Shown one piece after another: positions 1 to 64,000 of a stretch of 64,000 nucleotides of DNA; the first letter of the stretch is position 1, and the number at the start of each line of letters is the position of its first letter. Under the pieces are notes generated by a model. It was not told the DNA's origin and did not search any database. It saw nothing but the letters and a program-made list of their open reading frames with translations. The translations under genes and the position numbers were made by a program. The DNA is taken from positions 4,805 to 68,804 of the forward strand of contig JBDRNT010000094.1 in the NCBI GenBank assembly GCA_043810925.1, written 5' to 3'. The stretch is from Candidatus Eiseniibacteriota bacterium. Its GTDB lineage: Bacteria; Arandabacterota; Arandabacteria; Arandabacterales; Arandabacteraceae.

Positions 1-2110
1 CACGGTTGCATACATGTCACCGGAGCAGACCCAGGGCCGCCAGGTGGATGATGGGGCAGATGTGTGGTCGCTGGGGGTTGTACTATATGAGATGCTTACC
101 GGCCGGCTTCCCTTCCGAGGAGAATACGAGCAGGCAATGATCTACTCGATCCTGAACGAAGTCGTGGAGCCTGCCTCCGGGCTGAATACGGACGTCCCGG
201 CACCTCTGGAAGAGATCGTTCAGCGGGCCCTTGAGAAAAACCGGGAAGGGCGATACGCAAGTGTGCGTGAGATGCTTGCGGACTTACGCCGCGTGAGGGA
301 TGGTGCCGGGACGGCCGGCTCTCGGCCTGGGGAAAGCCCGGGAAAGGAGAGTACGCCATCGCTCACGAAGGATGCGAGCAAGCCGCGGGCATCGATCACG
401 CGGTGGGTCTATGTCGCTATTACGCTGATAGCAGTCACGTTTGTTGTTATCCTGATTCGGTCTCGCGGGCCGTCACTGGTCCAACCTCCAAGCCATCAGC
501 AAGTCACATTCGCAGGCGACGTGTCCCATCCTGCAATCTCCCCAGGAGGTGATCTCATAGCCTATGCATCCTCGGGGTCCGAAGGCGGGAGCAGTGTATT
601 TGTGCGGGAGCTGGCGGGAGGGACCGCACTTGAAGTGTTCAATGATGCCGAGATCAACTGCATCCGCTGGTCCCCGGATGGTGCGGAGTTACTGGTTTTA
701 GCTGTGAATGATTCAGTGAAGGGCACGTATCTTGTGCCGCGCTTGGGGGGAACACCCAGGCAGTTCGAGATCTGGTCAGAAGTGAGCTGGTCTCCGGACG
801 GTTCCAGGTTTGCCGGCATACGGCTTGCGCGCAAATACATCGGTCTCACTGATAAGGTGGGTGGCGGGAGCTCCTCCATCCCTTTGTCGGATGACTTCAC
901 ATGGACACGAGGTGTCGACTGGTCGCCTCTTGGGGACATGTTGCTGGTTCTTGAGCATGAGCGCGAGCAGTCCAGAATCTCGACGATCAGGGTGGACGGA
1001 AGCAACCAGCTGACGGTCGTGTTGGACAGTGTCTTGATCTCGTCGGCGCGGTGGTCCCCGGGAGGGGATGTTATCTACTACCTGCGTACCGGTAGCCAAA
1101 CAACCGATCTGATGAAGATTGCCGTCTCGTCTGCGACTGGAAAAGCGAGGAGTCCTGCAGTTCCGGTGCAAACGGGTCTCCAGGCCGGCGAATCCTTCAC
1201 GCTTTCGGGGGACAACACAAGAGTGCTTTACACGCGGGCTCAGTCATACTGGAATCTCTGGCTCGTACGTTATGGTGAAGACGGTCAAAAGGAGCCGATC
1301 GAAACCAGGCAACTGACTACCGGAACCTCTCTGGTTTACTATGCAAGCATCTCGCCGGACGGCCGGACAGTCGCATTCAGTATGGGAAATCTGGATCAGA
1401 TGAACGTGTTCACAATGCCGATTGAAGGAGGACCAATGAAGCAACTCACCTTCTTCGACTCAAGGGCTGACGGTGCAGCATGGTCACCGGATGGAAAGGA
1501 CATCGCATTTGGCCATGTCCACAAAGGAGCACTGAGAGTGTGGACTGTGAGCTCGACGGGGGGAACGCCCAAGGTCTTCAGTGAGACCGATCTCAGCCAG
1601 TCGCATACGATAACCTGGGCTCCCGGGAAGGATATTCTCTATCACCGGCCGGGGAACCGCAATTTCAATGTTCTGAATGCTGACACCGAGGCGGAGAGAC
1701 CTCTTGTGGCCGATGAATCGGTAGGCTGGATGTTTTGGCCGCGGTATTCTCCCGATGGCAGGAAGGTTGCCGTGTTCTGGAATCGCCAGGAAGGTGATGA
1801 TCCACAGCGGGGACTCTGGGTGATCTCGCTCGATGACTCATCGCTGACGTTCGTGCATCCTGGCGGCTCGGCTCCGACAGAATGGTCATCAGATGGGACG
1901 TGGATCTACGTCTGGGACCGTGAGGAAGAGGGTCCGACGATCATGAGGGTGCCGGCAAGCGGGGGTGAGATTGAGCCATTCATAACCCTGCCCCTGGAAA
2001 ACATGATTCCGGCAAGTATGACACTAGATGGTAAGAGCCTTGTCTGTGTTGTATATGAAGAACAGTCCGACGTCTGGCTGATGGAGAATTTCGATCCTGA
2101 GTGGAAGTGA
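1..2110 (+). CDS. Ser/Thr protein kinase, 5'-truncated at the window edge. C-terminal kinase lobe, then a TM segment and a TolB/PD40-like beta-propeller.
   Basis: The frame is open to base 2. Kinase motifs include YMSPEQ (APE motif) and DVWSLGVVLYEMLTGRLPF (subdomain IX). A hydrophobic segment WVYVAITLIAVTFVVILI follows. Repeated WSPDG / SPDG blades are typical of TolB-like propellers. Confidence 0.8.
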   Translation, partial: TVAYMSPEQTQGRQVDDGADVWSLGVVLYEMLTGRLPFRGEYEQAMIYSILNEVVEPASGLNTDVPAPLEEIVQRALEKNREGRYASVREMLADLRRVRDGAGTAGSRPGESPGKESTPSLTKDASKPRASITRWVYVAITLIAVTFVVILIRSRGPSLVQPPSHQQVTFAGDVSHPAISPGGDLIAYASSGSEGGSSVFVRELAGGTALEVFNDAEINCIRWSPDGAELLVLAVNDSVKGTYLVPRLGGTPRQFEIWSEVSWSPDGSRFAGIRLARKYIGLTDKVGGGSSSIPLSDDFTWTRGVDWSPLGDMLLVLEHEREQSRISTIRVDGSNQLTVVLDSVLISSARWSPGGDVIYYLRTGSQTTDLMKIAVSSATGKARSPAVPVQTGLQAGESFTLSGDNTRVLYTRAQSYWNLWLVRYGEDGQKEPIETRQLTTGTSLVYYASISPDGRTVAFSMGNLDQMNVFTMPIEGGPMKQLTFFDSRADGAAWSPDGKDIAFGHVHKGALRVWTVSSTGGTPKVFSETDLSQSHTITWAPGKDILYHRPGNRNFNVLNADTEAERPLVADESVGWMFWPRYSPDGRKVAVFWNRQEGDDPQRGLWVISLDDSSLTFVHPGGSAPTEWSSDGTWIYVWDREEEGPTIMRVPASGGEIEPFITLPLENMIPASMTLDGKSLVCVVYEEQSDVWLMENFDPEWK

Positions 2111-2328
2111 CCGCGAAAGCGACGGCGCCACACAGATAGAAACGAATCGTTTCTTCAATAGTCACGGTTGCTCTTACGCTCACATTCAACGAATCCGGCC
2201 AAGATGTAGCGGCCAAGAGTCTCACCGAGTTTGTGCGGGTTGATACAAGCCGCCAGGTTTTTTCCTCAAGTCTTGCTCCCCTGTCCGCCGATAGATAAAA
2301 CTGTGGCATCGAAAACAGGGGGAATTGC

Positions 2329-2823
2329 ATGGCGCGCATGAGACAGTTGTCTCCAAAGGGAGCATATCTATCCCAGACGATTCATGGTTACAAGGGTTAT
2401 TCCACCGCAGGAACGGCACGCGAAACCGATCAGGTTTTCTCTGAAGAGATCCTCGAGAAGTTAAGTGAAACCGTGTCGACGGCCGCGAGAATGAAGAGGC
2501 TCGTAGCCGGGAATGCCGACCCGGAAGTACTTCCGACGCTGGACATAGTCACCGACAAGGCCGATAAGCTTGCAAGAGATATAGCTGATGCGGTGCCGAC
2601 GGAAGACACACTGCTCGAAGCACTGGAAAACGGCAAGGCCGATGAGATCATAGATCTGGATTCCGCGATCCTGGAGAAAGTCGGAAACATCAACCAGGCC
2701 CTCTCAATGATGGATCTTAAGGGTGGGGTCGGAATCACACCCGACGATCTTGATTCGGCATGCGAGCTGCTCGACGACCTGGGCAACTACCTCAGGGAGA
2801 GGGCCATTATCCTTGCGGGCTAG
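2329..2823 (+). CDS. Hypothetical acidic soluble protein of 164 aa with no recognisable domain.
   Basis: Long ORF that is convergent with the acyl-CoA dehydrogenase gene. Asp/Glu-rich, no TM segment and no motifs I can name. Confidence 0.35.
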   Translation: MARMRQLSPKGAYLSQTIHGYKGYSTAGTARETDQVFSEEILEKLSETVSTAARMKRLVAGNADPEVLPTLDIVTDKADKLARDIADAVPTEDTLLEALENGKADEIIDLDSAILEKVGNINQALSMMDLKGGVGITPDDLDSACELLDDLGNYLRERAIILAG

Positions 2824-3992
2824 GCCCGTCCCACTGACGCAGTGGACTCCTTTATCAGGGCAAGGGCGATCTCGTTTCGCTGTATCTGGTTCGTCCCCTC
2901 GTAGATCTGGGTGATCTTGGCATCCCTCATCATCTTCTCAACGGGGTAGTCGTGCATGTATCCCCGGCCCCCGAAGACCTGGATGGCCTTGTTCGTTACC
3001 CGCATCGCAACATCCGATGCATAGAGCTTGGACATCGCCGATTCCTTCGTGGTCCGGGACGTGGTGGAATCCACCGTCCTTGCCGTCGCATAAAGGAGTG
3101 CCCTGGCTGCCTCCACCTCTGTTGCCATATCTGCAAGCATGTATTGAATCGCCTGGAGTGATGCCAGGGTCTCACCGAACTGGATGCGCTTGGTCGCATA
3201 GGCGACCGCCTCATCAAGCGCGCCGGCGGCTATACCCAGGGCCTGCGCGGCCACACCTGGTCTTGTAGCATCAAATGTGCGCAGTCCGAGAATCAGGCCC
3301 ATGCCCTGGCGGCTTAAGAGATTGGTGTTGGGGATACGGCAGTTCTCGAAGATGAGCTCCCTCGTTGCGGAGGCCCGAATACCGAGTTTGTTCTCTTTCT
3401 TGCCGAACTCGAAACCAGGTGTACCTTTCTCGACAACAAAGGCCGATATGCCACGCGGGCCCCTCTTCTTGTCCGTCACGGCGATCACGGTGTAGATGTC
3501 CGCCTCACCGCCGTTGGTGATAAAGCACTTGGTGCCGTTGAGTACATAGTCATCCCCGTCCTTGTCCGCAGTGGTGCGAAGGGCGGTGGCGTCGCTACCG
3601 GCCTCGTGCTCGGTAAGCGCGAATGCTGCCAGCTTCTCGCCCGTTGCCAGGGGAGACAGGAATTTCTTCTTCTGCTCGTCGTTTGCCCCGAGGAGAATCG
3701 GATAGGCGCCGAGAGCGGTCGCCGCAAGGCAGAGCGCGATTCCGCCGTCGACCTTGGAAATCTCCTCAACAACAAGCACGAGTTCGAAAACACCCATTCC
3801 CCGGCCGCCATACTCTTCCGGGATGTAGACACCAAAGAGCCCCGCCTCACCCAGGAGCTTTACTATGTCCCAGGGGAAGATCTCTTCGCGATCGTATTTC
3901 TGTCTGACCGGCTTGATGTTGTCTATGGCGATCTTACGCGTTCTTGAAACGATGTCTTTCTGTTCGTCAGTCAGGTTGTATTCCAAGGTCAT
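2820..3992 (-). CDS. Acyl-CoA dehydrogenase (short/medium-chain type).
   Basis: 390 aa. Acyl-CoA dehydrogenase family hallmarks such as GGRGMG, FITNGG and YEGTNQIQR. Confidence 0.9.
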   Translation of the reverse strand: MTLEYNLTDEQKDIVSRTRKIAIDNIKPVRQKYDREEIFPWDIVKLLGEAGLFGVYIPEEYGGRGMGVFELVLVVEEISKVDGGIALCLAATALGAYPILLGANDEQKKKFLSPLATGEKLAAFALTEHEAGSDATALRTTADKDGDDYVLNGTKCFITNGGEADIYTVIAVTDKKRGPRGISAFVVEKGTPGFEFGKKENKLGIRASATRELIFENCRIPNTNLLSRQGMGLILGLRTFDATRPGVAAQALGIAAGALDEAVAYATKRIQFGETLASLQAIQYMLADMATEVEAARALLYATARTVDSTTSRTTKESAMSKLYASDVAMRVTNKAIQVFGGRGYMHDYPVEKMMRDAKITQIYEGTNQIQRNEIALALIKESTASVGRA

Positions 3993-4262
3993 ACCTCCTT
4001 ATTGGTCTGGAGTGCACAGATACTACCCCACCCCGCAAATGGAGTCAAGTAAAGCCAAGTGCCATCGTTCTGACGCATCCGGATGCTGCCAGCTAAGTTG
4101 GGCGGTTGTGCGTGCGCACCGGGCGCGGCACATTGGCTGTGTTTAAGTGTCGAGCACACAAGCCGACTTTTTTCTGGACAAAGCCACCCACGTTCTTTCA
4201 AGATTTCTACCGTATCTATGCTGGTGTCTTGCAAAGCCGGGTTAAGAGCACTGGAGGTTGAC

Positions 4263-4370
4263 ATGGACGAGGTCATGCCGCTAAGTACGATACTGGCTTT
4301 CGGTCTTCCGCCCATCGGTTTCATCATCGCGATAGTGTGCTACTACGTCTTCACATCTGAGGATGATTAG
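4263..4370 (+). CDS. Small single-TM membrane protein (DUF3311-like companion of sodium:solute symporters).
   Basis: GGAGG lies 5 nt upstream of the ATG at 4263. The 35-aa product MDEVMPLSTILAFGLPPIGFIIAIVCYYVFTSEDD has one TM helix. Its stop overlaps the symporter start codon in the motif ATGATTAG. Confidence 0.35.
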   Translation: MDEVMPLSTILAFGLPPIGFIIAIVCYYVFTSEDD

Positions 4371-5850
4371 AATGGATATCACCCTATCCGTCGCCTTCCT
4401 GATCTACCTGGCAGTACTTATCGGGGTGGGGCTCATCGCCTTCAGGCGTACGAGGACCTTTGATGACTACTACCTTGCAGGGCGAAGCCTGAGCCCGACC
4501 GCGGCCGCCCTGAGCGCGGAGGCAAGCTCCGAAAGCGGTTGGCTCCTTTTGGGGTTACCCGGGCAGGCCTTCAGCCAGGGGATCGGAGCCTTCTGGGTCG
4601 CTCTCGGCTGTGTTTGCGGGACCTTCTTTAACTGGACCGCACTGGCCACCCGTCTCAGGAGGATAACGGGATTCTTCCGTGTCATCACAATCCCCGGCTA
4701 CCTCGAGGAAAGGTTCAATGACTCGAGGCACACGCTCCGGGTGATTGCTGCGATCCTGATTGCAGTCTTCATGACGGCTTATGTTGCTGCCCAGTTTGTG
4801 GCCTCGGGAAAGGCCTTGAGCGTCACCTTCGGGATCGACTATACGGTGGCGGTTCTCATCGGTGGGGTGGTCATCCTCTTTTACACAATGATGGGCGGCT
4901 TTTTCGCCGTTGCCTGGACGGATGTGATCCAGGCCATGATGATGATATTCGGGCTCGTTGTGATACCCGTGGTGGGAACAATCAAACTCGGAGGGCCGGT
5001 GGCGCTCTGGACGAAACTTGCGTCGGTCACTCCACCGGATGGTGGTTACTTAAGTCTCCGGGTGGGGAGGGAGGGTATCGGGCTTGCCACATTCCTTGTC
5101 GGGATGATCGGGATCGGTCTCGGCTATCCGGGTCAGCCTCATATAATGGTCCGCTTCATGGCGATTAAGAAGCCGAAGCTTGTGAGGAAAGGGGCATTGA
5201 TAGGCGTTGTGTGGGCGGTGATAGCCCTTTACGGGGCGGTCTTTATCGGGCTGGTGGCCAGAGCGGTGCTTACCGGTGACCCGGGTGACCCTGAGAGGGT
5301 CATGCCGCTCCTTGCGATGCAGATTCTACCTTCATGGCTTGCAGGCGTAATGATCGCCGCGGCGATGGCCGCGATGATGTCGACTGCCGATAGTCAGCTT
5401 CTTGTCGCATCGTCATCGTTTGTGCAGGACTTCTATCACAAGACCTTCGGGCGAGAGCCCAAACCGAAACAGCTCGTGCGCTTGAGCAGGATCGTCACGC
5501 TGGTCGTCGGTCTCGTTGCGATGGTGGTGGCGCTGCGCCAGGACCCGGAAAACCCCGTCGGAGTTGTCTTCTGGCTTGTGCTTTACGCCTGGGGAGGACT
5601 CGCGTCGAGTTTCGGCCCGCTGCTTGTGCTCTCACTTTACTGGAAGCGGGTGACCAGGGCGGGTGCGATCGCCGGGATAGTCTCCGGCTCGGTCGTGGTG
5701 ATTATCTGGAAAAACATTCCGGTGCTTTCAGGATTTCTTTATGAGCTCGTGCCCGGTTTCATCGTGAGTCTTATAGTGATCGTTGTCGTGAGCCTGCTCA
5801 CAATGCCGCCTGAACTCTCGGAGGAAGCCGCTGCTGCTATCGGGCTGTAA
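4363..5850 (+). CDS. Sodium:solute symporter family transporter (PutP-like).
   Basis: 495 aa with 12 or more TM helices and the typical SSS N-terminus (DYYLAGRSL...GWLLLGLPG). Confidence 0.85.
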   Translation: MIRMDITLSVAFLIYLAVLIGVGLIAFRRTRTFDDYYLAGRSLSPTAAALSAEASSESGWLLLGLPGQAFSQGIGAFWVALGCVCGTFFNWTALATRLRRITGFFRVITIPGYLEERFNDSRHTLRVIAAILIAVFMTAYVAAQFVASGKALSVTFGIDYTVAVLIGGVVILFYTMMGGFFAVAWTDVIQAMMMIFGLVVIPVVGTIKLGGPVALWTKLASVTPPDGGYLSLRVGREGIGLATFLVGMIGIGLGYPGQPHIMVRFMAIKKPKLVRKGALIGVVWAVIALYGAVFIGLVARAVLTGDPGDPERVMPLLAMQILPSWLAGVMIAAAMAAMMSTADSQLLVASSSFVQDFYHKTFGREPKPKQLVRLSRIVTLVVGLVAMVVALRQDPENPVGVVFWLVLYAWGGLASSFGPLLVLSLYWKRVTRAGAIAGIVSGSVVVIIWKNIPVLSGFLYELVPGFIVSLIVIVVVSLLTMPPELSEEAAAAIGL

Positions 5851-5961
5851 CGGGAAGCTGCATCAAGATATAAAAGCGGCAGGGGTTCGGCGGCGATATG
5901 GCAGCGATTCGGTAGCGACCCGGCGGCGATTCAGCGGTGCGGTGGCGATTCAGCAGGTCCG

Positions 5962-5990
5962 TTGACTCGCACTGCGGCGTGTGGTAGAAT
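5962..5990 (+). promoter_or_regulatory. Sigma70-like promoter: TTGACT, 17-nt spacer, TAGAAT.
   Basis: The -35 TTGACT is at 5962-5967 and the -10 TAGAAT at 5985-5990 with an exact 17-nt spacer. It sits about 30 nt upstream of the ferredoxin GTG start. It is preceded by three imperfect GGCGATTCAGCNG repeats at 5880-5960. Confidence 0.45.
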
Positions 5991-6020
5991 CTCGGCCAGC
6001 TATATAGACGGGGGTTAGAC

Positions 6021-6404
6021 GTGAAAATCGGCAGGGATGAACTACGGTGTACGGGGTGTAAGACGTGTCAATTGATATGCTCGCTCGAGCACTTCAAGGA
6101 ACACAACCCTAAGAAGGCGGCGATCGGCATAACGGGTAAGTTTCCGGCTCCGGGCAAGTATAAGATCAGTCTCTGTACCCAATGCGAGAAGTGTATCGAG
6201 GTCTGTCCGGCTGATGCGATCAGTAACGAGGCAGGCGTCATGAAGATCGATGCCGACAAGTGCAACTACTGTCTTGTTTGTGTTGACGAATGTCCTTTCG
6301 GTGCGATCTTCACTCACAGGGACTTTGAGAAACCCTTTATCTGTGATGTATGTGGCGAGTGTGTAGAGATCTGCCCGACGAAGGCGCTCTACTGGAAAGA
6401 GTAG
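6021..6404 (+). CDS. Polyferredoxin with up to four 4Fe-4S cluster motifs.
   Basis: GTG start. Motifs CTGCKTCQLIC, CTQCEKCIEVCP, CNYCLVCVDECP and CDVCGECVEICP. Confidence 0.85.
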   Translation: MKIGRDELRCTGCKTCQLICSLEHFKEHNPKKAAIGITGKFPAPGKYKISLCTQCEKCIEVCPADAISNEAGVMKIDADKCNYCLVCVDECPFGAIFTHRDFEKPFICDVCGECVEICPTKALYWKE

Positions 6405-6419
6405 AGATGGAGGAGCAAA

Positions 6420-8252
6420 GTGACAGGCGGCTATGGCGGTAGCATTTTAAAAATCAATCTGACTGATAGGAAGGTCGTGAAGGAACCGACGCCGGACGAT
6501 CTCATCAAGGACTACATAGGTGCCAGGGGATTCATAATCCGCACGCTGTTTAAGGAGCTGGCACCGGGCACGGACCCGCTCGGACCCGATGCCAAGTTTA
6601 TCATGGCGACGGGACCGCTCACGGGGCTTTTCGTTCCGTCTTCAGGCAAGATCCAGACGGGCGGTAAGTCACCCCTTACCGGTGGCTACGGGGAGGCAAA
6701 CTCCGGGGGTCACTTCCCGGAAGAACTCAAGCTCGCCGGTTACGACATGATCATCCTTGATGGACAGAGTGAGAAACCCTGTTACATCGTCATAGATGAT
6801 GACGAGGTTAGGATAGAGGATGCCGGTGATCTATGGGGCAAAGGCTCTTTCGCCGTCGAAGAGACGCTCAAGGCCAGTCTCGGTGATGACTTCCAGATTG
6901 CCTCCATCGGCCCGGCTGGTGAGAAGCTCGTAAAGATCGCCTGCATAACCCATGATTTCGGCCGCCAGGCGGGACGGACGGGCTTGGGTGCCGTTCTGGG
7001 TTCGAAGAAAGTCAAGGCGATCTGCCTGAGAGGTACAAAGGCGATTCGCGTACATGATCTCGACGGTCTTATGAAGGTCGGAAGACGCATGTACGAGCAG
7101 TGCTTCACCAACCCGGCGTTTGAGCTCTGGCAGACCTACGGAACATCGGCGGTCGTAAACTGGGCGAACCGGATCGGTGCGTTCCCGACACGGAACTTCA
7201 AGTCCGGCTACTTCGAGCAGTTCACGAATATAAGCGGGCCGCGCATGCGCAAGGATATCGTGGTCATAAACAAGGCCTGCTTTGCCTGTGCGATGTGTTG
7301 CGGCAAGTACTCGCATGCCAAGACGGATAAGTATGATGTTTACGTGGAAGGCCCCGAGTATGAGACCACGGCGATGATCGGGGGCGACTGCGCTCTGGGC
7401 AATATCAAGGACGTTGCATACGGCAACTACCTGTGTGACGACTACGGCATCGATACGATATCGGGCGGGAGCATTGCAGCCTTTGCGATCGAATGTTTCG
7501 AGAAGGGTATCATCACGGAGAAGGATACGGGCGGGCTCGTGCTCAAGTTCGGTGATCCCGAAAGCGTCTTCAGTCTGCTGAAGATGATAGCGATGCGGGA
7601 GGGCATAGGTGATGTGCTTGCCGAGGGCAGCAAGGCTGCTGCCGAGCACTTTGGCGGGGACTCCATCAAGTTCGCGATGCAGGTAAAGGGGCTCGAGCAG
7701 AGCGGGTATGAAACGAGAAGGGCGCCTGCGATGCTCCTTTCATATATGACCTCCGATATTGGTGCGCACCACAGACCGTCATGGGCGATCACGCATGACA
7801 TCGCGACGGGACGGGAGAGTGTTGAGGGCAAGGCGGTCAAGGTGATCGAGCTTCAACACACACGGCCGCTTTTTGACACCCTCGGGGTGTGCAGGCTTCC
7901 CTGGATTGAAATGCAGGTCCCGGTCAGCGATTATGCCGAAGCTTACAGGAAAGCCACGGGGATCGATTACAGCGAGCAGGATCTTATCTCGATATCCGAA
8001 CGGATATGGAATCTCACACGCATGTTCTGGGTGCGGGAGGTGCCGGGATTCGGACGTGCGTCCGACATTCCGCCGGCAAGGGTTTACGAGGACAAATTGA
8101 CCGGTGGTTCCACGGACGGTGGCATCCTTGAGCGCGAGAAGATCGAAGCCATGCTGGATGATTACTATAACCTGAGAGGCTGGACGAGCGATGGTATCCC
8201 GACCGGGCAAAAGCTGCATGAGCTCGGACTCGACTGGGTCAACCTTCCCTGA
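6420..8252 (+). CDS. aor: Aldehyde:ferredoxin oxidoreductase (tungsten-containing AOR family).
   Basis: 610 aa. The AOR N-terminus GGYGGSILKINLTD and the conserved AOR core are present. Confidence 0.9.
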   Translation: MTGGYGGSILKINLTDRKVVKEPTPDDLIKDYIGARGFIIRTLFKELAPGTDPLGPDAKFIMATGPLTGLFVPSSGKIQTGGKSPLTGGYGEANSGGHFPEELKLAGYDMIILDGQSEKPCYIVIDDDEVRIEDAGDLWGKGSFAVEETLKASLGDDFQIASIGPAGEKLVKIACITHDFGRQAGRTGLGAVLGSKKVKAICLRGTKAIRVHDLDGLMKVGRRMYEQCFTNPAFELWQTYGTSAVVNWANRIGAFPTRNFKSGYFEQFTNISGPRMRKDIVVINKACFACAMCCGKYSHAKTDKYDVYVEGPEYETTAMIGGDCALGNIKDVAYGNYLCDDYGIDTISGGSIAAFAIECFEKGIITEKDTGGLVLKFGDPESVFSLLKMIAMREGIGDVLAEGSKAAAEHFGGDSIKFAMQVKGLEQSGYETRRAPAMLLSYMTSDIGAHHRPSWAITHDIATGRESVEGKAVKVIELQHTRPLFDTLGVCRLPWIEMQVPVSDYAEAYRKATGIDYSEQDLISISERIWNLTRMFWVREVPGFGRASDIPPARVYEDKLTGGSTDGGILEREKIEAMLDDYYNLRGWTSDGIPTGQKLHELGLDWVNLP

Positions 8253-9494
8253 ATGAAAAACCGGGTCAGATTCACCTTCGTACGTGATCGCCTGAACCGA
8301 ACCGCAATCGCTTCACTTGTCGCGGCACTCGAATGCGAAGTCGACGATGTATCCGACTGCGTACGTGTGACAACCCCGAAGGATCTGCTCGAGCTCGACT
8401 TCGATCGATCCGGGCGCACCGTTGAAGTGGTTTGTGTCTCCTCGATGACCGTGAATTTCCCGTCCGCCTTACGCTTGATCAAGATCCTTAAGAAACGATG
8501 GGGTACGGATGCATTCATAACGCTCTCAGGCGGTGCCCACTCGAGCGGACAACCGCTAAAGGCTCTCAGTGCCGGCATTGACTACTGCTGTGTCGGCGAG
8601 GGGGAGGACGTGATCCGGGAGGTGGCACGCAATCCGGCGGCCGGGGAGAGTCTCAGTGAGATAGCCGGCGTCTACAGGCTTGAGGGTGAGATCTTGCAGG
8701 GTAAGCCGCGGACGGTTCCCGTCGATCTGAGCTCGTTTCCGGCGCTGCCGACGCGTATGAGATTCCCGACCTATATTGAAATCGGGCGAGGTTGCAGCTG
8801 GGGGTGCGGGTTTTGCCAGACGCCCGGGATTCACGGCCGGGTCGAACGGTTTCGAAGTGTGGCGGAGATTGAGGATATCGTGTCGGTCTATGCGGATTTC
8901 GGCATGAAGGACTTTCGCTTCCTGCTTCCGAACTCGCTTGGCTATGCATCGGATGAGGCCGGGAAGCCCAACTGTGATGTGCTGGAAGATCTCCTTGTGA
9001 GAAGCAGGTCCGTGTCAAAGGGCGGCAGGCTCTATCTGGGTTCGTTCCCATCGGAGGTGAGACCCGACTACGTGACGGAAGATGCAATCCGTATCCTCAA
9101 AGCACATGTCTCCAACACGAAGCTGGTGATCGGTGGCCAGTCGGGCAGCGATCGGATGCTCGAGTCTATCGGCAGGGGCCACGGGGTCGAGGCCATCAGG
9201 CGTTCCTGTGATATTATCTCATCATGCGGGTTCGTACCGGCGGTCGACATGGTTCTGGGTTTCCCCGGAGAGACATCCGATGACAGGCAAGCGACGTTTG
9301 CGTTTGTCGAAAAGCTGGGAGCGACGGGCACCATCTTCTACATACACTTCTTCATGCCGCTTCCGGGGACACCTCTGGCAGGCGGCGATCCGGTCTTTCT
9401 CACAGATGACGAGCGGAGAAACCTTGATCGGCTGGCCCAGGAGGGTATAGTCAGGGGCAGATGGCGAAGCCAGGAGGAACTCGCAGGAGAGTAG
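8253..9494 (+). CDS. B12-binding-domain radical SAM protein.
   Basis: Starts one base after the aor stop. N-terminal Rossmann-like B12-binding region. CSWGCGFC gives the CxxxCxxC radical SAM cluster. GGQSGSD (glycine-rich motif of this radical SAM family) is present. Confidence 0.8.
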   Translation: MKNRVRFTFVRDRLNRTAIASLVAALECEVDDVSDCVRVTTPKDLLELDFDRSGRTVEVVCVSSMTVNFPSALRLIKILKKRWGTDAFITLSGGAHSSGQPLKALSAGIDYCCVGEGEDVIREVARNPAAGESLSEIAGVYRLEGEILQGKPRTVPVDLSSFPALPTRMRFPTYIEIGRGCSWGCGFCQTPGIHGRVERFRSVAEIEDIVSVYADFGMKDFRFLLPNSLGYASDEAGKPNCDVLEDLLVRSRSVSKGGRLYLGSFPSEVRPDYVTEDAIRILKAHVSNTKLVIGGQSGSDRMLESIGRGHGVEAIRRSCDIISSCGFVPAVDMVLGFPGETSDDRQATFAFVEKLGATGTIFYIHFFMPLPGTPLAGGDPVFLTDDERRNLDRLAQEGIVRGRWRSQEELAGE

Positions 9495-9496
9495 CT

Positions 9497-10033
9497 ATGG
9501 CACGACGAAGAACACGACCCTCGCAGATAAAGATCTTCTGCGGTCTGATAGGCTGTGAGGAGTCTTTCGCGCAGGCAGCCGACCTGCTTACCGCTCACTT
9601 CGGCGACATCGATTGCGAGAGCCCGGTCCTGCCTTTTGACTTTACCCAGTACTACAGGGACGAGATGGGGGATGGACTGCTCCGCAAGTGGATCGCCTTC
9701 AGGGAGTTGCGCGAACGGGCGTTTCTCTCACGGGCCAAGCATCTGGCGATCCGGACCGAGCAGGATCTGGCTCAGGGTGAGATGAGGACAGTCAACATCG
9801 ACCCCGGTTACGTTGATGACGCACAGGTGGTTCTGGCAACTGCCAAGAACTTCTCTCACCGCATCTATGTGGGCATGGGGTATTATGCCGAGGTCACGCT
9901 CATATACAGAGATAAGGATTTCAGACCGGTAGAGTGGACGTATCCCGATTACAAGAGCCCCGAGGGGCTTGGGTTTTTCAGGAAGGTCAGGAAAGCCTAC
10001 CACACACAGGTGAGGTCGGACAGTGACTCCTGA
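9497..10033 (+). CDS. DUF4416-family protein.
   Basis: GGAG RBS, then an ATG just after the radical SAM stop. KIFCGLIG ... ID(C/Y)ES ... FDFTQYY..EMG..LLRKW..FREL matches my recollection of the DUF4416 signature. Confidence 0.55.
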   Translation: MARRRTRPSQIKIFCGLIGCEESFAQAADLLTAHFGDIDCESPVLPFDFTQYYRDEMGDGLLRKWIAFRELRERAFLSRAKHLAIRTEQDLAQGEMRTVNIDPGYVDDAQVVLATAKNFSHRIYVGMGYYAEVTLIYRDKDFRPVEWTYPDYKSPEGLGFFRKVRKAYHTQVRSDSDS

Positions 10034-10877
10034 GCGACGGGCACCGATTGTAGTTGCGTTTGCGATCGTGGTGGTCTCATTTGCGGCGATCCTGATAAGA
10101 CTGTGTAACGTACCCACGGCTGTGATAGCCGCCTTCAGACTCGCCTTCTCATCACTCATCCTGCTGCCTCTCTTTGCCGGGAAGCGCCGGGGCCTTGTGG
10201 TTACGAAAAAACAGGTGGGACTCTGTGCGCTTTCGGGCGTCTTTCTCTCGCTTCACTTCCTGCTGTGGATCGAATCGCTCCAAATCACGACGGTGGCGAG
10301 CTCCGTGGTGCTTGTGACGACAAGCCCCATCTTCGCGGCCATCTTCGCCTGGGTTGTGCTCAGGGAGGGGATAAGCCGGAGGACGCTCGTCGCGACGGTG
10401 CTGTGTTTTCTCGGAAGTCTGAGCATTGGTCGGGGAGATATCCATCTTGGTCCGGGGATGCTCAAGGGTGACCTCTTTGCCCTCGGTGGGGCGGCGGCAT
10501 TCGGGGCATGCTTCGTGATCGGTAGATCGCTCAGAAGAAGCCTCGGTTATATCGAGTATGCGTTCATGACCTACACGGCATCTGCCGTGTTGCTGCTTGC
10601 CTGGATGATGTTGCGGGGGCATGGGTTCACGGGATTCGAACCCGTGAACTACCTCTGGTTTGCGCTTCTCGCACTCGGTCCACAGGTTTTCGGTCATACG
10701 TCGCTTAACTGGGCACTCAAGTATATCCCCGCGCCGAAGGTCGCCATCTCCATCCTTGGTGAGCCCGTGGGCTCCGCACTTCTTGCGTGGCTCTTCTTTG
10801 CTGAAGTCCCGGGCTACGCGCTGTTCATCGGCGGCGCCCTTATCCTCTACGGCGTCTACCTCGCCATGACCGACTAA
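10023..10877 (+). CDS. EamA/DMT-superfamily transporter.
   Basis: 284 aa with 10 TM helices in two EamA-like halves. Overlaps the previous gene by 11 nt. Confidence 0.8.
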   Translation: MTPERRAPIVVAFAIVVVSFAAILIRLCNVPTAVIAAFRLAFSSLILLPLFAGKRRGLVVTKKQVGLCALSGVFLSLHFLLWIESLQITTVASSVVLVTTSPIFAAIFAWVVLREGISRRTLVATVLCFLGSLSIGRGDIHLGPGMLKGDLFALGGAAAFGACFVIGRSLRRSLGYIEYAFMTYTASAVLLLAWMMLRGHGFTGFEPVNYLWFALLALGPQVFGHTSLNWALKYIPAPKVAISILGEPVGSALLAWLFFAEVPGYALFIGGALILYGVYLAMTD

Positions 10878-10884
10878 CCCACAA

Positions 10885-10993
10885 CCCTTGGGGTCAGAGC
10901 TAAAAAGGTGATAAACCCTTGGGGTCAGAGCTAAAAAGGTGCAGATGTGAGCTCTGACCCCAAGGGTTTATCACCTTTTTAGCTCTGACCCCA
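10885..10993. repeat. Large perfect palindrome (roughly 43-bp stem) made from direct and inverted copies of the unit CCCTTGGGGTCAGAGCTAAAAAGGTG.
   Basis: The unit occurs at 10885-10910 and 10916-10941. Its reverse complement is at 10951-10993. The element lies immediately after the EamA stop. Confidence 0.75.
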
Positions 10994-11081
10994 TGTGGAG
11001 GGGGGAATGTGGTTGAAACAGGCGGAGATTCGGTGTATAATGGGACGCGTTGGAATGTGTTCAGCCACAGGAGGTGTCAAT

Positions 11082-12497
11082 ATGAAGCGAGTGCTACTGA
11101 TTGGTTTGGTCTGTTGTATGTTCCCCGTGGCAGCATACGCGACCCCCTATGTCACGCCCGAAGAACTCATGAGTATGGAGTCGCATGAAGATGTTTTCAC
11201 CCTCAGGGCGGGTGTCCCGGGTCCACGCCCGTTTGACTACGAGTACGATCCGCTCGCCAGGCTTCTACTGGGGGCCGACTTCATCGTGACCATGCAGGTC
11301 AGTGACACTCTGCTCATGACCTATGGCGGGATAAGGGAAGGCGAGCACATGCTGGAGGTGATCCAGACCGACAACACGAGCGAGTCGATATGGATCTGGT
11401 CCCGCTGTTACAGCAGAAGCGGTCTGGATGCCTACCACGACAACATCGACGCCGCCTGGGAGTACTGTATGAATAACCCGGCATATGGTGAAGAGGGAGG
11501 AGACGACCGCGTGACGGGCTACTACCGTGTCTATAACTGCGGGTGGGCCCTGCGTGCGGAGATGGAATACCGGCGGGTATACGGCGATGCGACCTACTCG
11601 GCTTACGCCGATTCGTGCGCTTCTTATCTGTGTCATCATCCGATGTACCTCTTTTTCCCCGTGGGTGCGCCTAAGAGGCTCAACGGAATGATAATGGGTT
11701 GGGCGGTAGGGAACCTCTATGACTACGGTGTCGACGTCGGGAGCACGACCTACATGACCAAAGCGGTTGACTATGCGGACTCGGTCAAGGCCTGGGCTGA
11801 GACCAACCCGAACAAGTTCCACTGGCAGGAATGGGCCATGGAGGGTGGGGCTGTGATGTGGGGCGTGGTTAACTCCTATTTCAAAGACGATCCGACGGGA
11901 GTTGAAACCTGGGTCGATACGTACGCACCGTATCTCGATACGGAAGTCGATTCGTCACAGTACCAGAATGCCTGGCGGGGCTGGGCCGCGCTCGGTCAGA
12001 TCACGGCGGCCGAGGTTCTGGGGAGCGGAGTCTACTACGACTATTTCAAGCACCTTGCGGACACGCTCGTGCTCAATGACGGTGACCTGGACGGCGGGAT
12101 CCCCGTCACCGATCCCGAACCCGATGATCAGGACCAGTCCTGGGTTACGAACTACCTCGGCTTTATGTGTATGGACAAGCTGCTTGAGAATGCGGGTATA
12201 GCATCGCGCCAAACCCGGGACGAAGCCGCACTCGACGTATCCGCGGGGCCGATGCCATCGGGCGAGCTGCCCAGTCTGATGTTCAGGCTGGCGGAGCCCT
12301 CACGGGTATCGATCACGGTCTATGATGTGACCGGACGGAGTATCTCAAGCAGGGATGCCGGAATCCTCAGTCAGGGATTCCACTCAATAGCCTTAAACGA
12401 GGGACTTGCCGGCGGTGAGGTCTCTCCGGGGATCTACTTCTATACACTGCGCTACGGGACAGGACTTGCCAGCGGTAAGGTTGTTGTGCTAAAGTAG
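11082..12497 (+). CDS. Secreted protein with a C-terminal T9SS sorting domain. The N-terminal domain is unassigned and may be a glycosidase-like fold.
   Basis: GGAGGTG RBS. Signal peptide MKRVLLIGLVCCMFPVAAYA. C-terminus ...ITVYDVTGR...GIYFYTLRYG...GKVVVLK matches the T9SS CTD pattern. Confidence 0.7.
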   Translation: MKRVLLIGLVCCMFPVAAYATPYVTPEELMSMESHEDVFTLRAGVPGPRPFDYEYDPLARLLLGADFIVTMQVSDTLLMTYGGIREGEHMLEVIQTDNTSESIWIWSRCYSRSGLDAYHDNIDAAWEYCMNNPAYGEEGGDDRVTGYYRVYNCGWALRAEMEYRRVYGDATYSAYADSCASYLCHHPMYLFFPVGAPKRLNGMIMGWAVGNLYDYGVDVGSTTYMTKAVDYADSVKAWAETNPNKFHWQEWAMEGGAVMWGVVNSYFKDDPTGVETWVDTYAPYLDTEVDSSQYQNAWRGWAALGQITAAEVLGSGVYYDYFKHLADTLVLNDGDLDGGIPVTDPEPDDQDQSWVTNYLGFMCMDKLLENAGIASRQTRDEAALDVSAGPMPSGELPSLMFRLAEPSRVSITVYDVTGRSISSRDAGILSQGFHSIALNEGLAGGEVSPGIYFYTLRYGTGLASGKVVVLK

Positions 12498-12716
12498 ACC
12501 CTGCACCGGGCGCAGGATGTGATACATGCGGTGTGACTCTGCGGTTCCCGGTATGGAAGCCGAATTGAGTGGAGCCAGCTGACTTGGTAGACGCATTAGT
12601 GGTCTTTACAGGTGGCCCGACCCTGTCACAATCTGAAATCTTCCATGTGGTTCCCCCTATTTCGGAGGTGATGCTCCATAGAGCATAAGAGCGGAGGGGC
12701 CCTTCTTGTCGTAGAC

Positions 12717-13205
12717 ATGCTGAACGACTTCGTGTTGCCCGGGGCCCCGCTCGAAGTCCCGCTTGCCCGGGACATCATCCCGGTTGTCCGCACGAGAATC
12801 GAAAGGGCCAGGCAAGAGGGAATCCCGGTGATCTACCTGTGTGATGCGCACGCGGAGGATGACAGGGAATTCAAGATCTGGCCGAGACACGCCGTTGGCG
12901 GGACGGAGGGAAGCAGGGTGATCAGAGAGCTCGCTCCGGGCCGGGGTGACATAGTGCTTGCCAAAACCACGTATTCAGCTTTTTATAAGACACAGCTTGA
13001 GGATACTCTTAAGCGAATGAAGATAGAGAGGCTGACAATAGTCGGCATTGTTACCAATATATGCATCTTCTTCACCGCCGCAGATGCCGTGATGCGAGGA
13101 TACGATGTGGAGGTCCCGCGGGACGGTGTCGCGGCCCTGAGTCCGGACGAAAACGAGTTCGCACTCGACCAGATGGCCGATGTTCTCAAGGTGAGGCTCA
13201 CATGA
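12717..13205 (+). CDS. pncA: Nicotinamidase / isochorismatase-family hydrolase (PncA-like). Annotated start is probably too short.
   Basis: The cysteine-hydrolase core (LCDAHAED, VTNICI) is present. It is coupled to pncB by an ATGA overlap. The conserved N-terminal ALLVVDM lies upstream of the first ATG. Confidence 0.7.
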   Translation: MLNDFVLPGAPLEVPLARDIIPVVRTRIERARQEGIPVIYLCDAHAEDDREFKIWPRHAVGGTEGSRVIRELAPGRGDIVLAKTTYSAFYKTQLEDTLKRMKIERLTIVGIVTNICIFFTAADAVMRGYDVEVPRDGVAALSPDENEFALDQMADVLKVRLT

Positions 13206-14380
13206 AAAAACGGTCTTTTCACATCGCAAGCGAGCGGGACATACGGCTCGGGCGTACGACAGACGTCTATTTCGACAGGACGGTCGAGATACTCAAGCGC
13301 TCGAAATCCTCCAGCCGGGTCAAGGCGGAGTTTACTGCGAAGAGCCTGCCTCCCGACTACGCGTGGGCTATCATGGCCGGTCTCGAGGAATGCCTGAGCC
13401 TCCTCGAAGGGCTCGATATCGATCTCAGGGCGGTCGATGAGGGTACCGTCATAAGGCCCGACGAACCTGTGATGACGATAGAAGGCAACTACATCGATTT
13501 CGGAGCTCTCGAGACCCCGCTCCTCGGTTTTCTGTGCCAGGCTTCGGGTGTTGCCACGAAGGCGGCACGGCTGAGGATCGCAGCGGGTGAGCATACGCTC
13601 ATAAGTTTCGGCGCCAGGCGTATGCATCCGGCCGTGTCACCTATGATCGAACGGAATGCTTTTGTCGGCGGATGTGACGGCGTCGCAACCGTCAAGGCGG
13701 GTGAGATGCTGGGGATCGAACCGTCGGGTACGATGCCCCATGCGCTGGTCATACTGAGTGGCGGGATCGATGAAGCCCTGGCCGGGTTCGACAAGTACAT
13801 GCCCAAAGACATCAAGCGTATCGCTCTCGTCGACACTTTCGGGGATGAGAAGTTCGAAGCACTGGCGGCATGCGATACGCTCGGGCGTGGGCTCTACGGT
13901 GTCAGGCTGGATACGCCACGCTCGAGACGGGGTGACATGTACGAAATCGTCAGGGAACTGAGGTGGGAGCTCGATCTTCGGGGCTACTCCCATGTCAGGA
14001 TTCTCGTGAGCGGTGGATTGGACGAAGCAGAGATCGAGGATCTCGGTGAGGTGGTCGACGGTTTCGGTGTCGGCACTTGTTTGAGCAATGCGCGTGTGAT
14101 TGACTACGCGATGGACATAGTTGAAGTTGACGGTGAGTCCCGTGCCAAGAGAGGCAAGATGAGCGGTGAGAAAAAGCTCCTGAGGTGCGCCGGATGTCAC
14201 AGTGATTTTGTTGTACCGGCCAGGAGCCGCGCACGCGTAAGATGCGAATGCGGGGGTAAGGTCGAGAACCTGAGCCGCGACTTTATCAAAGGCGGCCGGA
14301 TCACGAGGAGACTGCCGGCACCCAAGGACTTAAGAAAGCGCGTGCTCAAGAGCCTGAGTTGGATTGATGGGAGGATGTAG
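13202..14380 (+). CDS. pncB: Nicotinate phosphoribosyltransferase (archaeal-type, with C-terminal zinc knuckle).
   Basis: 392 aa NAPRTase family protein with a C-terminal CxxC...CxC region. ATGA overlap with pncA. Confidence 0.85.
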   Translation: MKKRSFHIASERDIRLGRTTDVYFDRTVEILKRSKSSSRVKAEFTAKSLPPDYAWAIMAGLEECLSLLEGLDIDLRAVDEGTVIRPDEPVMTIEGNYIDFGALETPLLGFLCQASGVATKAARLRIAAGEHTLISFGARRMHPAVSPMIERNAFVGGCDGVATVKAGEMLGIEPSGTMPHALVILSGGIDEALAGFDKYMPKDIKRIALVDTFGDEKFEALAACDTLGRGLYGVRLDTPRSRRGDMYEIVRELRWELDLRGYSHVRILVSGGLDEAEIEDLGEVVDGFGVGTCLSNARVIDYAMDIVEVDGESRAKRGKMSGEKKLLRCAGCHSDFVVPARSRARVRCECGGKVENLSRDFIKGGRITRRLPAPKDLRKRVLKSLSWIDGRM

Positions 14381-15396
14381 TGTCCATTCTGAGACAGGAT
14401 CTTGCGACCAGAACCTGGAGCATTATCGCCAAGGAGCGCGGCAAGCGCCCCGACGATTTCGCCAGGAAGAAAGCGGATGCAAAGCCCAAGACGTCACATG
14501 ATGAGAAATGCCCGTTTTGCCGCGGCAACGAGCATAAGACGCCCGAGGCGGTGTTCTCACTTCCCGCAACCGGAGCTGGGAATGATAAGGACTGGGCCCT
14601 TCGGGTGGTGCCGAACAAGTTTTCGGCCTTGGCTCCACCGGAGCCCGGGTCGGACCCCGGAAGGACGAAAACAGGCATCTATCTTGAGATGTGCGGTTGC
14701 GGTGCACATGAGGTAGTGATCGAGGTACCCGACCATTCCAAGACGATTGCAACCATGAGCGACGAGGAGGTTGCAAGGATCGTCCACACGTATAGAGAGA
14801 GATTTCTCGAGCTGGACCGGTCCGACTGGAACCAGTTGATCATAGTTTTCAGAAACCAGGGCGAAGAGGCGGGCACGTCGCTTGAACATCCGCATTCCCA
14901 GATAATCGGCACCCCGATAGTTCCCCAGGAGATCAGGCGCAGGCTAGAGGAGGCCCAGAGGTATTACGATGACCATGGCACATGTGTCTACTGTGACATA
15001 CTCCACCATGAGTTGGCCGAAAAGACACGGCTGGTCTGTTCCAACGCAGGGTTCGTTGCCCTTTGTCCTTTCGCGTCCACGGTACCCTATGAGATGTGGA
15101 TCCTGCCACGACGACATGCGTCATCGTTCGGGGTCCTGACCGAGGAGGGCGCTGATCTGCTCGCCAAACTGCTTAGAGAGACTCTCTTGAGATTGCACCG
15201 CCTGCTCGGCAATCCCGATTACAACTACGTTGTGCGGTCCGCCCCCCACTACTCTGCCGGCGAGCCGCACTTCCACTGGTATGTCGAGGTCCTGCCCAGA
15301 CTTTCCACGCGCGCCGGTTTTGAGATCGGCAGCGGCATGAACATAAACATAGTCGCCCCTGAAGATGCTGCCGCTCAGCTCAGGAAGGCGCTCTGA
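14380..15396 (+). CDS. GalT-family (HIT-like) nucleotidyltransferase.
   Basis: GTG start. The CPFCRGNE zinc motif and the HPHSQ active-site motif of galactose-1-phosphate uridylyltransferase family are both present. Confidence 0.75.
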   Translation: MSILRQDLATRTWSIIAKERGKRPDDFARKKADAKPKTSHDEKCPFCRGNEHKTPEAVFSLPATGAGNDKDWALRVVPNKFSALAPPEPGSDPGRTKTGIYLEMCGCGAHEVVIEVPDHSKTIATMSDEEVARIVHTYRERFLELDRSDWNQLIIVFRNQGEEAGTSLEHPHSQIIGTPIVPQEIRRRLEEAQRYYDDHGTCVYCDILHHELAEKTRLVCSNAGFVALCPFASTVPYEMWILPRRHASSFGVLTEEGADLLAKLLRETLLRLHRLLGNPDYNYVVRSAPHYSAGEPHFHWYVEVLPRLSTRAGFEIGSGMNINIVAPEDAAAQLRKAL

Positions 15397-15397
15397 G

Positions 15398-16060
15398 ATG
15401 AAACAGGGAAACCTGGAGGCGAAGCGGAGCCAGATGGTGGAGCAACAGATACTGTCACGTGGTGTCCAGGACCGGCTCGTGCTCGAAGCCATGAGAAAGG
15501 TCCCCAGGCATCTGTTTGTGCCGAGCGAACGAGTGGATTCCGCCTATGCGGACAGGCCACTTCCGATCGGGTGCGGTCAGACTATCTCGCAACCCTACAT
15601 GGTGGCGGTGATGACGGAGGCCCTGGCCCTTGAGGGACATGAGAAGGTGCTTGAAATCGGTACCGGCTCGGGTTACCAGGCCGCGATACTTGCGGAGATT
15701 ACGGATCATGTTGTATCGCTTGAGCGACAGCCCGAGCTTGCAGATGCGGCGGCGCAGACCCTGAAGGCGCTCGGCTACGTAAATGTTGAGATCATGGTCG
15801 GTGACGGCTCGAAGGGGTATCCTGAGAGGGCTCCATATGACGGTATCCTCGTCACGGCCGGAGCACCGGACATGCCGCATGTTCTCATCGAGCAGCTTAC
15901 CGATGGAGGTAGGCTGGTCATTCCGGTCGGCAACAGCTTCCAGCAGACATTGACGAGGGTGACACGAAGGGGTGATGACTACGAGACTGAGAAGTTGGAG
16001 GGATGTGTATTTGTCCCCCTGATAGGTGAATACGGATGGAAAGAGAGCGAGGTCGAGTAG
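15398..16060 (+). CDS. pcm: Protein-L-isoaspartate O-methyltransferase.
   Basis: GQTISQPYMVA ... LEIGTGSGYQAA ... ERAPYDGILVTAG are classic PCMT motifs. Confidence 0.9.
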   Translation: MKQGNLEAKRSQMVEQQILSRGVQDRLVLEAMRKVPRHLFVPSERVDSAYADRPLPIGCGQTISQPYMVAVMTEALALEGHEKVLEIGTGSGYQAAILAEITDHVVSLERQPELADAAAQTLKALGYVNVEIMVGDGSKGYPERAPYDGILVTAGAPDMPHVLIEQLTDGGRLVIPVGNSFQQTLTRVTRRGDDYETEKLEGCVFVPLIGEYGWKESEVE

Positions 16061-16082
16061 CGGCAGGAGGAGAATTCCGCAG

Positions 16083-17198
16083 ATGATAAATCGCAAGCAG
16101 ATAATCGACTTACTTCACTTCAGATCGGGCTCGCATCCCGTGCTGAGCTTCTACATGGGGATCGGTGTTTACAAGGCGCAGCGCAAGGCCTACGAGATCG
16201 AGGCGAAGGACATAATGAAGAAGGCGATAACCGAGGCCGGTATCACGGGGGAGGCCCGGAAACATGTGGAGGAGGATGTTCACAGGATCCAGAATTTTCT
16301 CACGATGGATTTCAAGGGACGGGCGAAGGGGCTTGCGATATTCGCCTCAAAGCCTGCCGGGCTCTGGCAGGTCTTCAGGCTTCCTGTGACGGTTCCGGAC
16401 AGATGCGTCGTCGACCAGATGCCTTTTGTGCTCCCTGTTCTTAAGATAGTCGACGAGGGACGACGTTACTGTGTTGTTGTTGTCGATAAGGAAAAGGCAA
16501 GATTGTTCACGGTCTATCTTGGAGAGATACTGGAGAGAACGGACATACTCGATGATGTGCCCGGGTGGCACAAGCAGGGGGGGATGGCCCAGGCGAGGTT
16601 CCAGAGGCATATTGAGGATCATGTCAACAGACACCTCAAGCACGTGGCGGATACCATGTTCCGATTCCACAAGGCCGAAGGATTCGGTCACGTGATCATA
16701 GGGGGCTCTCAGGAAGTGCGAACAAGGCTCAACCGGGTTCTTCACTCGTACCTCCAGAGCATAGTGGTCGGTCACATATCCACCGATGTGACATCCAACA
16801 TAAACGAAATCAAAGCCGCTGCAAAGAAGATCGAGCGGGAGACCGAGGAGCGAAAGGCCAGGGAGATAGCAGAAAGACTGCTTGCCCGGTCGGGCCCGGG
16901 TGATATGACGGTGACAGGGCTTAAGAACACTGTTGCCGCGCTCCAGGAGGGACGGGTTCATACGCTTGTCCTGGTAGATAACCACGAGATCGGTGGCTGC
17001 CTGTGCGCTGACTGCGGCAGTGTTGAGGTGATGGGTGCCGGGGAGTGCGTGTTTTGTGAAAAGAAACTTAGCAAGATCGGGGATGTCTCAGAACACCTTG
17101 CAGTGCTGGCCGTTGAACACGATGCAGAGGTGAATTACGTACAGCCCAAGTCCGGCCTTGAAGAGGTTGACGGTGTCGGTGCTATCTTGAGATGGTAA
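16083..17198 (+). CDS. Bacterial eRF1/Pelota-like (baeRF-type) protein with a variant GGQ loop and a C-terminal Cys4 zinc ribbon.
   Basis: AGGAGGA RBS before the ATG at 16083. WHKQGGMAQARFQRHIEDHVNRHLKHV aligns to the eRF1 M-domain [26 protein letters not shown]. The C-terminus contains CLCADCG...CVFCEKK. Confidence 0.6.
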   Translation: MINRKQIIDLLHFRSGSHPVLSFYMGIGVYKAQRKAYEIEAKDIMKKAITEAGITGEARKHVEEDVHRIQNFLTMDFKGRAKGLAIFASKPAGLWQVFRLPVTVPDRCVVDQMPFVLPVLKIVDEGRRYCVVVVDKEKARLFTVYLGEILERTDILDDVPGWHKQGGMAQARFQRHIEDHVNRHLKHVADTMFRFHKAEGFGHVIIGGSQEVRTRLNRVLHSYLQSIVVGHISTDVTSNINEIKAAAKKIERETEERKAREIAERLLARSGPGDMTVTGLKNTVAALQEGRVHTLVLVDNHEIGGCLCADCGSVEVMGAGECVFCEKKLSKIGDVSEHLAVLAVEHDAEVNYVQPKSGLEEVDGVGAILRW

Positions 17199-17256
17199 GA
17201 TTCGTGGGCGGAAAGGCCGGCGGGGATATTCGATGAGATAGGAGGGTGGAGCTAAG

Positions 17257-17946
17257 ATGGGACTCATCCACATGACAGGTATTGTCAAAGAGTATGAGAT
17301 GGGCGAAGCAATGGTCCATGCACTGCGGGGGATAGAACTTGAAGTCAAGAGTGGTGAGTTCCTGGCCATCGTCGGACCATCGGGTTCGGGCAAGTCCACA
17401 CTGATGAATCTCATCGGATGCCTTGACAGGCCTACCTCGGGCGAGTATTACCCCGACGGCCGCAAGGTTGACGATCTGAGTGACGACGAACTCGCGCGCA
17501 TCAGGAACAAGAGCATAGGTTTTGTTTTCCAGACATTCAATCTTCTTCCGAGGACGAACTGTCTTCATAACGTGGAGCTGCCGCTGCTGTACTCAAATGT
17601 CGGCAGGAAGGACAGGGAGAGGACGGCCCTTGAGATCCTTGAGCGGGTCGGGCTTAAAGACCGAGTGTATCACAATCCCAACGAGCTCTCAGGCGGAGAG
17701 AGACAGCGGGTGGCAATCGCCAGAGCGCTTGTCAACGATCCCACAATCGTTCTTGCCGACGAGCCCACCGGTAATCTCGACAGCAAGACCGGGTCTGAGA
17801 TCATGGCCATATTTACGGAGCTGAATAAAGAGGGCAAGACGATCGTGCTTGTCACACACGAGAAGTACATCGCGGACTATTCGGCAAGAGTGATCTACCT
17901 CAGGGACGGCAGGGTGGTGAAGGAGGATGCCGAAGTCCTGAGGTGA
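17257..17946 (+). CDS. ABC transporter ATP-binding protein (LolD/MacB/FtsE-like). No adjacent permease.
   Basis: Walker A GPSGSGKST, signature LSGGERQRVAIARAL and Walker B IVLADEPTGNLD. A GGAGG RBS is present. Confidence 0.85.
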   Translation: MGLIHMTGIVKEYEMGEAMVHALRGIELEVKSGEFLAIVGPSGSGKSTLMNLIGCLDRPTSGEYYPDGRKVDDLSDDELARIRNKSIGFVFQTFNLLPRTNCLHNVELPLLYSNVGRKDRERTALEILERVGLKDRVYHNPNELSGGERQRVAIARALVNDPTIVLADEPTGNLDSKTGSEIMAIFTELNKEGKTIVLVTHEKYIADYSARVIYLRDGRVVKEDAEVLR

Positions 17947-18067
17947 CATAACGCGCGGCGCCGTGTGTATCGGCTCAGGCGGCGTCAGCCTCATTCACCG
18001 GTCCTCGGCGTATCTTAAACATAAGCCTGCCCGCGATTCATTCGGCTTCCTTGCCATCTCCGACACC

Positions 18068-19312
18068 CTATTTGGGGCCTTCTGAATTGCCGGCTTTATC
18101 CAGTCCGAGGTCCGTGTGCAGTCTTTGTATTGCGCGGACTACCTCCGTCTCTTTTACTGCGACGGTCATGGTGATTCCCGACGTTGAGATCATCTCCGGT
18201 TGGAGGTCAAGTGAAGCCAGTGAGGCAAGGATCTTCTTCGCCATGCCCGGTTTGCCACAGAGACCGTGACCGACGATGGAAATCGTCGCCAGTCCTTCAT
18301 CGATGTCGAGGTCCGCGTCCGGGAGCACTTCAGAGATGCGGCTGAGCGCCGGTTTCTTCTGATCGCGTTGGAGCATTATGGAGATGGTCCCTTTCCTGAC
18401 GCCGGCGGGGGAGATGTTGAAGAATCTCACCCCGATGTCCGCTTCTTCAAGAGCTCCGAGCATACGTTGGGCAAGACCGGCGGCGTCTTCGGCGTCTCTG
18501 ACGCTGACGCTGACGAGGTCTAAGTCCTGGGTGATTCCTCTTATCCCGGCGGTTTCGATATCTTCCCTTGCTGTCACGATTGTCCCAATCTCCTTCCTGA
18601 AGGACGAGCGCACATGCACTCTCACTCCGAAACGCCTTGCAACCTCGACACTCCTCCAATGAAGAACCTGCGCTCCGCAAAGCGATAGCTCGAGCATCTC
18701 GTCATAGGATATTATCTCGATCTTCCTGGCACGGGGCACGAGGCGTGGGTCGGCGGTATAGATTCCATCGACGTCCGTGAAAATGTCGCACTCCTCGGCG
18801 TGAAAAGCCGCTGCGAGCGCCACGCAGGTCGTATCGGACCCGCCCCTGCCCAGAGTTGTGACCTCTTTTGCAGGACTTACGCCCTGAAACCCGGCGACGA
18901 TTACGATTCTCCCCTTCTCGAGCTCCTCCCCGACCCGATGCGCTCTGACATCCAGTATCTTGGCTGTCGTGTGGCTCGTATCGGTCACAATCCCGCTCTG
19001 AGAACCGGTGAAGGATATCGCCTCATATCCGAGATCGCTTATGGCCATTGAGAGAAGAGCCATGGAGATCCTCTCCCCGGCGGTAAGCAGCATGTCGAGT
19101 TCCCGTTTCGACGGGTTTGGGGACACCGTCTTAGCCAGTTCGAAGAGCTGGTCGGTGGTGTCCCCCATCGCGGACACGACCACGATAACGTCCTTACCCT
19201 GTCTCTTCTCTTCAACCAGGTGTGCGGCGACCATCTTGATCCTGTCGGGGGAGGCAAGGGATGTCCCCCCGAACTTCTGCACAACCAGGGTGCCCGATCT
19301 CACTTTTGCCAC
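18068..19312 (-). CDS. lysC: Aspartate kinase.
   Basis: 414 aa. VQKFGGTS kinase N-terminus and two C-terminal ACT domains. Confidence 0.9.
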
Positions 19313-19367
19313 GTTTCTCCTCGCTTTACTTCTTAGACGAAGTTATGTTAAGGTGCTGGTTCAGCGA

Positions 19368-19396
19368 TTTGCAAGCGATATATAATATGTGGTTGT
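19368..19396 (+). promoter_or_regulatory. Candidate promoter with a perfect -10 TATAAT and a weak -35.
   Basis: TATAAT is at 19391-19396, 22 nt upstream of the ATG at 19419. The region is a divergent intergenic space shared with lysC. Confidence 0.3.
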
Positions 19397-19418
19397 TTCA
19401 CATGATAAGGAGGCTAAG

Positions 19419-20057
19419 ATGTCGAGAAAACTATGCTTGGCGGTCGCAGCCCTGATCACCCTGACTCTCGTCATCGGCTGTGGCGGCCGTGCGGTGAAAC
19501 GTGCCCCGGTTGAGGATGTGACCCGTGACCTGGACCCCGATACCAGGGTCGAGATGCTTGAGCAGTTGGCCGTCAACTTTCCCGATGATGCCAACGTGTA
19601 CTACGAGCTCGGCAATACCTTCTATGAACAGGCGTTGCCCAACGATGCCAGGCGCAACTATGAGAAGGCCCTCGGTCTCGACCCCGAAATGAACCCCGCG
19701 CGGGTGAACCTGGCGATGCTGCTCGCCGAATCGGATGAGGTTGACAGTGCTAAGGTTCTTCTCAGAGAAGCCCTCGAAATCAATCCGAACGATGCCAAGG
19801 CATATACCAATCTCGGCGTCGTCTATTACACAGAGATGAACGTCGATGCGGCTGTGAAGCAATTCACCAAGGCGCTTGAGATCGAGCCGGACAACCTCGA
19901 GGCACACTATAATCTGGGACTTGCGTTTGCGGAGTCCGGGCTGCTTGTCGAGGCGATAACCGAGTGGAGGCTGATCGTGGAGTTGGACGAAACCAGCGAG
20001 ACAGCAGAGCGGGCAAGGCTCTCACTCGATCGCGCCGAGAGGGATCTGAAAAAGTAA
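19419..20057 (+). CDS. TPR-repeat lipoprotein.
   Basis: AGGAGG RBS. A lipobox LVIGCGG and three to four TPR motifs. Confidence 0.7.
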   Translation: MSRKLCLAVAALITLTLVIGCGGRAVKRAPVEDVTRDLDPDTRVEMLEQLAVNFPDDANVYYELGNTFYEQALPNDARRNYEKALGLDPEMNPARVNLAMLLAESDEVDSAKVLLREALEINPNDAKAYTNLGVVYYTEMNVDAAVKQFTKALEIEPDNLEAHYNLGLAFAESGLLVEAITEWRLIVELDETSETAERARLSLDRAERDLKK

Positions 20058-20145
20058 CGGATTGACACCGATTGACCGATTTGTTAATGTCTGGCGTCAA
20101 GAACTTGTCATACGCTTGATGGGCATATTGAAAGGAGCGGAATCA

Positions 20146-21288
20146 ATGGCGGCGAGGATCGCAGCGATTTCCTTTCTGGTTATGGCACTCGCACTGGTTA
20201 TAGGATGCGTAAGCCAGCAGGCATCCGACACCCCTCGACCTTCTCCGGATAGAGACGACATAGAGGTAAGCGAGGTTGACAAGCATTACTATCTGGGGGC
20301 GGAGTACCTGAGAAACGACATGTTCGGGGAAGCCACGAGGGAGTTTTTGGCTGTCCTGGAGATCGATCCCAACTATCAGAAGGCCTACACCAACCTGGGT
20401 TTCATATACCTCCAGCAGAGACGGCTTACCGAGTCGATCGAGGCGTATCAGAAGGCCGTCGAACTGTCGCCGAATGATTCCGAGGGACATGCAGGTTTGG
20501 GCTGGGCCTATATGGCTGATGGGCAGTTCAAGGAGGCGACCGAGGAGTACAGAATCGCCACCAAACTGGCGCCGAACGCCCCCGACAACTTCCTCAATCT
20601 CGGGGCTGCGTATGAAAAGCAGGGGCTTCTGCCTGAAGCGATCGAGTCATATCGCAAGGCCGTGGAACTCAAGCCCGATGACCTCAGTAACGTCCTGACC
20701 CTGGGTAACCTGCTCTATGAGAACGAGCTATTCGTCGATGCGATAAGCGTTTACACGCACGCTGTCACGCTGGCTCCCGAGGAGTTCAGTGTCGTAAAAA
20801 CACTCGGGTGGTTGCATCTCAAGGTAGAGGACTACGAGTCGGCCATTGAGTTTTATGAGAAAGCCGCAGCGATGAAACCTGAAGATGGCCAGCTGAGGTA
20901 CTGGCTGGCCGCCTCATACGATAAGATTGGGAACGCGTCGAAGTCCATAGAACACATGGAGAAGGCGCTGGAGCTCAATCCTGAGAATCCCGACTTCTAC
21001 TGGCTTCTGGCCGACCAGTATGTGAAGGTGAAGAGGTACAGTGACGCGATATCGGTTGTGCGGCGGGAACTTGAAATAAGGCCCAAGAGTGCGGCCGCCT
21101 ACTGCATCTGGGGCAAGGCGCTTGAGAAGCAGGGAGACTTCGAAGGGGCTATCAACAAGTTCCAGAGGGCGGTGGAGTGTAACGACCCCGCCTGGCATGA
21201 CTACGCCATTAAGGAAATAGGGCGTCAGGAGGCGCTGATCAAACGGCGCGAGGCCATAGAGGAACAGGAAGCCTTCGACGACGAGTAG
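20146..21288 (+). CDS. TPR-repeat lipoprotein of about 380 aa.
   Basis: A signal/lipobox ALALVIGC and eight or more TPR repeats. Confidence 0.7.
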   Translation: MAARIAAISFLVMALALVIGCVSQQASDTPRPSPDRDDIEVSEVDKHYYLGAEYLRNDMFGEATREFLAVLEIDPNYQKAYTNLGFIYLQQRRLTESIEAYQKAVELSPNDSEGHAGLGWAYMADGQFKEATEEYRIATKLAPNAPDNFLNLGAAYEKQGLLPEAIESYRKAVELKPDDLSNVLTLGNLLYENELFVDAISVYTHAVTLAPEEFSVVKTLGWLHLKVEDYESAIEFYEKAAAMKPEDGQLRYWLAASYDKIGNASKSIEHMEKALELNPENPDFYWLLADQYVKVKRYSDAISVVRRELEIRPKSAAAYCIWGKALEKQGDFEGAINKFQRAVECNDPAWHDYAIKEIGRQEALIKRREAIEEQEAFDDE

Positions 21289-21317
21289 CCTACCGGGGTC
21301 AGGACAATTCCGGTGAT

Positions 21318-21373
21318 AATTTCGGTGACACCAAACTTAATTATTGTCAATTAAGTTTGGTGTCACCGAAATT
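21318..21373 (+). terminator. Perfect 25-bp inverted repeat hairpin downstream of the TPR gene.
   Basis: AATTTCGGTGACACCAAACTTAATT, then ATTGTC, then the exact reverse complement. It sits 30 nt after the stop codon. Confidence 0.45.
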
Positions 21374-21435
21374 GTTAGCATCGGAATTTTCGAGCTCTGA
21401 CCCCATTTACTCTGCCCCCCTTTGCCCCTTTGTTC

Positions 21436-21466
21436 TTGACACTCCCGTAACCTGTTATTATACAAT
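21436..21466 (+). promoter_or_regulatory. Sigma70-like promoter for the tRNA cluster: TTGACA, 17-nt spacer, TATACAAT.
   Basis: A consensus -35 at 21436-21441 and a -10 at 21459-21466. It lies about 27 nt upstream of tRNA-Ser. Confidence 0.4.
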
Positions 21467-21491
21467 ATAAGTAGCCGGATTCCCCATTTGT

Positions 21492-21577
21492 GGAGGGATG
21501 GCCGAGCGGTCGAAGGCGGCGGTCTTGAAAACCGTTGACCGAAAGGTCCGTGGGTTCGAATCCTACTCCCTCCGCCA
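21492..21577 (+). tRNA. tRNA-Ser (anticodon TGA).
   Basis: Cloverleaf with acceptor GGAGGGA/TCCCTCC, anticodon loop CTTGAAA, a long variable arm and an encoded CCA. Confidence 0.85.
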
Positions 21578-21599
21578 TCTGAGTTTCCGGAGGAATCGG

Positions 21600-21695
<96 letters not shown>

Positions 21696-21729
21696 GACAA
21701 GGTAATGGAGGAAGATAGGCTTGGAGAAT

Positions 21730-21803
21730 GCGCCTGTAGCTCAATTGGATAGAGCGCGTGGCTACGGACCACGAGGCTGCGGGTTCAAATCCTGCCAGGC
21801 GCG
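21730..21803 (+). tRNA. tRNA-Arg (anticodon ACG).
   Basis: Acceptor GCGCCTG/CAGGCGC, anticodon loop CTACGGA, a short variable loop and no encoded CCA. Confidence 0.85.
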
Positions 21804-21836
21804 CTCCTTACACTAAGTGATGTGGGGGGTAAGAAG

Positions 21837-22715
21837 ATGAGAACTGCCGTCGTGACAGTAACTGCCGTATTGATCCTGCTGGCCGTGGTGCAGGTGGGCC
21901 CCGAGGCGAGAACGTTGAAGGTGCCGGAAGACTTCAAGGGTGTACAGGAGGCGGTCGGTGAGGCAACGTACGGTGACACAATACTGGTGTCCCCGGGGAC
22001 TTACAAGGTCCAGGCCAAACTGAGGAGCGGTGTCAAGGTCCTCTCAACAGACGGTCCTGACTCGACCGTTTTGTGGAACAGACGCTGGCATATCCTGGAG
22101 CTGATCGATTGCGATCTCGAAACCGAGATTTCGGGCTTCACCTTCGAGGGCAAAGGCTGCAACACTTGTCTGCCGTGTACTACAGGGGCTCCGGCGATCA
22201 CCGGCAACGTGATCAAGAACTCCTGGGACGGCATCAATCTGCTTAACTGCAATGCTCTTGTCTCAGGCAACACCATAACCGGCTGTAACCGGGGTGTTTA
22301 CCTTGAATACAGCGACCCGGAGCTGATAGAGAACACCTTCACGCGAAATGGTGACGCGGTCTCGATGGTCGGCGGTGCCCCCGTGATCGCCAGATGCACG
22401 TTCGAGCATAACGGCAGAGCATTTCTTATCTTCGGGCACTCCTATCCCACAATCGGAGGCTCGCTGACAACGGCAAACAACATCCTTACAAACGGTTTCA
22501 TGGTTTACAATGCAGGTCTACGCATAGACGGTACGTTGTATACAGATGAAAAAGAAGTAGCTGTGGCGACTCATAACTACTGGGGAAGCGATTGCCCGGA
22601 CGGCAAGCGGAACCGGGGAGAGGTCGCTTTCACTCCGTGGACCAACGCGGCGCATGACTCGGTGTTTTACGATTGTCCGGAGGCGCCGATCATGGAAGAG
22701 GACACATCTGAGTGA
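21837..22715 (+). CDS. Secreted right-handed parallel beta-helix repeat protein.
   Basis: Signal peptide MRTAVVTVTAVLILLAVVQVG. Repeated GN.I..N / NGI.L.NC beta-helix turns. Confidence 0.6.
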   Translation: MRTAVVTVTAVLILLAVVQVGPEARTLKVPEDFKGVQEAVGEATYGDTILVSPGTYKVQAKLRSGVKVLSTDGPDSTVLWNRRWHILELIDCDLETEISGFTFEGKGCNTCLPCTTGAPAITGNVIKNSWDGINLLNCNALVSGNTITGCNRGVYLEYSDPELIENTFTRNGDAVSMVGGAPVIARCTFEHNGRAFLIFGHSYPTIGGSLTTANNILTNGFMVYNAGLRIDGTLYTDEKEVAVATHNYWGSDCPDGKRNRGEVAFTPWTNAAHDSVFYDCPEAPIMEEDTSE

Positions 22716-22748
22716 TCCGGTTCCGGGGTTGGTTCCGGGGGCACACCG

Positions 22749-24824
22749 GTGTGGCTGTCCGTGTCCGGAGGTGGGATATTGCCTGAGATCTCCAGAAGGG
22801 ATCGCAGGCTGCTGTTTCTGATAGTACTGATAGCCCTTGCCATAAGGGTTGCCTATCTGATCGACATACGGGACTCACCGTATTTCGAATACCCTGTACT
22901 CGATTCCTTCTGGTATGACGCCAAGGCCGAAGACGTCCTGGCCGGGGACACTCTCGCAAGCAGCGGGTCTTTCAGGGTTCCGCTTTACACGTATTTCATC
23001 GCAGCATGCTATTCGGTGTTCGGTCATGGATTCATGGCCCCCCTCGTGATCCAGGCAATGCTCGGGGCTCTCACGTGCGGACTGTGCTTCCTTATCGCCC
23101 GGCGGCTTTTCGGGCGGTTGGCGGGGGTGGTCGCGGGTCTTGGATTTGCCCTTTACAGGATGGCCGTCTACTCCGACGGTGAGTTGCTGCCCACAACCCT
23201 TTTCATGTTCTTCATGTTAGTGGCCGTTTATTTCATCCTGGCGGGGATCCGTGCCCGCCCCGTTTCAAACGGTGTGCTGACCGGGTTGTTTCTTGGCCTG
23301 GCGTTTCTGACCAGACCCGACATACTGCCATTCGCCGTTGTCACCGTCGCAGTCATACTGGTCCTCGTCGGGTTTGCCAAGGGCGTTCGCTTCGTCGTCC
23401 CGATGTGCGCCCTGCTGGTCGCACTCATGCTGCTTCTCGGCTGCAGAAACCACCTGGCATTCGGTGAGTTCCACGTGTTCTCGCCCCAGGGTGCGGTGAA
23501 TTTCTATATCGGAAACGCCGGTTTCGCCGATGGCAAGACGCCCGTTGCGCCTTTGACCCGGTACCCCTATCAAGTCGCAGCGGACCCCAGCGAGGACTCG
23601 ATCACACTCGCCTGTAAACAGGCCGCCGCAGAAGAGGTGGGCAGGGTACTCACCGACAGGGAGCTTTCGAGATACTATGTCCTGAAAACATTCGGTGAGA
23701 TAGGTGATGACTTCCCCCGCTGGCTCGGCCTGGTTTCAAAAAAGGTCTACTACTTCCTGAACACCTACGAGCGCAGTGATATTAAACTGATACCACGCTT
23801 TGTCCAGAGACATTCGGCCGTTCTCAGACTTCCGCTCATCCCGTATGCAGTGGTGATGCCCCTTGGAGTCGTGGGAATGGGTCTCGCAATCCTGCGGCGG
23901 AGAAGACGTGTCTGGATTATCACAGCAGGTCTCCTGGCCTTTGCTGCAAACGCGCTCATCTTTTTTGTGATCTGGAGGTACCGTCTTCCCGCTGTCCCGT
24001 TCCTGGCCATTCTTGCGGGCTACGCCGTGACGGAAACGTGTGTTGCACTGCGCGAAAGGGCCTTTAGAACGGTCATAGTGATGCTTGGGGCCGCGCTCGT
24101 CCTCGGGCTGATCTCGGTATCAAGCCTCTGGCGGGTCGCTGAAGAGGACTGGACGAGCCAGTACATAGCCAACGAAGGCGCTCTTTTCATGAAGGCTGAA
24201 AGATACGAAGAGGCGACCGAGCTTTACAAGGAAGCGATAGAGGCCGAGCCGTCGAACCCGGCTTCATACTTCTATCTGGGCAAAGCCTATGCGACGCGCG
24301 GACTCATCGATGAATCGAAAGAGATGATGGAAAAGGCCGTGATGTTAAGTGCCGGCTACGAGCCGTTTGCCCATCAGACCCTTGGAGTGGCATTTGCCAA
24401 CAGCGGGGACTTCGCATCGGCGGTCGCTGAGTTCGAAAAGGCGCTTGCTGCGGACGGCGAGCTCGGGCTGGCGGCGTTCAATCTCGGTCTGTGTAATATG
24501 AGCCTGGGCAACTACGAGGAGGCAGAAAAAGCCTTCACACGTGCTGAGTTTCTTTGTAAAGATGATAGTGGGGTGTTGGTGGCCATTGCCCGGGCATTCG
24601 TCAACATGGGCCGGCAAGAGAGGGGGATCAGGCTTGCGCAGACCGTGCTTCGCGACGATCCTCATAACCCGGAAGCCCTCTATACGGTCGGTCTCGGGTT
24701 GGAAGGGCAGGGAAGAGTTCCCGAGGCGATCGTCTACTTCGAAAGAGCACTCAGGTTCCTTCCTTCAGCTCAGGAGATAAGACAGAAGATAATTGACCTG
24801 AAGAGGCGGCAGTCTATGCAATGA
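22749..24824 (+). CDS. GT-C fold membrane glycosyltransferase (GT39/PMT-like or ArnT-like) with a C-terminal TPR domain.
   Basis: The N-terminal ~450 aa hold 10 or more TM helices and an early-loop DSPYFEYPVLD acidic motif. The C-terminal ~230 aa are TPR repeats. Confidence 0.6.
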   Translation: MWLSVSGGGILPEISRRDRRLLFLIVLIALAIRVAYLIDIRDSPYFEYPVLDSFWYDAKAEDVLAGDTLASSGSFRVPLYTYFIAACYSVFGHGFMAPLVIQAMLGALTCGLCFLIARRLFGRLAGVVAGLGFALYRMAVYSDGELLPTTLFMFFMLVAVYFILAGIRARPVSNGVLTGLFLGLAFLTRPDILPFAVVTVAVILVLVGFAKGVRFVVPMCALLVALMLLLGCRNHLAFGEFHVFSPQGAVNFYIGNAGFADGKTPVAPLTRYPYQVAADPSEDSITLACKQAAAEEVGRVLTDRELSRYYVLKTFGEIGDDFPRWLGLVSKKVYYFLNTYERSDIKLIPRFVQRHSAVLRLPLIPYAVVMPLGVVGMGLAILRRRRRVWIITAGLLAFAANALIFFVIWRYRLPAVPFLAILAGYAVTETCVALRERAFRTVIVMLGAALVLGLISVSSLWRVAEEDWTSQYIANEGALFMKAERYEEATELYKEAIEAEPSNPASYFYLGKAYATRGLIDESKEMMEKAVMLSAGYEPFAHQTLGVAFANSGDFASAVAEFEKALAADGELGLAAFNLGLCNMSLGNYEEAEKAFTRAEFLCKDDSGVLVAIARAFVNMGRQERGIRLAQTVLRDDPHNPEALYTVGLGLEGQGRVPEAIVYFERALRFLPSAQEIRQKIIDLKRRQSMQ

Positions 24825-27800
24825 AGCGTCAACTTGCAGTGAGACTACTGGTGTTGCTTGCGGTCCTCCTTGCGGGCAGGTCTGCCTGCGCCGTGGCTCT
24901 GAGACCGGATGTGTTCGAAAGACTGCATAGCGAGGGCCGGGTGGAGCATGTCAGGCAGATGCTGGAGCTCAAACGGGCCGAGGAACCTGTCGATCGAAAC
25001 GTAAAGACGGCCGGTTCGCTGAGAGCCCTTGTGTTGATGATCGACTTCGACGACGTTGCGGCAGACACGATCCTCCATTCCAGGCAGCACTTTAACGAGA
25101 TGCTCTTCAGCCTCGACAACGAGCTGAGCATGAGAAACTACTACCTCTGGAGCTCGTACGGTGCACTTGATATAACGGGCGAGATTTACGGGTGGTTCAG
25201 GGTGAAGGAGCCGCTCTCCTATTACGCCAACAGCAATGCCGGCATGGATGCATATCCCAGAAACGCCCAGAAGATGATTGAAGATGCCCTCGATGCGGCA
25301 GACTACCGGGTGGATTTCTCGCAGTTCGACAATGACGGGCCTGACGGCATCCCCGACAGCGGCGATGACGACGGCTATGTCGATTTCCTCATGGTCGTGC
25401 ATGCCGGGCAAGGCTACGAGCAGACGATGAACCCGGGGCACATCCATTCACATGTCTCGACGATCAGGGCCAGGCCGGTGGACGGTGTATATGCCAGGAT
25501 GTATTCGACCGAACCCGAGGACGGACCCGTGGGAACCTTCGCGCACGAATTCGGTCACCTGCTGGGGTTGCCCGACCTGTATGACATAACGCTCAACACT
25601 TACGGGCTCGGGATGTGGTCGCTGATGGCTTACGGCTCGTGGGGTGAGGGGGGACGCCGCCCGGTAGGGCTCGACCCATGGTGCAAGACCCAGCTGGGTT
25701 TCCTGGAACCGGTTGTGATCGACAGCAATTACGTGGAATACGAGCTTCCGTGCATTGAGGATGGGCCGGACGCGCTTAAGCTGTGGAGCCAAGGTGAGAC
25801 GGGGAAGCAGTACTTCATGGTTGAGAACAGGAGAAGCAAGTCCTGGGATTCGTGGCTGACGTGGTTTGACGAGGGGCTGCTTGTCTATCACGTCGACGAG
25901 AGACACCAGGATAACTCGAGCGATTCCGGGCATCTCATAAGTCTTGAACAGGCGGACGGAAGGTTCGATCTTGAAGAGAGGAGACTCTGGGGTTTCGGAT
26001 CGGATGGAGGAGACCCCTATCCGGGAGAGACCGGTAACAGGACGTTCAGCTGGTGGACGAGGCCGGACAATCAATCGAACGAGGGCAGTCCCACACAGGT
26101 CAGCCTGCGGAACATCAGTGATCCCGGCGATGTCATGACATTCGATGTTGAGGTCTGGTCGCCTGTGATCCTGTTTGAAGACTATCGGATCGATGACGAG
26201 TCCGGGGACGGAGACGGCGAGCCTGACCCGGGTGAGGAAATAAATCTGGGTCTGAGATTCAGAAATCGCGGTATAACCTGTGATGACCTCACAGTCACCC
26301 TGCGTACGGATGATCCCCACGTAACCCCCGGTGAGACCGTGGTCTTGCTTGAAGCAATCGAGGGCGGTTCCCTTTCGGGGGTGTCTAACATCTCCATGCA
26401 GATAGATGAGACCGTTCCCGAGCCTTACGATGTTGAGTTCGAGATCACGATCGAGGGCACTCATGCCTATGGGATCTATCAGTCCACGGACAGGTTCGTG
26501 CTCGGGGTCCCCGTGAGGAGACTGCCGGGCTGGCCCGTGTTCGCCGGTGATGGCATGACCGCTTCACCGGCCGTCGCTGATCTGGATGGTGACGGCGTCA
26601 AGGAGATCATTGTCGGCTGCAATGACGGCATGCTCTATGCGTGGAAACTGGACGGCACACCCGTTCCCGGGTGGCCGGCAGTGGTCGGGGCACCCGTACA
26701 CTCGAAACCTGCCGTTTGTGATGTCGATCTGGATTTCAGATCCGAAGTGGTCGTAACCTCCAGGGATGGGCGTGTCCATGTCTTTGAGAATGACGGTACC
26801 CCTTGTCCGGGATGGCCCCGGTCCACGGGAGACCAGATCCTGTCATCGGCGCTGCTTGCCGACATCGATGATGACGGCATCGTTGAGATCATCTGTGGTT
26901 CGACCGACGGTCAGGTGTACGCATGGAATGAGAATGGTGGCCTGGTAAGTGGATGGCCCGTTGACATGGGCGGGTCCGAGGTATGGATGTCTGCTGCTGC
27001 CGCGGACGTCGATGGTGACCATCTTGAAGAAGTCGTAATCGGTGGCTACGGGGGGCCGCTATATGTCCTGGATGGGAACGGCGAAGTCCTCAGTGGCTGG
27101 CCTGCGCCGGTAGGGCGCGGTTGTGGCGACGGTTCGCCTTGCGTTGCGGACTTCGATGGTGACGGTACGCTCGAGATCGCGATTTCGGGTCTGTTCTCGA
27201 ATTCGATCTACCTGGTCGGCCTGGACGGCAGGATAAGGCCCGGGTGGCCCAGGTGGCCGTTCAACTGCCATGAACTCAGCAATCCGGTTCCTGCAGATAT
27301 CGACAACGACGGCCTGCCCGAGGTCGCTGTGTCGACTTCGTGCGGTACCATTGTCGCCTGGAATGCGAACGGTTCCCAGTGCAATGCCATAGAGGCCCAT
27401 GCTCCCGATCCGATCCGGGGGTGTGAACCCATTTTCCTTGATATCGACGGTAATGGCAGCATCGAAGGACTGGCCGGTACCTCCGAGTATGGCGACGGCG
27501 AGGTATACGTGTTCGGGAGTGAAGGTGTGCTGACGGGATTTCCGATTGACGTCGGTGGGGAGGTTGCGGCCACACCTGTTGTGGATGATCTCGATGGCGA
27601 CGGTAATGCCGAGATAGTGGCCGTGACGAAGGCCGGCCAGGTGTACGTATGGCGTTTCGTTGGTCCGAAGCAGACCGGGAGGATCGAGTACTCGCAGTCA
27701 AGGTCCAACGTCTGGAATACAGGCCACTATGATTTCGTCCCTCATGACAACATTCCGCTTGCCGACCTTGCCCTGAGTGCAGGGGATATCTCCCTTGATC

Positions 27801-29941
27801 CTCATGAACCCAGGGAAGGAGAGGAGACGCTTGTCAAGGTACGGGTGGCCAATGCGGGCCACACTGTTGCTGAGAACTTCATGGTCAGCACCTACGACGG
27901 AGTGGTGGAGGAGACTCATCTGATCGGATCGGCCGTGGTGGCCGGGTTGGGGGCGAAGTCCGACACCCTGATAACTTTCGCGTGGGAGATGCCGGGTGGC
28001 CAGACGACACGTCTCGTTTACGCGACAATAGATCTTGAGAATGCTGTGCTGGAGCGCTTTGAGCTCAACAACCAGGCGCACCGGCGTTTCTACCTGTCGC
28101 TTGCCGATCTCAAAGTGACCATAGGCGACGTGCGGCCGTTCCCGGTGGTCATCGGAGAGTCCCTTACTGTGGATGCTCACCTGGAGAACGTCGGCTCCGA
28201 TGTCGCGAGGGATTTCGAGTTGGTGTTCTATGACAGCCTCAGAGTAGAATCGCGGCGTTTTGCCGGCTTTCAGGTGGACTCTCTTTGCCCGGGTGAAAGC
28301 ATGGATTTCAGCGTGCGCCACAGGATCGATTCATTCAGGGGCGACTTCGTGCGACTCTGGGGTGTCGTCGATCCTGCCCAGGGAGTGCTTGAGTACCATA
28401 CGAGCAACAACAACTCTTGTGTTGATGTCAACTCGGGTATTGGCGGCAGACTGCTGACGACGCCCTACGAGATTGCAGTTACTGCTCTGAAGTCTTCAAG
28501 GACGTGTTTTGTGCTCGAGTCGCCGTCTTGCCAGTGCCTTGTCGCATTCGGCAGCAGCCTTCCTTACAACGCCGTCTTTGAGACACTCGGAGCAGGCGTA
28601 GATGTATCGCGAAACACCATAGTCTTCAGCTCCGGCGGTGATATAGCGGGATTCGATGTCAAGGACAGCGTCCTGTTCGTGATCAGCTCGGCTGAGGAAT
28701 ATGAAACACAGCCGGCGGTCTGGGGTGAGAATGTAGCATGGATATCCGAGGGTCCTGCATCCACGAGTCTGCGGCTGAGGAGAGCTTCAGGTGACATAGA
28801 GACCATACGCAGCATAACGACGGGCAGCATTCGGAACCCCGATCTTTCGAACGCCCTGATCGTCTGGGAAGAGGACCTTGGTGGAGGATCCGATATTGTG
28901 GGTTACGATCTTGAGGCCGACACCATCGTGGTGCTTTGCGGCGACGACGGCGACCAGGTGAATCCGGCTGTGTGGGGTGACAAGCTGGTGTGGGAGGATC
29001 ACTCCGCTGACGGAGGAGATGTCCGGGCACTCGACTTCAGGTCCTTATCGAGGCTGGATGTAGCCGCCGGTGACGGCCTGCAGCGGCACCCGGTTGTGTA
29101 CGGCGACATCGTGGTCTGGCAGGATTCGAGGAACGGCAACTGGGACATATACGGTTACAGTTTCTCCAACGGCAGTGAGTTTCCCATATCACGCCAGGTG
29201 GACGATCAAGTACTTCCGTCCTTGAGTGACAGTACTGTTTTGTGGGTTGACCGGCGCGAGCCCGGTGAGATAGTGCTGGGTCTCAGATTCGGAGCCGACC
29301 GCAGGGTTGCAAGCGTGAGGGAATTCGAGGCTTTTTCTCAGGATGGCATGATCAAGGTCCGAAGCAATGTTGAGCAGGAGGACGACGGCCTCGTGTTCAA
29401 CATCTACCGTTACCCGGACGATCGTCCAATGTCTGAAGACAGGTACTCTCACCTGCGGTATCAGTTCGAACTCGGGACCGACTCGGTCCATGTCTATGCG
29501 GATACGTTGGTCGCTGCCAGGAGATCCTTCTACTACACCCTCGGCATAATTGACGGCTACGGAGTTGAGACCTACTATGGACCCGTTGAGGGCAGGGCTT
29601 ACGACGCGTCCCCACCCGGCTTTGTAATCGGGGCTCCTCACCCTAATCCTTTCAGACATGACGTTACCGTGACCTTCGGCTTGCCCAGAGCGCTCAGGCG
29701 GTCCGCCGACAGTTCATGGCCCGATCCGGCCGGTGAGACAAGCAGTGTTGAAATGGCGGTGTATTCCGCGGATGGCCGGCTTGTCCGGACAATCCAGCGG
29801 GGCCATCTTACTCCAGGTTACTACAGGCTGTCCTGGGACGGCATGAACGAAAACGGCCGGCCTGTGAGTTCCGGAGTCTACTTCATCACGGCCTCCGCCG
29901 GTGACGTCGTCACCTCCCGAAAGGTCATTCTGGCCAAGTAG
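24821..29941 (+). CDS. Giant secreted multidomain protein: an M6 (immune inhibitor A-like) metalloprotease, FG-GAP/VCBS beta-propeller repeats, CARDB-like domains and a T9SS C-terminal sorting domain.
   Basis: ATGA overlap with the previous gene. Signal peptide. HEFGHLLGLPDLYD is the M6 zinc site. Repeated DLDGDG...GWP FG-GAP blades. C-terminus ...HPNPFRHDVTVTFGLP...SGVYFITA...KVILAK is a T9SS CTD. Confidence 0.8.
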   Translation: MKRQLAVRLLVLLAVLLAGRSACAVALRPDVFERLHSEGRVEHVRQMLELKRAEEPVDRNVKTAGSLRALVLMIDFDDVAADTILHSRQHFNEMLFSLDNELSMRNYYLWSSYGALDITGEIYGWFRVKEPLSYYANSNAGMDAYPRNAQKMIEDALDAADYRVDFSQFDNDGPDGIPDSGDDDGYVDFLMVVHAGQGYEQTMNPGHIHSHVSTIRARPVDGVYARMYSTEPEDGPVGTFAHEFGHLLGLPDLYDITLNTYGLGMWSLMAYGSWGEGGRRPVGLDPWCKTQLGFLEPVVIDSNYVEYELPCIEDGPDALKLWSQGETGKQYFMVENRRSKSWDSWLTWFDEGLLVYHVDERHQDNSSDSGHLISLEQADGRFDLEERRLWGFGSDGGDPYPGETGNRTFSWWTRPDNQSNEGSPTQVSLRNISDPGDVMTFDVEVWSPVILFEDYRIDDESGDGDGEPDPGEEINLGLRFRNRGITCDDLTVTLRTDDPHVTPGETVVLLEAIEGGSLSGVSNISMQIDETVPEPYDVEFEITIEGTHAYGIYQSTDRFVLGVPVRRLPGWPVFAGDGMTASPAVADLDGDGVKEIIVGCNDGMLYAWKLDGTPVPGWPAVVGAPVHSKPAVCDVDLDFRSEVVVTSRDGRVHVFENDGTPCPGWPRSTGDQILSSALLADIDDDGIVEIICGSTDGQVYAWNENGGLVSGWPVDMGGSEVWMSAAAADVDGDHLEEVVIGGYGGPLYVLDGNGEVLSGWPAPVGRGCGDGSPCVADFDGDGTLEIAISGLFSNSIYLVGLDGRIRPGWPRWPFNCHELSNPVPADIDNDGLPEVAVSTSCGTIVAWNANGSQCNAIEAHAPDPIRGCEPIFLDIDGNGSIEGLAGTSEYGDGEVYVFGSEGVLTGFPIDVGGEVAATPVVDDLDGDGNAEIVAVTKAGQVYVWRFVGPKQTGRIEYSQSRSNVWNTGHYDFVPHDNIPLADLALSAGDISLDPHEPREGEETLVKVRVANAGHTVAENFMVSTYDGVVEETHLIGSAVVAGLGAKSDTLITFAWEMPGGQTTRLVYATIDLENAVLERFELNNQAHRRFYLSLADLKVTIGDVRPFPVVIGESLTVDAHLENVGSDVARDFELVFYDSLRVESRRFAGFQVDSLCPGESMDFSVRHRIDSFRGDFVRLWGVVDPAQGVLEYHTSNNNSCVDVNSGIGGRLLTTPYEIAVTALKSSRTCFVLESPSCQCLVAFGSSLPYNAVFETLGAGVDVSRNTIVFSSGGDIAGFDVKDSVLFVISSAEEYETQPAVWGENVAWISEGPASTSLRLRRASGDIETIRSITTGSIRNPDLSNALIVWEEDLGGGSDIVGYDLEADTIVVLCGDDGDQVNPAVWGDKLVWEDHSADGGDVRALDFRSLSRLDVAAGDGLQRHPVVYGDIVVWQDSRNGNWDIYGYSFSNGSEFPISRQVDDQVLPSLSDSTVLWVDRREPGEIVLGLRFGADRRVASVREFEAFSQDGMIKVRSNVEQEDDGLVFNIYRYPDDRPMSEDRYSHLRYQFELGTDSVHVYADTLVAARRSFYYTLGIIDGYGVETYYGPVEGRAYDASPPGFVIGAPHPNPFRHDVTVTFGLPRALRRSADSSWPDPAGETSSVEMAVYSADGRLVRTIQRGHLTPGYYRLSWDGMNENGRPVSSGVYFITASAGDVVTSRKVILAK

Positions 29942-29994
29942 ACCGGCCGCGGTCTCTTGACGAGCGCACCCCCGTCTGATAACTTGCTGATGAT

Positions 29995-30465
29995 ATGGAC
30001 TTAGGACACGACAGTATCTGGATGACGGAAGCCTTAAAGGAAGCAAGGCGGGCCTTTGAGGAGGGTGAAGTCCCGGTTGGTGCCATCGTGGTGGCCGGTG
30101 GGAAGATCATAGGCAGAGGCCACAACCGGGTCGAGAACCTCAAGGACGCGACTGCACATGCGGAGATTATCGCACTCGGGGCCGCCTCGAGCGGTGTAGG
30201 TGACTGGAGGCTTGAAGAGTCGACGGTATATGTCACGCTCGAACCCTGCGTGATGTGTCTGGGAGCGATGTTCCTGGCCAGGGTCGCGAGGCTCGTATTC
30301 GGTTCCGCGGACAGGCGCGGTGGTGCCTGTGGCGGTGCGGTCGACCTTGGAAGGTTGAAATACATGGACAGGGAGATTACGATAGATGGAGGTATGCTCG
30401 AGGAGGAGTGCAAGGGTCTGCTCCTCGAGTTCTTCTCAAAGGTGAGAAAGTCAGAGGAACCATGA
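29995..30465 (+). CDS. tadA: tRNA-specific adenosine deaminase.
   Basis: HAEIIAL and TLEPCVMCLGAM deaminase zinc motifs in a 156-aa protein. Confidence 0.85.
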   Translation: MDLGHDSIWMTEALKEARRAFEEGEVPVGAIVVAGGKIIGRGHNRVENLKDATAHAEIIALGAASSGVGDWRLEESTVYVTLEPCVMCLGAMFLARVARLVFGSADRRGGACGGAVDLGRLKYMDREITIDGGMLEEECKGLLLEFFSKVRKSEEP

Positions 30466-30470
30466 AAAGC

Positions 30471-30560
30471 GGAGAGATGCCAGAGCGGTTGAATGGGGCG
30501 GTCTCGAAAACCGTTGGGCAGGCAACTGCCCCGGGGGTTCGAATCCCTCTCTCTCCGCCA
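30471..30560 (+). tRNA. tRNA-Ser (anticodon CGA).
   Basis: Acceptor GGAGAGA, anticodon loop CTCGAAA, a long variable arm and an encoded CCA. It starts 6 nt after the tadA stop. Confidence 0.85.
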
Positions 30561-30652
30561 TCCCCCAAAAATCCCTCGGGGTCAGGTCTTGAAATTGAGC
30601 GTCGGGTCTCCATGCCCGGCGAAGAAGTAAGATCGTGAATAATCACATGGTG

Positions 30653-30741
30653 GAGAGATGCGAGAGCGGCTTAATCGGCGTGACTGGAAATCACGTGGAC
30701 GGGCAACCGTCCCGAGGGTTCGAATCCCTCTCTCTCCGCCA
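30653..30741 (+). tRNA. tRNA-Ser (anticodon GGA).
   Basis: Acceptor GGAGAGA, anticodon loop CTGGAAA, a long variable arm and an encoded CCA. Confidence 0.85.
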
Positions 30742-30767
30742 CTAAGAAACCAAATGCAGAAATGCAG

Positions 30768-30815
30768 GGGGTCAGAGCTAGAAAGTTACACCTGTTGGGG
30801 TCAGAGCTAAAAAGT
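30768..30815. repeat. Two direct copies of GGGGTCAGAGCTA(G/A)AAAGTT, the same family as the 10885 palindrome.
   Basis: The copies are at 30768-30787 and 30796-30815, in intergenic DNA just downstream of tRNA-Ser(GGA). Confidence 0.6.
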
Positions 30816-30891
30816 TGCGTGGCCTGCAGATGGATCATTGCCCTCCGGGAATGGTCCGGATGATGTCGACAACGGGTGCTGAGGAGGCAAG

Positions 30892-31263
30892 TTGAGATCG
30901 GTAAGGATCAAGATCGGTGAGATCACACTGGAGGCTGAGCTCGGACAGTCAAAAACCGCTCAGCTGGTGTGGGCCGCGTTGCCGTTTGCCGGAAACGCGC
31001 AGATGTGGGGAGATGAGATCTACTTCAGAGTCCCTGTTGCGGCCGAACTCGAGAATCCCAGGAGGGTAGTCGAAATTGGAGACATCGGGTACTGGCCAAC
31101 AGGCAACGCGTTCTGTATATTCTATGGAAAGACCCCGGCAAGCAGCGGTGATGATATCGTGCCGGCAAGTCCGGTCGACGTGATCGGCCGGGTGACGTCC
31201 GATGTTTCGGTCCTTAAGGGCATCACCGATCCGGGAAGGGTGACAGTGGAAAAGGGGATGTAG
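30892..31263 (+). CDS. Small conserved hypothetical protein, possibly a cyclophilin-like fold (DUF3830-like).
   Basis: TTG start 4 nt after a GAGGAGG RBS. The 123-aa product begins IKIGEITLEAEL...TAQLVWAALP...WGDEIYF. The 3' end overlaps tRNA-Ala by 10 nt. Confidence 0.4.
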   Translation: MRSVRIKIGEITLEAELGQSKTAQLVWAALPFAGNAQMWGDEIYFRVPVAAELENPRRVVEIGDIGYWPTGNAFCIFYGKTPASSGDDIVPASPVDVIGRVTSDVSVLKGITDPGRVTVEKGM

Positions 31264-31329
31264 CTCAGTTGGGAGAGCGCTGCCTTCGCAAGGCAGAGGT
31301 CGGCGGTTCGAATCCGCTCATCTCCACCA
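31254..31329 (+). tRNA. tRNA-Ala (anticodon CGC).
   Basis: GGGGATGTAGCTCAGTTGGGAGAGCGC... with the G3:U70 alanine identity pair, anticodon loop TTCGCAA and an encoded CCA. Confidence 0.85.
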
Positions 31330-31333
31330 TAGA

Positions 31334-31362
31334 TGCGGCGGGCCCCCTCGGGCTCGCCGCCT
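31334..31362 (+). terminator. GC-rich hairpin after tRNA-Ala.
   Basis: GCGGCGGGCCCCCTCGGGCTCGCCGC is followed by CTTCGTATTCT. Confidence 0.3.
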
Positions 31363-31553
31363 TCGTATTCTGAGACGTCGGCCACAGCGCCCCGATGTCA
31401 AAGTCAAAGGCGTCCACGCAGAGTGCGGTGTCGCACCGGTGTTCCACCTCCGACGATGTTATAGGCCGGCAAAAACATCTTGTAAGCTGCGGCGAATAAG
31501 TGTAAACATCTGGCAGGTCAATCTTGACTTCATGCCGGGAGGTTGATTCCACT

Positions 31554-32360
31554 ATGAAGCGTCTAATCGGAAGGTCACACATTGTATCGCGCAGACTGAT
31601 CCTCGGTGCGGTATGTCTTGCATTCGTCGTTGTGGCGTGCAGTTACGTCCCGCTTACCGGGCGCAAGCGGTTCATGCTTGTCGATGAAGGGACCGAGCTC
31701 GAACTTGGAATTCAGACATACAAGGAAGTACTTGAAGAGTCGACACTCTCAACGGACAGCCGGGCCGTCGGACGAATCCGGACGATAGGCGGCCGGATAG
31801 CAGACGTCACGGGTAAGACGGACTACGAGTGGGAATTCAACCTGATAGAAGCGGACACCGTGTTCAACGCCTTCTGTCTGCCCGGCGGCAAGGTTGCAGT
31901 CTATACCGGGATCCTCGAACTTGCGTCTTCCGATGCCGAGGTGGCGACCGTGATGGCCCACGAGATCGCGCATGCCATCGCAAGACATGGGGGTGAGCGT
32001 ATGTCCCAGATGCTTGCTCTCCAGCTTGGCAGCATAGCACTTGAGGAAGCGATGAAGACGAAAAGTGAGAAGACGATGGAGATTGCGCGGGCGGCCTACG
32101 GCGTCGGCGCAGGTCTGCTCTATATCCTCCCCTACAGCAGAACCCATGAGAGCGAAGCGGATTACATGGGGCTCATATATATGGCCCAGGCCGGTTATGA
32201 TCCGAGAGGGGCAGTCAGCTTCTGGGAGAAGATGCAGAAGGAGCATGCCGGGCAGGAGCCGCCGGAATTCCTCTCGACCCACCCGAACAGCGGGACAAGG
32301 ATCGCAGATCTCCAGGGCTGGATGCCCGAGGCCCTGGGCCACTACGAAAAGACACGCTAA
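31554..32360 (+). CDS. M48-family zinc metallopeptidase, lipoprotein-like.
   Basis: HEIAHAIARHG is the HExxH motif, followed by a downstream E. N-terminal signal ending in VVVACS. An alternative TTG start lies at 31524. Confidence 0.8.
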   Translation: MKRLIGRSHIVSRRLILGAVCLAFVVVACSYVPLTGRKRFMLVDEGTELELGIQTYKEVLEESTLSTDSRAVGRIRTIGGRIADVTGKTDYEWEFNLIEADTVFNAFCLPGGKVAVYTGILELASSDAEVATVMAHEIAHAIARHGGERMSQMLALQLGSIALEEAMKTKSEKTMEIARAAYGVGAGLLYILPYSRTHESEADYMGLIYMAQAGYDPRGAVSFWEKMQKEHAGQEPPEFLSTHPNSGTRIADLQGWMPEALGHYEKTR

Positions 32361-32615
32361 TACCGCCGTACGCAAAGCGTTACGCGACTCCGGGTTATTG
32401 TGCTTGACCCCCCCATCCTTTGCTGGTATCGTCTTGGGGCAATAGTCAGCAGTCGCAAATTCTGAGCTCTGATCCCCGGTGAGACTCCCGGTGATGAAGG
32501 GTCATCCTTGGGGGATCGAGCTTAAAACGGATGGGGACAGACCCGGAAAGAAGGGTAGTCGTCGGGCACGGAAACCCGACGCTGCATTTCAAGATGTGAC
32601 CTGATGGTTTTTTGT

Positions 32616-32887
32616 GGGTCGTGCTAGATGGGGAGGTAGCGGTGCCCTGTAACCCGCAAGCCGCTATAGCGGGATCGAACTCCCTTCTGCGGTCTTGTCT
32701 TCTTGGGAACGCGGCCGGGTAAGCGGTGTTGAAGATCAGGTCCTACGCAATGGAAACTTGTGAACCCCGTCAGGACCGGAAGGTAGCAGCGGTAAACGAG
32801 AAACTCCATGTGCCGTAGGGTAACCTGGTTGGAGCTGGCTGCCCGGGAGGCACCCGGGGAGTGGGATCAAGGAAGGGTGCACGGCCT
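32616..32887 (+). ncRNA. ffs: Signal recognition particle RNA, large Bacillus-type with an Alu domain.
   Basis: Domain IV GTCAGGACCGGAAGGTAGCAGC. A 5' Alu-domain string GGGGAGGTAGCGGTGCCCTGTAACC. The 5' end GGGTCGTGC pairs with the 3' end GCACGGCCT. It sits immediately upstream of dnaX, the canonical ffs-dnaX-ybaB-recR order. Confidence 0.8.
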
Positions 32888-32914
32888 GTTAAGCGTGTTA
32901 AGACAGAGGACGTC

Positions 32915-34606
32915 ATGACACCCGATAAGAGTGGCTACATAGTCATCGCAAGGAAGTGGCGACCCGCCACCTTTGACGAAGTGATCGGGCAGGAGCATGT
33001 GAGCCGCACCCTCAAGAACGCCATAACAGGCGAGCGGGTGGCACACGCCTACCTGTTCACGGGCCCCCGTGGGGTCGGCAAGACGACGGTCGCAAGAGTG
33101 CTCGCGAAATCGCTCAACTGTGTTGATGGCCCCACCACGAATCCATGCGGCAAGTGCTCTGCCTGTACGGAGATTGCCCAGGGAACCAGTATGGACGTGA
33201 TGGAAATCGACGGCGCTTCAAACCGGGGTATAGATGAGATCAGGAACCTGAGAGAAAGCGTGCGGTATGCATCGGTTGGGGGGAAGAAGAAGGTCTACAT
33301 AATCGACGAAGTTCACATGCTGACCCAGGAGGCCTTCAACGCTCTTCTTAAGACGCTTGAAGAACCGCCGTCCCATGTCGTGTTTGTCTTCGCGACCACC
33401 CAGCCGCTCAAGCTCCCCCGGACGATCGTTTCGAGATGCCAGCGTTTCGATTTCAGAAGGATACCTGCCGACAAGATCTCGGCAAGGCTCAAGCATATCT
33501 GTGAGGCAGAAGGGTTCACATGTGAGACCAATGCGCTTGCGATGATCTCCCAGCGGTCTGAGGGAAGCATGCGTGACGCTCAGAGCATGCTCGAGCAGGT
33601 ACTTGCTTTCAGCGGAGGAACGGCGACCGAGGTTGACATAAGACCGATCATGGGCTTAAGGGGGAGCGAGACAGTATCATCCATCGCCAAAGCGATCATG
33701 GGCGGTGATGAGGCCGGAGTCCTCACTCTCACGGGAGAAGCGTTCGATGGCGGGGTCGACCCGCTTGATCTCGTCGTCTCGCTTACCGAGTGGATCCGCT
33801 ATCTCCTTATCGCCTCGATAGATGCCAAGTCGCGGGAGTTGGAGTCCCTGACCGATGAAACAAGGCGGGAGCTGGCCGGTGAGGTCGAGGGTGTGACAAC
33901 CGAGCACCTGCTTAGCCTGCTATCGATGATCGCTGATGCCGAGGACTCGGTCAAGCGGGCCGGCCATCAGAGATACCTGCTTGAATCGGTGCTGCTTCGT
34001 ATGACGCATGTCAGATCGATCGCAAAGATATCCACACTGGTCGAGCTGCTGAAGAAGATGGAAGGCGGAGGCCCTTCGGGGGACAAGGGTCTCAAGGACG
34101 CCGGGGTACCGCTCCGCGATGCGGCTGTGCCCAGACCGGCCCGAAAGAAGAAGACCGCCGAGACCGCACAGGTGACGCCCCCAACCGCGGGCATAGTCAC
34201 CGGCTGGCAGGATATCGTCGAGGGTCTGCGGGAGACCAAGACTGCTCTTGCCTCGATCCTCGATCTCTGTGAGCCGCCGAAACTGTCGGAGGGCGTATAC
34301 TGGCTGCAGGTACCGAGCTCTTTCCATGAGAGCATGGTTATGAAGGGCCAGAACATGCGCATATTGACACAGGAGTTCCAAAAGCTTACCAATACTGCGG
34401 TGGTCATACGGACCAGGGTAAGTGTCCCCGCTGAAGAAGCAGTCGAAGACACGGTAAGACCCAAAGACGAACCGACGACGGAAGAACTTGTCGCGCTCGC
34501 AAACAAGGACCCGATTGTCAAGACGCTGATCGAGAATCTGGGTGGCAAGGTCGTGGGAATAAGACAGCAGAAGAAGGACCGTTCTCAGAGAGAGCCGGCC
34601 TCGTGA
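32915..34606 (+). CDS. dnaX: DNA polymerase III subunit gamma/tau.
   Basis: AGAGGA RBS. Walker A GPRGVGKTT. Zinc module CGKCSACTEIAQG. Clamp-loader motifs. Confidence 0.9.
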   Translation: MTPDKSGYIVIARKWRPATFDEVIGQEHVSRTLKNAITGERVAHAYLFTGPRGVGKTTVARVLAKSLNCVDGPTTNPCGKCSACTEIAQGTSMDVMEIDGASNRGIDEIRNLRESVRYASVGGKKKVYIIDEVHMLTQEAFNALLKTLEEPPSHVVFVFATTQPLKLPRTIVSRCQRFDFRRIPADKISARLKHICEAEGFTCETNALAMISQRSEGSMRDAQSMLEQVLAFSGGTATEVDIRPIMGLRGSETVSSIAKAIMGGDEAGVLTLTGEAFDGGVDPLDLVVSLTEWIRYLLIASIDAKSRELESLTDETRRELAGEVEGVTTEHLLSLLSMIADAEDSVKRAGHQRYLLESVLLRMTHVRSIAKISTLVELLKKMEGGGPSGDKGLKDAGVPLRDAAVPRPARKKKTAETAQVTPPTAGIVTGWQDIVEGLRETKTALASILDLCEPPKLSEGVYWLQVPSSFHESMVMKGQNMRILTQEFQKLTNTAVVIRTRVSVPAEEAVEDTVRPKDEPTTEELVALANKDPIVKTLIENLGGKVVGIRQQKKDRSQREPAS

Positions 34607-34620
34607 GGAGGTGACATCCG

Positions 34621-34938
34621 GTGAGTAACAAGTTGGGGGATATCATGCGGCAGGCGCAGAAGCTGCAGACCCAGATGAAGAAGATCCAGGATGAGCTTGC
34701 AGATAAGACCGTCGAAGCCTCAGCCGGAGGAGGCATGGTCACGGTAATAGCGAACGGAAAACAGGACATCATCAGCATCAAGATCGATCCTGAGGTCGTC
34801 AGCAAGGACGATGTGGAGATGCTCGAGGATCTTATAGTTGCTGCAGTTAACGAATCCAGAAAGCGGGCCCAGGAGCTGATGATGGGCGAGATGGCGAAGG
34901 TGACGGGTGGAATGGGCTTGCCCCCTGGCATGTTCTGA
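34621..34938 (+). CDS. ybaB: YbaB/EbfC nucleoid-associated protein.
   Basis: GTG start 8 nt after a GAGGAGG RBS. The 105-aa product reads MRQAQKLQTQMKKIQDEL... Conserved position after dnaX. Confidence 0.8.
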   Translation: MSNKLGDIMRQAQKLQTQMKKIQDELADKTVEASAGGGMVTVIANGKQDIISIKIDPEVVSKDDVEMLEDLIVAAVNESRKRAQELMMGEMAKVTGGMGLPPGMF

Positions 34939-34949
34939 TGAGGTAAACC

Positions 34950-35552
34950 TTGCTTGGCAGTTCCGATAGAATCGAACGACTGATTCAAGAGCTCACCAAG
35001 ATGCCGACGATAGGCAGGCGTACGGCGCAGCGGCTTGCGCTCTACCTGCTCAAGGCGCCGTCGGAGGAAGTCACGGCGCTCGCACGGGCCATGATCGAGA
35101 TGAAGAAGAGGGTCAAGTACTGCTCGGAGTGCGGTGGGATCACGGAGCAGGATCCGTGCGCAATATGCTGCGACCCCAGGCGTGACCGGTCGGTGATCTG
35201 CGTTGTCGAGGAACCCGGTAATGTGATGGGCGTGGAGAGGACGGGCGAGTTTAAAGGTCTCTATCATGTCCTCCACGGCAGGCTGTCGCCGCTTGACGGT
35301 GTCGGCCCCGAGGATCTGTCGGTCGAGAGCCTCCTGGACCGGATAAGAACGCAGGGAACACGTGAAGTCATCATAGCGACCAACCCGAATGTCGAAGGTG
35401 AGGCGACATGCAACTATGTTGCGGGACTGGTCAAACCGCTTGGTGTCAGGGTTACGACGATAGCACGGGGCGTCCCGATGGGCAGTGACCTTGACCTTGC
35501 CGATGAGGTCACCCTTGCAAGGGCTATTGAGGGACGCGGAGAGATCAAGTAA
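34950..35552 (+). CDS. recR: Recombination protein RecR.
   Basis: HhH, the Zn finger CSECGGITEQDPCAIC and a Toprim domain. TTG start. Confidence 0.85.
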   Translation: MLGSSDRIERLIQELTKMPTIGRRTAQRLALYLLKAPSEEVTALARAMIEMKKRVKYCSECGGITEQDPCAICCDPRRDRSVICVVEEPGNVMGVERTGEFKGLYHVLHGRLSPLDGVGPEDLSVESLLDRIRTQGTREVIIATNPNVEGEATCNYVAGLVKPLGVRVTTIARGVPMGSDLDLADEVTLARAIEGRGEIK

Positions 35553-35572
35553 ATTCTTATGAGGAGGATGTC

Positions 35573-36148
35573 ATGGGTGCATTGACTGAAATAAGGTGGC
35601 ATGGAAGAGGAGGGCAGGGTGCCAAAACCGCGTCATTCCTGCTTGCCGAGTCGCTTATAGACCAGGGCAAGTTCGCACAGGGCTTCCCTGACTACGGACC
35701 GGAGCGCATGGGTGCCCCGATAAGGGGATACAACAGAATATGCGACGAACCCGTGAGTCTCCACTGTGATGTGGCGGCTCCCGGTATCGTGATTGTCCTG
35801 GATCCGACCCTGATCGGAACTGATGACATCACGGGTGGACTTCTTAAGGACGGCACGGTGCTGGTCAATTCTCCGAGTGGTGCGGAGGAGATCAGGAAAG
35901 AGCTCGGTCTCGAGGGCGGCAGTGTGTATACGGTGGATGCCACGGGGATTGCTCTTGATGAGATCGGTAGACCCATTCCAAACCTACCCATGATAGGCGC
36001 GCTCCTAAAGGTGACCGGTCTGGCGGACATAGACAGCATGACGTCGATTGTGCGCAAGAAGTTTGAAGGCAAATTCACAAAGCCGATCATCGACGGCAAC
36101 GTAAGAGCTATGAAAAGGGCTTACGAGGAGGTAAGAGCAGAGAAATGA
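35573..36148 (+). CDS. porG: 2-oxoacid:ferredoxin oxidoreductase gamma subunit.
   Basis: 191 aa. The GRGGQGAKTAS motif of POR/VOR gamma subunits. Confidence 0.85.
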   Translation: MGALTEIRWHGRGGQGAKTASFLLAESLIDQGKFAQGFPDYGPERMGAPIRGYNRICDEPVSLHCDVAAPGIVIVLDPTLIGTDDITGGLLKDGTVLVNSPSGAEEIRKELGLEGGSVYTVDATGIALDEIGRPIPNLPMIGALLKVTGLADIDSMTSIVRKKFEGKFTKPIIDGNVRAMKRAYEEVRAEK

Positions 36149-36453
36149 AGAAGAAGGGGTGGAAGGAACTGGCGATTGGCGGACGAATAGATGAGGCGGG
36201 CTGCGCCGAACAATATGAAACCGGTTCGTGGCGCACCTTCAGGCCCGTAAGAGATGAGGAAAAGTGTACTCACTGTCTCAGGTGCTGGATCTACTGCCCT
36301 GATTCTGCCATAAAGGTTGAGGACGGCAAGGTGGTCGGCCTCGATCTCGATCACTGCAAGGGCTGCGGCATATGCGCCGAGGTCTGTCCGCCGAAGATAC
36401 ATGCGATCGAGATGATCCAGGAGGCCGAATTGAAGCAGAAGGAGCATGAGTGA
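36145..36453 (+). CDS. porD: 2-oxoacid:ferredoxin oxidoreductase delta subunit (2x[4Fe-4S] ferredoxin).
   Basis: CTHCLRCWIYCP and CKGCGICAEVCP. 4-nt overlaps on both sides. Confidence 0.85.
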   Translation: MKKKGWKELAIGGRIDEAGCAEQYETGSWRTFRPVRDEEKCTHCLRCWIYCPDSAIKVEDGKVVGLDLDHCKGCGICAEVCPPKIHAIEMIQEAELKQKEHE

Positions 36454-37646
36454 TGAAAACCATTGCAGAGAAGACGGTGATTGCACTCACCGGCAACGAT
36501 GCCGTTGCGGAGGCGATGAGGCAGGTCAATCCGGATGTCGTGGCCGCCTATCCGATAACGCCCCAGACCGAGCTCATGCACAAGTTCGCCGACTATGTTT
36601 CCGACGGCTGGGTTAAGACCGAGTTCGTGCTCGTGGAAAGCGAGCACAGTGCAATGAGCGCCGCCGTAGGTGCCTCGGCCGCGGGCGCCAGGGTGATGAC
36701 CGCTACATCTGCCAACGGGCTGGCCCTGATGTGGGAGATCCTCTACATAGCTGCTTCCACGCGTTGCCCGATAGTGATGGGGGTCGTAAACCGCGCCCTG
36801 AGCGCACCCATAAACATACACTGCGACCACAGCGATTCGATGGGTGCAAGAGATGCGGGCTGGATACACCTGCATTCCGAGAACTCACAGGAAGCATACG
36901 ATAACACTGTCCAGGCCGTCAGAATCGCCGAGAACAGGGATATCCTGCTGCCGGTGATGGTCTGCCTCGACGGATTCATCTTAAGCCACACGCTCGAGCC
37001 GGTTGAGCTCTTAAAAGACGCGACCGTGCAGAACTTCATCGGGGATTTCAAACCCGTACACGATCTTCTGAATACCGACAAACCGATGACATTCGGACCT
37101 CTGGACTTCCATGATTTCTACTTCGAACACAAGATTCCTCAGATCGAGGCAATGAAGAAAGCGCCGGAGGTTATAAGGAGCGTTGCGGCCGAATTCGAAA
37201 GTCTTTCCGGACGCCACTACGGCCTTGTCGAGCGCTACTTCACTGATGATGCGGAGCGCATAATAGTCGCGATCGGCTCAACATGCGGGACTACAAAGGC
37301 GGTCGTCGACAAACTCAGGGCCGACGGCCAGAAGGTGGGGCTCCTTAAGATAAGGAGCTTCAGACCGTTTCCGTATGCCGAGGTGAGAGAAGCGCTTTCG
37401 GGTGCAAAGGCGGTCGGGGTTCTCGACAGATCGCATTCATTCGGAGCCCAGGGCGGGCCGGTGATGATCGAAACAAGGTGTGCCCTTTACCACAACGCCG
37501 AGGTCCCCATCAAAGGCTATATCTACGGTCTCGGCGGACGTGACATGTCCGCGGCGCTTGTCGAGCAGGCATTCGAAGAACTCAAAGCACTGGTCTCGAG
37601 CGGCAGAAGCTCGGATGAAATCGGTTTTCTGGGTGTGAGGGAATAG
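36450..37646 (+). CDS. porA: 2-oxoacid:ferredoxin oxidoreductase alpha subunit.
   Basis: 398 aa POR alpha family protein (YPITPQTE...). Confidence 0.9.
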   Translation: MMKTIAEKTVIALTGNDAVAEAMRQVNPDVVAAYPITPQTELMHKFADYVSDGWVKTEFVLVESEHSAMSAAVGASAAGARVMTATSANGLALMWEILYIAASTRCPIVMGVVNRALSAPINIHCDHSDSMGARDAGWIHLHSENSQEAYDNTVQAVRIAENRDILLPVMVCLDGFILSHTLEPVELLKDATVQNFIGDFKPVHDLLNTDKPMTFGPLDFHDFYFEHKIPQIEAMKKAPEVIRSVAAEFESLSGRHYGLVERYFTDDAERIIVAIGSTCGTTKAVVDKLRADGQKVGLLKIRSFRPFPYAEVREALSGAKAVGVLDRSHSFGAQGGPVMIETRCALYHNAEVPIKGYIYGLGGRDMSAALVEQAFEELKALVSSGRSSDEIGFLGVRE

Positions 37647-37659
37647 GAGGTTTTTTAAA

Positions 37660-38619
37660 GTGGCAAGTCTAAAAGAGCTTTCCAAGCGAGAAGATCTTCT
37701 CACCGGTGGGCACCGGGCCTGTGCGGGGTGCGCCGCGACCATCGTCGCGCGCCAGGTGTTGCTGGCTGCGGGAAAAGATGTGGTCGTGGGATGTGCTACC
37801 GGGTGTCTCGAAGTTGTCACCACGATCTTTCCCTACACAGCGTGGAAGGTGCCCTACATACACAATGCCTTCGAGAACGTGGCCTCCACCGTGAGTGGGG
37901 TGGAGTCGGCCTACAGGTCGCTTAAGCGGCAGGGCAAGATCACCAAGGAAATGAAGTTTATCGCCTTCGGCGGTGACGGCGGTACGTACGATATCGGGCT
38001 TCAAGCGCTTTCGGGGATGGCCGAGCGGGGACACCGGATACTCTACATCTGCTACGACAATGAGGCTTATATGAATACCGGTATCCAGCGCTCGAGCGCT
38101 ACACCCATCGGGGCGGCGACATCGACATGCCCGGCGGGTGACGAGATACCCGGCAAGACCCAGTACCACAAAGACATGACGAAGATCATGGCCGCCCACA
38201 GAATTCCCTATGTCGCCCAGGCATCGCCGAGCAACTATGCGGATCTCATGCGTAAGGTCGAGAAAGCCCTTTCAAAGGACGGCCCGGGTTTCATCAACAT
38301 CCTGTCACCCTGCCACAGGGGCTGGCGTTACCCGATGGAAAAGACGATAGAAATTGCAAGGCTGGCCGTGGAGACGTGTTTCTGGCCGCTCTATGAGTGT
38401 GATGAAGGCGTGTGGAAGATAACCTATATGCCCAAAGAGAAGCTCCCGCTCAGCGAGTTCACCGGCAAGCAGGGCAGGTTCGATCATCTCAAAGACAACC
38501 CGGAGGTGCTCCAGGCAGGACAGGATGAGATCGACAGACGCTGGCGTGAGCTCCAGACACTTTCGGGCATCGGCAATCTCTGTGAAGCTGCGTGCGAAGA
38601 GCGTAAGGACGGCAATTGA
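37660..38619 (+). CDS. porB: 2-oxoacid:ferredoxin oxidoreductase beta subunit (TPP-binding).
   Basis: GTG start. The TPP motif GGDGGTYDIG and the Cys cluster CAGC...CATGC. Confidence 0.9.
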   Translation: MASLKELSKREDLLTGGHRACAGCAATIVARQVLLAAGKDVVVGCATGCLEVVTTIFPYTAWKVPYIHNAFENVASTVSGVESAYRSLKRQGKITKEMKFIAFGGDGGTYDIGLQALSGMAERGHRILYICYDNEAYMNTGIQRSSATPIGAATSTCPAGDEIPGKTQYHKDMTKIMAAHRIPYVAQASPSNYADLMRKVEKALSKDGPGFINILSPCHRGWRYPMEKTIEIARLAVETCFWPLYECDEGVWKITYMPKEKLPLSEFTGKQGRFDHLKDNPEVLQAGQDEIDRRWRELQTLSGIGNLCEAACEERKDGN

Positions 38620-39095
38620 GAAGAAGTCCCGCCGATAGTCTGGCTGTGGCGGTCGGCACCGGTATCTACTCCGGCTACTTCCCCATATTTCCCGGCACGG
38701 TGGGCAGTGCCGTCGGGATCGTGCTCTACCTGGTCCTTGTCCGTTTGGGTATTCTCGCCCAGGACTTCTCGGCCGCCTGGCTTGTCACCGTGGGTGTCGT
38801 CTTCGCAGGGGGCGTTCTGTCCGCCCACAGGTGCGAGACCCTGTTCGGTCAGGACAACAAGCGGATCGTGATCGATGAGGTTTGGGGCATGCTGATCGCG
38901 CTCTTCATGCTGCCCGTGTCCTGGTGGTGGATGCTCTGGGCATTTCTGATCTTCCGTTTTCTCGACATAGTCAAACCCTTTCCGGCACGGCGGGCTGAAC
39001 GCATGGGCGGCGGCCTTGCGATCATGCTGGATGACGGCATTGCAGGGGCGTATACAGTTCTTATCCTCCAGATACTAAAAGCCATTCTTGGGTGA
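38616..39095 (+). CDS. pgpA: Phosphatidylglycerophosphatase A.
   Basis: 159 aa membrane protein with the PgpA family motifs GTVGS and DIVKP. Confidence 0.8.
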   Translation: MRRSPADSLAVAVGTGIYSGYFPIFPGTVGSAVGIVLYLVLVRLGILAQDFSAAWLVTVGVVFAGGVLSAHRCETLFGQDNKRIVIDEVWGMLIALFMLPVSWWWMLWAFLIFRFLDIVKPFPARRAERMGGGLAIMLDDGIAGAYTVLILQILKAILG

Positions 39096-39101
39096 CGACC
39101 G

Positions 39102-40358
39102 ATGAGAGCGAGCATTATCACGATCGGCGATGAGCTAATCGGCGGTGAGACGGTCGACACCAATTCCGTATACCTTGCACGGCGGTTGGGGGAGCTCGGG
39201 ATCGGCGTGGTGCGTATTGTCAGCATTGCCGATGATGCGGATGAAATCTCCTCCGAGCTGATGCGTGCCGTGGACGAGGCGGATCTTGTTTTTGTAACCG
39301 GGGGCCTCGGATCGACTGCCGATGATGTTACCAAGTGCGCGGTGGCCCGCGCGACGGGGCGGGAGCCGTTTGTCGATGAGCGCCTGTTGAGTGACCTCAA
39401 GGAACGCTTCAAAGACCACAAAGGTGTCCAGCCATACGTGCTTGAGAACCTGGCGACGCTTCCCGGGGGTTCAAGGCCGCTTGAAAACCCGGTCGGCGCT
39501 GCGGCCGGCCTCGCTGTGTCCTTTAGGGACAGCACGGTATACCTGTTCCCGGGTGTGCCGCGCGAGATGGAAGCGATCTTCGAGGGAACAGTTGTCGGGG
39601 AACTCAGAGAGCGTCGATCCGACGAATTCAGGAAGACGAGGCTCGTGAGGACCATAGGTATAAGTGAATCCCGGATCGCCGAACGGCTGGAGCACATGCT
39701 TCCCCTGCCGGGTATTTCGCTCGGGTCTCTCCCGAGAACGGCCGGTGTTGACTTAAGACTCACTGCGACGGCCGGGAACGAGGCCGAAGCCGACAGCGCC
39801 CTTGAAGCGGCAATCGAGATGATGACCGGACCCCTTGGACGGCAGGTCTATTCGACTGAAGGGGAGGACCTGCATGTCGTTGTCGGCAGGATGCTCATTG
39901 AAAAGCGGAAGACGATTGCTGTTGCCGAGTCATGTACCGGGGGGCTTGTTGCCCATCTTCTGACCGACGTCGCAGGTATCTCAGCGAGTCTCGAGCGTGG
40001 AATCGTCTCGTACAGCAACGAGGCCAAGGTGGAGAGCCTCAATGTCGATGAGGCGCTGATACGCGATCATGGAGCCGTGAGTCCGGAGGTTGCGGATGCG
40101 ATGGCGCGCTGTGTCAGACGTCTCGCAGGCACCGACATAGGAGTTTCCACGACCGGGATTGCAGGACCCGCGGGTGGGACTGAGGATAAGCCCGTGGGGC
40201 TGGTCTATACGGCACTCGCCTGTGACGAGGGATGCACGGTAAGCAAGAACGTCTTCAGAGGTGCGAGGACCGTCGTAAAGCAGCGGGCCGCGGCACATGT
40301 CCTCGATATGATAAGATGCCACCTGCTTGATGCGGAGCGTGAGCAATGGACAAGATAA
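39102..40358 (+). CDS. cinA: CinA-family protein (MocF-like N-terminal domain plus PncC-like C-terminal NMN deamidase domain).
   Basis: MRASIITIGDELIGG N-terminus and the CinA C-terminal domain. Confidence 0.85.
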   Translation: MRASIITIGDELIGGETVDTNSVYLARRLGELGIGVVRIVSIADDADEISSELMRAVDEADLVFVTGGLGSTADDVTKCAVARATGREPFVDERLLSDLKERFKDHKGVQPYVLENLATLPGGSRPLENPVGAAAGLAVSFRDSTVYLFPGVPREMEAIFEGTVVGELRERRSDEFRKTRLVRTIGISESRIAERLEHMLPLPGISLGSLPRTAGVDLRLTATAGNEAEADSALEAAIEMMTGPLGRQVYSTEGEDLHVVVGRMLIEKRKTIAVAESCTGGLVAHLLTDVAGISASLERGIVSYSNEAKVESLNVDEALIRDHGAVSPEVADAMARCVRRLAGTDIGVSTTGIAGPAGGTEDKPVGLVYTALACDEGCTVSKNVFRGARTVVKQRAAAHVLDMIRCHLLDAEREQWTR

Positions 40359-40921
40359 GAGCCTTTATAGCCGTCCCGATACCCGATGAGGTCAAGACGG
40401 TCGTGGGCGAGGTTGAAGACGATCTAAGACAAGCCGGCGCGGATGTGAAGTGGGTGGTTCCCGGGAACGTTCACATCACGCTTAAGTTCCTGGGCGACAT
40501 ACTGGTGGACAGTGTCGGCGTGCTCGTGCGTGCACTCTCCGACGGCCTCCGGGGCGCCCGTTCCTTTGAGGTCATGCTCGCGGGAACGGGGACCTTTCCC
40601 CACGGGCGGCGGGCGCCGCGGGTGGTGTGGATCGGGATGGAAGACGGGAAGGAGCGCCTGGCTGAAATCGCCGGCAGCGTTGAAGAGGCCTGCTTCCGGC
40701 TGGGCTATGAGAAGGAGGATAGACCCTTCCGGCCCCACCTTACGATCGGCAGGGTGCGGAGAGATTCCGGCAACCTCGAGCGCCTGAGAGAGCATGTGGA
40801 AAAGGTCGAATTTAAACCCTTGAAACTGGAAGTCAATCGCGTTAATCTCGTAAGAAGTAAGCTCAGCCCCCGAGGGCCTGCCTATACGGTTCTAGAGAGT
40901 CTTACTCTCGAGCGGTCATGA
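40346..40921 (+). CDS. thpR: RNA 2',3'-cyclic phosphodiesterase (2H family, ThpR/LigT).
   Basis: Two HxT/S motifs (HITLKF and HLTIGR). Confidence 0.8.
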
Positions 40922-40937
40922 GAAGGGAGGTTGGGGT

Positions 40938-41996
40938 ATGGTTTCGAAGCAGAAGTCTGCACGGGTGGAAAAGACAGTTGATCGGTCCGGTAATAAGACC
41001 CAGGCACTTGAGGTCGCGATCACCCAGATAGAGCGGCAGTACGGTAAAGGATCCATAATGCGGCTCGGTGAGGGTGCTACATGCGAAGAGATAGGCATTA
41101 TCTCTACAGGTTCAATCGGGCTTGATACCGCGCTCGGGATAGGAGGGGTCCCCCGGGGGAGAGTGGTCGAGGTGTTCGGTCCGGAGTCCTCGGGCAAGAC
41201 CACGCTCGTACTTCACATCATTGCAGAGGCACAGAAGACCGGCGGGCTCGCAGCATTCATCGACGCGGAGCACGCGCTCGATCCGTCCTATGCCCGGAAG
41301 CTGGGTGTGGATGTCGATAACCTGCTCGTCTCGCAGCCCGACACGGGTGAGCAGGCACTCGAGATAACCGACATGCTCGTAAGGAGCGGGGCACTCGCTC
41401 TGGTTGCCATCGACTCGGTGGCCGCACTCGTACCGCGGGCGGAGATCGACGGCGAGATGGGTGAGACCCAGATGGGACTCCAGGCGCGGCTGATGTCTCA
41501 GGCCCTGAGAAAGCTAACGGGAAGTATAAGTAAATCAAGAACTTGTGTGATTTTCGTAAACCAGATTCGAATGAATATCGGTGTGATGTTCGGCAACCCC
41601 GAAACAACCTCGGGAGGCCGGGCTCTCAAGTTCTACTCATCGGTGCGGATCGACATAAGAAGGATCGGCTCGATCAAGGACCGCGACCAGATGATCGGCA
41701 ACAGAACACGGGCCAAGGTGGTCAAGAACAAGGTGGCGCCGCCGTTTAAAGATGCCGAATTCGACATCATCTATGGTGAGGGTATCTCCCGGGAAGGCGA
41801 GCTCATCGACCTGGGCATCATCCACAATCTGATCGAGAAGAGCGGGACGTGGTTCTCATTCGGTAAGGAACGCCTGGGCCAGGGCAGGGACAACGCAAGG
41901 AAGTACCTCACAGAGAATGCAGAACTTGCGAACAGTATCGAGACGAGGATCAGGGAGATACTGGAGCTGCCGGCGAAATCAACGCCAAGTGCGTGA
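40938..41996 (+). CDS. recA: Recombinase A.
   Basis: GPESSGKTT Walker A and the full RecA core. Confidence 0.95.
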
Positions 41997-41997
41997 C

Positions 41998-42663
41998 ATG
42001 ACCCGGTGTCAGGCTGCACCCACGATATCCGCGGTGGAGAAAGTCTCTCGCAAGCAGGAGTATCTTCTCAGGCTCTCGGACGGCTCCACGATCAGGGTTC
42101 TCAAAGAGCACCTGACGCGTTCCGGACTTGAAGAAGGACGGCCGTTGGGGGAGGATACCAGACGTGAGATCGCCGACTCGTATGAATACGCCAAAGCCAG
42201 GGAAATCGCGCTCCGGCTCCTGAAGACGCGGCCGCGGACAGAGGAGGAATTGAAGCGGCGTTTCCGAAAATCTGATCTCAGGGTGAAGATCTGGGAACGG
42301 GTTCTGGATGATCTTAAGGACGAGGGGCAGGTAGACGATCGAGTGTTCGCGCAACTCTGGATCAGGGAGAAGATCGGCAGGGCCGGCTCAGGGAGAAAGC
42401 GTATCGCAAGCGACTTAAGATCGAAGGGGATCGACAGGACAATAGTCGAAGAAGAGATCGCCAGGAATTACGATGACGCTGATGAGACCGAGATAGCAAA
42501 ACGGCTTGCGATCAAACGGTTGGGCAGGTTGAAATCCCTGCCTGCAGGTGTGGCAAGGCGGCGGATCTACGGTCTTCTTCTGAGACGCGGCTTTCAGTCC
42601 GATGTTGCATCGGCCGCACTCGAAGCAGCTCTTGAAACGGCAAGCAGGGAAGAGACGACATGA
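41998..42663 (+). CDS. recX: RecA regulator RecX.
   Basis: ATG 1 nt after the recA stop. Three-helix repeats typical of RecX. Canonical recA-recX-alaS order. Confidence 0.75.
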   Translation: MTRCQAAPTISAVEKVSRKQEYLLRLSDGSTIRVLKEHLTRSGLEEGRPLGEDTRREIADSYEYAKAREIALRLLKTRPRTEEELKRRFRKSDLRVKIWERVLDDLKDEGQVDDRVFAQLWIREKIGRAGSGRKRIASDLRSKGIDRTIVEEEIARNYDDADETEIAKRLAIKRLGRLKSLPAGVARRRIYGLLLRRGFQSDVASAALEAALETASREETT

Positions 42664-45254
42664 AAGCGGATGAGCTACGCAGATTGTTCTTAGAGTTCTT
42701 CAAGGAACGGGGTCACACCGTGGTGCCGAGCGCCTCGCTTGTGCCCGAGGGTGATCCCTCGCTTCTTTTCAATATCGCGGGCATGGTCCAGTTCAAGCAG
42801 TTTTACGCAGCCAGGGGGGAGATCCCGTTCACCAGAACCGCTTCGATTCAGAAGTGCCTTAGGGCTAATGATCTTGAAGAGGTGGGCCGTACGATAAAGC
42901 ACCATACCTTCTTCGAGATGCTCGGGAATTTCTCCTTCGGCGACTACTTCAAGGAAGAGGCGATTGACTGGGCGTGGGAGTTCCTCACGGAAGTACTCGG
43001 GATAGACCCCGGGCGCCTCTATGTCACGGTCTTCAGGGATGACGACGAAAGTGAGAAGCTGTGGGCCGAGCGCATCGGCGTACCCATGAGCCGCATCTAC
43101 CGTCTGGATGAGTGTGACAACTTCTGGGGTCCGGCGGGTCTTACAGGTGCGTGCGGACCCTGCTCGGAGATCCACTTCGATCTGGGCGAGGACATGGGCT
43201 GCGGAAAGGCCGACTGTACGCCCGCATGCGATTGCGACCGCTTCGTCGAAGTCTGGAACCTGGTGTTCCCTCAGTTCTTCCAGAGGGAAGACGGCAGCCG
43301 CGGGCCGCTGGAACGCAGGGGTGTCGATACGGGCATGGGGCTTGAGCGTCTCGCCATTGTGTGCCAGGGTGTTAAGTCCACCTATGAAACCGATCTCCTT
43401 AAGCCCATACGTGACTTCGTCGTGGATGAGGCCGGTCTTGAGACCATGGATGCAATCCAGGAGGTCGGCGCAAGCGTGATCTCCGATCATGCACGGGCGC
43501 TTTGCTTCGCCATAAGCGAGGGAGTGCTCCCGTCCAATGAAGGCCGTGGCTACGTCATACGGCGGATCCTGCGCCGGGCTGTCGTCAAGGCGATGGAGCT
43601 GGGAATCGAAGAAGCGTTCCTGTTCAAGGTGGTCGGCAGGGTGATTGACGTAATGCTGAGTGCATACCCGGAGGTTGCTGAGAACCGGGAGAAGATCGCG
43701 CTTATAGTAAAGACGGATGAGGAACGCTTCCAGAGGACGCTGGCGCGCGGGATGGCGATATTCAAGGATACCTTAAGTGACCTGGACGCCAGGGGAGAAA
43801 AGACGATTTCGGGAGAGACGGTGTTCAAACTCTACGATACGTATGGCTTCCCGGTTGAGATCACGCAGGAGCTCGCGGGGAACCACGGGCTCGCCATCGA
43901 TCTCGATGCCTTTGAAAGCGAGATGGAAAAGCAGCGCTGCCGCGCACGGCAGGCGAGCCGGATCGGGGCTGATGGCGAGACCGCCGACGATGTGGTGCGC
44001 GCCCCCGATAACTTCGTTGGCTACGATAACCTTGAAGTCCCGACCGTGGTCTCGACGATTACCGGCGAAGGTGAAGAGATCGTAATTGAGCTTGAACGAA
44101 CGCCGTTCTATCCGGAGGGTGGAGGCCAGGTGGGGGACGTTGGAATCCTGGTCGGAAACAGCGGCAGAGGTACGGTCAAGGAAGTGAGATGGCTGGGCGG
44201 AAGCAAGATTGCGCATCGCGTCGTGGTTACCCAGGGAAGCCTCAAGGCGGGTGAGGGTGTCGTCGCGAAAGTGGATGTCGCACGGAGAAAGGCAAGCCAG
44301 CGAAACCACACGGCGACCCATCTTCTGCATGCGGCGCTCAGGTCCGTCCTCGGCGGGCACGTGCGGCAGTCGGGTTCGCTTGTCGGTCCGGACAGACTGC
44401 GTTTCGATTTCACACACTATGAACCGCTGTCCGATGAGGATGTTGCTGCCATAGAGGACATCGTGAACAGCCGTGTTCTTGACAACATACCCGTCAGGGC
44501 ATCAATGGAAGCATTTGAGGATGCAAAGGCGAAGGGCGCCATAGCGTTGTTCGGAGATAAATACGGGCAACAGGTCAGGATGATAGATATCGACCAGACG
44601 AGCTGCGAGCTCTGTGGCGGTACCCATGTCAGGTCAACCGGTGAGATAGGCGGGTTCAGGGTGGTGTCCGAGTCTGGAATCGCGGCCGGCGTGCGGAGGA
44701 TCGAAGCGGCGACAGGTGAGGCTGCGATCGCAATCGGCAGGGATGCCGCGAGGGAGCTCGAGCAGATTGCTTCGATTCTCAAGGTGCCGGTCCACGATCT
44801 CAGCGACGGGGCACGCAAGACCATCGAGAAGGTCAAGGCGCTCGAGAAGGAGGTCTCGGAGCTCAGGCAACGGCTGGCCGGAAGCGAGGTCGACGATATA
44901 CTGGCAAACGTCAAGGATGTCGACGGCATCAAGGTCGTGAGTGCCAGGGTTACGGCCCCGAACGTCGAGATACTCAAGCACCTGACCGACAAGATAAAAG
45001 AGCGGCTGCCCTATGGTGTCGTCTGCGTCGGCAGCGCGGTCGGAGACAGGGCGATCATTGTTGTGGGAGTCGACCCCGCGGTGGCCGAAGAGAAGGGTGT
45101 CAAGGCGTCGCTCATAGCAAAGAAGCTCGGGGAGATGGTGGGTGGAAAGGGCGGAGGCAAGGATACATTCGCCCAGGCGGGTGGCAGAAACGTGGACAGT
45201 CTGGTTGCCACGCTTGAGCGGTGTGTGGAGGTGGTAGCAGGTCTTGTCAAGTAA
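42660..45254 (+). CDS. alaS: Alanine--tRNA ligase.
   Basis: 864 aa with class II aaRS motifs and the HxxxH...CGGTH editing domain. Confidence 0.95.
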   Translation: MKADELRRLFLEFFKERGHTVVPSASLVPEGDPSLLFNIAGMVQFKQFYAARGEIPFTRTASIQKCLRANDLEEVGRTIKHHTFFEMLGNFSFGDYFKEEAIDWAWEFLTEVLGIDPGRLYVTVFRDDDESEKLWAERIGVPMSRIYRLDECDNFWGPAGLTGACGPCSEIHFDLGEDMGCGKADCTPACDCDRFVEVWNLVFPQFFQREDGSRGPLERRGVDTGMGLERLAIVCQGVKSTYETDLLKPIRDFVVDEAGLETMDAIQEVGASVISDHARALCFAISEGVLPSNEGRGYVIRRILRRAVVKAMELGIEEAFLFKVVGRVIDVMLSAYPEVAENREKIALIVKTDEERFQRTLARGMAIFKDTLSDLDARGEKTISGETVFKLYDTYGFPVEITQELAGNHGLAIDLDAFESEMEKQRCRARQASRIGADGETADDVVRAPDNFVGYDNLEVPTVVSTITGEGEEIVIELERTPFYPEGGGQVGDVGILVGNSGRGTVKEVRWLGGSKIAHRVVVTQGSLKAGEGVVAKVDVARRKASQRNHTATHLLHAALRSVLGGHVRQSGSLVGPDRLRFDFTHYEPLSDEDVAAIEDIVNSRVLDNIPVRASMEAFEDAKAKGAIALFGDKYGQQVRMIDIDQTSCELCGGTHVRSTGEIGGFRVVSESGIAAGVRRIEAATGEAAIAIGRDAARELEQIASILKVPVHDLSDGARKTIEKVKALEKEVSELRQRLAGSEVDDILANVKDVDGIKVVSARVTAPNVEILKHLTDKIKERLPYGVVCVGSAVGDRAIIVVGVDPAVAEEKGVKASLIAKKLGEMVGGKGGGKDTFAQAGGRNVDSLVATLERCVEVVAGLVK

Positions 45255-45444
45255 CGACCCGCGAGAGTCGGACATCAGCATCAAGTGTATCTGGACGTGC
45301 GGACTCTGCAGTGCCGTTTGCCGCGACATGGCGATATCTTACAGGCCGGATTCCGTAGAGGTGGATAAGTCCGTCTGCTCGGGATGTCTTGTCTGTGTCA
45401 AGGTGTGCCCGGCCGGCATGCTGGGGGAAGAGACCTTTGCGTGA
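45244..45444 (+). CDS. Small 2x[4Fe-4S]-type ferredoxin, the presumptive electron donor for the adjacent reductase.
   Basis: 66 aa. CIWTCGLCSAVC and CSGCLVCVKVCP. Overlaps alaS by 11 nt and overlaps the GGR start. Confidence 0.6.
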   Translation: MSSNDPRESDISIKCIWTCGLCSAVCRDMAISYRPDSVEVDKSVCSGCLVCVKVCPAGMLGEETFA

Positions 45445-46615
45445 TTTCGATGTCGTTGTAGTTGGGGGTGGATGCTCGGGTCTGTGGGCGGCGAGGGCGG
45501 CGGCCATGGCCGGCGCGAACACGCTGCTCGTTGAGAAAGCCACGCGCATCGGCGAACGTATCGTGTGTGCGGAGGGTGTGGGTGCCGATGGCATGGCTGA
45601 GCTCGTGGATCTTAAGCCCGAATGGGTAGCAACAACCATAGACCGGGTGAATCTGTTTGCCCCCGGCGAGAAAACCGTAGAGTTCACGGAGCAGGGTTGC
45701 GGTTACGTGCTCAACAAGGGGATTTTCCTTCTCGGGCTCTCGCGTATGGCCGCGGAGGCCGGTGTCGAGATGTGGCCGGGGACCCGGGCGACTGCGGTAA
45801 AGGCGCTGGATTCAGGTGGTGTACGGATCGACGTCGAAGCACCGGGCCGTAATCGAACGATAACGGCCGGAGCGGTGGTCGCTGCCGACGGTGTTGAAGC
45901 TTCCATTGCAAGACAGGTGGGGATACATGACGGCCTCCGGGCTGAAGACGTTTTCTCATGCGCGCAGTATACGGTTGCCCCGATCGATGCGGACCCTCAT
46001 ACGGTGGAATTTCACTTCGGAACGGAAATATCCCCCGGCGGATACGCCTGGGTCTTCCCAAAGGGTGATTCAGTCGCCAATGTCGGTGTCGGTGTCATCC
46101 CCGGTGTGTCCGCTGATCGTAAGCCCGCCGAATACCTTGAGACGTTTAAGCGTCGTCGTTGTCCGGAATCGAAGATACTCGCTTATGTGGTAGGAGGGGT
46201 GCCGACCGTCAAGGACCCGTCGAGGGCGTCGAAGTCGGGAGTCTTCCTGGCCGGGGACGCTGCGGGGATCACGGACCCGGTCTCGGGCGCGGGAATCGTG
46301 CCGGGAATGGAGTCGGGGGCCGTGGCCGGTGAGCATGCCGTCAGGTATGCTGCGACCGGCAGTGATGGCCGTGCCGTGGAAAAGGAGTTCGCCGCGAGCC
46401 TCAAATCACTTCTCAAGGACCGGCGCATCAGGTACGCTGTCAGAAAGGTGCTGTCCAATATGGACGATAAGGAACTTGCCAGGATGATCGAGGCCACCGG
46501 TGAGTATGTGGCCGGCGGCAAGACGATACGGGGCGATCCGTTCCGGCTTGTGAAATTTATGGTCAAGGTAATGCCGAACACGTTTGGGATCATCAAACAC
46601 ATTGTGAGGGTCTAA
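45431..46615 (+). CDS. Geranylgeranyl reductase family FAD-dependent oxidoreductase.
   Basis: DFDVVVVGGGCSGLWAARAAA FAD fold. GGYAWVFPKGD GGR-family motif. In-frame TTG start at 45431. An alternative ATG lies at 45389. Confidence 0.8.
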   Translation, partial: RPLRDFDVVVVGGGCSGLWAARAAAMAGANTLLVEKATRIGERIVCAEGVGADGMAELVDLKPEWVATTIDRVNLFAPGEKTVEFTEQGCGYVLNKGIFLLGLSRMAAEAGVEMWPGTRATAVKALDSGGVRIDVEAPGRNRTITAGAVVAADGVEASIARQVGIHDGLRAEDVFSCAQYTVAPIDADPHTVEFHFGTEISPGGYAWVFPKGDSVANVGVGVIPGVSADRKPAEYLETFKRRRCPESKILAYVVGGVPTVKDPSRASKSGVFLAGDAAGITDPVSGAGIVPGMESGAVAGEHAVRYAATGSDGRAVEKEFAASLKSLLKDRRIRYAVRKVLSNMDDKELARMIEATGEYVAGGKTIRGDPFRLVKFMVKVMPNTFGIIKHIVRV

Positions 46616-46616
46616 G

Positions 46617-47360
46617 GTGAACAGAGTATACGAAGGCATGCTGAAGATGGCTGACGCCAGGGGGGCAGGATACGTGGTCCTTCTCGATCCGGACAAGTAC
46701 TCCGCTTCGGAGCTGGGCGGTCAGGCGGAGATGATAAGCACGTATGCGGATCTCATCTTTGTCGGCGGTAGTCTGTGCGTGAGGCACGATTTCGGGGAGG
46801 CCGTAAGAAGCATAAAGGCGGCATCGAGTGTGCCCGTCGTCATCTTTCCCGGCGATTCGACGCAGGTGTCCCCGCATGCCGATGCGTTGCTCTTTCTTTC
46901 CCTGGTGAGCTCACGAAACGCCGATCTCCTGATCGGCGAACATGTGAAGGCAGCTCCTGTCATCCGCCGTCACGATCTCGAAGTGATCCCGGTAGCCTAC
47001 ATGCTGGTCGAATCCGGACAGACGACATCGGTGCAGTATATGAGCCAGTCCCTTGCGATTCCGAGGGGAAAGCCCGAGATAGCCATGGCCCATGCCCTGG
47101 CCGGTGAGTATCTGGGAATGAAGCTCGTGTTTCTTGAAGCGGGAAGCGGTGCGGACCGGCATGTGCCCGTGGAGATGGTCCAGGCCGTGAGCGACTATGT
47201 CTCCATCCCGGTGATCGTAGGAGGCGGAATAAAGACTCCCGACGATGCCAATCGGGTTGCCCGGGCGGGGGCCTCATTTGTCGTTACGGGTGATGTCATA
47301 GAGAAAAGCGGCAACGCAGAGACACTCAAGGAATTCACTGCTGCGGTTCATTCAGCATGA
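46617..47360 (+). CDS. Geranylgeranylglyceryl phosphate synthase / PcrB-family prenyltransferase (TIM barrel).
   Basis: GTG start 1 nt after the GGR stop. IPVIVGGGIKTPDD and VVTGDVIE C-terminal motifs of the GGGPS/PcrB family. Confidence 0.8.
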   Translation: MNRVYEGMLKMADARGAGYVVLLDPDKYSASELGGQAEMISTYADLIFVGGSLCVRHDFGEAVRSIKAASSVPVVIFPGDSTQVSPHADALLFLSLVSSRNADLLIGEHVKAAPVIRRHDLEVIPVAYMLVESGQTTSVQYMSQSLAIPRGKPEIAMAHALAGEYLGMKLVFLEAGSGADRHVPVEMVQAVSDYVSIPVIVGGGIKTPDDANRVARAGASFVVTGDVIEKSGNAETLKEFTAAVHSA

Positions 47361-47373
47361 ACGTGGAAAGGAG

Positions 47374-48447
47374 TTGGTCAATACGAAAGCCCTAATCCTG
47401 AGCGGCGGCAAAGGTACCAGATTGCGTCCCATAACACACACGAGTGCCAAGCAGCTCGTGCCGGTTGCCAACAAGCCCATCCTCTTCTACGGGATCGAGG
47501 CCATACGTGAGGCAGGCATAACCGATATCGGTATTATCGTCGGGGACACCGCCGGCGAGATCAAGGCCGCTGTCGGTGACGGCAGCAAGTTCGGGGTGAC
47601 GACCAGCTACATCCAGCAGGAAGCGCCGCTGGGGCTTGCCCATGCGGTGAAGATAGCGCACGACTTCGTGGGGAAGGACCGTTTCATAGTCTATCTCGGA
47701 GATAATCTTATAATCGACGGTATCAAGGACTTCGTCCACAGATTCGAGGCCAATTCGCCCGACTGCCAGATACTGCTGGCACATGTACCGAACCCACAGA
47801 ACTTCGGTGTGGCCGAGCTGTCAGGCGACAGGGTCGTGAAACTCGTTGAGAAACCAAAGCAACCCAAGACCGATCTCGCCCTGGTCGGAGTCTATATGTT
47901 CGATGAAAGCGTGTTTGAGGCTACCGACAATATCAAGCCGTCATGGCGGGACGAGCTCGAGATAACCGATGCCATACAGTATCTGATAGAGAAGGGTTCA
48001 GACGTGCAGTTTCAGATAATAAGCGGCTGGTGGAAAGACACCGGGAAGCTCGAGGACATGCTTGAGGCGAACCGGATGCTGCTTGAGCGGCTGAAGACCA
48101 GGATCGACGGGGAGGTCGATGACGGGTGCAAGATGGATGGCGTCGTGATCGTGGAGAAGGGGGCCAGGATAACCAACTGCACGCTCCGGGGGCCGCTGAT
48201 AATAGGCGAGGGAGCGACGATAACCGATTCGTACATAGGTCCCTTTACGTCGATCAACTACGGTGTAGAGATCCGCGGCAGTGAGATCGAGCACAGCATC
48301 GTGCTTGAGAACAGCCGGATCTTTGACGTCGGCGGAAGGATCGAAAGCAGTCTGGTCGGCAAGAACGTTCTGATCGAGAAGCGTGCCAAACCGCCCAGGG
48401 CCTACAGGTTCATGGTGGGCGACTACGGCCAGATCGAGCTTCAATAG
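47374..48447 (+). CDS. rmlA: Glucose-1-phosphate thymidylyltransferase, long form with a C-terminal left-handed beta-helix.
   Basis: LILSGGKGTRLRPIT nucleotidyltransferase motif plus C-terminal hexapeptide repeats. Confidence 0.85.
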   Translation: MVNTKALILSGGKGTRLRPITHTSAKQLVPVANKPILFYGIEAIREAGITDIGIIVGDTAGEIKAAVGDGSKFGVTTSYIQQEAPLGLAHAVKIAHDFVGKDRFIVYLGDNLIIDGIKDFVHRFEANSPDCQILLAHVPNPQNFGVAELSGDRVVKLVEKPKQPKTDLALVGVYMFDESVFEATDNIKPSWRDELEITDAIQYLIEKGSDVQFQIISGWWKDTGKLEDMLEANRMLLERLKTRIDGEVDDGCKMDGVVIVEKGARITNCTLRGPLIIGEGATITDSYIGPFTSINYGVEIRGSEIEHSIVLENSRIFDVGGRIESSLVGKNVLIEKRAKPPRAYRFMVGDYGQIELQ

Positions 48448-48452
48448 GAGGG

Positions 48453-49322
48453 GTGACCTTGAGGGTACTCGTAACGGGCGCAAGGGGCATGCTTGGGTCC
48501 GACATGTGCGAGGTGCTCGGAACCGACTATGAGGTCACACCGTACGATATTGAGGACTTCGACATCGTCGACCTGGAGCCCACGCTGGCAGCCGTTCGCA
48601 AGGTGTCACCACAGGTGATAATCCACCTCGCGGCTCTCACCGATGTGGATGCGTGCGAAGACGATCTTGAAAAGGCGCTGAACGTCAATTCCGTGGGCGC
48701 AATGAATGTCGCGATGGCGGCCTCCGAGGCCGAAGCCTATCTTGTCTACATCAGCACCGATTACGTATTCGACGGTACCAAGGGGGAGCCCTACGTCGAG
48801 ACCGATGTGCCGAATCCCATCAATCACTATGGTCTTTCGAAGCTCCGGGGTGAACGCCACGTGCAGGACCTTGTTGCCAGACACCTTATCGTGAGGACTT
48901 CATGGCTCTTCGGTCCCAACGGCAGGAACTTCATCGACACCATCGTCGCGCGGGCATCCGGCGGCGGCGCGCTTGAAGTCGTCAATGATCAGAGCGGCTC
49001 GCCCACCTATACACTGGATCTGGCCCGCGGCATACGTCAGGCTTTCGAGCGCGAGGTCGAGGGACTGCTCCACATGACAAACACAGGTGTGGCTACGTGG
49101 TTTGACTTGGCGTCCTATGCGGTCGGGCTCGCGGGTATCAAGACGGAAATAAACGCCGTTTCGAGTGCGGAGTATCCGACCAGGACGAAGCGACCGCCTT
49201 ACTCGGTTCTTAAGAGTGCTGTCGGCGAAGCGGCGGGCATTGACCTGCTGCCCTGCTGGCAGGAGGGCGTCAGGGATCATCTTCGCAGAAAGAAACTGCT
49301 CAAAGAGGGGGCGGCCAGGTGA
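48453..49322 (+). CDS. rmlD: dTDP-4-dehydrorhamnose reductase.
   Basis: GTG start. VLVTGARGMLG Rossmann motif. YxxxK SDR catalytic motif. Confidence 0.85.
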   Translation: MTLRVLVTGARGMLGSDMCEVLGTDYEVTPYDIEDFDIVDLEPTLAAVRKVSPQVIIHLAALTDVDACEDDLEKALNVNSVGAMNVAMAASEAEAYLVYISTDYVFDGTKGEPYVETDVPNPINHYGLSKLRGERHVQDLVARHLIVRTSWLFGPNGRNFIDTIVARASGGGALEVVNDQSGSPTYTLDLARGIRQAFEREVEGLLHMTNTGVATWFDLASYAVGLAGIKTEINAVSSAEYPTRTKRPPYSVLKSAVGEAAGIDLLPCWQEGVRDHLRRKKLLKEGAAR

Positions 49323-49909
49323 CAGACCGGGAATGGATCAGTGATTCACTTCGAGCGGCAAGCGAGGTCTTTGCCGAGACCGCCGCGTCGTGTCGGGATG
49401 AGATTGCGGCGGCCAGCCGGGCCGCGGCAGAGTGTATCAAGGCCGGCGGGAAGCTCATGCTGTGCGGCAACGGCGGGAGCGCGGCAGATGCCCAGCACAT
49501 CGCGGCTGAGATGACGGTCAAGATGAAACGGGTGAGATCTCCTTTGCCGGCGTTTGCCCTGACCACCAACACATCGCTTCTTACGGCGCAGGCAAATGAT
49601 CTCGGCTTCGATACGGTCTTCTCACGGCAAATCGAATCTCTTGGCCGTGAAGGCGATGTGCTTATCGCGATCAGCACGAGCGGGAACTCGCCTAACATCT
49701 TGCGGGGTGCCGAGACGGCCCGGGATATGGGAATCAAGGTTGTGGGTCTGACCGGGCGTGACGGGGGCAAGCTGGCCCCCATGTCCGATATCGCGATCTC
49801 CGTGCCTTCAGACGATGTCCCGAGGATACAGGAGGCCCATATCGCAATTGGTCATCTTATCTGTGAATTTGCAGAGAACACTTTCTTCCCGGACAGCCCC
49901 GGTGTTTGA
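49319..49909 (+). CDS. gmhA: Phosphoheptose isomerase (SIS domain).
   Basis: KLMLCGNGGSAADAQH and ISTSGNS SIS motifs. Confidence 0.85.
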   Translation: MTDREWISDSLRAASEVFAETAASCRDEIAAASRAAAECIKAGGKLMLCGNGGSAADAQHIAAEMTVKMKRVRSPLPAFALTTNTSLLTAQANDLGFDTVFSRQIESLGREGDVLIAISTSGNSPNILRGAETARDMGIKVVGLTGRDGGKLAPMSDIAISVPSDDVPRIQEAHIAIGHLICEFAENTFFPDSPGV

Positions 49910-51252
49910 TCCCGTCTTCGGAAGATGAAATCCTTACGCATGATGTCCGACCGCATACTGCACCGACGGTTTGCGCAGACAGTGGGGGGTGTGTGAGAAG
50001 ACTCCGGGAATTGCTGTTAAGTCGCGGATCGCGTGACTATGTGCTGACCACCGGTACCAGATTCGGGGTACTTGGTCTTACTCTTCTTTCCAACATAGTG
50101 ATCACCAGGACTGTGGGTGCTGAAGGCAGGGGACTCTATGCACTGGTCAACAACACGATTCTGCTGGGTGCTCTTGTGGCCGGCCTGGGGTCCGATGAGG
50201 CAGTTGCCTATTTCGTGGCGCGTGATAAGGACCTGCGATCCAGGACTGTCGGCAACGCGCTTCTGATCGGGCTGTCGGGCGCACTTGTACTCACCTTGCT
50301 TGGTGTGGTATTCCGCGGTGCTCTTCCCGGCGTGCTCCGCGGCCTTCCATCGACCGCAATAATGATCGCCGCACTTGCGCTGATGCCCACTGTGGCGGCG
50401 CGGATATTCAGGACGAACCTGCAAGGGGTCCGGGATTTCAAGTCTTACAACATCTCGCTTGCAGCCAGGCCTGCCCTGATCCTGATTTACTGCTCGGGCG
50501 GGCTCCTGATGCTTCAGCTCGGCCAGCGCGGGATCCCCATTATTCTCCTGCTCGTAGCGGTCTCCGAACTGGCTGTTTCCGGTAGCCTGGCACGCAGGCA
50601 CGTCCGCCCTCGGCTCAGGACTTCTGTTGAGCGGATGAAGAGTCTGATGTCTTACGGTCTGCGGGCGCAGGCAAACGTGATTTTGCAGTTCGTCTCCATC
50701 CGGGCCGGTATCTTCCTGCTGGGCTACTTCAGGAGTCCGGAAGACGTCGGAGTCTATAGCGTGGCTGCCGCGCTGGCCGAGATCCAGCTCTATCTGCCGT
50801 CGGCAGTCGGCTGGGTGTGGATGCCCAAGGTGGCGAGTCAGCCGTTCAAGCATTCGGTAGACGGCACCAGACAGCTGATCATCAAGGTGCTTCCGATGCT
50901 CTTCCTGACGGCGGTACTGCTGGCCTTGGCCGGATCGTGGCTCCTGCCTGCGGCCTTCGGTACGAAATTCGCTGATTCTTATGTCCCGATGCTGATCTTG
51001 CTGCCGGGGTGCACACTGTTGGGTTTGGCGACCATCATGTTCAGGTTCTTCGCGGGGATCGGAAAACCTCACCTGACAACGTTTGTCAGCCTCGGTGGTC
51101 TTGCCGCGATTGCTGTGACTCAGGTGTTGCTGATTCCCGCCTGGGGAGCTAACGGTGCTGCGGCCGGATCCTGCCTGGGCTATGTATGTGTATTCGCAGC
51201 TGCTGCCGTGGTGTTCATGAAGACCTCGAGGAACGTTCGTACTCGTGATTGA
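49906..51252 (+). CDS. Polysaccharide/oligosaccharide flippase (Wzx/MOP superfamily). The start is uncertain and may be an internal GTG near 49996.
   Basis: About 12-14 TM helices in a MOP-flippase-like arrangement. Confidence 0.65.
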   Translation: MIPSSEDEILTHDVRPHTAPTVCADSGGCVRRLRELLLSRGSRDYVLTTGTRFGVLGLTLLSNIVITRTVGAEGRGLYALVNNTILLGALVAGLGSDEAVAYFVARDKDLRSRTVGNALLIGLSGALVLTLLGVVFRGALPGVLRGLPSTAIMIAALALMPTVAARIFRTNLQGVRDFKSYNISLAARPALILIYCSGGLLMLQLGQRGIPIILLLVAVSELAVSGSLARRHVRPRLRTSVERMKSLMSYGLRAQANVILQFVSIRAGIFLLGYFRSPEDVGVYSVAAALAEIQLYLPSAVGWVWMPKVASQPFKHSVDGTRQLIIKVLPMLFLTAVLLALAGSWLLPAAFGTKFADSYVPMLILLPGCTLLGLATIMFRFFAGIGKPHLTTFVSLGGLAAIAVTQVLLIPAWGANGAAAGSCLGYVCVFAAAAVVFMKTSRNVRTRD

Positions 51253-52316
51253 TATCGCTCAAGCGAAAACCGCGAGAGGGCGGTCCGGCGGGCTTGTCCA
51301 CCGATTCTGCGCCTGAGGTCGGGGTCTGCAAGGGATTTCAGGACCTCGACAGAGCGCTGGATGTCCCCAGGCGGCACTATGAAGCCGTCCGAGGCGTCTG
51401 TGATGATCTCTCGCATCGGTTCCACGTCCGAGACCACGGTCGGCAGTCCCGATGCCATGGATTCAAGCACTGCGCGTCCAAAACCCTCTGCACGCACGAA
51501 GGGCAGGAGACATATGTCAAGGGGGCCATAGAGCATCGACCGGTCCGCTGTCGGCTTCCTGAGTATGACGCTGGTCCTGCTGTGCGACCGTGCTATCGTT
51601 TCCTTTACTTCTTCAAGATAGGCGGCATCCCCCGGCTGCCCTGTTATAACAAAGACAAACCGGTCGTCGTCCAGGCACCCTGCGGTCTCAATGAATCCTT
51701 CCAGACCCTTATGAGGCGCAATTCGCGATACCATGCCGACCAGTACACGGCCGGCCGGCAGGGACCGGCACCGCCTTGATTCCGATTTCTCATCTGCACC
51801 CGGGGCCTGCATCACGTTCGTGTCAATACCCGGAGGAATCGTCACCAGGGGACACCGAAGATAACCGGTGAATGCACGTTTCTGCGCATCTGAAAGGACT
51901 GCAGCCTGTCTGATGTACCTGGAAAGAAACGGCAGCAATCGTCCTATCCTGGTTATCGTCGGTGTGTAGTCCAGCAGGTACCAGCCGACCCTTGCTCTTG
52001 TCAGCATCGCGATCAAACCGCCGGCCAGGTGTCCCCTCAGATTCATCGTTATGACGCAATCCGGTGATTCACGGATGACTGTTGCTGTAAGTGCAAGAGT
52101 TTCATATATCGTAAGCAGGAGTCTCCCGATAGGTCTGTACGGCTTCGCAGGAAGTCTCAATTTGATCAGGCGGATGTCATCGCCGACGCTTGCGAGCGGG
52201 CTCGACGGGGCATATACGACGACCTCGGCGTCCCGCCCGGCAGCGGCGGCGAATTCAGCCAGAGACCTTTTCGTGCCGCCGAGTACCGCGGAGTCCTCGA
52301 AAATCAGAATCTTCAT
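51180..52316 (-). CDS. Glycosyltransferase family 4 (GT-B).
   Basis: The E..ESMASGLPTVVSD GT4 C-terminal motif. Likely start MKILIFEDSAV. Confidence 0.8.
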   Translation of the reverse strand: MKILIFEDSAVLGGTKRSLAEFAAAAGRDAEVVVYAPSSPLASVGDDIRLIKLRLPAKPYRPIGRLLLTIYETLALTATVIRESPDCVITMNLRGHLAGGLIAMLTRARVGWYLLDYTPTITRIGRLLPFLSRYIRQAAVLSDAQKRAFTGYLRCPLVTIPPGIDTNVMQAPGADEKSESRRCRSLPAGRVLVGMVSRIAPHKGLEGFIETAGCLDDDRFVFVITGQPGDAAYLEEVKETIARSHSRTSVILRKPTADRSMLYGPLDICLLPFVRAEGFGRAVLESMASGLPTVVSDVEPMREIITDASDGFIVPPGDIQRSVEVLKSLADPDLRRRIGGQARRTALSRFSLERYQSRVRTFLEVFMNTTAAAANTHT

Positions 52317-53530
52317 TTCTCTGGTCGACCTCGAATCAAGTGGCTGAGAACTTCGCCCCATGCCGACGACACCGCCTCGGAAGAGAACCGGCCGCAAACG
52401 TGTTGCATCGACCGGTCTGCCATCAGCTCCAGCTGAGCAGGGTGAGAGAGCGCGGACGCAGTCTTTTCAACGAACTCTTTCCTGGTCTCGGCAAGGAGGA
52501 AATGAGTGTCAGGCCTCGCACCAGTCGCTTCCACGCCTTTCCAGGTGGATACCAGGGGGAGCCCGAGGGCCATGACGTCCAGCGCTTTTATGCGGATGCC
52601 ACCTCCGTAAAATACCGGGTTCACGAAAAGCCGGCACGATGAGAGGACCTGTTTGTAATCGTCGACAACTCCGGTGAACGTGACATTCTGATTCGCGAAC
52701 TCCGTCACGGGGAAGTCGGCCTTCATGCCGACTATGACAAGCGAGACGTCCGGGTGTTCGTCTCTCACAAGGGGATAGACCTCGCGGAGAAACCACAACA
52801 GTCCCTGTCGATTCGGGTACCAGTCCAGACGTCCGATGAAGCACAGATCAAACTTCGCGGCCGGCGGTCTCGCGGTGAGTGCGCAGTCAATCGAGCATGG
52901 TATGGTCATCACTCTGGACTGCGGTGCCTCCCGGCTGACGGTCTGCCTTTCAACATCGGAAATACAAACGCACATGTCGAATGCAGGAAAAGTCTTAAGT
53001 TCAAGGCTTTTCAGCTTACGTGCCTGCCACCGGATCAGTGCCCGCTTTACCGGGTTGCGCACGTACTCCGCATGGCCTTCAACTACTCGCCACTCAAGGT
53101 TGTGTTGCCTGAGAACGACCGGACAGCCGGGGAAGCGGTTTCGCAAGGCCGGGAGCCAGCTGCTCAAATGGAAGCTGTCGAGCACGATAATCCCGTATTC
53201 CCTATCCATCACGTCCTGCGAGAGCCTCCCGGCCAGGGCAGACGAATCGTGCTTTGCGATGTTGACCGGGAAGGCCGAGAGAAGCCCCTTTGCAATCTGG
53301 CTGATCCCCATGGTCGGTTCGAAATGGAGATGCTCTACTCCTGCGATGTCACCAGCGGAAGTCGGTACGACTGAACGGGGGACTTCGGGTCCTACTACGA
53401 CGATCTTAATATCACAGCCCTGGGAAACCAGGGCGGTAAGGGAGCTCATGGTCAGTCTGCGGAACCCGTCCAGAGCCGGATAAGGACACTTTCTGGTTAT
53501 CCAGAGAACCGAACTTGTGCGGTCATCCAT
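52313..53530 (-). CDS. Glycosyltransferase family 4 (GT-B).
   Basis: 405 aa. LWITRKCPYP N-terminus and a GT4-like C-terminal half. 4-nt overlap with the downstream GT4. Confidence 0.7.
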   Translation of the reverse strand: MDDRTSSVLWITRKCPYPALDGFRRLTMSSLTALVSQGCDIKIVVVGPEVPRSVVPTSAGDIAGVEHLHFEPTMGISQIAKGLLSAFPVNIAKHDSSALAGRLSQDVMDREYGIIVLDSFHLSSWLPALRNRFPGCPVVLRQHNLEWRVVEGHAEYVRNPVKRALIRWQARKLKSLELKTFPAFDMCVCISDVERQTVSREAPQSRVMTIPCSIDCALTARPPAAKFDLCFIGRLDWYPNRQGLLWFLREVYPLVRDEHPDVSLVIVGMKADFPVTEFANQNVTFTGVVDDYKQVLSSCRLFVNPVFYGGGIRIKALDVMALGLPLVSTWKGVEATGARPDTHFLLAETRKEFVEKTASALSHPAQLELMADRSMQHVCGRFSSEAVSSAWGEVLSHLIRGRPEK

Positions 53531-53608
53531 AGCGGACCCTCTGAGTATTCCGGGGCCCCCCCCACCCGGGTTGCAGCCGATGTCGGTGACTATCGGGCAG
53601 GCGTGCCG

Positions 53609-54733
53609 CTACCATTTTGAATAGTCTTTCCCCAGAGCATAATCCGCCAGTGAGAGCAGGGATGCGACGTTCACGGTGATGAAGAAGCCACAGGCGCCGG
53701 CAAGTCTCGATCTTGACAGTTGCCGCGTGCCGCTCAGCGCCGAGATGATCGCCGCTCCCAAGAGAAGTATCACCGAAACGAACCCTGCCACAGGCAAGTA
53801 GCTTCGGGGGATGGCCAGCACCGTCAGTACGATTGCAAGGACCAGGAGTGGCCCTATGAAGTACCTCAGGAGCTTGTCTGAAACCAGGTAGAAGAGAAGA
53901 CGGGGTTTTCTCGCGATTCTGGCAAGGTAACCTTCTCGGAACAACGTACCCAGTGCGCGGGAGAATATCCGACGTCTTCTGGCGATATTGCTCCGTAAAT
54001 CGGGGTACTTCGATGCCTTGTAGGCCTTAGCCTCCGACTCGAAGGTGACGGCCCCCCCGCGCAGCAGCATCTCAAGCGGCATGATCAGATCGGACAGCAC
54101 GGGCGGGCCCAGCTCGACGAAATCCTCCGCCGCGACGGCATAGCAGCCTCCCTGTACACCGATCATCACACCACGTCGTGCCTCCCGTGTCTTGAGATCC
54201 GCCTCCAGCCTTATGTAGAGGGAGTCACCCGTATCACGGTTCTGGTAGCGGACATCGGCTCCCACACATGCGTAGCCTTCACTCAGACGGTCTCCCAGGG
54301 CATCGACGGTGCTGGTGGGGATGAGCGTATCGGCGTCGCTGAAGATCAGAGCTTCTCCCGCTGCTTCCCTGGCCCCGAGGTTCTGAGCGGTTGTCTTGCC
54401 GCTGTGCGGGATACTCAGGACCTTCACCGTCGGCGCGGTTGCGGCAAGTCGCTGTGCGATCTCTTCAGTCCCGTCGGTGCATCCGTCACAGACAACAATG
54501 ATCTCCTGCGGCCTCGTCGGCTTCATCTCAAGACAGTTGGAGATCTTCTGCCCGATGAACTGCTTCTCATTGTGGACACAGATGATATGACTGATTTGTT
54601 TCATGTCCCGGCGGCCGAGTGGCAAAGCCTTTGATGTGCGACGGTCAAGAAGTCGCAGGACCAGTGGGTAGACCGCATATGGATAGATATAGAGAATCCA
54701 TGCGGCAGCAGCCAATGCGGTTACACTCTCCAT
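53609..54733 (-). CDS. Glycosyltransferase family 2 with C-terminal TM helices.
   Basis: IIVVCDGCTDGT ... FSDADT (DxD) GT2 motifs. Confidence 0.8.
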   Translation of the reverse strand: MESVTALAAAAWILYIYPYAVYPLVLRLLDRRTSKALPLGRRDMKQISHIICVHNEKQFIGQKISNCLEMKPTRPQEIIVVCDGCTDGTEEIAQRLAATAPTVKVLSIPHSGKTTAQNLGAREAAGEALIFSDADTLIPTSTVDALGDRLSEGYACVGADVRYQNRDTGDSLYIRLEADLKTREARRGVMIGVQGGCYAVAAEDFVELGPPVLSDLIMPLEMLLRGGAVTFESEAKAYKASKYPDLRSNIARRRRIFSRALGTLFREGYLARIARKPRLLFYLVSDKLLRYFIGPLLVLAIVLTVLAIPRSYLPVAGFVSVILLLGAAIISALSGTRQLSRSRLAGACGFFITVNVASLLSLADYALGKDYSKW

Positions 54734-54940
54734 TTCTGTCGAATGGAAGCATTATCATTCACGCAATTCAAGCCAAAAGCGTTCCCGATCGCGAAGCGCC
54801 GTTACCCTCACCAACCTATTGCTTTTGAAAGGGGACCACCACATCGTCTCAAAAATCCGCCGGTTTCCGCCGGCCGTCAGGCGGATCCGTCGGGTCACTG
54901 TATCGTACGCAGACGCGATCTGAACAATGGCGATCCCGGA

Positions 54941-55675
54941 CTACGAGACTGCCACTGAATCTCCACCCAGGTCCGATACCCTGTAACCTTTTTCCGACAG
55001 GAAGTCATTGATTTCCTGCTCTCGACTGCCCAGACTATGAGACTCGAAAACCAGGGCTCCTGGATGAATTGTCTCAAAATCAATGGCTCGTATGATCTCA
55101 TCGTCGTGTCCTTCTGCGTCGATTAGAATCAAATCGATTCTCTTGTTCTTCCAGTATTGCCTTACCAGCGAATTCACAGACATGCATTGAACGTGAAACC
55201 CTTTTATCTTGTCTTCCGTGTTACCTAACTCCTTTAAACAGGCTTCGAGGTGCTCCCTGTGAAGTGAGGATTTCCGCAAGTAGTGCAGTTGATCATCCAG
55301 TGATAGCGAGTTACAGAACTCATCTGAGCAAGACCAGATATGAATACTCTCATCACTCTTCGAAGATATGGCCGCATTGACGAATACAAGGTCTCTCCTC
55401 TTCAGATAAGCGTAATTGCTCTTCAACATGTTGAAAATCCGCGGCAATGGTTCAACCAGAATCCCGCTCCAACCATCTTCGACGACAAACCTGCGGATGG
55501 GGTCCTGCCTGAGCCCGTCATTTGCACCGATCTGGATGAAATTGACTTGTTTGTTGTTCACTTCTGAGAAACCGGCCAACCATTGTTCCAGGCCGGGTCT
55601 CAGGGGACGAAGAGAACTCAATAGATCGAACAACCGAGGTTTGGTTTTCACATAGCTCTTCAACATCTTAATCAT
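54941..55675 (-). CDS. FkbM-family methyltransferase.
   Basis: NFIQIGANDGLRQDP is the FkbM signature. Confidence 0.75.
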   Translation of the reverse strand: MIKMLKSYVKTKPRLFDLLSSLRPLRPGLEQWLAGFSEVNNKQVNFIQIGANDGLRQDPIRRFVVEDGWSGILVEPLPRIFNMLKSNYAYLKRRDLVFVNAAISSKSDESIHIWSCSDEFCNSLSLDDQLHYLRKSSLHREHLEACLKELGNTEDKIKGFHVQCMSVNSLVRQYWKNKRIDLILIDAEGHDDEIIRAIDFETIHPGALVFESHSLGSREQEINDFLSEKGYRVSDLGGDSVAVS

Positions 55676-56480
55676 CAGTTGAATCCATCAGCACAACATT
55701 CATTCGCTGCGTCTGCTTGCTTTCGAATACCAGACTGCAACATGTAACCCCGGCCTCGGCCTTGGCCAGTTCCGAAAGTCGGAGAGGCGCCACTTTGATG
55801 CCGGCGCGCTCGAGCCGCGCACGTGTACGTGTGAACCGCGCCGGGTAGACCACGGTTTCACCGACCAACAGTGCGCCCGCTGCCTGCGGTTCTTCCGGGT
55901 CGATATCGACCAGATCGACCTCGCGGAAGACCTCGCCTCGAACCCAATTCCGGTTGATAAGCAGAGTGCGCGGCGCGATCCGGCCTACTGCCGATTTGAG
56001 ATGGAGACATGCCTCCACGGGTACGGGAGTCACGTTGTAGCCCAGTGGCTCGACAAGAGCATCCATCTGTTTGACGCCGGCCATGTTCGTGCGTCGCGAC
56101 AGACCCACATACATGTCATTGCCTATGACTATGACATCACCCCCGTCCAGGGTGCCCGGTCCCACAATCCGGGCCAGACCGCGATACTGTGCCAGAGCGT
56201 CGGCCACGGCCGATGTCTCGGGGCGGCGGGATTTCGCTCCGGGACGGGTCACAATCGCGAGCTCGTCAAGCACCACTGCGCAGTCTTCGACAAAGACCGA
56301 ATCGGGCAGATCCGGCTCCGCCGCGAGACTGTGTACCTCACAGCCGAGATCGGCCAGGCATTCTTCGTATTCCTGGTGCTCTTTAGCTGCGGTCTCGACG
56401 TCGATAGGTTCCCGCTCAAGATGCGTGCGTTCGCCCTGTCCGATGTTCGGACCGACCTGTCTGGTGACTGCAATCTTCAT
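55668..56480 (-). CDS. Dimethylarginine dimethylaminohydrolase / amidinotransferase-superfamily protein.
   Basis: 270 aa. DDAH-like motifs VFVEDCAVV and HLKSAVG. Confidence 0.65.
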   Translation of the reverse strand: MKIAVTRQVGPNIGQGERTHLEREPIDVETAAKEHQEYEECLADLGCEVHSLAAEPDLPDSVFVEDCAVVLDELAIVTRPGAKSRRPETSAVADALAQYRGLARIVGPGTLDGGDVIVIGNDMYVGLSRRTNMAGVKQMDALVEPLGYNVTPVPVEACLHLKSAVGRIAPRTLLINRNWVRGEVFREVDLVDIDPEEPQAAGALLVGETVVYPARFTRTRARLERAGIKVAPLRLSELAKAEAGVTCCSLVFESKQTQRMNVVLMDSTDD

Positions 56481-56640
56481 CGAATGCCTTCTTCCTGCCC
56501 GGGTGTCCCGAGCCCTCCGGTCCCGGCCAGCCAGGTGAAATCGATGTCACGCTGGCGCCATGTGCTGCGGAACATCCAGATCGCATCAATTCCCCCTGAT
56601 GGTGAATCCCACCGGGCTGACATGGTTGCGCACCGGCCGC

Positions 56641-58659
56641 TTACTTCAGGTATTTGTCGAACCAGCGCAGCATGTGCTTGAGACGCTCGATGCGGCGGTC
56701 GGTCCGGCCTGTTCGGGAAAGGCCATGCGGCTCATCCGGAAAACGCACCATGTCGGTATCGACACCGAGCCTCTTGAGCGCTACGAATACCTGCTCGCCC
56801 TGTTCGATCGGGCAACGGAGATCCTGCTCGCTGTGAATTACGAGCGTCGGCGTTTTCACACTCCCGAAGTACTTCATCGGTGATTGCTTCCAGTAGTCTG
56901 CGAAGTTCTCCCACGGGGCCTTTCCCCGAAACCTGTACTCCAACGCCCAGTTATAGTCTCCCGAACCGTACTTGCTGGTCATGTTGCTTATGGAGCGTTG
57001 CGTGACGGCGGCACTGAACCGGTGGCTATGTCCGATGATCCAGTTGGTCATGAAGCCACCGTAGCTCCCACCGGTCACACCCATGCGCTTGCGGTCTATG
57101 TAAGGCTTCCGGGCAACGTAATCCGTCCAGGCCATGAGATCTCGATAATCGGCCGTGCCCCACTTCCCCCAGATCGCCTTGCAGTGCTTCTCCCCGTAGC
57201 CCTGGCCGCCGCGCGGGTTTGAAAAGTAAACGACGTAGCCACCGGCAGCAAGGCAATGGAACTCGTGCATGAAGAGATTCCCGTATTGGACCTGGGGGCC
57301 ACCGTGAATTTCAAGGATGGACGGGTACCTGGTCTTCGGATTGAAACCGGGAGGTTTCAAGATCCATCCGTGGATGTCATACCCATCAGGCCCTTTGATC
57401 CGGACCTCCTCGGTTGTGCCAAGATCACAGCCCTTAAAGACAGACCGGTTGATCTCCGTGAGCCGCCGGGTCCCGCCCGAGCGCAGGTCTTGCACATAGA
57501 GATCGACGGGACTTTGCATATCGCCGAAGAGATAAGCGAGTCTCGTACGTGAGCCGTCCATGCCGAATTGGAGCACGGCACCTTTCTCATCAACGACGTG
57601 CTCGAGCTCCCGGGCATTGCCACAGACCTCAACCGACTGAAGGATGCCGCGTCCGTGGCGTCCGGCGGTGAAGTAGATCCTGTCGCCGTTCTCGGCCCAG
57701 ACCGGGGGCCCGGGGGGCGGTTCGACCGTTAGATCGTTTATCGTAGACCTCATGGCATCGACATCGAAGTGCCCGGTAAGGTTCCTGGCCTCGCGCTTGC
57801 CGTTTGCGGGAACGACCCAGACCGACGTGTTTCGCCACCACTCACCCTTGCCCACGGCGCCGTAATAGGCAATCAGTCTGCCATCGGGGGAGAAACCGGG
57901 TGCGGACTTGTCTCCGTAGGGCGTTTTGATCTTGCGGGCCCGGCCGCCATTTGCCGGGATAGTGAACAGATCCACGTTATCAAACTCGAAATCCGGATCC
58001 TTGCTGCGGTTTGAAGCAAAGACGATCAGGCGGCTGTCGGGGGACCATGAGGGGGAAAGCTCGTCATACCTGTCACCCTCGGTGAGCTGAGTTGCCTTGC
58101 CGGTGCGCGCATCGACCGTCCAGATGTGCCAGCGTTGCTTCGGAACAAAGCCGGCTCCGTCAAACTTGAAGAACACCCGGTCTATTTGTCTTGAAACGAC
58201 GCCGAGTTCCTTCTTCCTCTCGTCCTTTTCCCGCTGAACAGTCTCTTTGTCAGGCTCTCTGAAGCTCAAGACCAACCGCCGTCCGTCGGGGGCCCATACG
58301 AGACTGCCGAACCGGCCCTTGAGGTTAGTAAGCTTGTGCGCTTCACCTCCATCGAACGGGATGAGATAGACTTGAGGCTGCTCAGCGTCCTTTCGGTTGG
58401 AGACGAAGGCGATGGAGCGTCCATCAGGTGACCAGCGCGGCCGGCTGTCAGTCCAGTCGCCGTATGTAAACCGGCGCGGTCTGCCGCCGCCTGTCGATAC
58501 GATCCATAGATTGGAGTATTTCTTCTCAGTTTTTCTGTCCACTCGCTCGACCGAATAGACCACCCACTTGCCGTCAGATGAGATGTGGCTGTCGGTTATC
58601 AGCTGAAACCTGTAGAGATCCTCAGCCTTGATACGCCGTGCCTTCTTCTGTTGTCTCAC
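56641..58659 (-). CDS. S9-family serine peptidase (prolyl oligopeptidase / acylaminoacyl peptidase-like) with an N-terminal beta-propeller.
   Basis: WSPDG propeller repeats. The GGSYGGFM nucleophile elbow and a C-terminal Asp/His. Confidence 0.85.
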   Translation of the reverse strand: MRQQKKARRIKAEDLYRFQLITDSHISSDGKWVVYSVERVDRKTEKKYSNLWIVSTGGGRPRRFTYGDWTDSRPRWSPDGRSIAFVSNRKDAEQPQVYLIPFDGGEAHKLTNLKGRFGSLVWAPDGRRLVLSFREPDKETVQREKDERKKELGVVSRQIDRVFFKFDGAGFVPKQRWHIWTVDARTGKATQLTEGDRYDELSPSWSPDSRLIVFASNRSKDPDFEFDNVDLFTIPANGGRARKIKTPYGDKSAPGFSPDGRLIAYYGAVGKGEWWRNTSVWVVPANGKREARNLTGHFDVDAMRSTINDLTVEPPPGPPVWAENGDRIYFTAGRHGRGILQSVEVCGNARELEHVVDEKGAVLQFGMDGSRTRLAYLFGDMQSPVDLYVQDLRSGGTRRLTEINRSVFKGCDLGTTEEVRIKGPDGYDIHGWILKPPGFNPKTRYPSILEIHGGPQVQYGNLFMHEFHCLAAGGYVVYFSNPRGGQGYGEKHCKAIWGKWGTADYRDLMAWTDYVARKPYIDRKRMGVTGGSYGGFMTNWIIGHSHRFSAAVTQRSISNMTSKYGSGDYNWALEYRFRGKAPWENFADYWKQSPMKYFGSVKTPTLVIHSEQDLRCPIEQGEQVFVALKRLGVDTDMVRFPDEPHGLSRTGRTDRRIERLKHMLRWFDKYLK

Positions 58660-60092
58660 CGCTGTCCTTCCTGATCGGGTGTCGAGTCATCAGCGCGCTC
58701 ACTGAAATAGCGCGCAGCAATCTCGTCCAGTCTTGACTTCATCTCGATCTCAGTGTACCACTTGCCGCGGACCATGACGCCGACGCGCTTGCCGACGTTC
58801 TTCACGTCATCAAGTGGGTTGGCTTCTGTGAGAATCAGATCCGCTCGACTGCCGACGGTGACGGTTCCAAACTCATCCAGCGCGTCGAAGAACTCCGCGG
58901 CGTCATGCGTGCCCGCCTTGATCGCTTCGTATGGCGTCAAACCGGCGTCTACGAAGTTCTGCAGTTCTTCGTGAATCGAAAATCCCGGGACGACCAGCGG
59001 GTTACCGCAATCGGTCCCGAGCAGAACTCGAACACCACCCTCATGCAACGATCCGGTCAGTTCCTTGCGAATCGGATTGCCCAGCGCGACGGCATCGAAC
59101 ATCTCAGAAGTGAACGTCTTAGTGTAATTGTTTTCAGGTTGGTGGAATTCAAGCTCGGACGGTGACAGGTATCTGAATTCCTCGCGCTTCAGCAGCGCAT
59201 GCGCTTCATCCGGGGGCAGCCATTTCTCATAGACAATCAGCGTCGGGCAGTTCCAGGCATCTGCCTCGTACGTCCGGCGCACAATATCGGGAATCTTCGT
59301 CCTATCGAGGTCGGTCCAGGTCAGGACCAAAGACGCGAGACCGCTTTGCCGGACAGATGTGCAGTCGTCGGATGCCAGGGCGGTCTCGTAGCCGTCGAGG
59401 TGTTCGATGCACCGCTGACGAGCCGCCAGTACCCGGTCAAGCCCGACGGCGGTCGGAACATGACCGGCGACCGTCATGCCTTCCTCTCCGGCGGCCGCGA
59501 TCAATGCATCGTAAACCTCAATCGACAGGTTGTTATAAACCTTGAGGAAGTCGTAGCCGGCCTCCTTCTGATCGGAGACGACCAGCCGCGCCTGCTCGGG
59601 GGACGTGACGACCTCACTCTCCGGGAAGACCGGTGGGTCACCATCGATGATTGCTCCTGCTGTGTAGATTGTCGGACCCAGCAATTCGCCATCGCTTACA
59701 CGTTTCCGCCACTCGAGATGCTCGGGCAGACCCCACATGTTGCGGACGGTTGTCACGCCGTTGGCAACAAACAGCAACAGATGGTCCACCTCGATGACAT
59801 GGGCATGCATGTCCGCAAGACCAGGCATGAGATACTTGTTTCTGCCATCGATTAGAGCCGCTCGGTCAGGGACCTTTACGGTTTGTGAGGGTCCGATCTC
59901 ATGTATACGGCCATCCTGAATGATGATCGTCTGATTCGGGATTATCCTTTCAGAACTCATCGGAACGAGGTTCACATTGATGAACGCAGAGGACCCATTC
60001 GTGCTCTCCTCACTGCGTGCTGCGGGGCAAGCAACCGATAGCAGACATGCAATGAGACTTACCGTGAATGCTCTGTGCTTCAAGATCATCAT
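58656..60092 (-). CDS. Secreted amidohydrolase-family metal-dependent hydrolase.
   Basis: Signal peptide. The MHAHV and metal-binding H..H, K and HD...D motifs of the amidohydrolase fold. Confidence 0.8.
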   Translation of the reverse strand: MMILKHRAFTVSLIACLLSVACPAARSEESTNGSSAFINVNLVPMSSERIIPNQTIIIQDGRIHEIGPSQTVKVPDRAALIDGRNKYLMPGLADMHAHVIEVDHLLLFVANGVTTVRNMWGLPEHLEWRKRVSDGELLGPTIYTAGAIIDGDPPVFPESEVVTSPEQARLVVSDQKEAGYDFLKVYNNLSIEVYDALIAAAGEEGMTVAGHVPTAVGLDRVLAARQRCIEHLDGYETALASDDCTSVRQSGLASLVLTWTDLDRTKIPDIVRRTYEADAWNCPTLIVYEKWLPPDEAHALLKREEFRYLSPSELEFHQPENNYTKTFTSEMFDAVALGNPIRKELTGSLHEGGVRVLLGTDCGNPLVVPGFSIHEELQNFVDAGLTPYEAIKAGTHDAAEFFDALDEFGTVTVGSRADLILTEANPLDDVKNVGKRVGVMVRGKWYTEIEMKSRLDEIAARYFSERADDSTPDQEGQR

Positions 60093-60208
60093 TGGTTTAC
60101 GTCCAATTCAAACCAATCGCTGTCTCCACCTTCCCGTCACGCCAGATGAGACTACCCGTCGAGTTGAAGAAAGCCATGATTCACACAACGTAACGACCAA
60201 ATCACAGT

Positions 60209-60296
60209 GCCGCGATCGAACTGGAGATTCGCACACTCCTATCAGTTACCGCGCCGCGATCGAACTGGAGATTCGCATACTCCTATCAGTTACCGC
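60209..60296. repeat. Tandem direct repeat of 2 x 44 bp.
   Basis: GCCGCGATCGAACTGGAGATTCGCA(C/T)ACTCCTATCAGTTACCGC appears twice in tandem with one mismatch. It lies in a 530-bp divergent intergenic region. Confidence 0.85.
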
Positions 60297-60622
60297 AGAA
60301 TCAGTGGGTTGTCAACATCATTGCCTGCTTGAGAGGATCATGCTCGTCCATCTTGATTCCGCACTCGCCCGGCGGAATCCCGCCACACCGGCCGGATCTG
60401 CGCCATGAGATCCCGACTTGAGCGGAAACCTCAGAAGAACCGCCAACGCTGGAAGGAGGTTGACAATACTTTGAGACTTAGGTAGGTAAGGAGTACGAAA
60501 CGCTGAGTACCATACTGCTCTGGGTCTGTGCATGACGCCGCTATACGGATCAGCATGCGGAGCAGTCGGATAACTCGTGCCCTTGCGACGGCCACGAGAG
60601 TTGCAGAAAGCGAGGACCGACG

Positions 60623-61717
60623 ATGCGCCCTCCTGCCGGCGCAGCACTCTTTTGTCTGCTGCTGATCTGCTCGCAGATCGGCCCATCTCGCGCCTGTACT
60701 TCCTTCTGTCTTGACACGCCCGACGGTCCTGTCTTCGCGGCCAACCTCGATCTGTTCCTTGGCGAGGGACTCGTGTTTGTGAACCGGCGCGGGATCGCGA
60801 AGGAGAACATTAGACAGAGCACGACCGGGGAAACTGCGAAGTGGGTCTCCGAGTACGGCAGCGTGACGTTCAACCTGGCCGGACGCGGTTTCGCATGGGG
60901 CGGAATGAACGAGGCCGGCCTGGTCGTAAGTTCGATGGAGCTCAGGGCCTCGGAGTATCCGGAGCCGGACGAACGGGCGCCTTTCGACAGCGGCTCCTGG
61001 ATCCAGTACGTGCTGGACACCTGCGGCAGTGTCCGGGAAGCCATCCAGATAGACTCGATCGTACGACTGCACGACGATGAACATTCCCCCACTCCTTTCC
61101 TGGTCGCGGACGCGGACGGGGACTGCGCCGCGTTCGAGTACCTGGACGGCCGATTCGTGTGCTATACGGACGAGAGCCTGCCGGTCAAGGCACTGGCCAA
61201 CGCTCCGTACGCGGCCGGAATCGCGTTCATGGAACAGGGTGTCATCCCGGCGGAGAACCCGGGCCGATCGGTCGAGCGTGTGGCGGCCGCCGCGAACAAG
61301 ATCGAAAGTTTTCGCCCGGACCGCGGCGTCTCCCCGGTCGACTACTCGCTCGGGGTCCTGACCGAAACGGTGGTCGCGCCCAAGTCGTTCTGGAGCGACT
61401 GGTTCGACGAGCCCTACACGAGATGGAACGTCGTGTTCGACATCGGACGGCGGGAGGCCCACTTCCGAACCGTGGCAAGCCCGACCGTCAGGCGCCTCTC
61501 GCTCCGGAGCTTCGACCTCTCCTGCGAGGCTCCATTGCTGATGATGGACGTGAACGCCGAGCTTGAGGGTGATGTTCAACGGTCCTTCACGCCCTACGAT
61601 CACGATGTCAACCTGGAGGTTTTCCGTACGTTCTGCGATAAGTGGGGGATCGAGGTCTCGGCGGAAGGCGCCATAGAGCTGATGCGGTTCTTCGAGAGCT
61701 TCAGGTGCGCCCGTTGA
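60623..61717 (+). CDS. Choloylglycine hydrolase / linear amide C-N hydrolase family (Ntn hydrolase), secreted.
   Basis: The signal peptide ends ...SRA|CTSFCL. The Cys immediately after the cleavage site and the CTxF motif are typical of Ntn-Cys hydrolases. Confidence 0.65.
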   Translation: MRPPAGAALFCLLLICSQIGPSRACTSFCLDTPDGPVFAANLDLFLGEGLVFVNRRGIAKENIRQSTTGETAKWVSEYGSVTFNLAGRGFAWGGMNEAGLVVSSMELRASEYPEPDERAPFDSGSWIQYVLDTCGSVREAIQIDSIVRLHDDEHSPTPFLVADADGDCAAFEYLDGRFVCYTDESLPVKALANAPYAAGIAFMEQGVIPAENPGRSVERVAAAANKIESFRPDRGVSPVDYSLGVLTETVVAPKSFWSDWFDEPYTRWNVVFDIGRREAHFRTVASPTVRRLSLRSFDLSCEAPLLMMDVNAELEGDVQRSFTPYDHDVNLEVFRTFCDKWGIEVSAEGAIELMRFFESFRCAR

Positions 61718-61927
61718 GGAGCCGCGTGAGGTGTCCAGCAAGAGATTGCATCAAGGCAGAGCGGTCTGTGCAGGTGAAGCCGGCTTTCGAGGGCCGACGC
61801 TCGGGAGGCAGCAGATACGCGACACGAATGAGACACTGGAACCATTGAAGGCGCTTTACATGATTGGAAACGTCCAATCATGAAGATGATTCGCGGCCGT
61901 TAAACAGAGTGAAACTGGAGTCGAATA

Positions 61928-62299
61928 ATGACTTTCTGCACATCGATTCATTGTATGGATGGGAGGATACAGGAACCCATCATTGAGTATCTGAAAGAGA
62001 AATACGGCGTCGCTTATGTTGATACAATAACCGAACCAGGGCCTTGCAGGATACTCGCCGAGAATAGTGACCGGATATCCGTTGGTTCCATTGTAAAGAG
62101 GATCGAGATATCAATAAACAGACACGGATCCAGACTCATTGTTATTTCCGGACATCATGACTGCACAGGAAATCCTTGCGAAGAAGAGATACAGCGAAGA
62201 CAAGTCAGGGAATCCGTAAAATACCTCAGGAGCAATTATCCTGAAGCAGAGACAATCGGACTGTGGATTGACAGTGAATGGAGCATAAACGATGTCTAA
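61928..62299 (+). CDS. Small 123-aa protein with beta-carbonic-anhydrase-like zinc motifs.
   Basis: CMDGR matches CxDxR and HHDC matches HxxC, with spacing similar to the beta-CA zinc ligands. Confidence 0.35.
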   Translation: MTFCTSIHCMDGRIQEPIIEYLKEKYGVAYVDTITEPGPCRILAENSDRISVGSIVKRIEISINRHGSRLIVISGHHDCTGNPCEEEIQRRQVRESVKYLRSNYPEAETIGLWIDSEWSINDV

Positions 62300-62515
62300 C
62301 GGGTGCGTGCCCCTGACCTGGTCGGATACGAGTGGACGGTAACCTGCCTGGAGAATCGTGGGTCTACAGCAAAGACGTGACCCCAGCGGAAAAACAGTTG
62401 AGCACTCGGATGTCCTGCAGACAATCCCGGAGCGTTCAGCGAACAGTAAGACGATGTTTTGGGTAGGCGTTGTGCGCAGAATGGATCATATCTCGAATCG
62501 TGACGGGGAGGTCCG

Positions 62516-63301
62516 GTGATCGAGGCCAACTCTCCTGTGGGTATTGTTCTCCAGTGCGCCGCACTTGTTCTCCTCGGAGTGCTGGTTGCCCGGCTTGTTC
62601 GAGTTCTTCGTTTCCGACACCGGGTGCACACCGTTTCTGACCCGCGTGCAAGCGCCGTTTGGGCTCTCTTTGCGATTTGTATTGGGTGGATCCTCGTAAC
62701 CGCACTTCTCTTTGGCCGCGCCGGTAGTGACCCAATCGGGTCTCAGAGTCCTCACGAGGTGCCGGCTGTGGGCCCGGGAGATGTGGTAGGCCAGGTGTTC
62801 GTGGCACTCATCGTAGTCGGGCCCATCCTCATTATCATGCGCCGTCGAAAAGAGTCTCCGGCATCCGCCGGAGTGTCTGCCCACAATCTCGGACGCTCGT
62901 CGGTGGTAAGCGCTTGTCTGGTTTCAGCGGCTGTTGCCTGGTGTTTCTTCGTGGCGCGGCGATGTGAAACAAACACCTTTTCGCACACCGCCGGATTCTG
63001 GGCGCTACTGCAATTTGCCGTTGTCGGCTTTGCTGAGGAGTTTGCATATCGGGGGTATCTTCAGACGCGTCTCGTCGGCTGGCTCGGTACGTATCAGGGT
63101 TGGGTTCTTGCATCAGTTCTCATGGCAATGGCGCATGTCGCCCATCGGATGCTTGCTACGCAGATGACTGCCGGGGAAGCTGTGTTCAGTTCTGCCTCGA
63201 TCGTTCCCATCAGTCTGTTTCTAGGTTATGTGATGCTGCGCACTCGGAGTATCATTGCTCCTGCTCTCTTGCACACGTTCATCAACTGGTTGGGCGTGTG
63301 A
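62516..63301 (+). CDS. CPBP-family intramembrane metalloprotease (CAAX protease/Abi-like).
   Basis: GTG start. EEFAYRGYLQ (motif 1 EExxxR), FxxxH and HTFINW motifs. 6-7 TM helices. Confidence 0.75.
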   Translation: MIEANSPVGIVLQCAALVLLGVLVARLVRVLRFRHRVHTVSDPRASAVWALFAICIGWILVTALLFGRAGSDPIGSQSPHEVPAVGPGDVVGQVFVALIVVGPILIIMRRRKESPASAGVSAHNLGRSSVVSACLVSAAVAWCFFVARRCETNTFSHTAGFWALLQFAVVGFAEEFAYRGYLQTRLVGWLGTYQGWVLASVLMAMAHVAHRMLATQMTAGEAVFSSASIVPISLFLGYVMLRTRSIIAPALLHTFINWLGV

Positions 63302-63439
63302 AGACTGCCGGTAGATAACGCCTCCTGAGCCGGTCGAGATCCCTTCGGCAATGTCCGACCGCCGATCGCATCCGCTGATTTGCAGCTTCGGCCCTGCCGG
63401 CCCGGTGATTAACCCAGGGGGTCTGTCTGAATCCCCGGC

Positions 63440-64000
63440 TTATTCCTTACTTGCGGGGTATCCCCGGTGTCTCCATTCATTGAAGCCCTCGTCGAGAATC
63501 GCGGTCTTCTCGAAGCCGGCTTCGCGTAATCCATCAAGGGCCTTTCCGGACATGGCGTGGGGACAGACACAATAGGTGATAATCCATGCGTCCCTCGGCA
63601 GGTAGTCGACAGCCTTTTCAACTTCGTAGAAGGGAACCGACACAGCCCCATCAATATGACCCTTGAGGTAATCGTTGTAAGGACGGGCGTCGAGTATTAC
63701 GAAAGACTTCTTCTCCTTATAGACCTTGTGAACGACGTCAGCAGGCACGTAGCGGTCCTCAAATGGCGAGAATTCGGCCAGAGGGTTCCCGGGATTCAAG
63801 AGTGCCCTCTTCAGTCTGGCCGGAGTAAAGTCGACACTACTGTCGGGGACTGCTGGAGTCTGCTCCGGGGTTGATTCCAACGTCCTGATGAAGGCCACTA
63901 CATCATTCATCTCCTGCGAAGACAGACGCGACTTGAACTCCGACATCGATGTCCCGCGACGACCGTTCATTATCGCGTAGGCTATGAAGCCGTCGCTTGC
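63440..64000 (-). CDS. Rhodanese-domain sulfurtransferase with an N-terminal cytochrome-c-like segment. 5' end lies beyond the window edge.
   Basis: The frame stays open to base 64000. Rhodanese motifs ILDARPYNDYLKGHIDGAVSVP and the CVCPHAMSG active-site loop. The N-terminal tail ...MNDVVAFIRTLE resembles the C-terminal helix of cytochrome c. Confidence 0.65.
   Translation of the reverse strand, partial: ASDGFIAYAIMNGRRGTSMSEFKSRLSSQEMNDVVAFIRTLESTPEQTPAVPDSSVDFTPARLKRALLNPGNPLAEFSPFEDRYVPADVVHKVYKEKKSFVILDARPYNDYLKGHIDGAVSVPFYEVEKAVDYLPRDAWIITYCVCPHAMSGKALDGLREAGFEKTAILDEGFNEWRHRGYPASKE

What the first reader, a model, noticed from the sequence alone, without database searches (positions are those of the whole stretch)
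16083..17198. Bacterial eRF1/Pelota-like protein with a GGQ-to-GGM(AQ) variant loop and a C-terminal zinc ribbon, coupled to pcm
The central region aligns residue by residue with the eRF1 M-domain catalytic loop. Ours reads HKQGGMAQARFQRHIEDHVNRHLKHV. eRF1 reads [26 protein letters not shown]. The catalytic Gln of GGQ is replaced by Met, and a Gln sits two residues later. Such variants (compare Vms1/VLRF1) change the chemistry of peptidyl-tRNA release. A Cys4 ribbon CLCADCG...CVFCEKK is appended. The gene is co-directional and nearly contiguous with pcm and is followed by a lone ABC ATPase. This suggests a translation or protein quality-control module of the baeRF type.
Basis: partly seen in the sequence, partly recalled or inferred. 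Interest (0 to 1): 0.65.

Follow-up and report, generated by a model that had tools for sequence, protein, structure and literature searches.

The report
Balon-family eRF1-like ribosome factor
This gene encodes a bacterial relative of the archaeal/eukaryotic release factor eRF1 from an already catalogued family that also holds the mycobacterial ribosome-hibernation factor Balon; it keeps the release-factor loop and a zinc ribbon but not the catalytic glutamine, and its activity has never been tested.

Summary
Window 16083-17198 (+) encodes a 371-aa, three-domain aeRF1-superfamily protein. Its loop VPGWHKQGG-M-AQARFQRH aligns column for column with the aRF1/eRF1 GGQ loop, and a Cys4 zinc ribbon lies in the C domain.

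It is not new. It belongs to Pfam PF18854 (baeRF_family10). Burroughs & Aravind (2019) singled this family out for a conserved loop Gln. The validated Balon Msmeg1130 scores in the same Pfam family and is the best sequence and structure match (TM 0.79).

The Met is incidental. Among 147 representatives no more than 50% identical to each other, that position is Trp in 98 and never forms a canonical GGQ. The +2 Gln is present in only 60. The hallmark is GG-W plus the zinc ribbon.

NIKS is absent, so stop-codon reading is unlikely.

pcm linkage holds in all 13 loci of the window's own Eisenbacteria-like clade and in none of 67 loci from other phyla. The ABC ATPase is the nucleotide-binding subunit of a MacAB-type exporter, not a ribosome partner.

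Most likely it is a Balon-like A-site-occupying stress factor. A catalytic peptidyl-tRNA hydrolase role through GGx[A/S]Q remains open. It is a new member of a known kind, of moderate interest.

The parts
16083..17198 (+). Gene for a 371-aa baeRF-1 family 10 (aeRF1-superfamily, Balon-related) protein, stop codon included
   Evidence: ORF. Pfam PF18854 scores 107 bits against a cut-off of 27.1. The best PDB match is Msmeg1130 Balon, E 1.3e-14. Foldseek TM 0.79.
16065..16072 (+). Shine-Dalgarno-like AGGAGGAG, 10 nt upstream of ATG 16083
   Evidence: Read directly from the sequence. Homologue lengths of 370-371 aa support this start.
16083..16457 (+). N domain (about residues 1-125). It has the eRF1 N-domain fold but no NIKS or YxCxxxF motif. 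The tip of the helical hairpin (about residues 50-58) is the least conserved part of the protein
   Evidence: AF2 secondary structure. Profile alignment to aRF1 4af1 places NIKS on a variable segment. Mean conservation for residues 46-60 is 0.26, the lowest block.
16458..16796 (+). M domain (about residues 126-238), the RNase-H-like eRF1 domain 2 / baeRF_family10 core
   Evidence: Pfam PF18854 covers residues 114-250 and eRF1_2 covers residues 129-243. AF2 model.
16557..16613 (+). Loop and helix start, VPGWHKQGGMAQARFQRHI (residues 159-177), homologous to the aRF1/eRF1 GGQ loop. G166, G167, M168 (on the catalytic-Gln column), A169 and Q170 occupy 16578-16592
   Evidence: Gap-free alignments to eRF1 and aRF1. 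Column counts in 147 representatives: G166 120, G167 121, W168 98, Q170 60, R175 128, H176 119. Codons.
16797..17195 (+). C domain (about residues 239-371), the eRF1 domain 3 / Pelota-type domain, ending ...GAILRW as in Msmeg1130 Balon and aRF1
   Evidence: Alignment runs to the last residue of Msmeg1130 and of aRF1 4af1. AF2 model.
16995..17078 (+). Cys4 zinc ribbon inserted in the C domain (about residues 305-332). The ligands are C308, C311, C322 and C325 (17004-17057)
   Evidence: CxxC...CxxC occurs in 193 of 200 relatives, and each Cys in 136-144 of 147 representatives. It aligns with the Cys-bearing insert of Halobacterium aRF1 and with the Cys-less stretch of Msmeg1130.
15365..16060 (+). 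pcm (protein-L-isoaspartate O-methyltransferase). The start is 15365 or 15398. It is the upstream neighbour in the same co-directional array. The linkage is confined to this lineage
   Evidence: PCMT E 1.9e-65. NCBIfam NF001453 scores 271 bits against 188. It lies immediately upstream in L001-L013 and is absent from L014-L080. The pair survives a synteny break upstream, where L011/L012 have pyruvate kinase instead of GalT.
17257..17946 (+). LolD/MacB-type ABC ATPase (single nucleotide-binding domain). It is the downstream neighbour and probably not functionally tied to the factor
   Evidence: NCBIfam MacB/LolD/DarD-type hits. In L003 it is flanked by a HlyD adaptor and a MacB_PCD/FtsX permease. 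The window holds no adaptor or permease.

Best explanation
The gene encodes a three-domain bacterial aeRF1 homologue of baeRF-1 family 10 (Pfam PF18854). This is the family that also holds the mycobacterial hibernation factor Balon (Msmeg1130).

Shown here: the fold, the family membership, homology of the loop to the GGQ loop, the conserved zinc ribbon, and the lack of NIKS.

Inferred mechanism:
1. Like Balon and aRF1, the protein docks in the ribosomal A site.
2. The N domain lies at the decoding centre without reading a stop codon.
3. The M-domain loop and its basic helix (R172, R175, H176, H184, K186) reach the peptidyl-transferase centre.
4. A hydrophobic residue (Trp in the family, Met here) takes the place of the catalytic Gln.
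5. The C domain, with its zinc ribbon, contacts EF-Tu. The ribbon is the intact form of the insert that Balons keep as a Cys-less stretch.

The most likely role is a stress or stationary-phase factor that occupies and silences the A site, as Balon does in ribosome hibernation. It is unlikely to be a stop-codon-dependent terminator.

Whether the retained GG-x-A-Q loop still hydrolyses peptidyl-tRNA is unresolved. The confidence given applies to the non-catalytic, Balon-like reading. Family identity itself is about 0.95.
For: Family and fold:
- PF18854 scores 107 bits.
- Msmeg1130 itself scores 124.7 bits on PF18854.
- Msmeg1130 is the best PDB sequence hit: E 1.3e-14 with the single protein and 5.8e-26 full-length with the family profile.
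- It is also the best structural hit: Foldseek E 1.7e-25, TM 0.79, using an AF2 model of pLDDT 83.
- NCBIfam's top hits are the three Balon equivalog models, although all fall below their cut-offs.

Against canonical catalysis:
- The canonical Gln position is never part of a GGQ in 147 diverse representatives. It is W 98, F 14, R 10.
- The Trp persists in subgroups whose first Gly is Ala (AGWYE), or whose +2 Gln is lost (GGWFALSE, GGWAA). The conserved function of the loop is therefore not classical GGQ chemistry.
- NIKS aligns to the least conserved segment of the protein.

Context:
- Neighbours in other lineages are stress or proteostasis genes. One lineage has DnaJ-HtrA-HtrA-MerR-SDH protease-[factor]-ClpB. 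Actinomycetota have an ArsA ATPase with an HSP20-like domain. The window's clade has pcm.
- The Balon paper reports stress-operon contexts with Hsp20, DnaK and DnaJ (PMC10901736).
- Rv2629 and Msmeg1130 bind the A site and inhibit translation in vitro (PMC10901736).
Against: - The protein fails all three NCBIfam Balon equivalog cut-offs: 105.6 against 480, 83.6 against 320, and 66.8 against 330 bits. Structure-based alignment gives only 21-22% identity to Msmeg1130.
- Characterised Balons lack the GG loop altogether. This protein keeps an almost aRF1-identical VPGxHKxGG scaffold of fixed length.
- The block covering residues 166-180 is among the most conserved in the protein (0.56). Such constraint is what Burroughs & Aravind took as a sign of catalysis in family 10.
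- In bacterial release factors it is the backbone amide of the Gln that catalyses hydrolysis (PMC6742477), so a GG-M or GG-W loop is not excluded as a catalyst.
- No HPF/RaiA gene was seen next to any of the roughly 90 loci examined.
- There are no experimental data for any zinc-ribbon/GGW member.
Confidence: 0.5

Rival explanations
1. It is a catalytically active, stop-codon-independent peptidyl-tRNA hydrolase (ribosome rescue factor). The GG-x-[A/S]-Q loop enters the peptidyl-transferase centre of stalled ribosomes and releases the nascent chain, using Q170 and/or the backbone as in GGQ factors and as proposed for GGxSQ VLRF-1 proteins. The N domain senses an empty or aberrant A site rather than a stop codon.
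For: [quoted passage not shown] They also describe GGxSQ/GxuQ motifs in aVLRF-1 and acVLRF-1 (PMC6514570).
- GGx[A/S]Q is present in 174 of 200 closer relatives.
- The loop scaffold VPGxHKxGG is nearly identical to that of aRF1 and has a fixed length.
- The Gln backbone amide, not the side chain, is held to catalyse hydrolysis (PMC6742477).
- Protease and chaperone neighbours (SDH/S49 protease, HtrA, ClpB, pcm) would suit disposal of released aberrant chains.
Against: - Q170 is present in only 60 of 147 diverse representatives. It is replaced by E in 45 and by A in 14.
- Trp168 is better conserved than Q170 and survives in AGW variants. By analogy with Gly-to-Ala mutants of GGQ factors, recalled from general knowledge, these variants should be inactive.
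- AF2 places Q170 in the first turn of the helix rather than at the loop tip, although the loop has low confidence (pLDDT 57).
- The nearest characterised relative is non-catalytic.
Confidence: 0.3
2. It is a Vms1/ANKZF1-like enzyme, as NCBI names its homologues ('Vms1/Ankzf1 family peptidyl-tRNA hydrolase'). On this reading it acts on 50S-bound peptidyl-tRNA, possibly by cutting the tRNA 3' CCA end.
For: - Pfam acVLRF1 scores 34.8 bits, above its 27.1 cut-off.
- The motif shape GGxuQ is shared with acVLRF-1 and aVLRF-1.
- NCBI applies this name to homologues P0019, P0028, P0035 and P0062.
Against: - The acVLRF1 hit overlaps a three-fold stronger baeRF_family10 hit.
- NCBIfam acVLRF1_NCBI scores 16.5 bits against a cut-off of 125.
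- acVLRF-1 proteins have lost the N (stop-codon-binding) domain (PMC6514570). This protein has all three domains, in a Balon/aRF1 arrangement.
- No Vms1 structure appears among the Foldseek matches with E <= 0.001.
Confidence: 0.05
3. pcm, the eRF1-like gene and the ABC ATPase form one dedicated translation/protein-quality-control module. The ATPase would act on the ribosome like ABCE1.
For: - The genes are tightly packed and co-directional, with 22-nt and 58-nt gaps. No terminator-like site stands out between them.
- The pcm-factor pair is kept in 13 of 13 loci of the clade, down to 58% identity. It survives a synteny break upstream, where pyruvate kinase replaces GalT.
Against: - None of 67 loci from other phyla has pcm or this ATPase nearby.
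- The wider neighbourhood (NAPRT-GalT-...-AspK-TPR) is also syntenic within the clade, so adjacency may be simple inheritance.
- The ATPase is a single-NBD LolD/MacB type. In L003, L004 and L008 a HlyD adaptor separates it from the factor and a MacB_PCD/FtsX permease follows it.
- pcm is an ordinary PIMT equivalog.
Confidence: 0.1
4. It is a genuine stop-codon-dependent class-1 release factor of archaeal type working in a bacterium.
For: It aligns over its full length with Halobacterium aRF1 (E 1.3e-20). The NCBIfam aRF1_eRF1 model gives E 1.8e-19.
Against: - aRF1_eRF1 scores 69.8 bits against a cut-off of 234.7.
- The NIKS and YxCxxxF positions are not conserved.
- The catalytic Gln is replaced.
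- baeRF-1 proteins never displace RF1/RF2 (PMC6514570).
Confidence: 0.03

Closest known systems
Msmeg1130 (MSMEG_1130), the Mycobacterium smegmatis Balon; PDB 8v9j/8v9l
   Same: - It belongs to the same Pfam family: PF18854 gives 124.7 bits for Msmeg1130 and 107.2 for this protein.
- The two align over their full length, down to the shared C-terminal ...LRW.
- It is the best structural match, TM 0.79.
- Both have three domains and no NIKS.
   Different: - Identity is 21-22%, and the NCBIfam equivalog cut-off is missed by far (105.6 against 480).
- Msmeg1130 has no GG loop: FGQAPQERAGQ aligns to PGWHKQGGMAQ.
- Msmeg1130 has no cysteines in the C-domain insert.
- This protein keeps the aRF1-like loop scaffold and a Cys4 zinc ribbon.
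Archaeal aRF1 (Halobacterium 4af1; Aeropyrum pernix 3agk)
   Same: - The domain order is the same and the alignment is full-length (E 1.3e-20).
- The loop is almost identical: VPGKHKMGGQSQRRYER against VPGWHKQGGMAQARFQRH.
- The C domains carry a Cys-bearing insert at the same site, and the C termini (ILRY/ILRF) match.
   Different: - Here the catalytic Gln is Met (Trp in the family).
- NIKS and YxCxxxF are absent.
- The TIGR03676 score is 69.8 against a cut-off of 234.7.
- The host is a bacterium that, like all bacteria, should have RF1/RF2 (PMC6514570).
Psychrobacter urativorans Balon (PDB 8rd8/8rdv/8rdw) and M. tuberculosis Rv2629 (8v9k)
   Same: They are aeRF1-type three-domain A-site factors. 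Foldseek gives E 4e-19 with TM 0.66 for Balon and E 4e-18 with TM 0.65 for Rv2629.
   Different: - Sequence similarity is marginal for P. urativorans Balon (profile E 0.0012, N domain only) and moderate for Rv2629 (9.3e-11).
- The HP motif, lasso loop and bL27 trap described for Balon (PMC10901736) could not be mapped here.
VLRF-1 clade (Vms1/ANKZF1; acVLRF-1, aVLRF-1)
   Same: The loop motif has the form GGx[S/A]Q (GxuQ), with the Gln displaced by two residues from the GGQ position (PMC6514570). Pfam acVLRF1 gives a weak hit.
   Different: The architecture differs: acVLRF-1 lacks the N domain. NCBIfam acVLRF1 scores 16.5 bits against a cut-off of 125. The baeRF_family10 hit is much stronger.
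Pelota/Dom34
   Same: It belongs to the same superfamily and has no catalytic Gln. It is a stop-codon-independent A-site factor.
   Different: The matches are much weaker: Foldseek E 1e-9 or worse with TM 0.25-0.43, and profile E 2e-7 for the M/C part only.

Membership tests
aeRF1 superfamily (eRF1/aRF1/Pelota/Balon fold) | Three-domain N-M-C architecture with an RNase-H-like middle domain | tested here: met
   The AF2 model has pLDDT 83.2. Foldseek matches Balon, aRF1, eRF1 and Pelota over the full length. The profile aligns residues 4-372 to aRF1 residues 18-412.
Pfam PF18854 baeRF_family10 | Score above the curated gathering threshold, as the best-scoring baeRF family | tested here: met
   107.2 bits against a cut-off of 27.1. 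The next best are eRF1_2 (39.1), baeRF_family2 (35.2) and acVLRF1 (34.8).
baeRF-1 family 10 as described by Burroughs & Aravind 2019 | A well-conserved Gln in the catalytic loop (GxuQ-type) | tested here: met
   The window reads GGMAQ. GGx[A/S]Q occurs in 174 of 200 closer relatives. Q170 is present in only 60 of 147 representatives no more than 50% identical to each other.
Balon (NCBIfam equivalogs NF052288 MSMEG_1130, NF052289 Rv2629, NF052287 AOC03_06830) | Score above the curated equivalog cut-off | tested here: not met
   105.6 against 480, 83.6 against 320, and 66.8 against 330 bits.
Balon | Absence of the NIKS stop-codon motif | tested here: met
   The NIKS column block of aRF1 aligns to a variable segment, about residues 50-58. 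This is the lowest-conservation block, 0.26.
Balon | Absence of the GGQ motif, with the loop replaced (lasso loop) | tested here: inconclusive
   The canonical Gln is absent (M168; W in the family), but the GG and the aRF1-like loop scaffold are retained.
Balon | Beta-hairpin insertion in the C domain that contacts EF-Tu | tested here: inconclusive
   An intact Cys4 zinc ribbon occupies the stretch that aligns to a Cys-less segment of Msmeg1130. Burroughs & Aravind regard the two-strand insert as a possible degenerate ribbon. That this segment is the EF-Tu-binding hairpin is an inference.
Balon | Binds the ribosomal A site (with EF-Tu) and inhibits translation under stress | not testable with these tools
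   This needs pelleting or cryo-EM and in vitro translation assays, as in PMC10901736.
Class-1 release factor aRF1/eRF1 (TIGR03676) | Equivalog score, NIKS and YxCxxxF in the N domain, and GGQ in the M domain | tested here: not met
   69.8 bits against 234.7. NIKS and YxCxxxF are not conserved. The loop reads GGM here and GGW in the family.
VLRF-1 / Vms1-ANKZF1 (acVLRF1) | NCBIfam NF041024 cut-off, and an architecture without the N (codon-binding) domain | tested here: not met
   16.5 bits against 125. The N domain is present. Only the motif shape GGxuQ is shared.
ABCE1/ABCF-type ribosome-associated ABC ATPase (for the downstream gene) | Twin nucleotide-binding domains and no transporter partners | tested here: not met
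   It is a 229-aa single NBD whose best models are MacB, LolD and DarD. In L003 it is flanked by HlyD and MacB_PCD/FtsX.
Known anti-phage defence systems (PADLOC) | Match of the factor to any defence-system protein model | tested here: not met
   There are no PADLOC hits for the factor. pcm and the ABC ATPase give only generic domain hits.

The most novel reading that the evidence does not exclude
The zinc-ribbon/GG-[W/M]-[A/S]-Q subgroup of baeRF-1 family 10 may be a living intermediate between archaeal aRF1 and Balon that has kept catalysis. On this reading it is a bacterial, EF-Tu-delivered, stop-codon-independent peptidyl-tRNA hydrolase (or Vms1-like tRNA nuclease). An aromatic or hydrophobic residue replaces the canonical Gln, and the Gln two residues later or the backbone does the chemistry. 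In the Eisenbacteria-like lineage it would be co-expressed with pcm as part of a damaged-protein response.
Probability: 0.25. Interest if true: 0.7.

Novelty: new member of a known kind. Interest (0 to 1): 0.4.

Why it matters
The family is large. 1,981 clusters at 50% identity match the profile with E <= 1e-30, and 397 loci were confirmed in one-genome-per-species bacterial and archaeal assemblies. It is spread over at least six phyla. No zinc-ribbon/GGW member has been studied.

The family sits between archaeal release factors and the recently discovered Balon hibernation factors. It keeps the release-factor loop scaffold and the ancestral zinc ribbon, but has systematically replaced the catalytic Gln with Trp.

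A simple release assay could show whether these proteins silence ribosomes, release stalled chains, or do both. The answer would show how a terminator was turned into a hibernation factor. It would also correct current database names for the family ('peptide chain release factor subunit 1', 'Vms1/Ankzf1 family peptidyl-tRNA hydrolase').

For this window specifically, the gene is an ordinary member of the family with an incidental Trp-to-Met change.

Tried and rejected
- The search for related loci with the 36-sequence alignment failed because no conserved stretch was found. It worked with a 9-sequence alignment.
- Greedy ORF calling in high-GC loci produced a large spurious antisense 'family' (cluster 1). 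I relied instead on same-strand clusters, Pfam, and the gene calls from the look-up of encoding contigs.
- A literal search for 'baeRF1' found no paper. The substring 'baeRF' found PMC6514570.
- Shaw & Green 2007 (PMC2175178), on Gln-mutant release factors, is not held. I used PMC6514570 and PMC6742477 instead.
- The ABC ATPase as an ABCE1/ABCF-like recycling partner was rejected.
- pcm as a disguised GGQ-type glutamine methyltransferase was rejected. It passes the PIMT equivalog cut-off (271 bits against 188), and the PrmC model gives only 18 bits against 199.
- Membership of a defence system was rejected: there are no PADLOC hits for the factor.
- A family-wide conserved partner gene was sought and not found. 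Neighbours differ by phylum, and no HPF/RaiA was seen.
- I tested whether loop-degenerate family-10 proteins (P0156, P0210, P0257) are NCBIfam Balon equivalogs. They are not, at 64-78 bits against a cut-off of 480.
Full report
**1. The observation**

- The mechanical ORF is 16026-17198 on the + strand.
- The real start is most likely ATG 16083. AGGAGGAG lies 10 nt upstream, and more than 70 homologues are 370-371 aa long and begin MI[NS]RKQ.
- The product is 371 aa and ends ...GAILRW, followed by TAA at 17196-17198.
- phmmer aligns residues 159-177 (VPGWHKQGGMAQARFQRHI) without gaps to human eRF1 ([18 protein letters not shown]) and to Aeropyrum aRF1 (VPGKHKMGGQSQRRYER). A family profile aligns them to Halobacterium aRF1 (VPGKQRKGGQSAQRFARL).
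- M168 (ATG 16584-16586) therefore sits exactly on the catalytic Gln column, and Q170 follows two residues later.
- The Cys4 pattern C308-x2-C311...C322-x2-C325 is real and conserved. It occurs in 193 of 200 relatives, and each ligand occurs in 136-144 of 147 representatives.
- The ribbon is inserted in the C domain, not appended. About 45 residues follow it and align to the C termini of Balon and aRF1.
- pcm ends 22 nt upstream and a single-NBD ABC ATPase starts 58 nt downstream.

**2. What the protein is**

- Pfam gives baeRF_family10 (PF18854) at E 1.1e-30, 107 bits against a cut-off of 27.1. Weaker overlapping hits are eRF1_2, baeRF families 2/3/5/12 and acVLRF1.
- NCBIfam's best hits are the three 'ribosome hibernation factor' (Balon) equivalogs and aRF1_eRF1. 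All are full-length alignments but far below their cut-offs.
- The best solved relative by sequence is Msmeg1130, the M. smegmatis Balon. It scores E 1.3e-14 with the single protein and 5.8e-26 with a 36-sequence profile. Archaeal aRF1 follows at 1.3e-20.
- An AlphaFold2 model built on that alignment has pLDDT 83.2 and pTM 0.63, and shows the three eRF1 domains.
- Foldseek ranks ribosome-bound Msmeg1130 first (E 1.7e-25, TM 0.79). Then come aRF1, P. urativorans Balon, Rv2629, eRF1, and more distantly Pelota/Dom34.
- I reconstructed residues 10-375 of Msmeg1130 from the printed alignment. That sequence scores 124.7 bits on PF18854, so a validated Balon and this protein belong to one Pfam family.

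**3. What is known about the family**

- They noted that most families have lost the catalytic Gln and are probably non-catalytic.
- They described GGxSQ/GxuQ motifs in aVLRF-1 and acVLRF-1.
- They noted that a zinc ribbon is inserted in the Pelota domain of classical aeRF-1. Many baeRF-1 families have a two-strand insert there, which may be a degenerate ribbon.
- Helena-Bueno et al. [quoted passage not shown]
- They also showed that these proteins lack NIKS and GGQ, inhibit translation in vitro, and usually lie in stress operons.
- I found no paper that characterises a zinc-ribbon/GG-loop member.

**4. The loop across the family**

- Among 200 closer relatives (proteins plus genomic loci), the motif is GGW[A/S]Q in 164 and GGx[A/S]Q in 174. 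GGM occurs only in the window and in P0002.
- The nearest relatives read CTG (Leu, 91% identity) and then TGG (Trp) at this codon.
- A profile search of 1.84 billion cluster representatives found 1,981 with E <= 1e-30.
- In 147 full-length top hits, which are cluster representatives at 50% identity, the column counts are as follows:

| Position | Counts |
|---|---|
| G166 | 120 |
| G167 | 121 |
| 168 | W 98, F 14, R 10, L 4, Y 3; M 2 (the window and P0264) |
| 170 | Q 60, E 45, A 14 |
| R175 | 128 |
| H176 | 119 |

- None of the 147 has a canonical GGQ.
- Subgroups keep the Trp while losing the Gln (Nitrospirota PGRHKKGGWFALSE; GGWAA) or the first Gly (AGWYE).
- The family hallmark is therefore an aRF1-like loop with Trp in place of the catalytic Gln. 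The window's Met is a sporadic hydrophobic replacement. The +2 Gln is a subgroup feature that the window does have.
- An unsupported NJ tree rooted on aRF1 places a loop-degenerate clade inside the GGW[A/S]Q forms, and the ribbon decays only at that clade's tips. This fits a path from aRF1 through GGW-plus-ribbon to the Balon-like state, but the tree carries no support values.

**5. The other domains**

- The aRF1 NIKS block aligns to the tip of the N-domain helical hairpin, about residues 50-58. This is the least conserved part of the protein.
- YxCxxxF is also absent. Stop-codon reading in the aRF1 manner is therefore unlikely.
- The ribbon aligns with the Cys-bearing insert of Halobacterium aRF1 and with a Cys-less segment of Msmeg1130 of nearly the same length.
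- It is my inference that this segment is the beta-hairpin insertion that Helena-Bueno et al. report in the Balon C domain.

**6. Genomic context**

- A scan of one genome per species found 397 loci, of which 80 were fetched.
- The phyla include Eisenbacteria-like MAGs (the window's clade, 58-91% identity), Cloacimonadota, WOR-3/Stahlbacteria, Actinomycetota, Anaerolineae/Chloroflexota and Nitrospirota.
- pcm lies immediately upstream in all 13 loci of the window's clade and in none of the other 67. The ABC ATPase shows the same restriction.
- Within the clade the whole neighbourhood is syntenic. However, the pcm-factor pair survives a break upstream, where L011 and L012 have pyruvate kinase instead of GalT. 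This gives modest support for a lineage-specific link.
- In L003 the factor and the ATPase are separated by a HlyD adaptor, and a MacB_PCD/FtsX permease follows the ATPase. L004 and L008 show the same extra ~1.3-kb spacing between the two genes. The ATPase is therefore the nucleotide-binding subunit of a MacAB-type exporter. The window has no adaptor or permease anywhere in its 64 kb.
- Neighbours elsewhere differ by lineage:
  - Actinomycetota have an ArsA ATPase with an HSP20-like domain, a 79-aa ORF, the factor, a ROK protein and a luciferase-like protein.
  - One lineage has DnaJ-HtrA-HtrA-MerR-SDH protease-factor-...-ClpB.
  - Cloacimonadota have the factor followed by peptidase S49.
  - Other lineages have unrelated genes.
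- No HPF/RaiA gene was seen. The recurring theme is stress and proteostasis, as reported for Balon, but no partner is conserved family-wide.

**7. Mechanism**

- Shown: the fold, the family, homology of the loop, the ribbon, the lack of NIKS, and the context.
- Inferred: A-site binding, insertion of the loop and basic helix at the peptidyl-transferase centre, and EF-Tu contact through the C domain and ribbon.
- I favour a Balon-like, non-catalytic A-site occupant used in stress (about 0.5), for three reasons:
  - The nearest characterised relative is in the same Pfam family.
  - The conserved loop residue is Trp rather than a Gln.
  - The Trp persists where GG or Gln are lost.
- The catalytic rival (about 0.3) stays open:
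  - The aRF1 loop scaffold and the GG are tightly conserved in this subgroup.
  - GGMAQ fits the GxuQ pattern.
  - Hydrolysis by release factors is ascribed to the backbone amide at the Gln position (PMC6742477).
- Membership of the Vms1-like clade, a canonical release-factor role, and a dedicated pcm-factor-ABC module are each unlikely.

**8. Verdict**

- The gene is a new member of a known, computationally described family (PF18854), now linked to Balon.
- The 'GGQ-to-GGM' change is incidental within a GGW family. The pcm link is lineage-specific. The ABC ATPase is unrelated.
- Interest is moderate (0.4). The zinc-ribbon/GGW subgroup is large, untested, and looks like an intermediate between a terminator and a hibernation factor. 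None of this is specific to the window.

Noticed in passing
window 17257-17946; L003 7121-10328: The ABC ATPase stands alone in the window. In sister genomes (L003; L004 and L008 have the same spacing) it lies between a HlyD-family adaptor and a MacB_PCD/FtsX permease. tblastn finds no adaptor or permease relative anywhere in the 64-kb window. The window's lineage therefore seems to have lost or relocated the membrane parts of a MacAB-type exporter while keeping the ATPase at 80-94% identity.
   Followed up: partly
window 12717-15396: The genes upstream of pcm are tightly packed and co-directional. They are a PncA-like isochorismatase (12717-13205), a NAPRT/QRPTase-like gene (about 13199-14380) with a Cys-rich C-terminal tail (CAGCHSDF...CECGG), and a GalT-like uridylyltransferase (14380-15396). 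Several stops and starts overlap or abut. Between 12717 and 17946 no terminator-like site stands out above the shuffle expectation.
   Followed up: partly
window 21492-21804 and 30471-31329: There are two tRNA clusters on the + strand: Ser(TGA), Ser(GCT) and Arg(ACG); then Ser(CGA), Ser(GGA) and Ala(CGC). Four of the six tRNA genes are tRNA-Ser isoacceptors.
   Followed up: no
L083/L084 1167-10353: In one lineage (P0075) the family-10 gene sits inside what looks like a heat-shock operon: DnaJ, two HtrA-like proteases, a MerR-type regulator, an SDH/NfeD protease, the factor, three small ORFs and ClpB. In Cloacimonadota (L090) the factor is followed by an S49 (SppA-type) protease. ClpP-fold serine proteases thus lie next to the factor in two unrelated lineages.
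   Followed up: partly
L081 4541-5993; L088 4350-5928; 12 Actinomycetota loci: In Actinomycetota MAGs the factor is preceded by an ArsA-type ATPase fused to an HSP20-like domain and by a conserved small ORF of 52-126 aa. The small ORF has no Pfam hit, except PF27253 (AF_1253) in L088. The function of this trio is unknown.
   Followed up: partly
window 15398-16060 and 17257-17946: PADLOC gives partial, domain-level hits of pcm to mad2 (1e-24) and of the ABC ATPase to mad3 (1e-35), both components of the 'mads' candidate defence system. The factor itself has no hit. pcm passes its own equivalog cut-off, so I read these as generic methyltransferase and ATPase similarity.
   Followed up: partly
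window 1-64000: GC skew is positive in almost every 2-kb bin up to about 50 kb, so cumulative skew rises. It flattens at 50-54 kb and falls between 54 and 60 kb. This suggests a change of gene orientation or a replication-related switch near 50-54 kb.
   Followed up: no
window 10995-12497 and 21822-22715: A 500-aa ORF upstream has no Pfam hit. A 297-aa ORF after the tRNA cluster carries a NosD-type beta-helix repeat domain (E 1.3e-10). Both are of unknown role.
   Followed up: no

Follow-up and report, generated by a model that had tools for sequence, protein, structure and literature searches.

Why does a bacterial genome carry, packed together on one strand, genes that recall the ether-lipid chemistry of archaea? 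In an uncultured Eisenbacteria genome, positions 45244-47360 of the window (the whole stretch of 64,000 nucleotides that was analysed) hold three tightly packed genes on the same strand, encoding a ferredoxin, a geranylgeranyl reductase (GGR) and a GGGP synthase (GGGPS). We propose that this trio combines a ferredoxin-dependent saturation module (ferredoxin plus GGR) with a group-II GGGPS directly behind it, in a Candidatus Eisenbacteria lineage, and that it serves in ether-lipid synthesis; we put the probability of this reading at roughly 65%. The features on which the argument draws are the following:

35573-38619, + strand: four-subunit 2-oxoacid:ferredoxin oxidoreductase (gamma, delta (36145-36453), alpha and beta)
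38616-39095, + strand: pgpA (phosphatidylglycerophosphatase A), in the same co-directional gene string
42660-45254, + strand: alaS, conserved upstream neighbour of GGGPS in FCB-group genomes
45244-45444, + strand: small 2x[4Fe-4S] ferredoxin of 66 aa (Pfam Fer4 families), proposed electron donor of GGR
45437-46615, + strand: GGR family flavoprotein of 392 aa, Thermoplasma/euryarchaeal-like subfamily (GGR_cat, TIGR02032, PDB 3oz2)
46617-47360, + strand: group-II GGGPS of 247 aa (TIGR01769, NF003198, PDB matches)
47374-49909, + strand: rmlA (long form), rmlD and a GmhA/DiaA-family SIS protein, conserved downstream neighbours

The first-pass annotation had placed the three reading frames correctly, between alaS and rmlA, and all three gene identities were borne out by Pfam and NCBIfam models above their cut-offs, with matches too strong by far to arise randomly. 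The genes are indeed tightly coupled: the ferredoxin gene begins with a TTG, preceded by GGAGG at a distance of 11 nt, and shares 11 nt with the end of alaS (stop at 45254), the true start of GGR is a TTG at 45437 (with GGGGGAAGAG upstream) that gives an 8-nt overlap with the ferredoxin stop, and GGGPS starts with a GTG after a 1-nt spacer behind the GGR stop. The GGR gene itself thus stands, with its listed start at 45389 corrected to 45437. The ferredoxin product matched Fer4_10 (E=2.5e-7) and Fer4 (E=6e-7), both beyond the cut-offs, and has eight cysteines in two motifs, CIWTCGLCSAVC, which is Cx3Cx2Cx3C and so carries one residue more than the canonical motif, and CSGCLVCVKVCP, which is canonical. 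All eight cysteines are kept in the orthologues directly upstream of GGR in six other loci (L001-L005 and L081), and Fer4-annotated genes hold this position in L087/L088. Some gene callers overlooked the ferredoxin gene, for instance in L081.

The GGGPS product matched the Pfam family PcrB (PF01884, E=1.5e-42, residues 19-242 of 247) and passed the GGGP equivalog model TIGR01769 (201.9 bits, cut-off 161.55) as well as NF003198 (279.9 bits, cut-off 247), and it remained far below the cut-offs of the group I model TIGR04146 (A. fulgidus type; 50.3 vs 320 bits) and the heptaprenyl model NF003197 (30.5 vs 260 bits). The closest PDB structures are all of group II (4jej of F. johnsoniae, 2e-50; 4mm1 of M. 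thermautotrophicus, 2.8e-47; 6jo3, 1.1e-45), whereas group I (2f6u, 1.3e-7) and PcrB (3vzx, 9.6e-6) structures matched weakly. An identity as PcrB, which the first-pass annotation had named as a finding that would speak against its reading, was rejected on both the model scores and the ranking of the structures. Tyr141 of the window protein aligns with the Trp of the 'vgW' stretch of mtGGGPS (which we take to be W141), the aromatic-anchor position, and F or Y is kept here across alignment A1. Such an aromatic anchor was defined as a feature of hexameric group II GGGPS (PMC7888582). By analogy with active homologues (PMC7852524, PMC7888582) the window enzyme is predicted to form GGGP from GGPP and glycerol-1-phosphate.

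The GGR product is identical (100% over 100% of its length) to a protein of a Candidatus Eisenbacteria MAG at NCBI (P0121), where it is labelled merely as 'NAD(P)/FAD-dependent oxidoreductase'. It matched GGR_cat (E=1.2e-23) and TIGR02032 (189.3 bits, cut-off 158.8), and its best PDB match was 3oz2, the digeranylgeranylglycerophospholipid reductase of Thermoplasma (7e-45, residues 18-375 of the 408-aa listed ORF). The alignment with 3oz2 contains VVGGGCSG (GxGxxG), the conserved Cys (IVCAEG), PGGYAWVFP and LAGD, corresponding to the family motifs set out in PMC10821996 (FAD Rossmann GxGxxG, conserved Cys, PxxYxWxFP and LxGD). The best-scoring specific models were those of archaeal lipid reductases, NF041160, NF041080 and NF041385 (163.6, 120.6 and 55.7 bits), although equivalog membership was not reached (cut-offs 780, 580 and 700, the first being that of the Thermoplasmatales equivalog). 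Since the protein falls under every one of these cut-offs, the sequence does not settle which substrate it uses. Of the other reductase types considered, ChlP/BchP scored below the cut-offs (TIGR02023, 103 vs 343; TIGR02028, 61 vs 505) and MenJ (NF045655) gave 52.2 bits against a cut-off of 700. The view that a ChlP role is unlikely was upheld by these scores (103 bits vs 164 for the archaeal lipid reductase model) and by the 64 kb window, in which no photosynthesis genes were found; a menaquinone-type GGR, likewise named beforehand as adverse to the reading, was rejected in the same way (52 vs 164 bits). In a neighbour-joining tree the window GGR belongs to a clade with a bootstrap of 80, and the sister clade (bootstrap 100) mixes GGRs of KSB1, Latescibacteria and TA06 with archaeal GGRs of the Thermoplasma type. 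Among known enzymes, both GGGPS and GGR are nearest to those of archaeal ether-lipid synthesis.

The surroundings of the trio turned out to be conserved to a different extent for its different parts. GGGPS adjoins alaS in 47 of 67 evaluable FCB genomes, and in five further GTDB loci the ferredoxin and GGR genes sit between the two; the position behind alaS is common to Bacteroidota, Ignavibacteriota, Zixibacteria, Latescibacterota, KSB1, Gemmatimonadota and Eisenbacteria, and GGGPS identity correlates with alaS identity (Spearman 0.46, p=2.5e-4). The first-pass reading stood for the enzymes (a GGGPS that is not PcrB, a GGR that is not like ChlP or MenJ) and failed for the idea of a single three-gene cassette set in a housekeeping operon: GGGPS directly follows alaS in most of the FCB-group phyla sampled, and what is specific to the lineage is the insertion of ferredoxin and GGR alone. 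In evolutionary terms GGGPS would be old and vertically inherited downstream of alaS in FCB-group bacteria, and ferredoxin-GGR would be a mobile two-gene unit inserted after alaS in this Eisenbacteria lineage. Most FCB genomes have GGGPS after alaS without an adjacent GGR, indicating that adjacency is not needed for function.

The full order alaS-ferredoxin-GGR-GGGPS-rmlA recurs in L001-L005, L081, L087/L088 and L089 (L001 and L089 being short contigs on which the flanking genes are only partly present), and about ten loci that share the window order were confirmed. Except for L081 (83%), the GGRs of these full-order loci are merely 43-51% identical to that of the window, so the order has been kept under divergence. 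Many database matches of GGGPS and GGR came from contigs of the same size (e.g. 6869, 16473, 47951, 65208 and 344132), and such shared contigs imply further loci with this order. In TA06 a more distant GGR (38% identity) adjoins GGGPS in different surroundings. Upstream, the pgpA-cinA-recA-recX-alaS block is kept in many loci; downstream, the long-form rmlA (47374-48447) scored 484.9 bits with TIGR01208 and the SIS protein fell slightly under the gmhA equivalog cut-offs.

The association of GGR with a ferredoxin extends well beyond this lineage. An ORF with a ferredoxin motif (CxxCxxCxxxC, less than 400 nt upstream, same strand) precedes GGR in 66 of 85 evaluable GGR loci, some of which are near-duplicates. 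The same order, with overlapping genes, was found on an archaeal contig, whose ferredoxin is 42% identical to that of the window, and a Latescibacteria protein (P0217) is a natural fusion of ferredoxin and GGR. Archaea and bacteria alike have kept ferredoxin followed by GGR as a module of two genes. Clusters of UbiA, ferredoxin, GGR and a PgsA-like gene were found in other bacterial lineages, where they tie the module to glycerolipid synthesis. The archaeal precedent invoked for the window, a GGR adjoining its own ferredoxin gene, holds (PMC10821996, PMC12042123); according to Isobe et al. 2014, as cited in these two papers, GGR of M. acetivorans requires the ferredoxin of the neighbouring gene. 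On the other hand, NADP(H) was reported as the reducer of the Thermoplasma GGR, the nearest solved relative (PMC10821996), which counts against the ferredoxin model. The window ferredoxin matches the description of a GGR partner (small, 2x[4Fe-4S], adjoining GGR in a conserved arrangement), and a role as donor is predicted by analogy; the window GGR probably saturates a lipid tail with electrons delivered by this ferredoxin.

From these observations we infer substrates, an electron path and an order of steps. GGGPS would couple geranylgeranyl diphosphate to glycerol phosphate, forming the first ether bond. Characterised homologues of GGGPS prefer G1P and also accept G3P. Low-potential electrons would then reach the FAD cofactor of GGR by way of the small 2x[4Fe-4S] ferredoxin, and GGR would hydrogenate the C=C bonds of one geranylgeranyl chain, or of two if a second one is added. 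The 2-oxoacid:ferredoxin oxidoreductase encoded 7 kb upstream, in an arrangement shared with the relatives L081 and L087, is a possible source of reduced ferredoxin for GGR. The end product would be an isoprenoid glycerol ether lipid of the phytanyl type, partly or fully saturated.

How many chains such a lipid would bear depends on DGGGPS. Within the 64 kb window we found no genes for DGGGPS, G1P dehydrogenase, CarS or GGPP synthase, and none of the Eisenbacteria-type loci showed a DGGGPS gene in the 10 kb around GGGPS; the lone UbiA-family gene near GGGPS in Eisenbacteria relatives passes the model for decaprenyl-phosphate phosphoribosyltransferase (NF008977, 277.6 vs 234) and is thus not DGGGPS. 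A complete archaeol-type pathway, in which a DGGGPS-like UbiA encoded elsewhere adds the second chain and the saturated diether phospholipids are finished by CdsA, PgsA and PgpA to give a mixed membrane, therefore has to contend with the absence of this gene from the window and the neighbouring loci, with the labels of the UbiA subfamily linked to ferredoxin-GGR (only KSB1 or unclassified, none of Eisenbacteria) and with Eisenbacteria not being among the phyla given as having both GGGPS and DGGGPS (PMC7852524). We regard it as possible though rather doubtful, given that many FCB and related phyla have both genes and that bacterial CdsA, PgsA and PgpA accept archaeal intermediates (PMC7852524), that pgpA lies in the same gene string as the trio and that in other bacteria ferredoxin-GGR is flanked by the genes of a UbiA prenyltransferase and a PgsA-like enzyme. 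If the lineage is without DGGGPS, the operon could instead yield a saturated one-chain phytanyl-glycerol-phosphate, acylated or glycosylated by bacterial enzymes into natural hybrid lipids, an outcome that we hold to be unlikely. Were it true, such isoprenoid-ether/acyl-ester or glycosylated hybrids would be a lipid class undescribed in bacteria, and a living case of chimeric lipids inside a single molecule and not of mixed membranes.

Similarly improbable, in our estimate, is that ferredoxin-GGR saturates another isoprenoid (the side chain of menaquinone or the polyprenyl-phosphate carrier of the downstream glycan genes) and neighbours GGGPS incidentally. Archaeal GGR paralogues, several with ferredoxin neighbours, have been proposed to act on quinones and dolichols (PMC10821996), a glycan-assembly cluster (rmlA, rmlD, flippase and glycosyltransferases) follows immediately downstream, and GGR passes the superfamily model only; yet the pair was inserted exactly between alaS and GGGPS, the latter at a 1-nt distance, and stayed there as the GGRs diverged, the TA06 GGR abuts GGGPS in another context, and the MenJ score is far below that of the lipid reductase model. 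A recent horizontal acquisition of the trio from archaea as a single cassette might be suggested by the archaeal relatives of all three proteins and by the identity (about 38-42%) of GGR and ferredoxin to their counterparts on the archaeal contig, but this we consider highly improbable. The GC content of the trio (0.575-0.600, window range 0.543-0.600) bears no sign of recent transfer, the place of GGGPS behind alaS in seven bacterial groups and the parallel between GGGPS and alaS identities argue against it, and the best 120 homologues listed for GGGPS, like the best 120 for GGR, are metagenome or MAG proteins with bacterial organism names wherever one is attached, P0228 (the archaeal contig) being the sole archaeal case identified among them.

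The question whether bacteria really produce lipids of the archaeal style matters for the 'lipid divide' and for how early membranes are pictured. Archaeal-type lipid genes in FCB bacteria were reportedly described by Peterhoff in 2014. Because genes of this kind are known from related bacteria, the trio is a well-organised new example and not a new type of system; the novelty lies in the phylum and the gene arrangement and not in the mechanism, and the practical gain is modest. The presence of such lipid genes in FCB bacteria has already been published (Villanueva 2021, PMC7852524), on evidence built on GGGPS and DGGGPS in which chain saturation was so far a side note, and loci of the trio type physically link a ferredoxin-driven reductase to the ether-bond enzyme. 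A compact three-gene construct is directly testable in E. coli, and annotation may be aided by the conserved ferredoxin-GGR module and by the fixed place of GGGPS behind alaS across FCB phyla.

Among known systems, that of the Cloacimonetes is a close parallel. FCB bacteria encode GGGPS, DGGGPS and GGR, and the GGGPS and DGGGPS of Cloacimonetes yield an archaeal-type lipid in E. coli (PMC7852524). The window has in common with it a group-II GGGPS, which falls in the same FCB clade and is about 50% identical to that of Cloacimonadota loci, and a euryarchaeal-related GGR in the same genome. G1P dehydrogenase and CarS were not found in the 64 kb window; Cloacimonetes MAGs are without G1P dehydrogenase and CDP-archaeol synthase, both of which were argued to be dispensable (PMC7852524). 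However, in Cloacimonetes GGGPS and DGGGPS lie together, as L042, L074 and L078 confirmed, and their GGR was described without ferredoxin or linkage, whereas the window GGGPS is coupled to ferredoxin-GGR.

By arrangement the window pair can be likened to MA1484/MA1485 of M. acetivorans (Isobe et al. 2014, as cited in PMC10821996 and PMC12042123), also a small ferredoxin gene beside GGR, although the window pair belongs to a bacterium and is joined to GGGPS, and the first cluster motif of its ferredoxin (Cx3Cx2Cx3C) is one residue longer than the canonical form. The T. acidophilum reductase (3oz2), the closest solved GGR, has the Cys, PxxYxWxFP and LxGD motifs in common with that of the window and its locus holds a 4Fe-4S protein gene (PMC10821996), but the window GGR belongs to a separate bacterial clade. 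GGGPS of F. johnsoniae (4jej), the best solved match, agrees in fold and motifs; Flavobacteriales enzymes are dimers with a charged anchor residue, where the window protein has a Tyr like the hexameric forms. Bacteroidetes group-II GGGPS makes a C20 ether lipid whose role was stated as unknown (PMC7888582), and of the two only the window gene has an adjacent saturation module. Bacillus PcrB, finally, belongs to the same Pfam family (PF01884) but is a group-I enzyme with a C35 substrate, which the window GGGPS matches weakly (30.5 bits; PDB 1e-5); the bacterial mono-ether lipid that it makes undergoes further processing, and by analogy PcrB may serve as a model if only one chain is attached.

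Three genes on the + strand (45244-47360), which the first-pass annotation had described as an archaeal-type ether-lipid cassette inside a bacterial housekeeping operon, were recovered from the ORF listing and Pfam in the form described there; they encode a small ferredoxin, a geranylgeranyl reductase (GGR) and a group-II GGGP synthase (GGGPS). We consider the synthesis of a saturated isoprenoid glycerol ether to be their probable function (probability roughly 0.65). The genes and their surroundings are:

35573-38619, directly 5' of pgpA and in the same orientation: complete 2-oxoacid:ferredoxin oxidoreductase (gamma, delta at 36145-36453, alpha and beta subunits)
5' flank of the trio: alaS
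TTG start at 45244, + strand: ferredoxin of 66 aa carrying a pair of iron-sulfur cluster motifs (Pfam Fer4_10, E=2.5e-7; Fer4, E=6e-7)
TTG start at 45437 (ORF as listed from 45389), + strand: GGR family flavoprotein of 392 aa
GTG start at 46617, one base past the GGR stop, + strand: GGGP synthase of 247 aa
3' flank of the trio: long-form rmlA, rmlD, a GmhA/DiaA-family SIS protein and a flippase

GGAGG stands 11 nt ahead of the ferredoxin start. The alaS and ferredoxin genes overlap by 11 nt, and the ferredoxin and GGR genes by 8 nt. With the start at 45437 GGR matches, over its full length and at 100% identity, a database protein from a 78-kb contig, named 'MAG: NAD(P)/FAD-dependent oxidoreductase [Candidatus Eisenbacteria bacterium]'. 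A scan for promoters and terminators, using a consensus that may not fit the phylum, gave no excess over shuffled sequences and no site inside the trio. In the region 47374-49322, rmlD follows an rmlA of the long, archaeal-like form (TIGR01208, 484.9 bits); rmlB and rmlC were not seen in the window.

The synthase passes the cut-offs of the GGGP equivalog TIGR01769 (201.9 bits, cut-off 161.55) and of NF003198 (279.9, cut-off 247) and scores low on the Archaeoglobus group-I model (50.3) and the heptaprenyl PcrB model (30.5). The ranking of solved structures is similar, with Flavobacterium johnsoniae 4jej (2e-50), Methanothermobacter 4mm1 (2.8e-47) and further group-II enzymes on top and far weaker matches to the group-I structure 2f6u (1.3e-7) and a PcrB structure (about 1e-5), so that model and PDB scores exclude a PcrB-type (C35) synthase. 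The 'aromatic anchor' position, by which hexameric group-II enzymes are recognised (PMC7888582), is occupied by Tyr141, in alignment with a Trp in mtGGGPS and an Arg in the dimeric Flavobacterium enzyme. GGR passes the family model TIGR02032 (189.3, cut-off 158.8) and matches Pfam GGR_cat. Its best specific models are those of archaeal digeranylgeranylglycerophospholipid reductases (163.6 and 120.6 bits, both far under the equivalog cut-offs), followed by BchP/ChlP (103) and MenJ (52), and these scores exclude ChlP/BchP and MenJ roles. Among solved structures the Thermoplasma lipid reductase 3oz2 comes closest (7e-45), and the conserved Cys and the PGGYAWVFP and LAGD motifs are aligned between the two. 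A small neighbour-joining tree that included three archaeal references placed GGR together with its near relatives in a clade of their own (bootstrap 80), with a sister clade (bootstrap 100) in which GGRs of KSB1, Latescibacteria and TA06 are mixed with Thermoplasma-type archaeal GGRs. Subfamily scores, structures and tree thus set the synthase apart from PcrB and the reductase apart from quinone- and tocopherol-type enzymes, the two assignments that the first-pass annotation had named as speaking against its reading.

Another part of that annotation did not hold, namely that all three genes form a cassette placed in a housekeeping operon. Scanning a single genome of each species, we found GGGPS relatives in Eisenbacteria, TA06, KSB1, Zixibacteria, Latescibacterota, Gemmatimonadota, Ignavibacteriota, Bacteroidota, Marinimicrobia, Calditrichia and Cloacimonadota. 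In many phyla of the FCB group (GTDB loci L001-L080; 38616-49909 in the window) the gene lies within a conserved block, pgpA-cinA-recA-recX-alaS-GGGPS-(rmlA-rmlD)-SIS (GmhA/DiaA-like). In 47 of the 67 evaluable loci alaS ends less than 1 kb 5' of GGGPS, and in 45 of 68 the start of the SIS gene lies less than 3.5 kb 3' of GGGPS. Moreover, GGGPS identity to the window correlates with alaS identity (Spearman 0.46, p=2.5e-4) and the GC content around the trio is not unusual. We conclude that GGGPS has long resided behind alaS by vertical inheritance and does not belong to an inserted cassette; on composition and synteny a recent horizontal transfer of the trio was also rejected.

What is confined to the closest relatives is the presence of ferredoxin and GGR between alaS and GGGPS. 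The order alaS-ferredoxin-GGR-GGGPS was found in the GTDB loci L001-L005 (GGGPS 65-72% identical) and the metagenome loci L081, L087/L088 and L089, and alaS-ferredoxin-GGR is visible on the truncated contig L107. GGR identity across the loci with all three genes is merely 43-51% (83% in L081), indicating that the gene order was retained through much divergence. Many database matches to GGGPS and GGR sit on contigs of the same size, an indication that the arrangement is shared by a sizeable uncultured clade. In a TA06 genome GGR lies immediately 5' of GGGPS, without ferredoxin and without alaS.

The ferredoxin-GGR pair is a module in its own right. The ferredoxin gene precedes GGR in every locus of the ferredoxin-GGR-GGGPS type, with all eight Cys kept, and a one-residue insertion in its first motif (Cx3Cx2Cx3C) is kept in the six aligned loci (L001-L005 and L081). 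In the 85 evaluable GGR loci (a metagenome scan for GGR relatives plus the earlier loci, a few of them near-duplicates), a CxxCxxCxxxC ORF was found on the same strand at most 400 nt 5' of GGR in 66, fused in one, downstream in one and absent in 17. The fused case, P0217 of Latescibacteria (487 aa, L082 10001-11464), carries an N-terminal 2x[4Fe-4S] ferredoxin domain naturally joined to GGR, and its gene is away from GGGPS. An archaeal contig (with eIF2-alpha, PAC2 and Cas4) has the same order with a 4-nt overlap, its ferredoxin being 42% identical to that of the window. The GGR of M. acetivorans requires a ferredoxin encoded at its own locus, and 4Fe-4S neighbours also occur beside the GGRs of A. 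fulgidus and T. acidophilum (PMC10821996, PMC12042123). In L081 the ferredoxin (9733-9939) was missed by the gene caller of the source and the GGR start was placed late (369 aa vs 392 aa); annotation of the module's small ferredoxins in public data is probably incomplete.

On further bacterial contigs the ferredoxin-GGR pair is flanked by a UbiA-family prenyltransferase (L083 4874-7737, recurring in L084, L096, L098, L105, L125, L128, L133, L148, L152 and L154) and, in several of these loci, by a PgsA-like CDP-alcohol phosphatidyltransferase, a cluster that is a candidate bacterial ether-lipid operon. These neighbours tie the ferredoxin-GGR module to glycerolipid synthesis independently of the window locus. 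The UbiA subfamily concerned has the motifs NQIxDIExD ... YYxxRFxxxYPxF and no NCBIfam model above 41 bits. Its profile retrieved about 117 clusters labelled at most 'KSB1' or 'bacterium', KSB1 being the sole phylum name; none was labelled Eisenbacteria, which is uninformative for the window genome.

For the saturated ether, GGGPS would first link a C20 prenyl diphosphate to glycerol phosphate through an ether bond. Ferredoxin, possibly reduced by the four-subunit 2-oxoacid:ferredoxin oxidoreductase (likewise upstream of pgpA in the relatives L081 and L087), would then pass electrons to the FAD of GGR, which would saturate the chain. Prenyl transfer depends on the allylic double bond, so full saturation must come after ether formation; a partial reduction of GGPP could precede it. 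That GGR would serve another isoprenoid seems to us unlikely. Even if a saturated ether is made, a full diether pathway appears doubtful. A gene for DGGGPS, the UbiA-family enzyme adding the second chain, is absent from the 64-kb window, as are genes for G1P dehydrogenase, CarS (CDP-archaeol synthase) and GGPP synthase. A UbiA gene does occur in the glycan cluster of Eisenbacteria relatives, about 1-4 kb 3' of the SIS gene (L003, L004, L005, L007, L013, L040, L064, L068 and L076); it scores as decaprenyl-phosphate phosphoribosyltransferase (NF008977, 277.6 bits, cut-off 234) and is excluded as DGGGPS. At the corresponding place the window carries a flippase and glycosyltransferases. When all loci were screened for motifs and transmembrane segments, true DGGGPS-like genes adjoined GGGPS only in Cloacimonadota, as already published (PMC7852524).

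Elsewhere in the window we observed an aldehyde:ferredoxin oxidoreductase followed by a B12-binding radical SAM protein (8253-9494), DUF4416 (9461-10033) and an EamA transporter (6420-10877 in all), a 390-aa protein of baeRF_family10 (bacterial archaeo-eukaryotic release-factor-like family 10; 16026-17198, E=1.3e-30) adjoining protein-L-isoaspartate methyltransferase, and a predicted secreted protein of 1706 aa (24821-29941) with an M6 (immune inhibitor A) peptidase, FG-GAP repeats, CARDB and a C-terminal FlgD-Ig domain. Three ORFs had no significant Pfam match: 2329-2823 (164 aa), 10995-12497 (500 aa) and 60431-61741 (- strand, 436 aa). The last is overlapped by an ORF at 60623-61717 (+) with a weak CBAH match short of E=1e-5 significance, and the coding strand there is uncertain.

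In Bacteroidetes the group-II GGGPS and its C20 ether product are known, while its role is not (PMC7888582). GGGPS, DGGGPS and GGR are known from FCB bacteria, and the function of the first two was proven in E. coli (PMC7852524). In the literature searched, no paper connects Eisenbacteria (Candidatus Eiseniibacteriota, under 'Bacteria candidate phyla' in NCBI taxonomy) with these three genes, and none reports a bacterial ferredoxin-GGR-GGGPS operon. To these known systems the present locus makes two modest additions, a coupling of saturation to ether-bond formation at the operon level and the fixed synteny of alaS and GGGPS.
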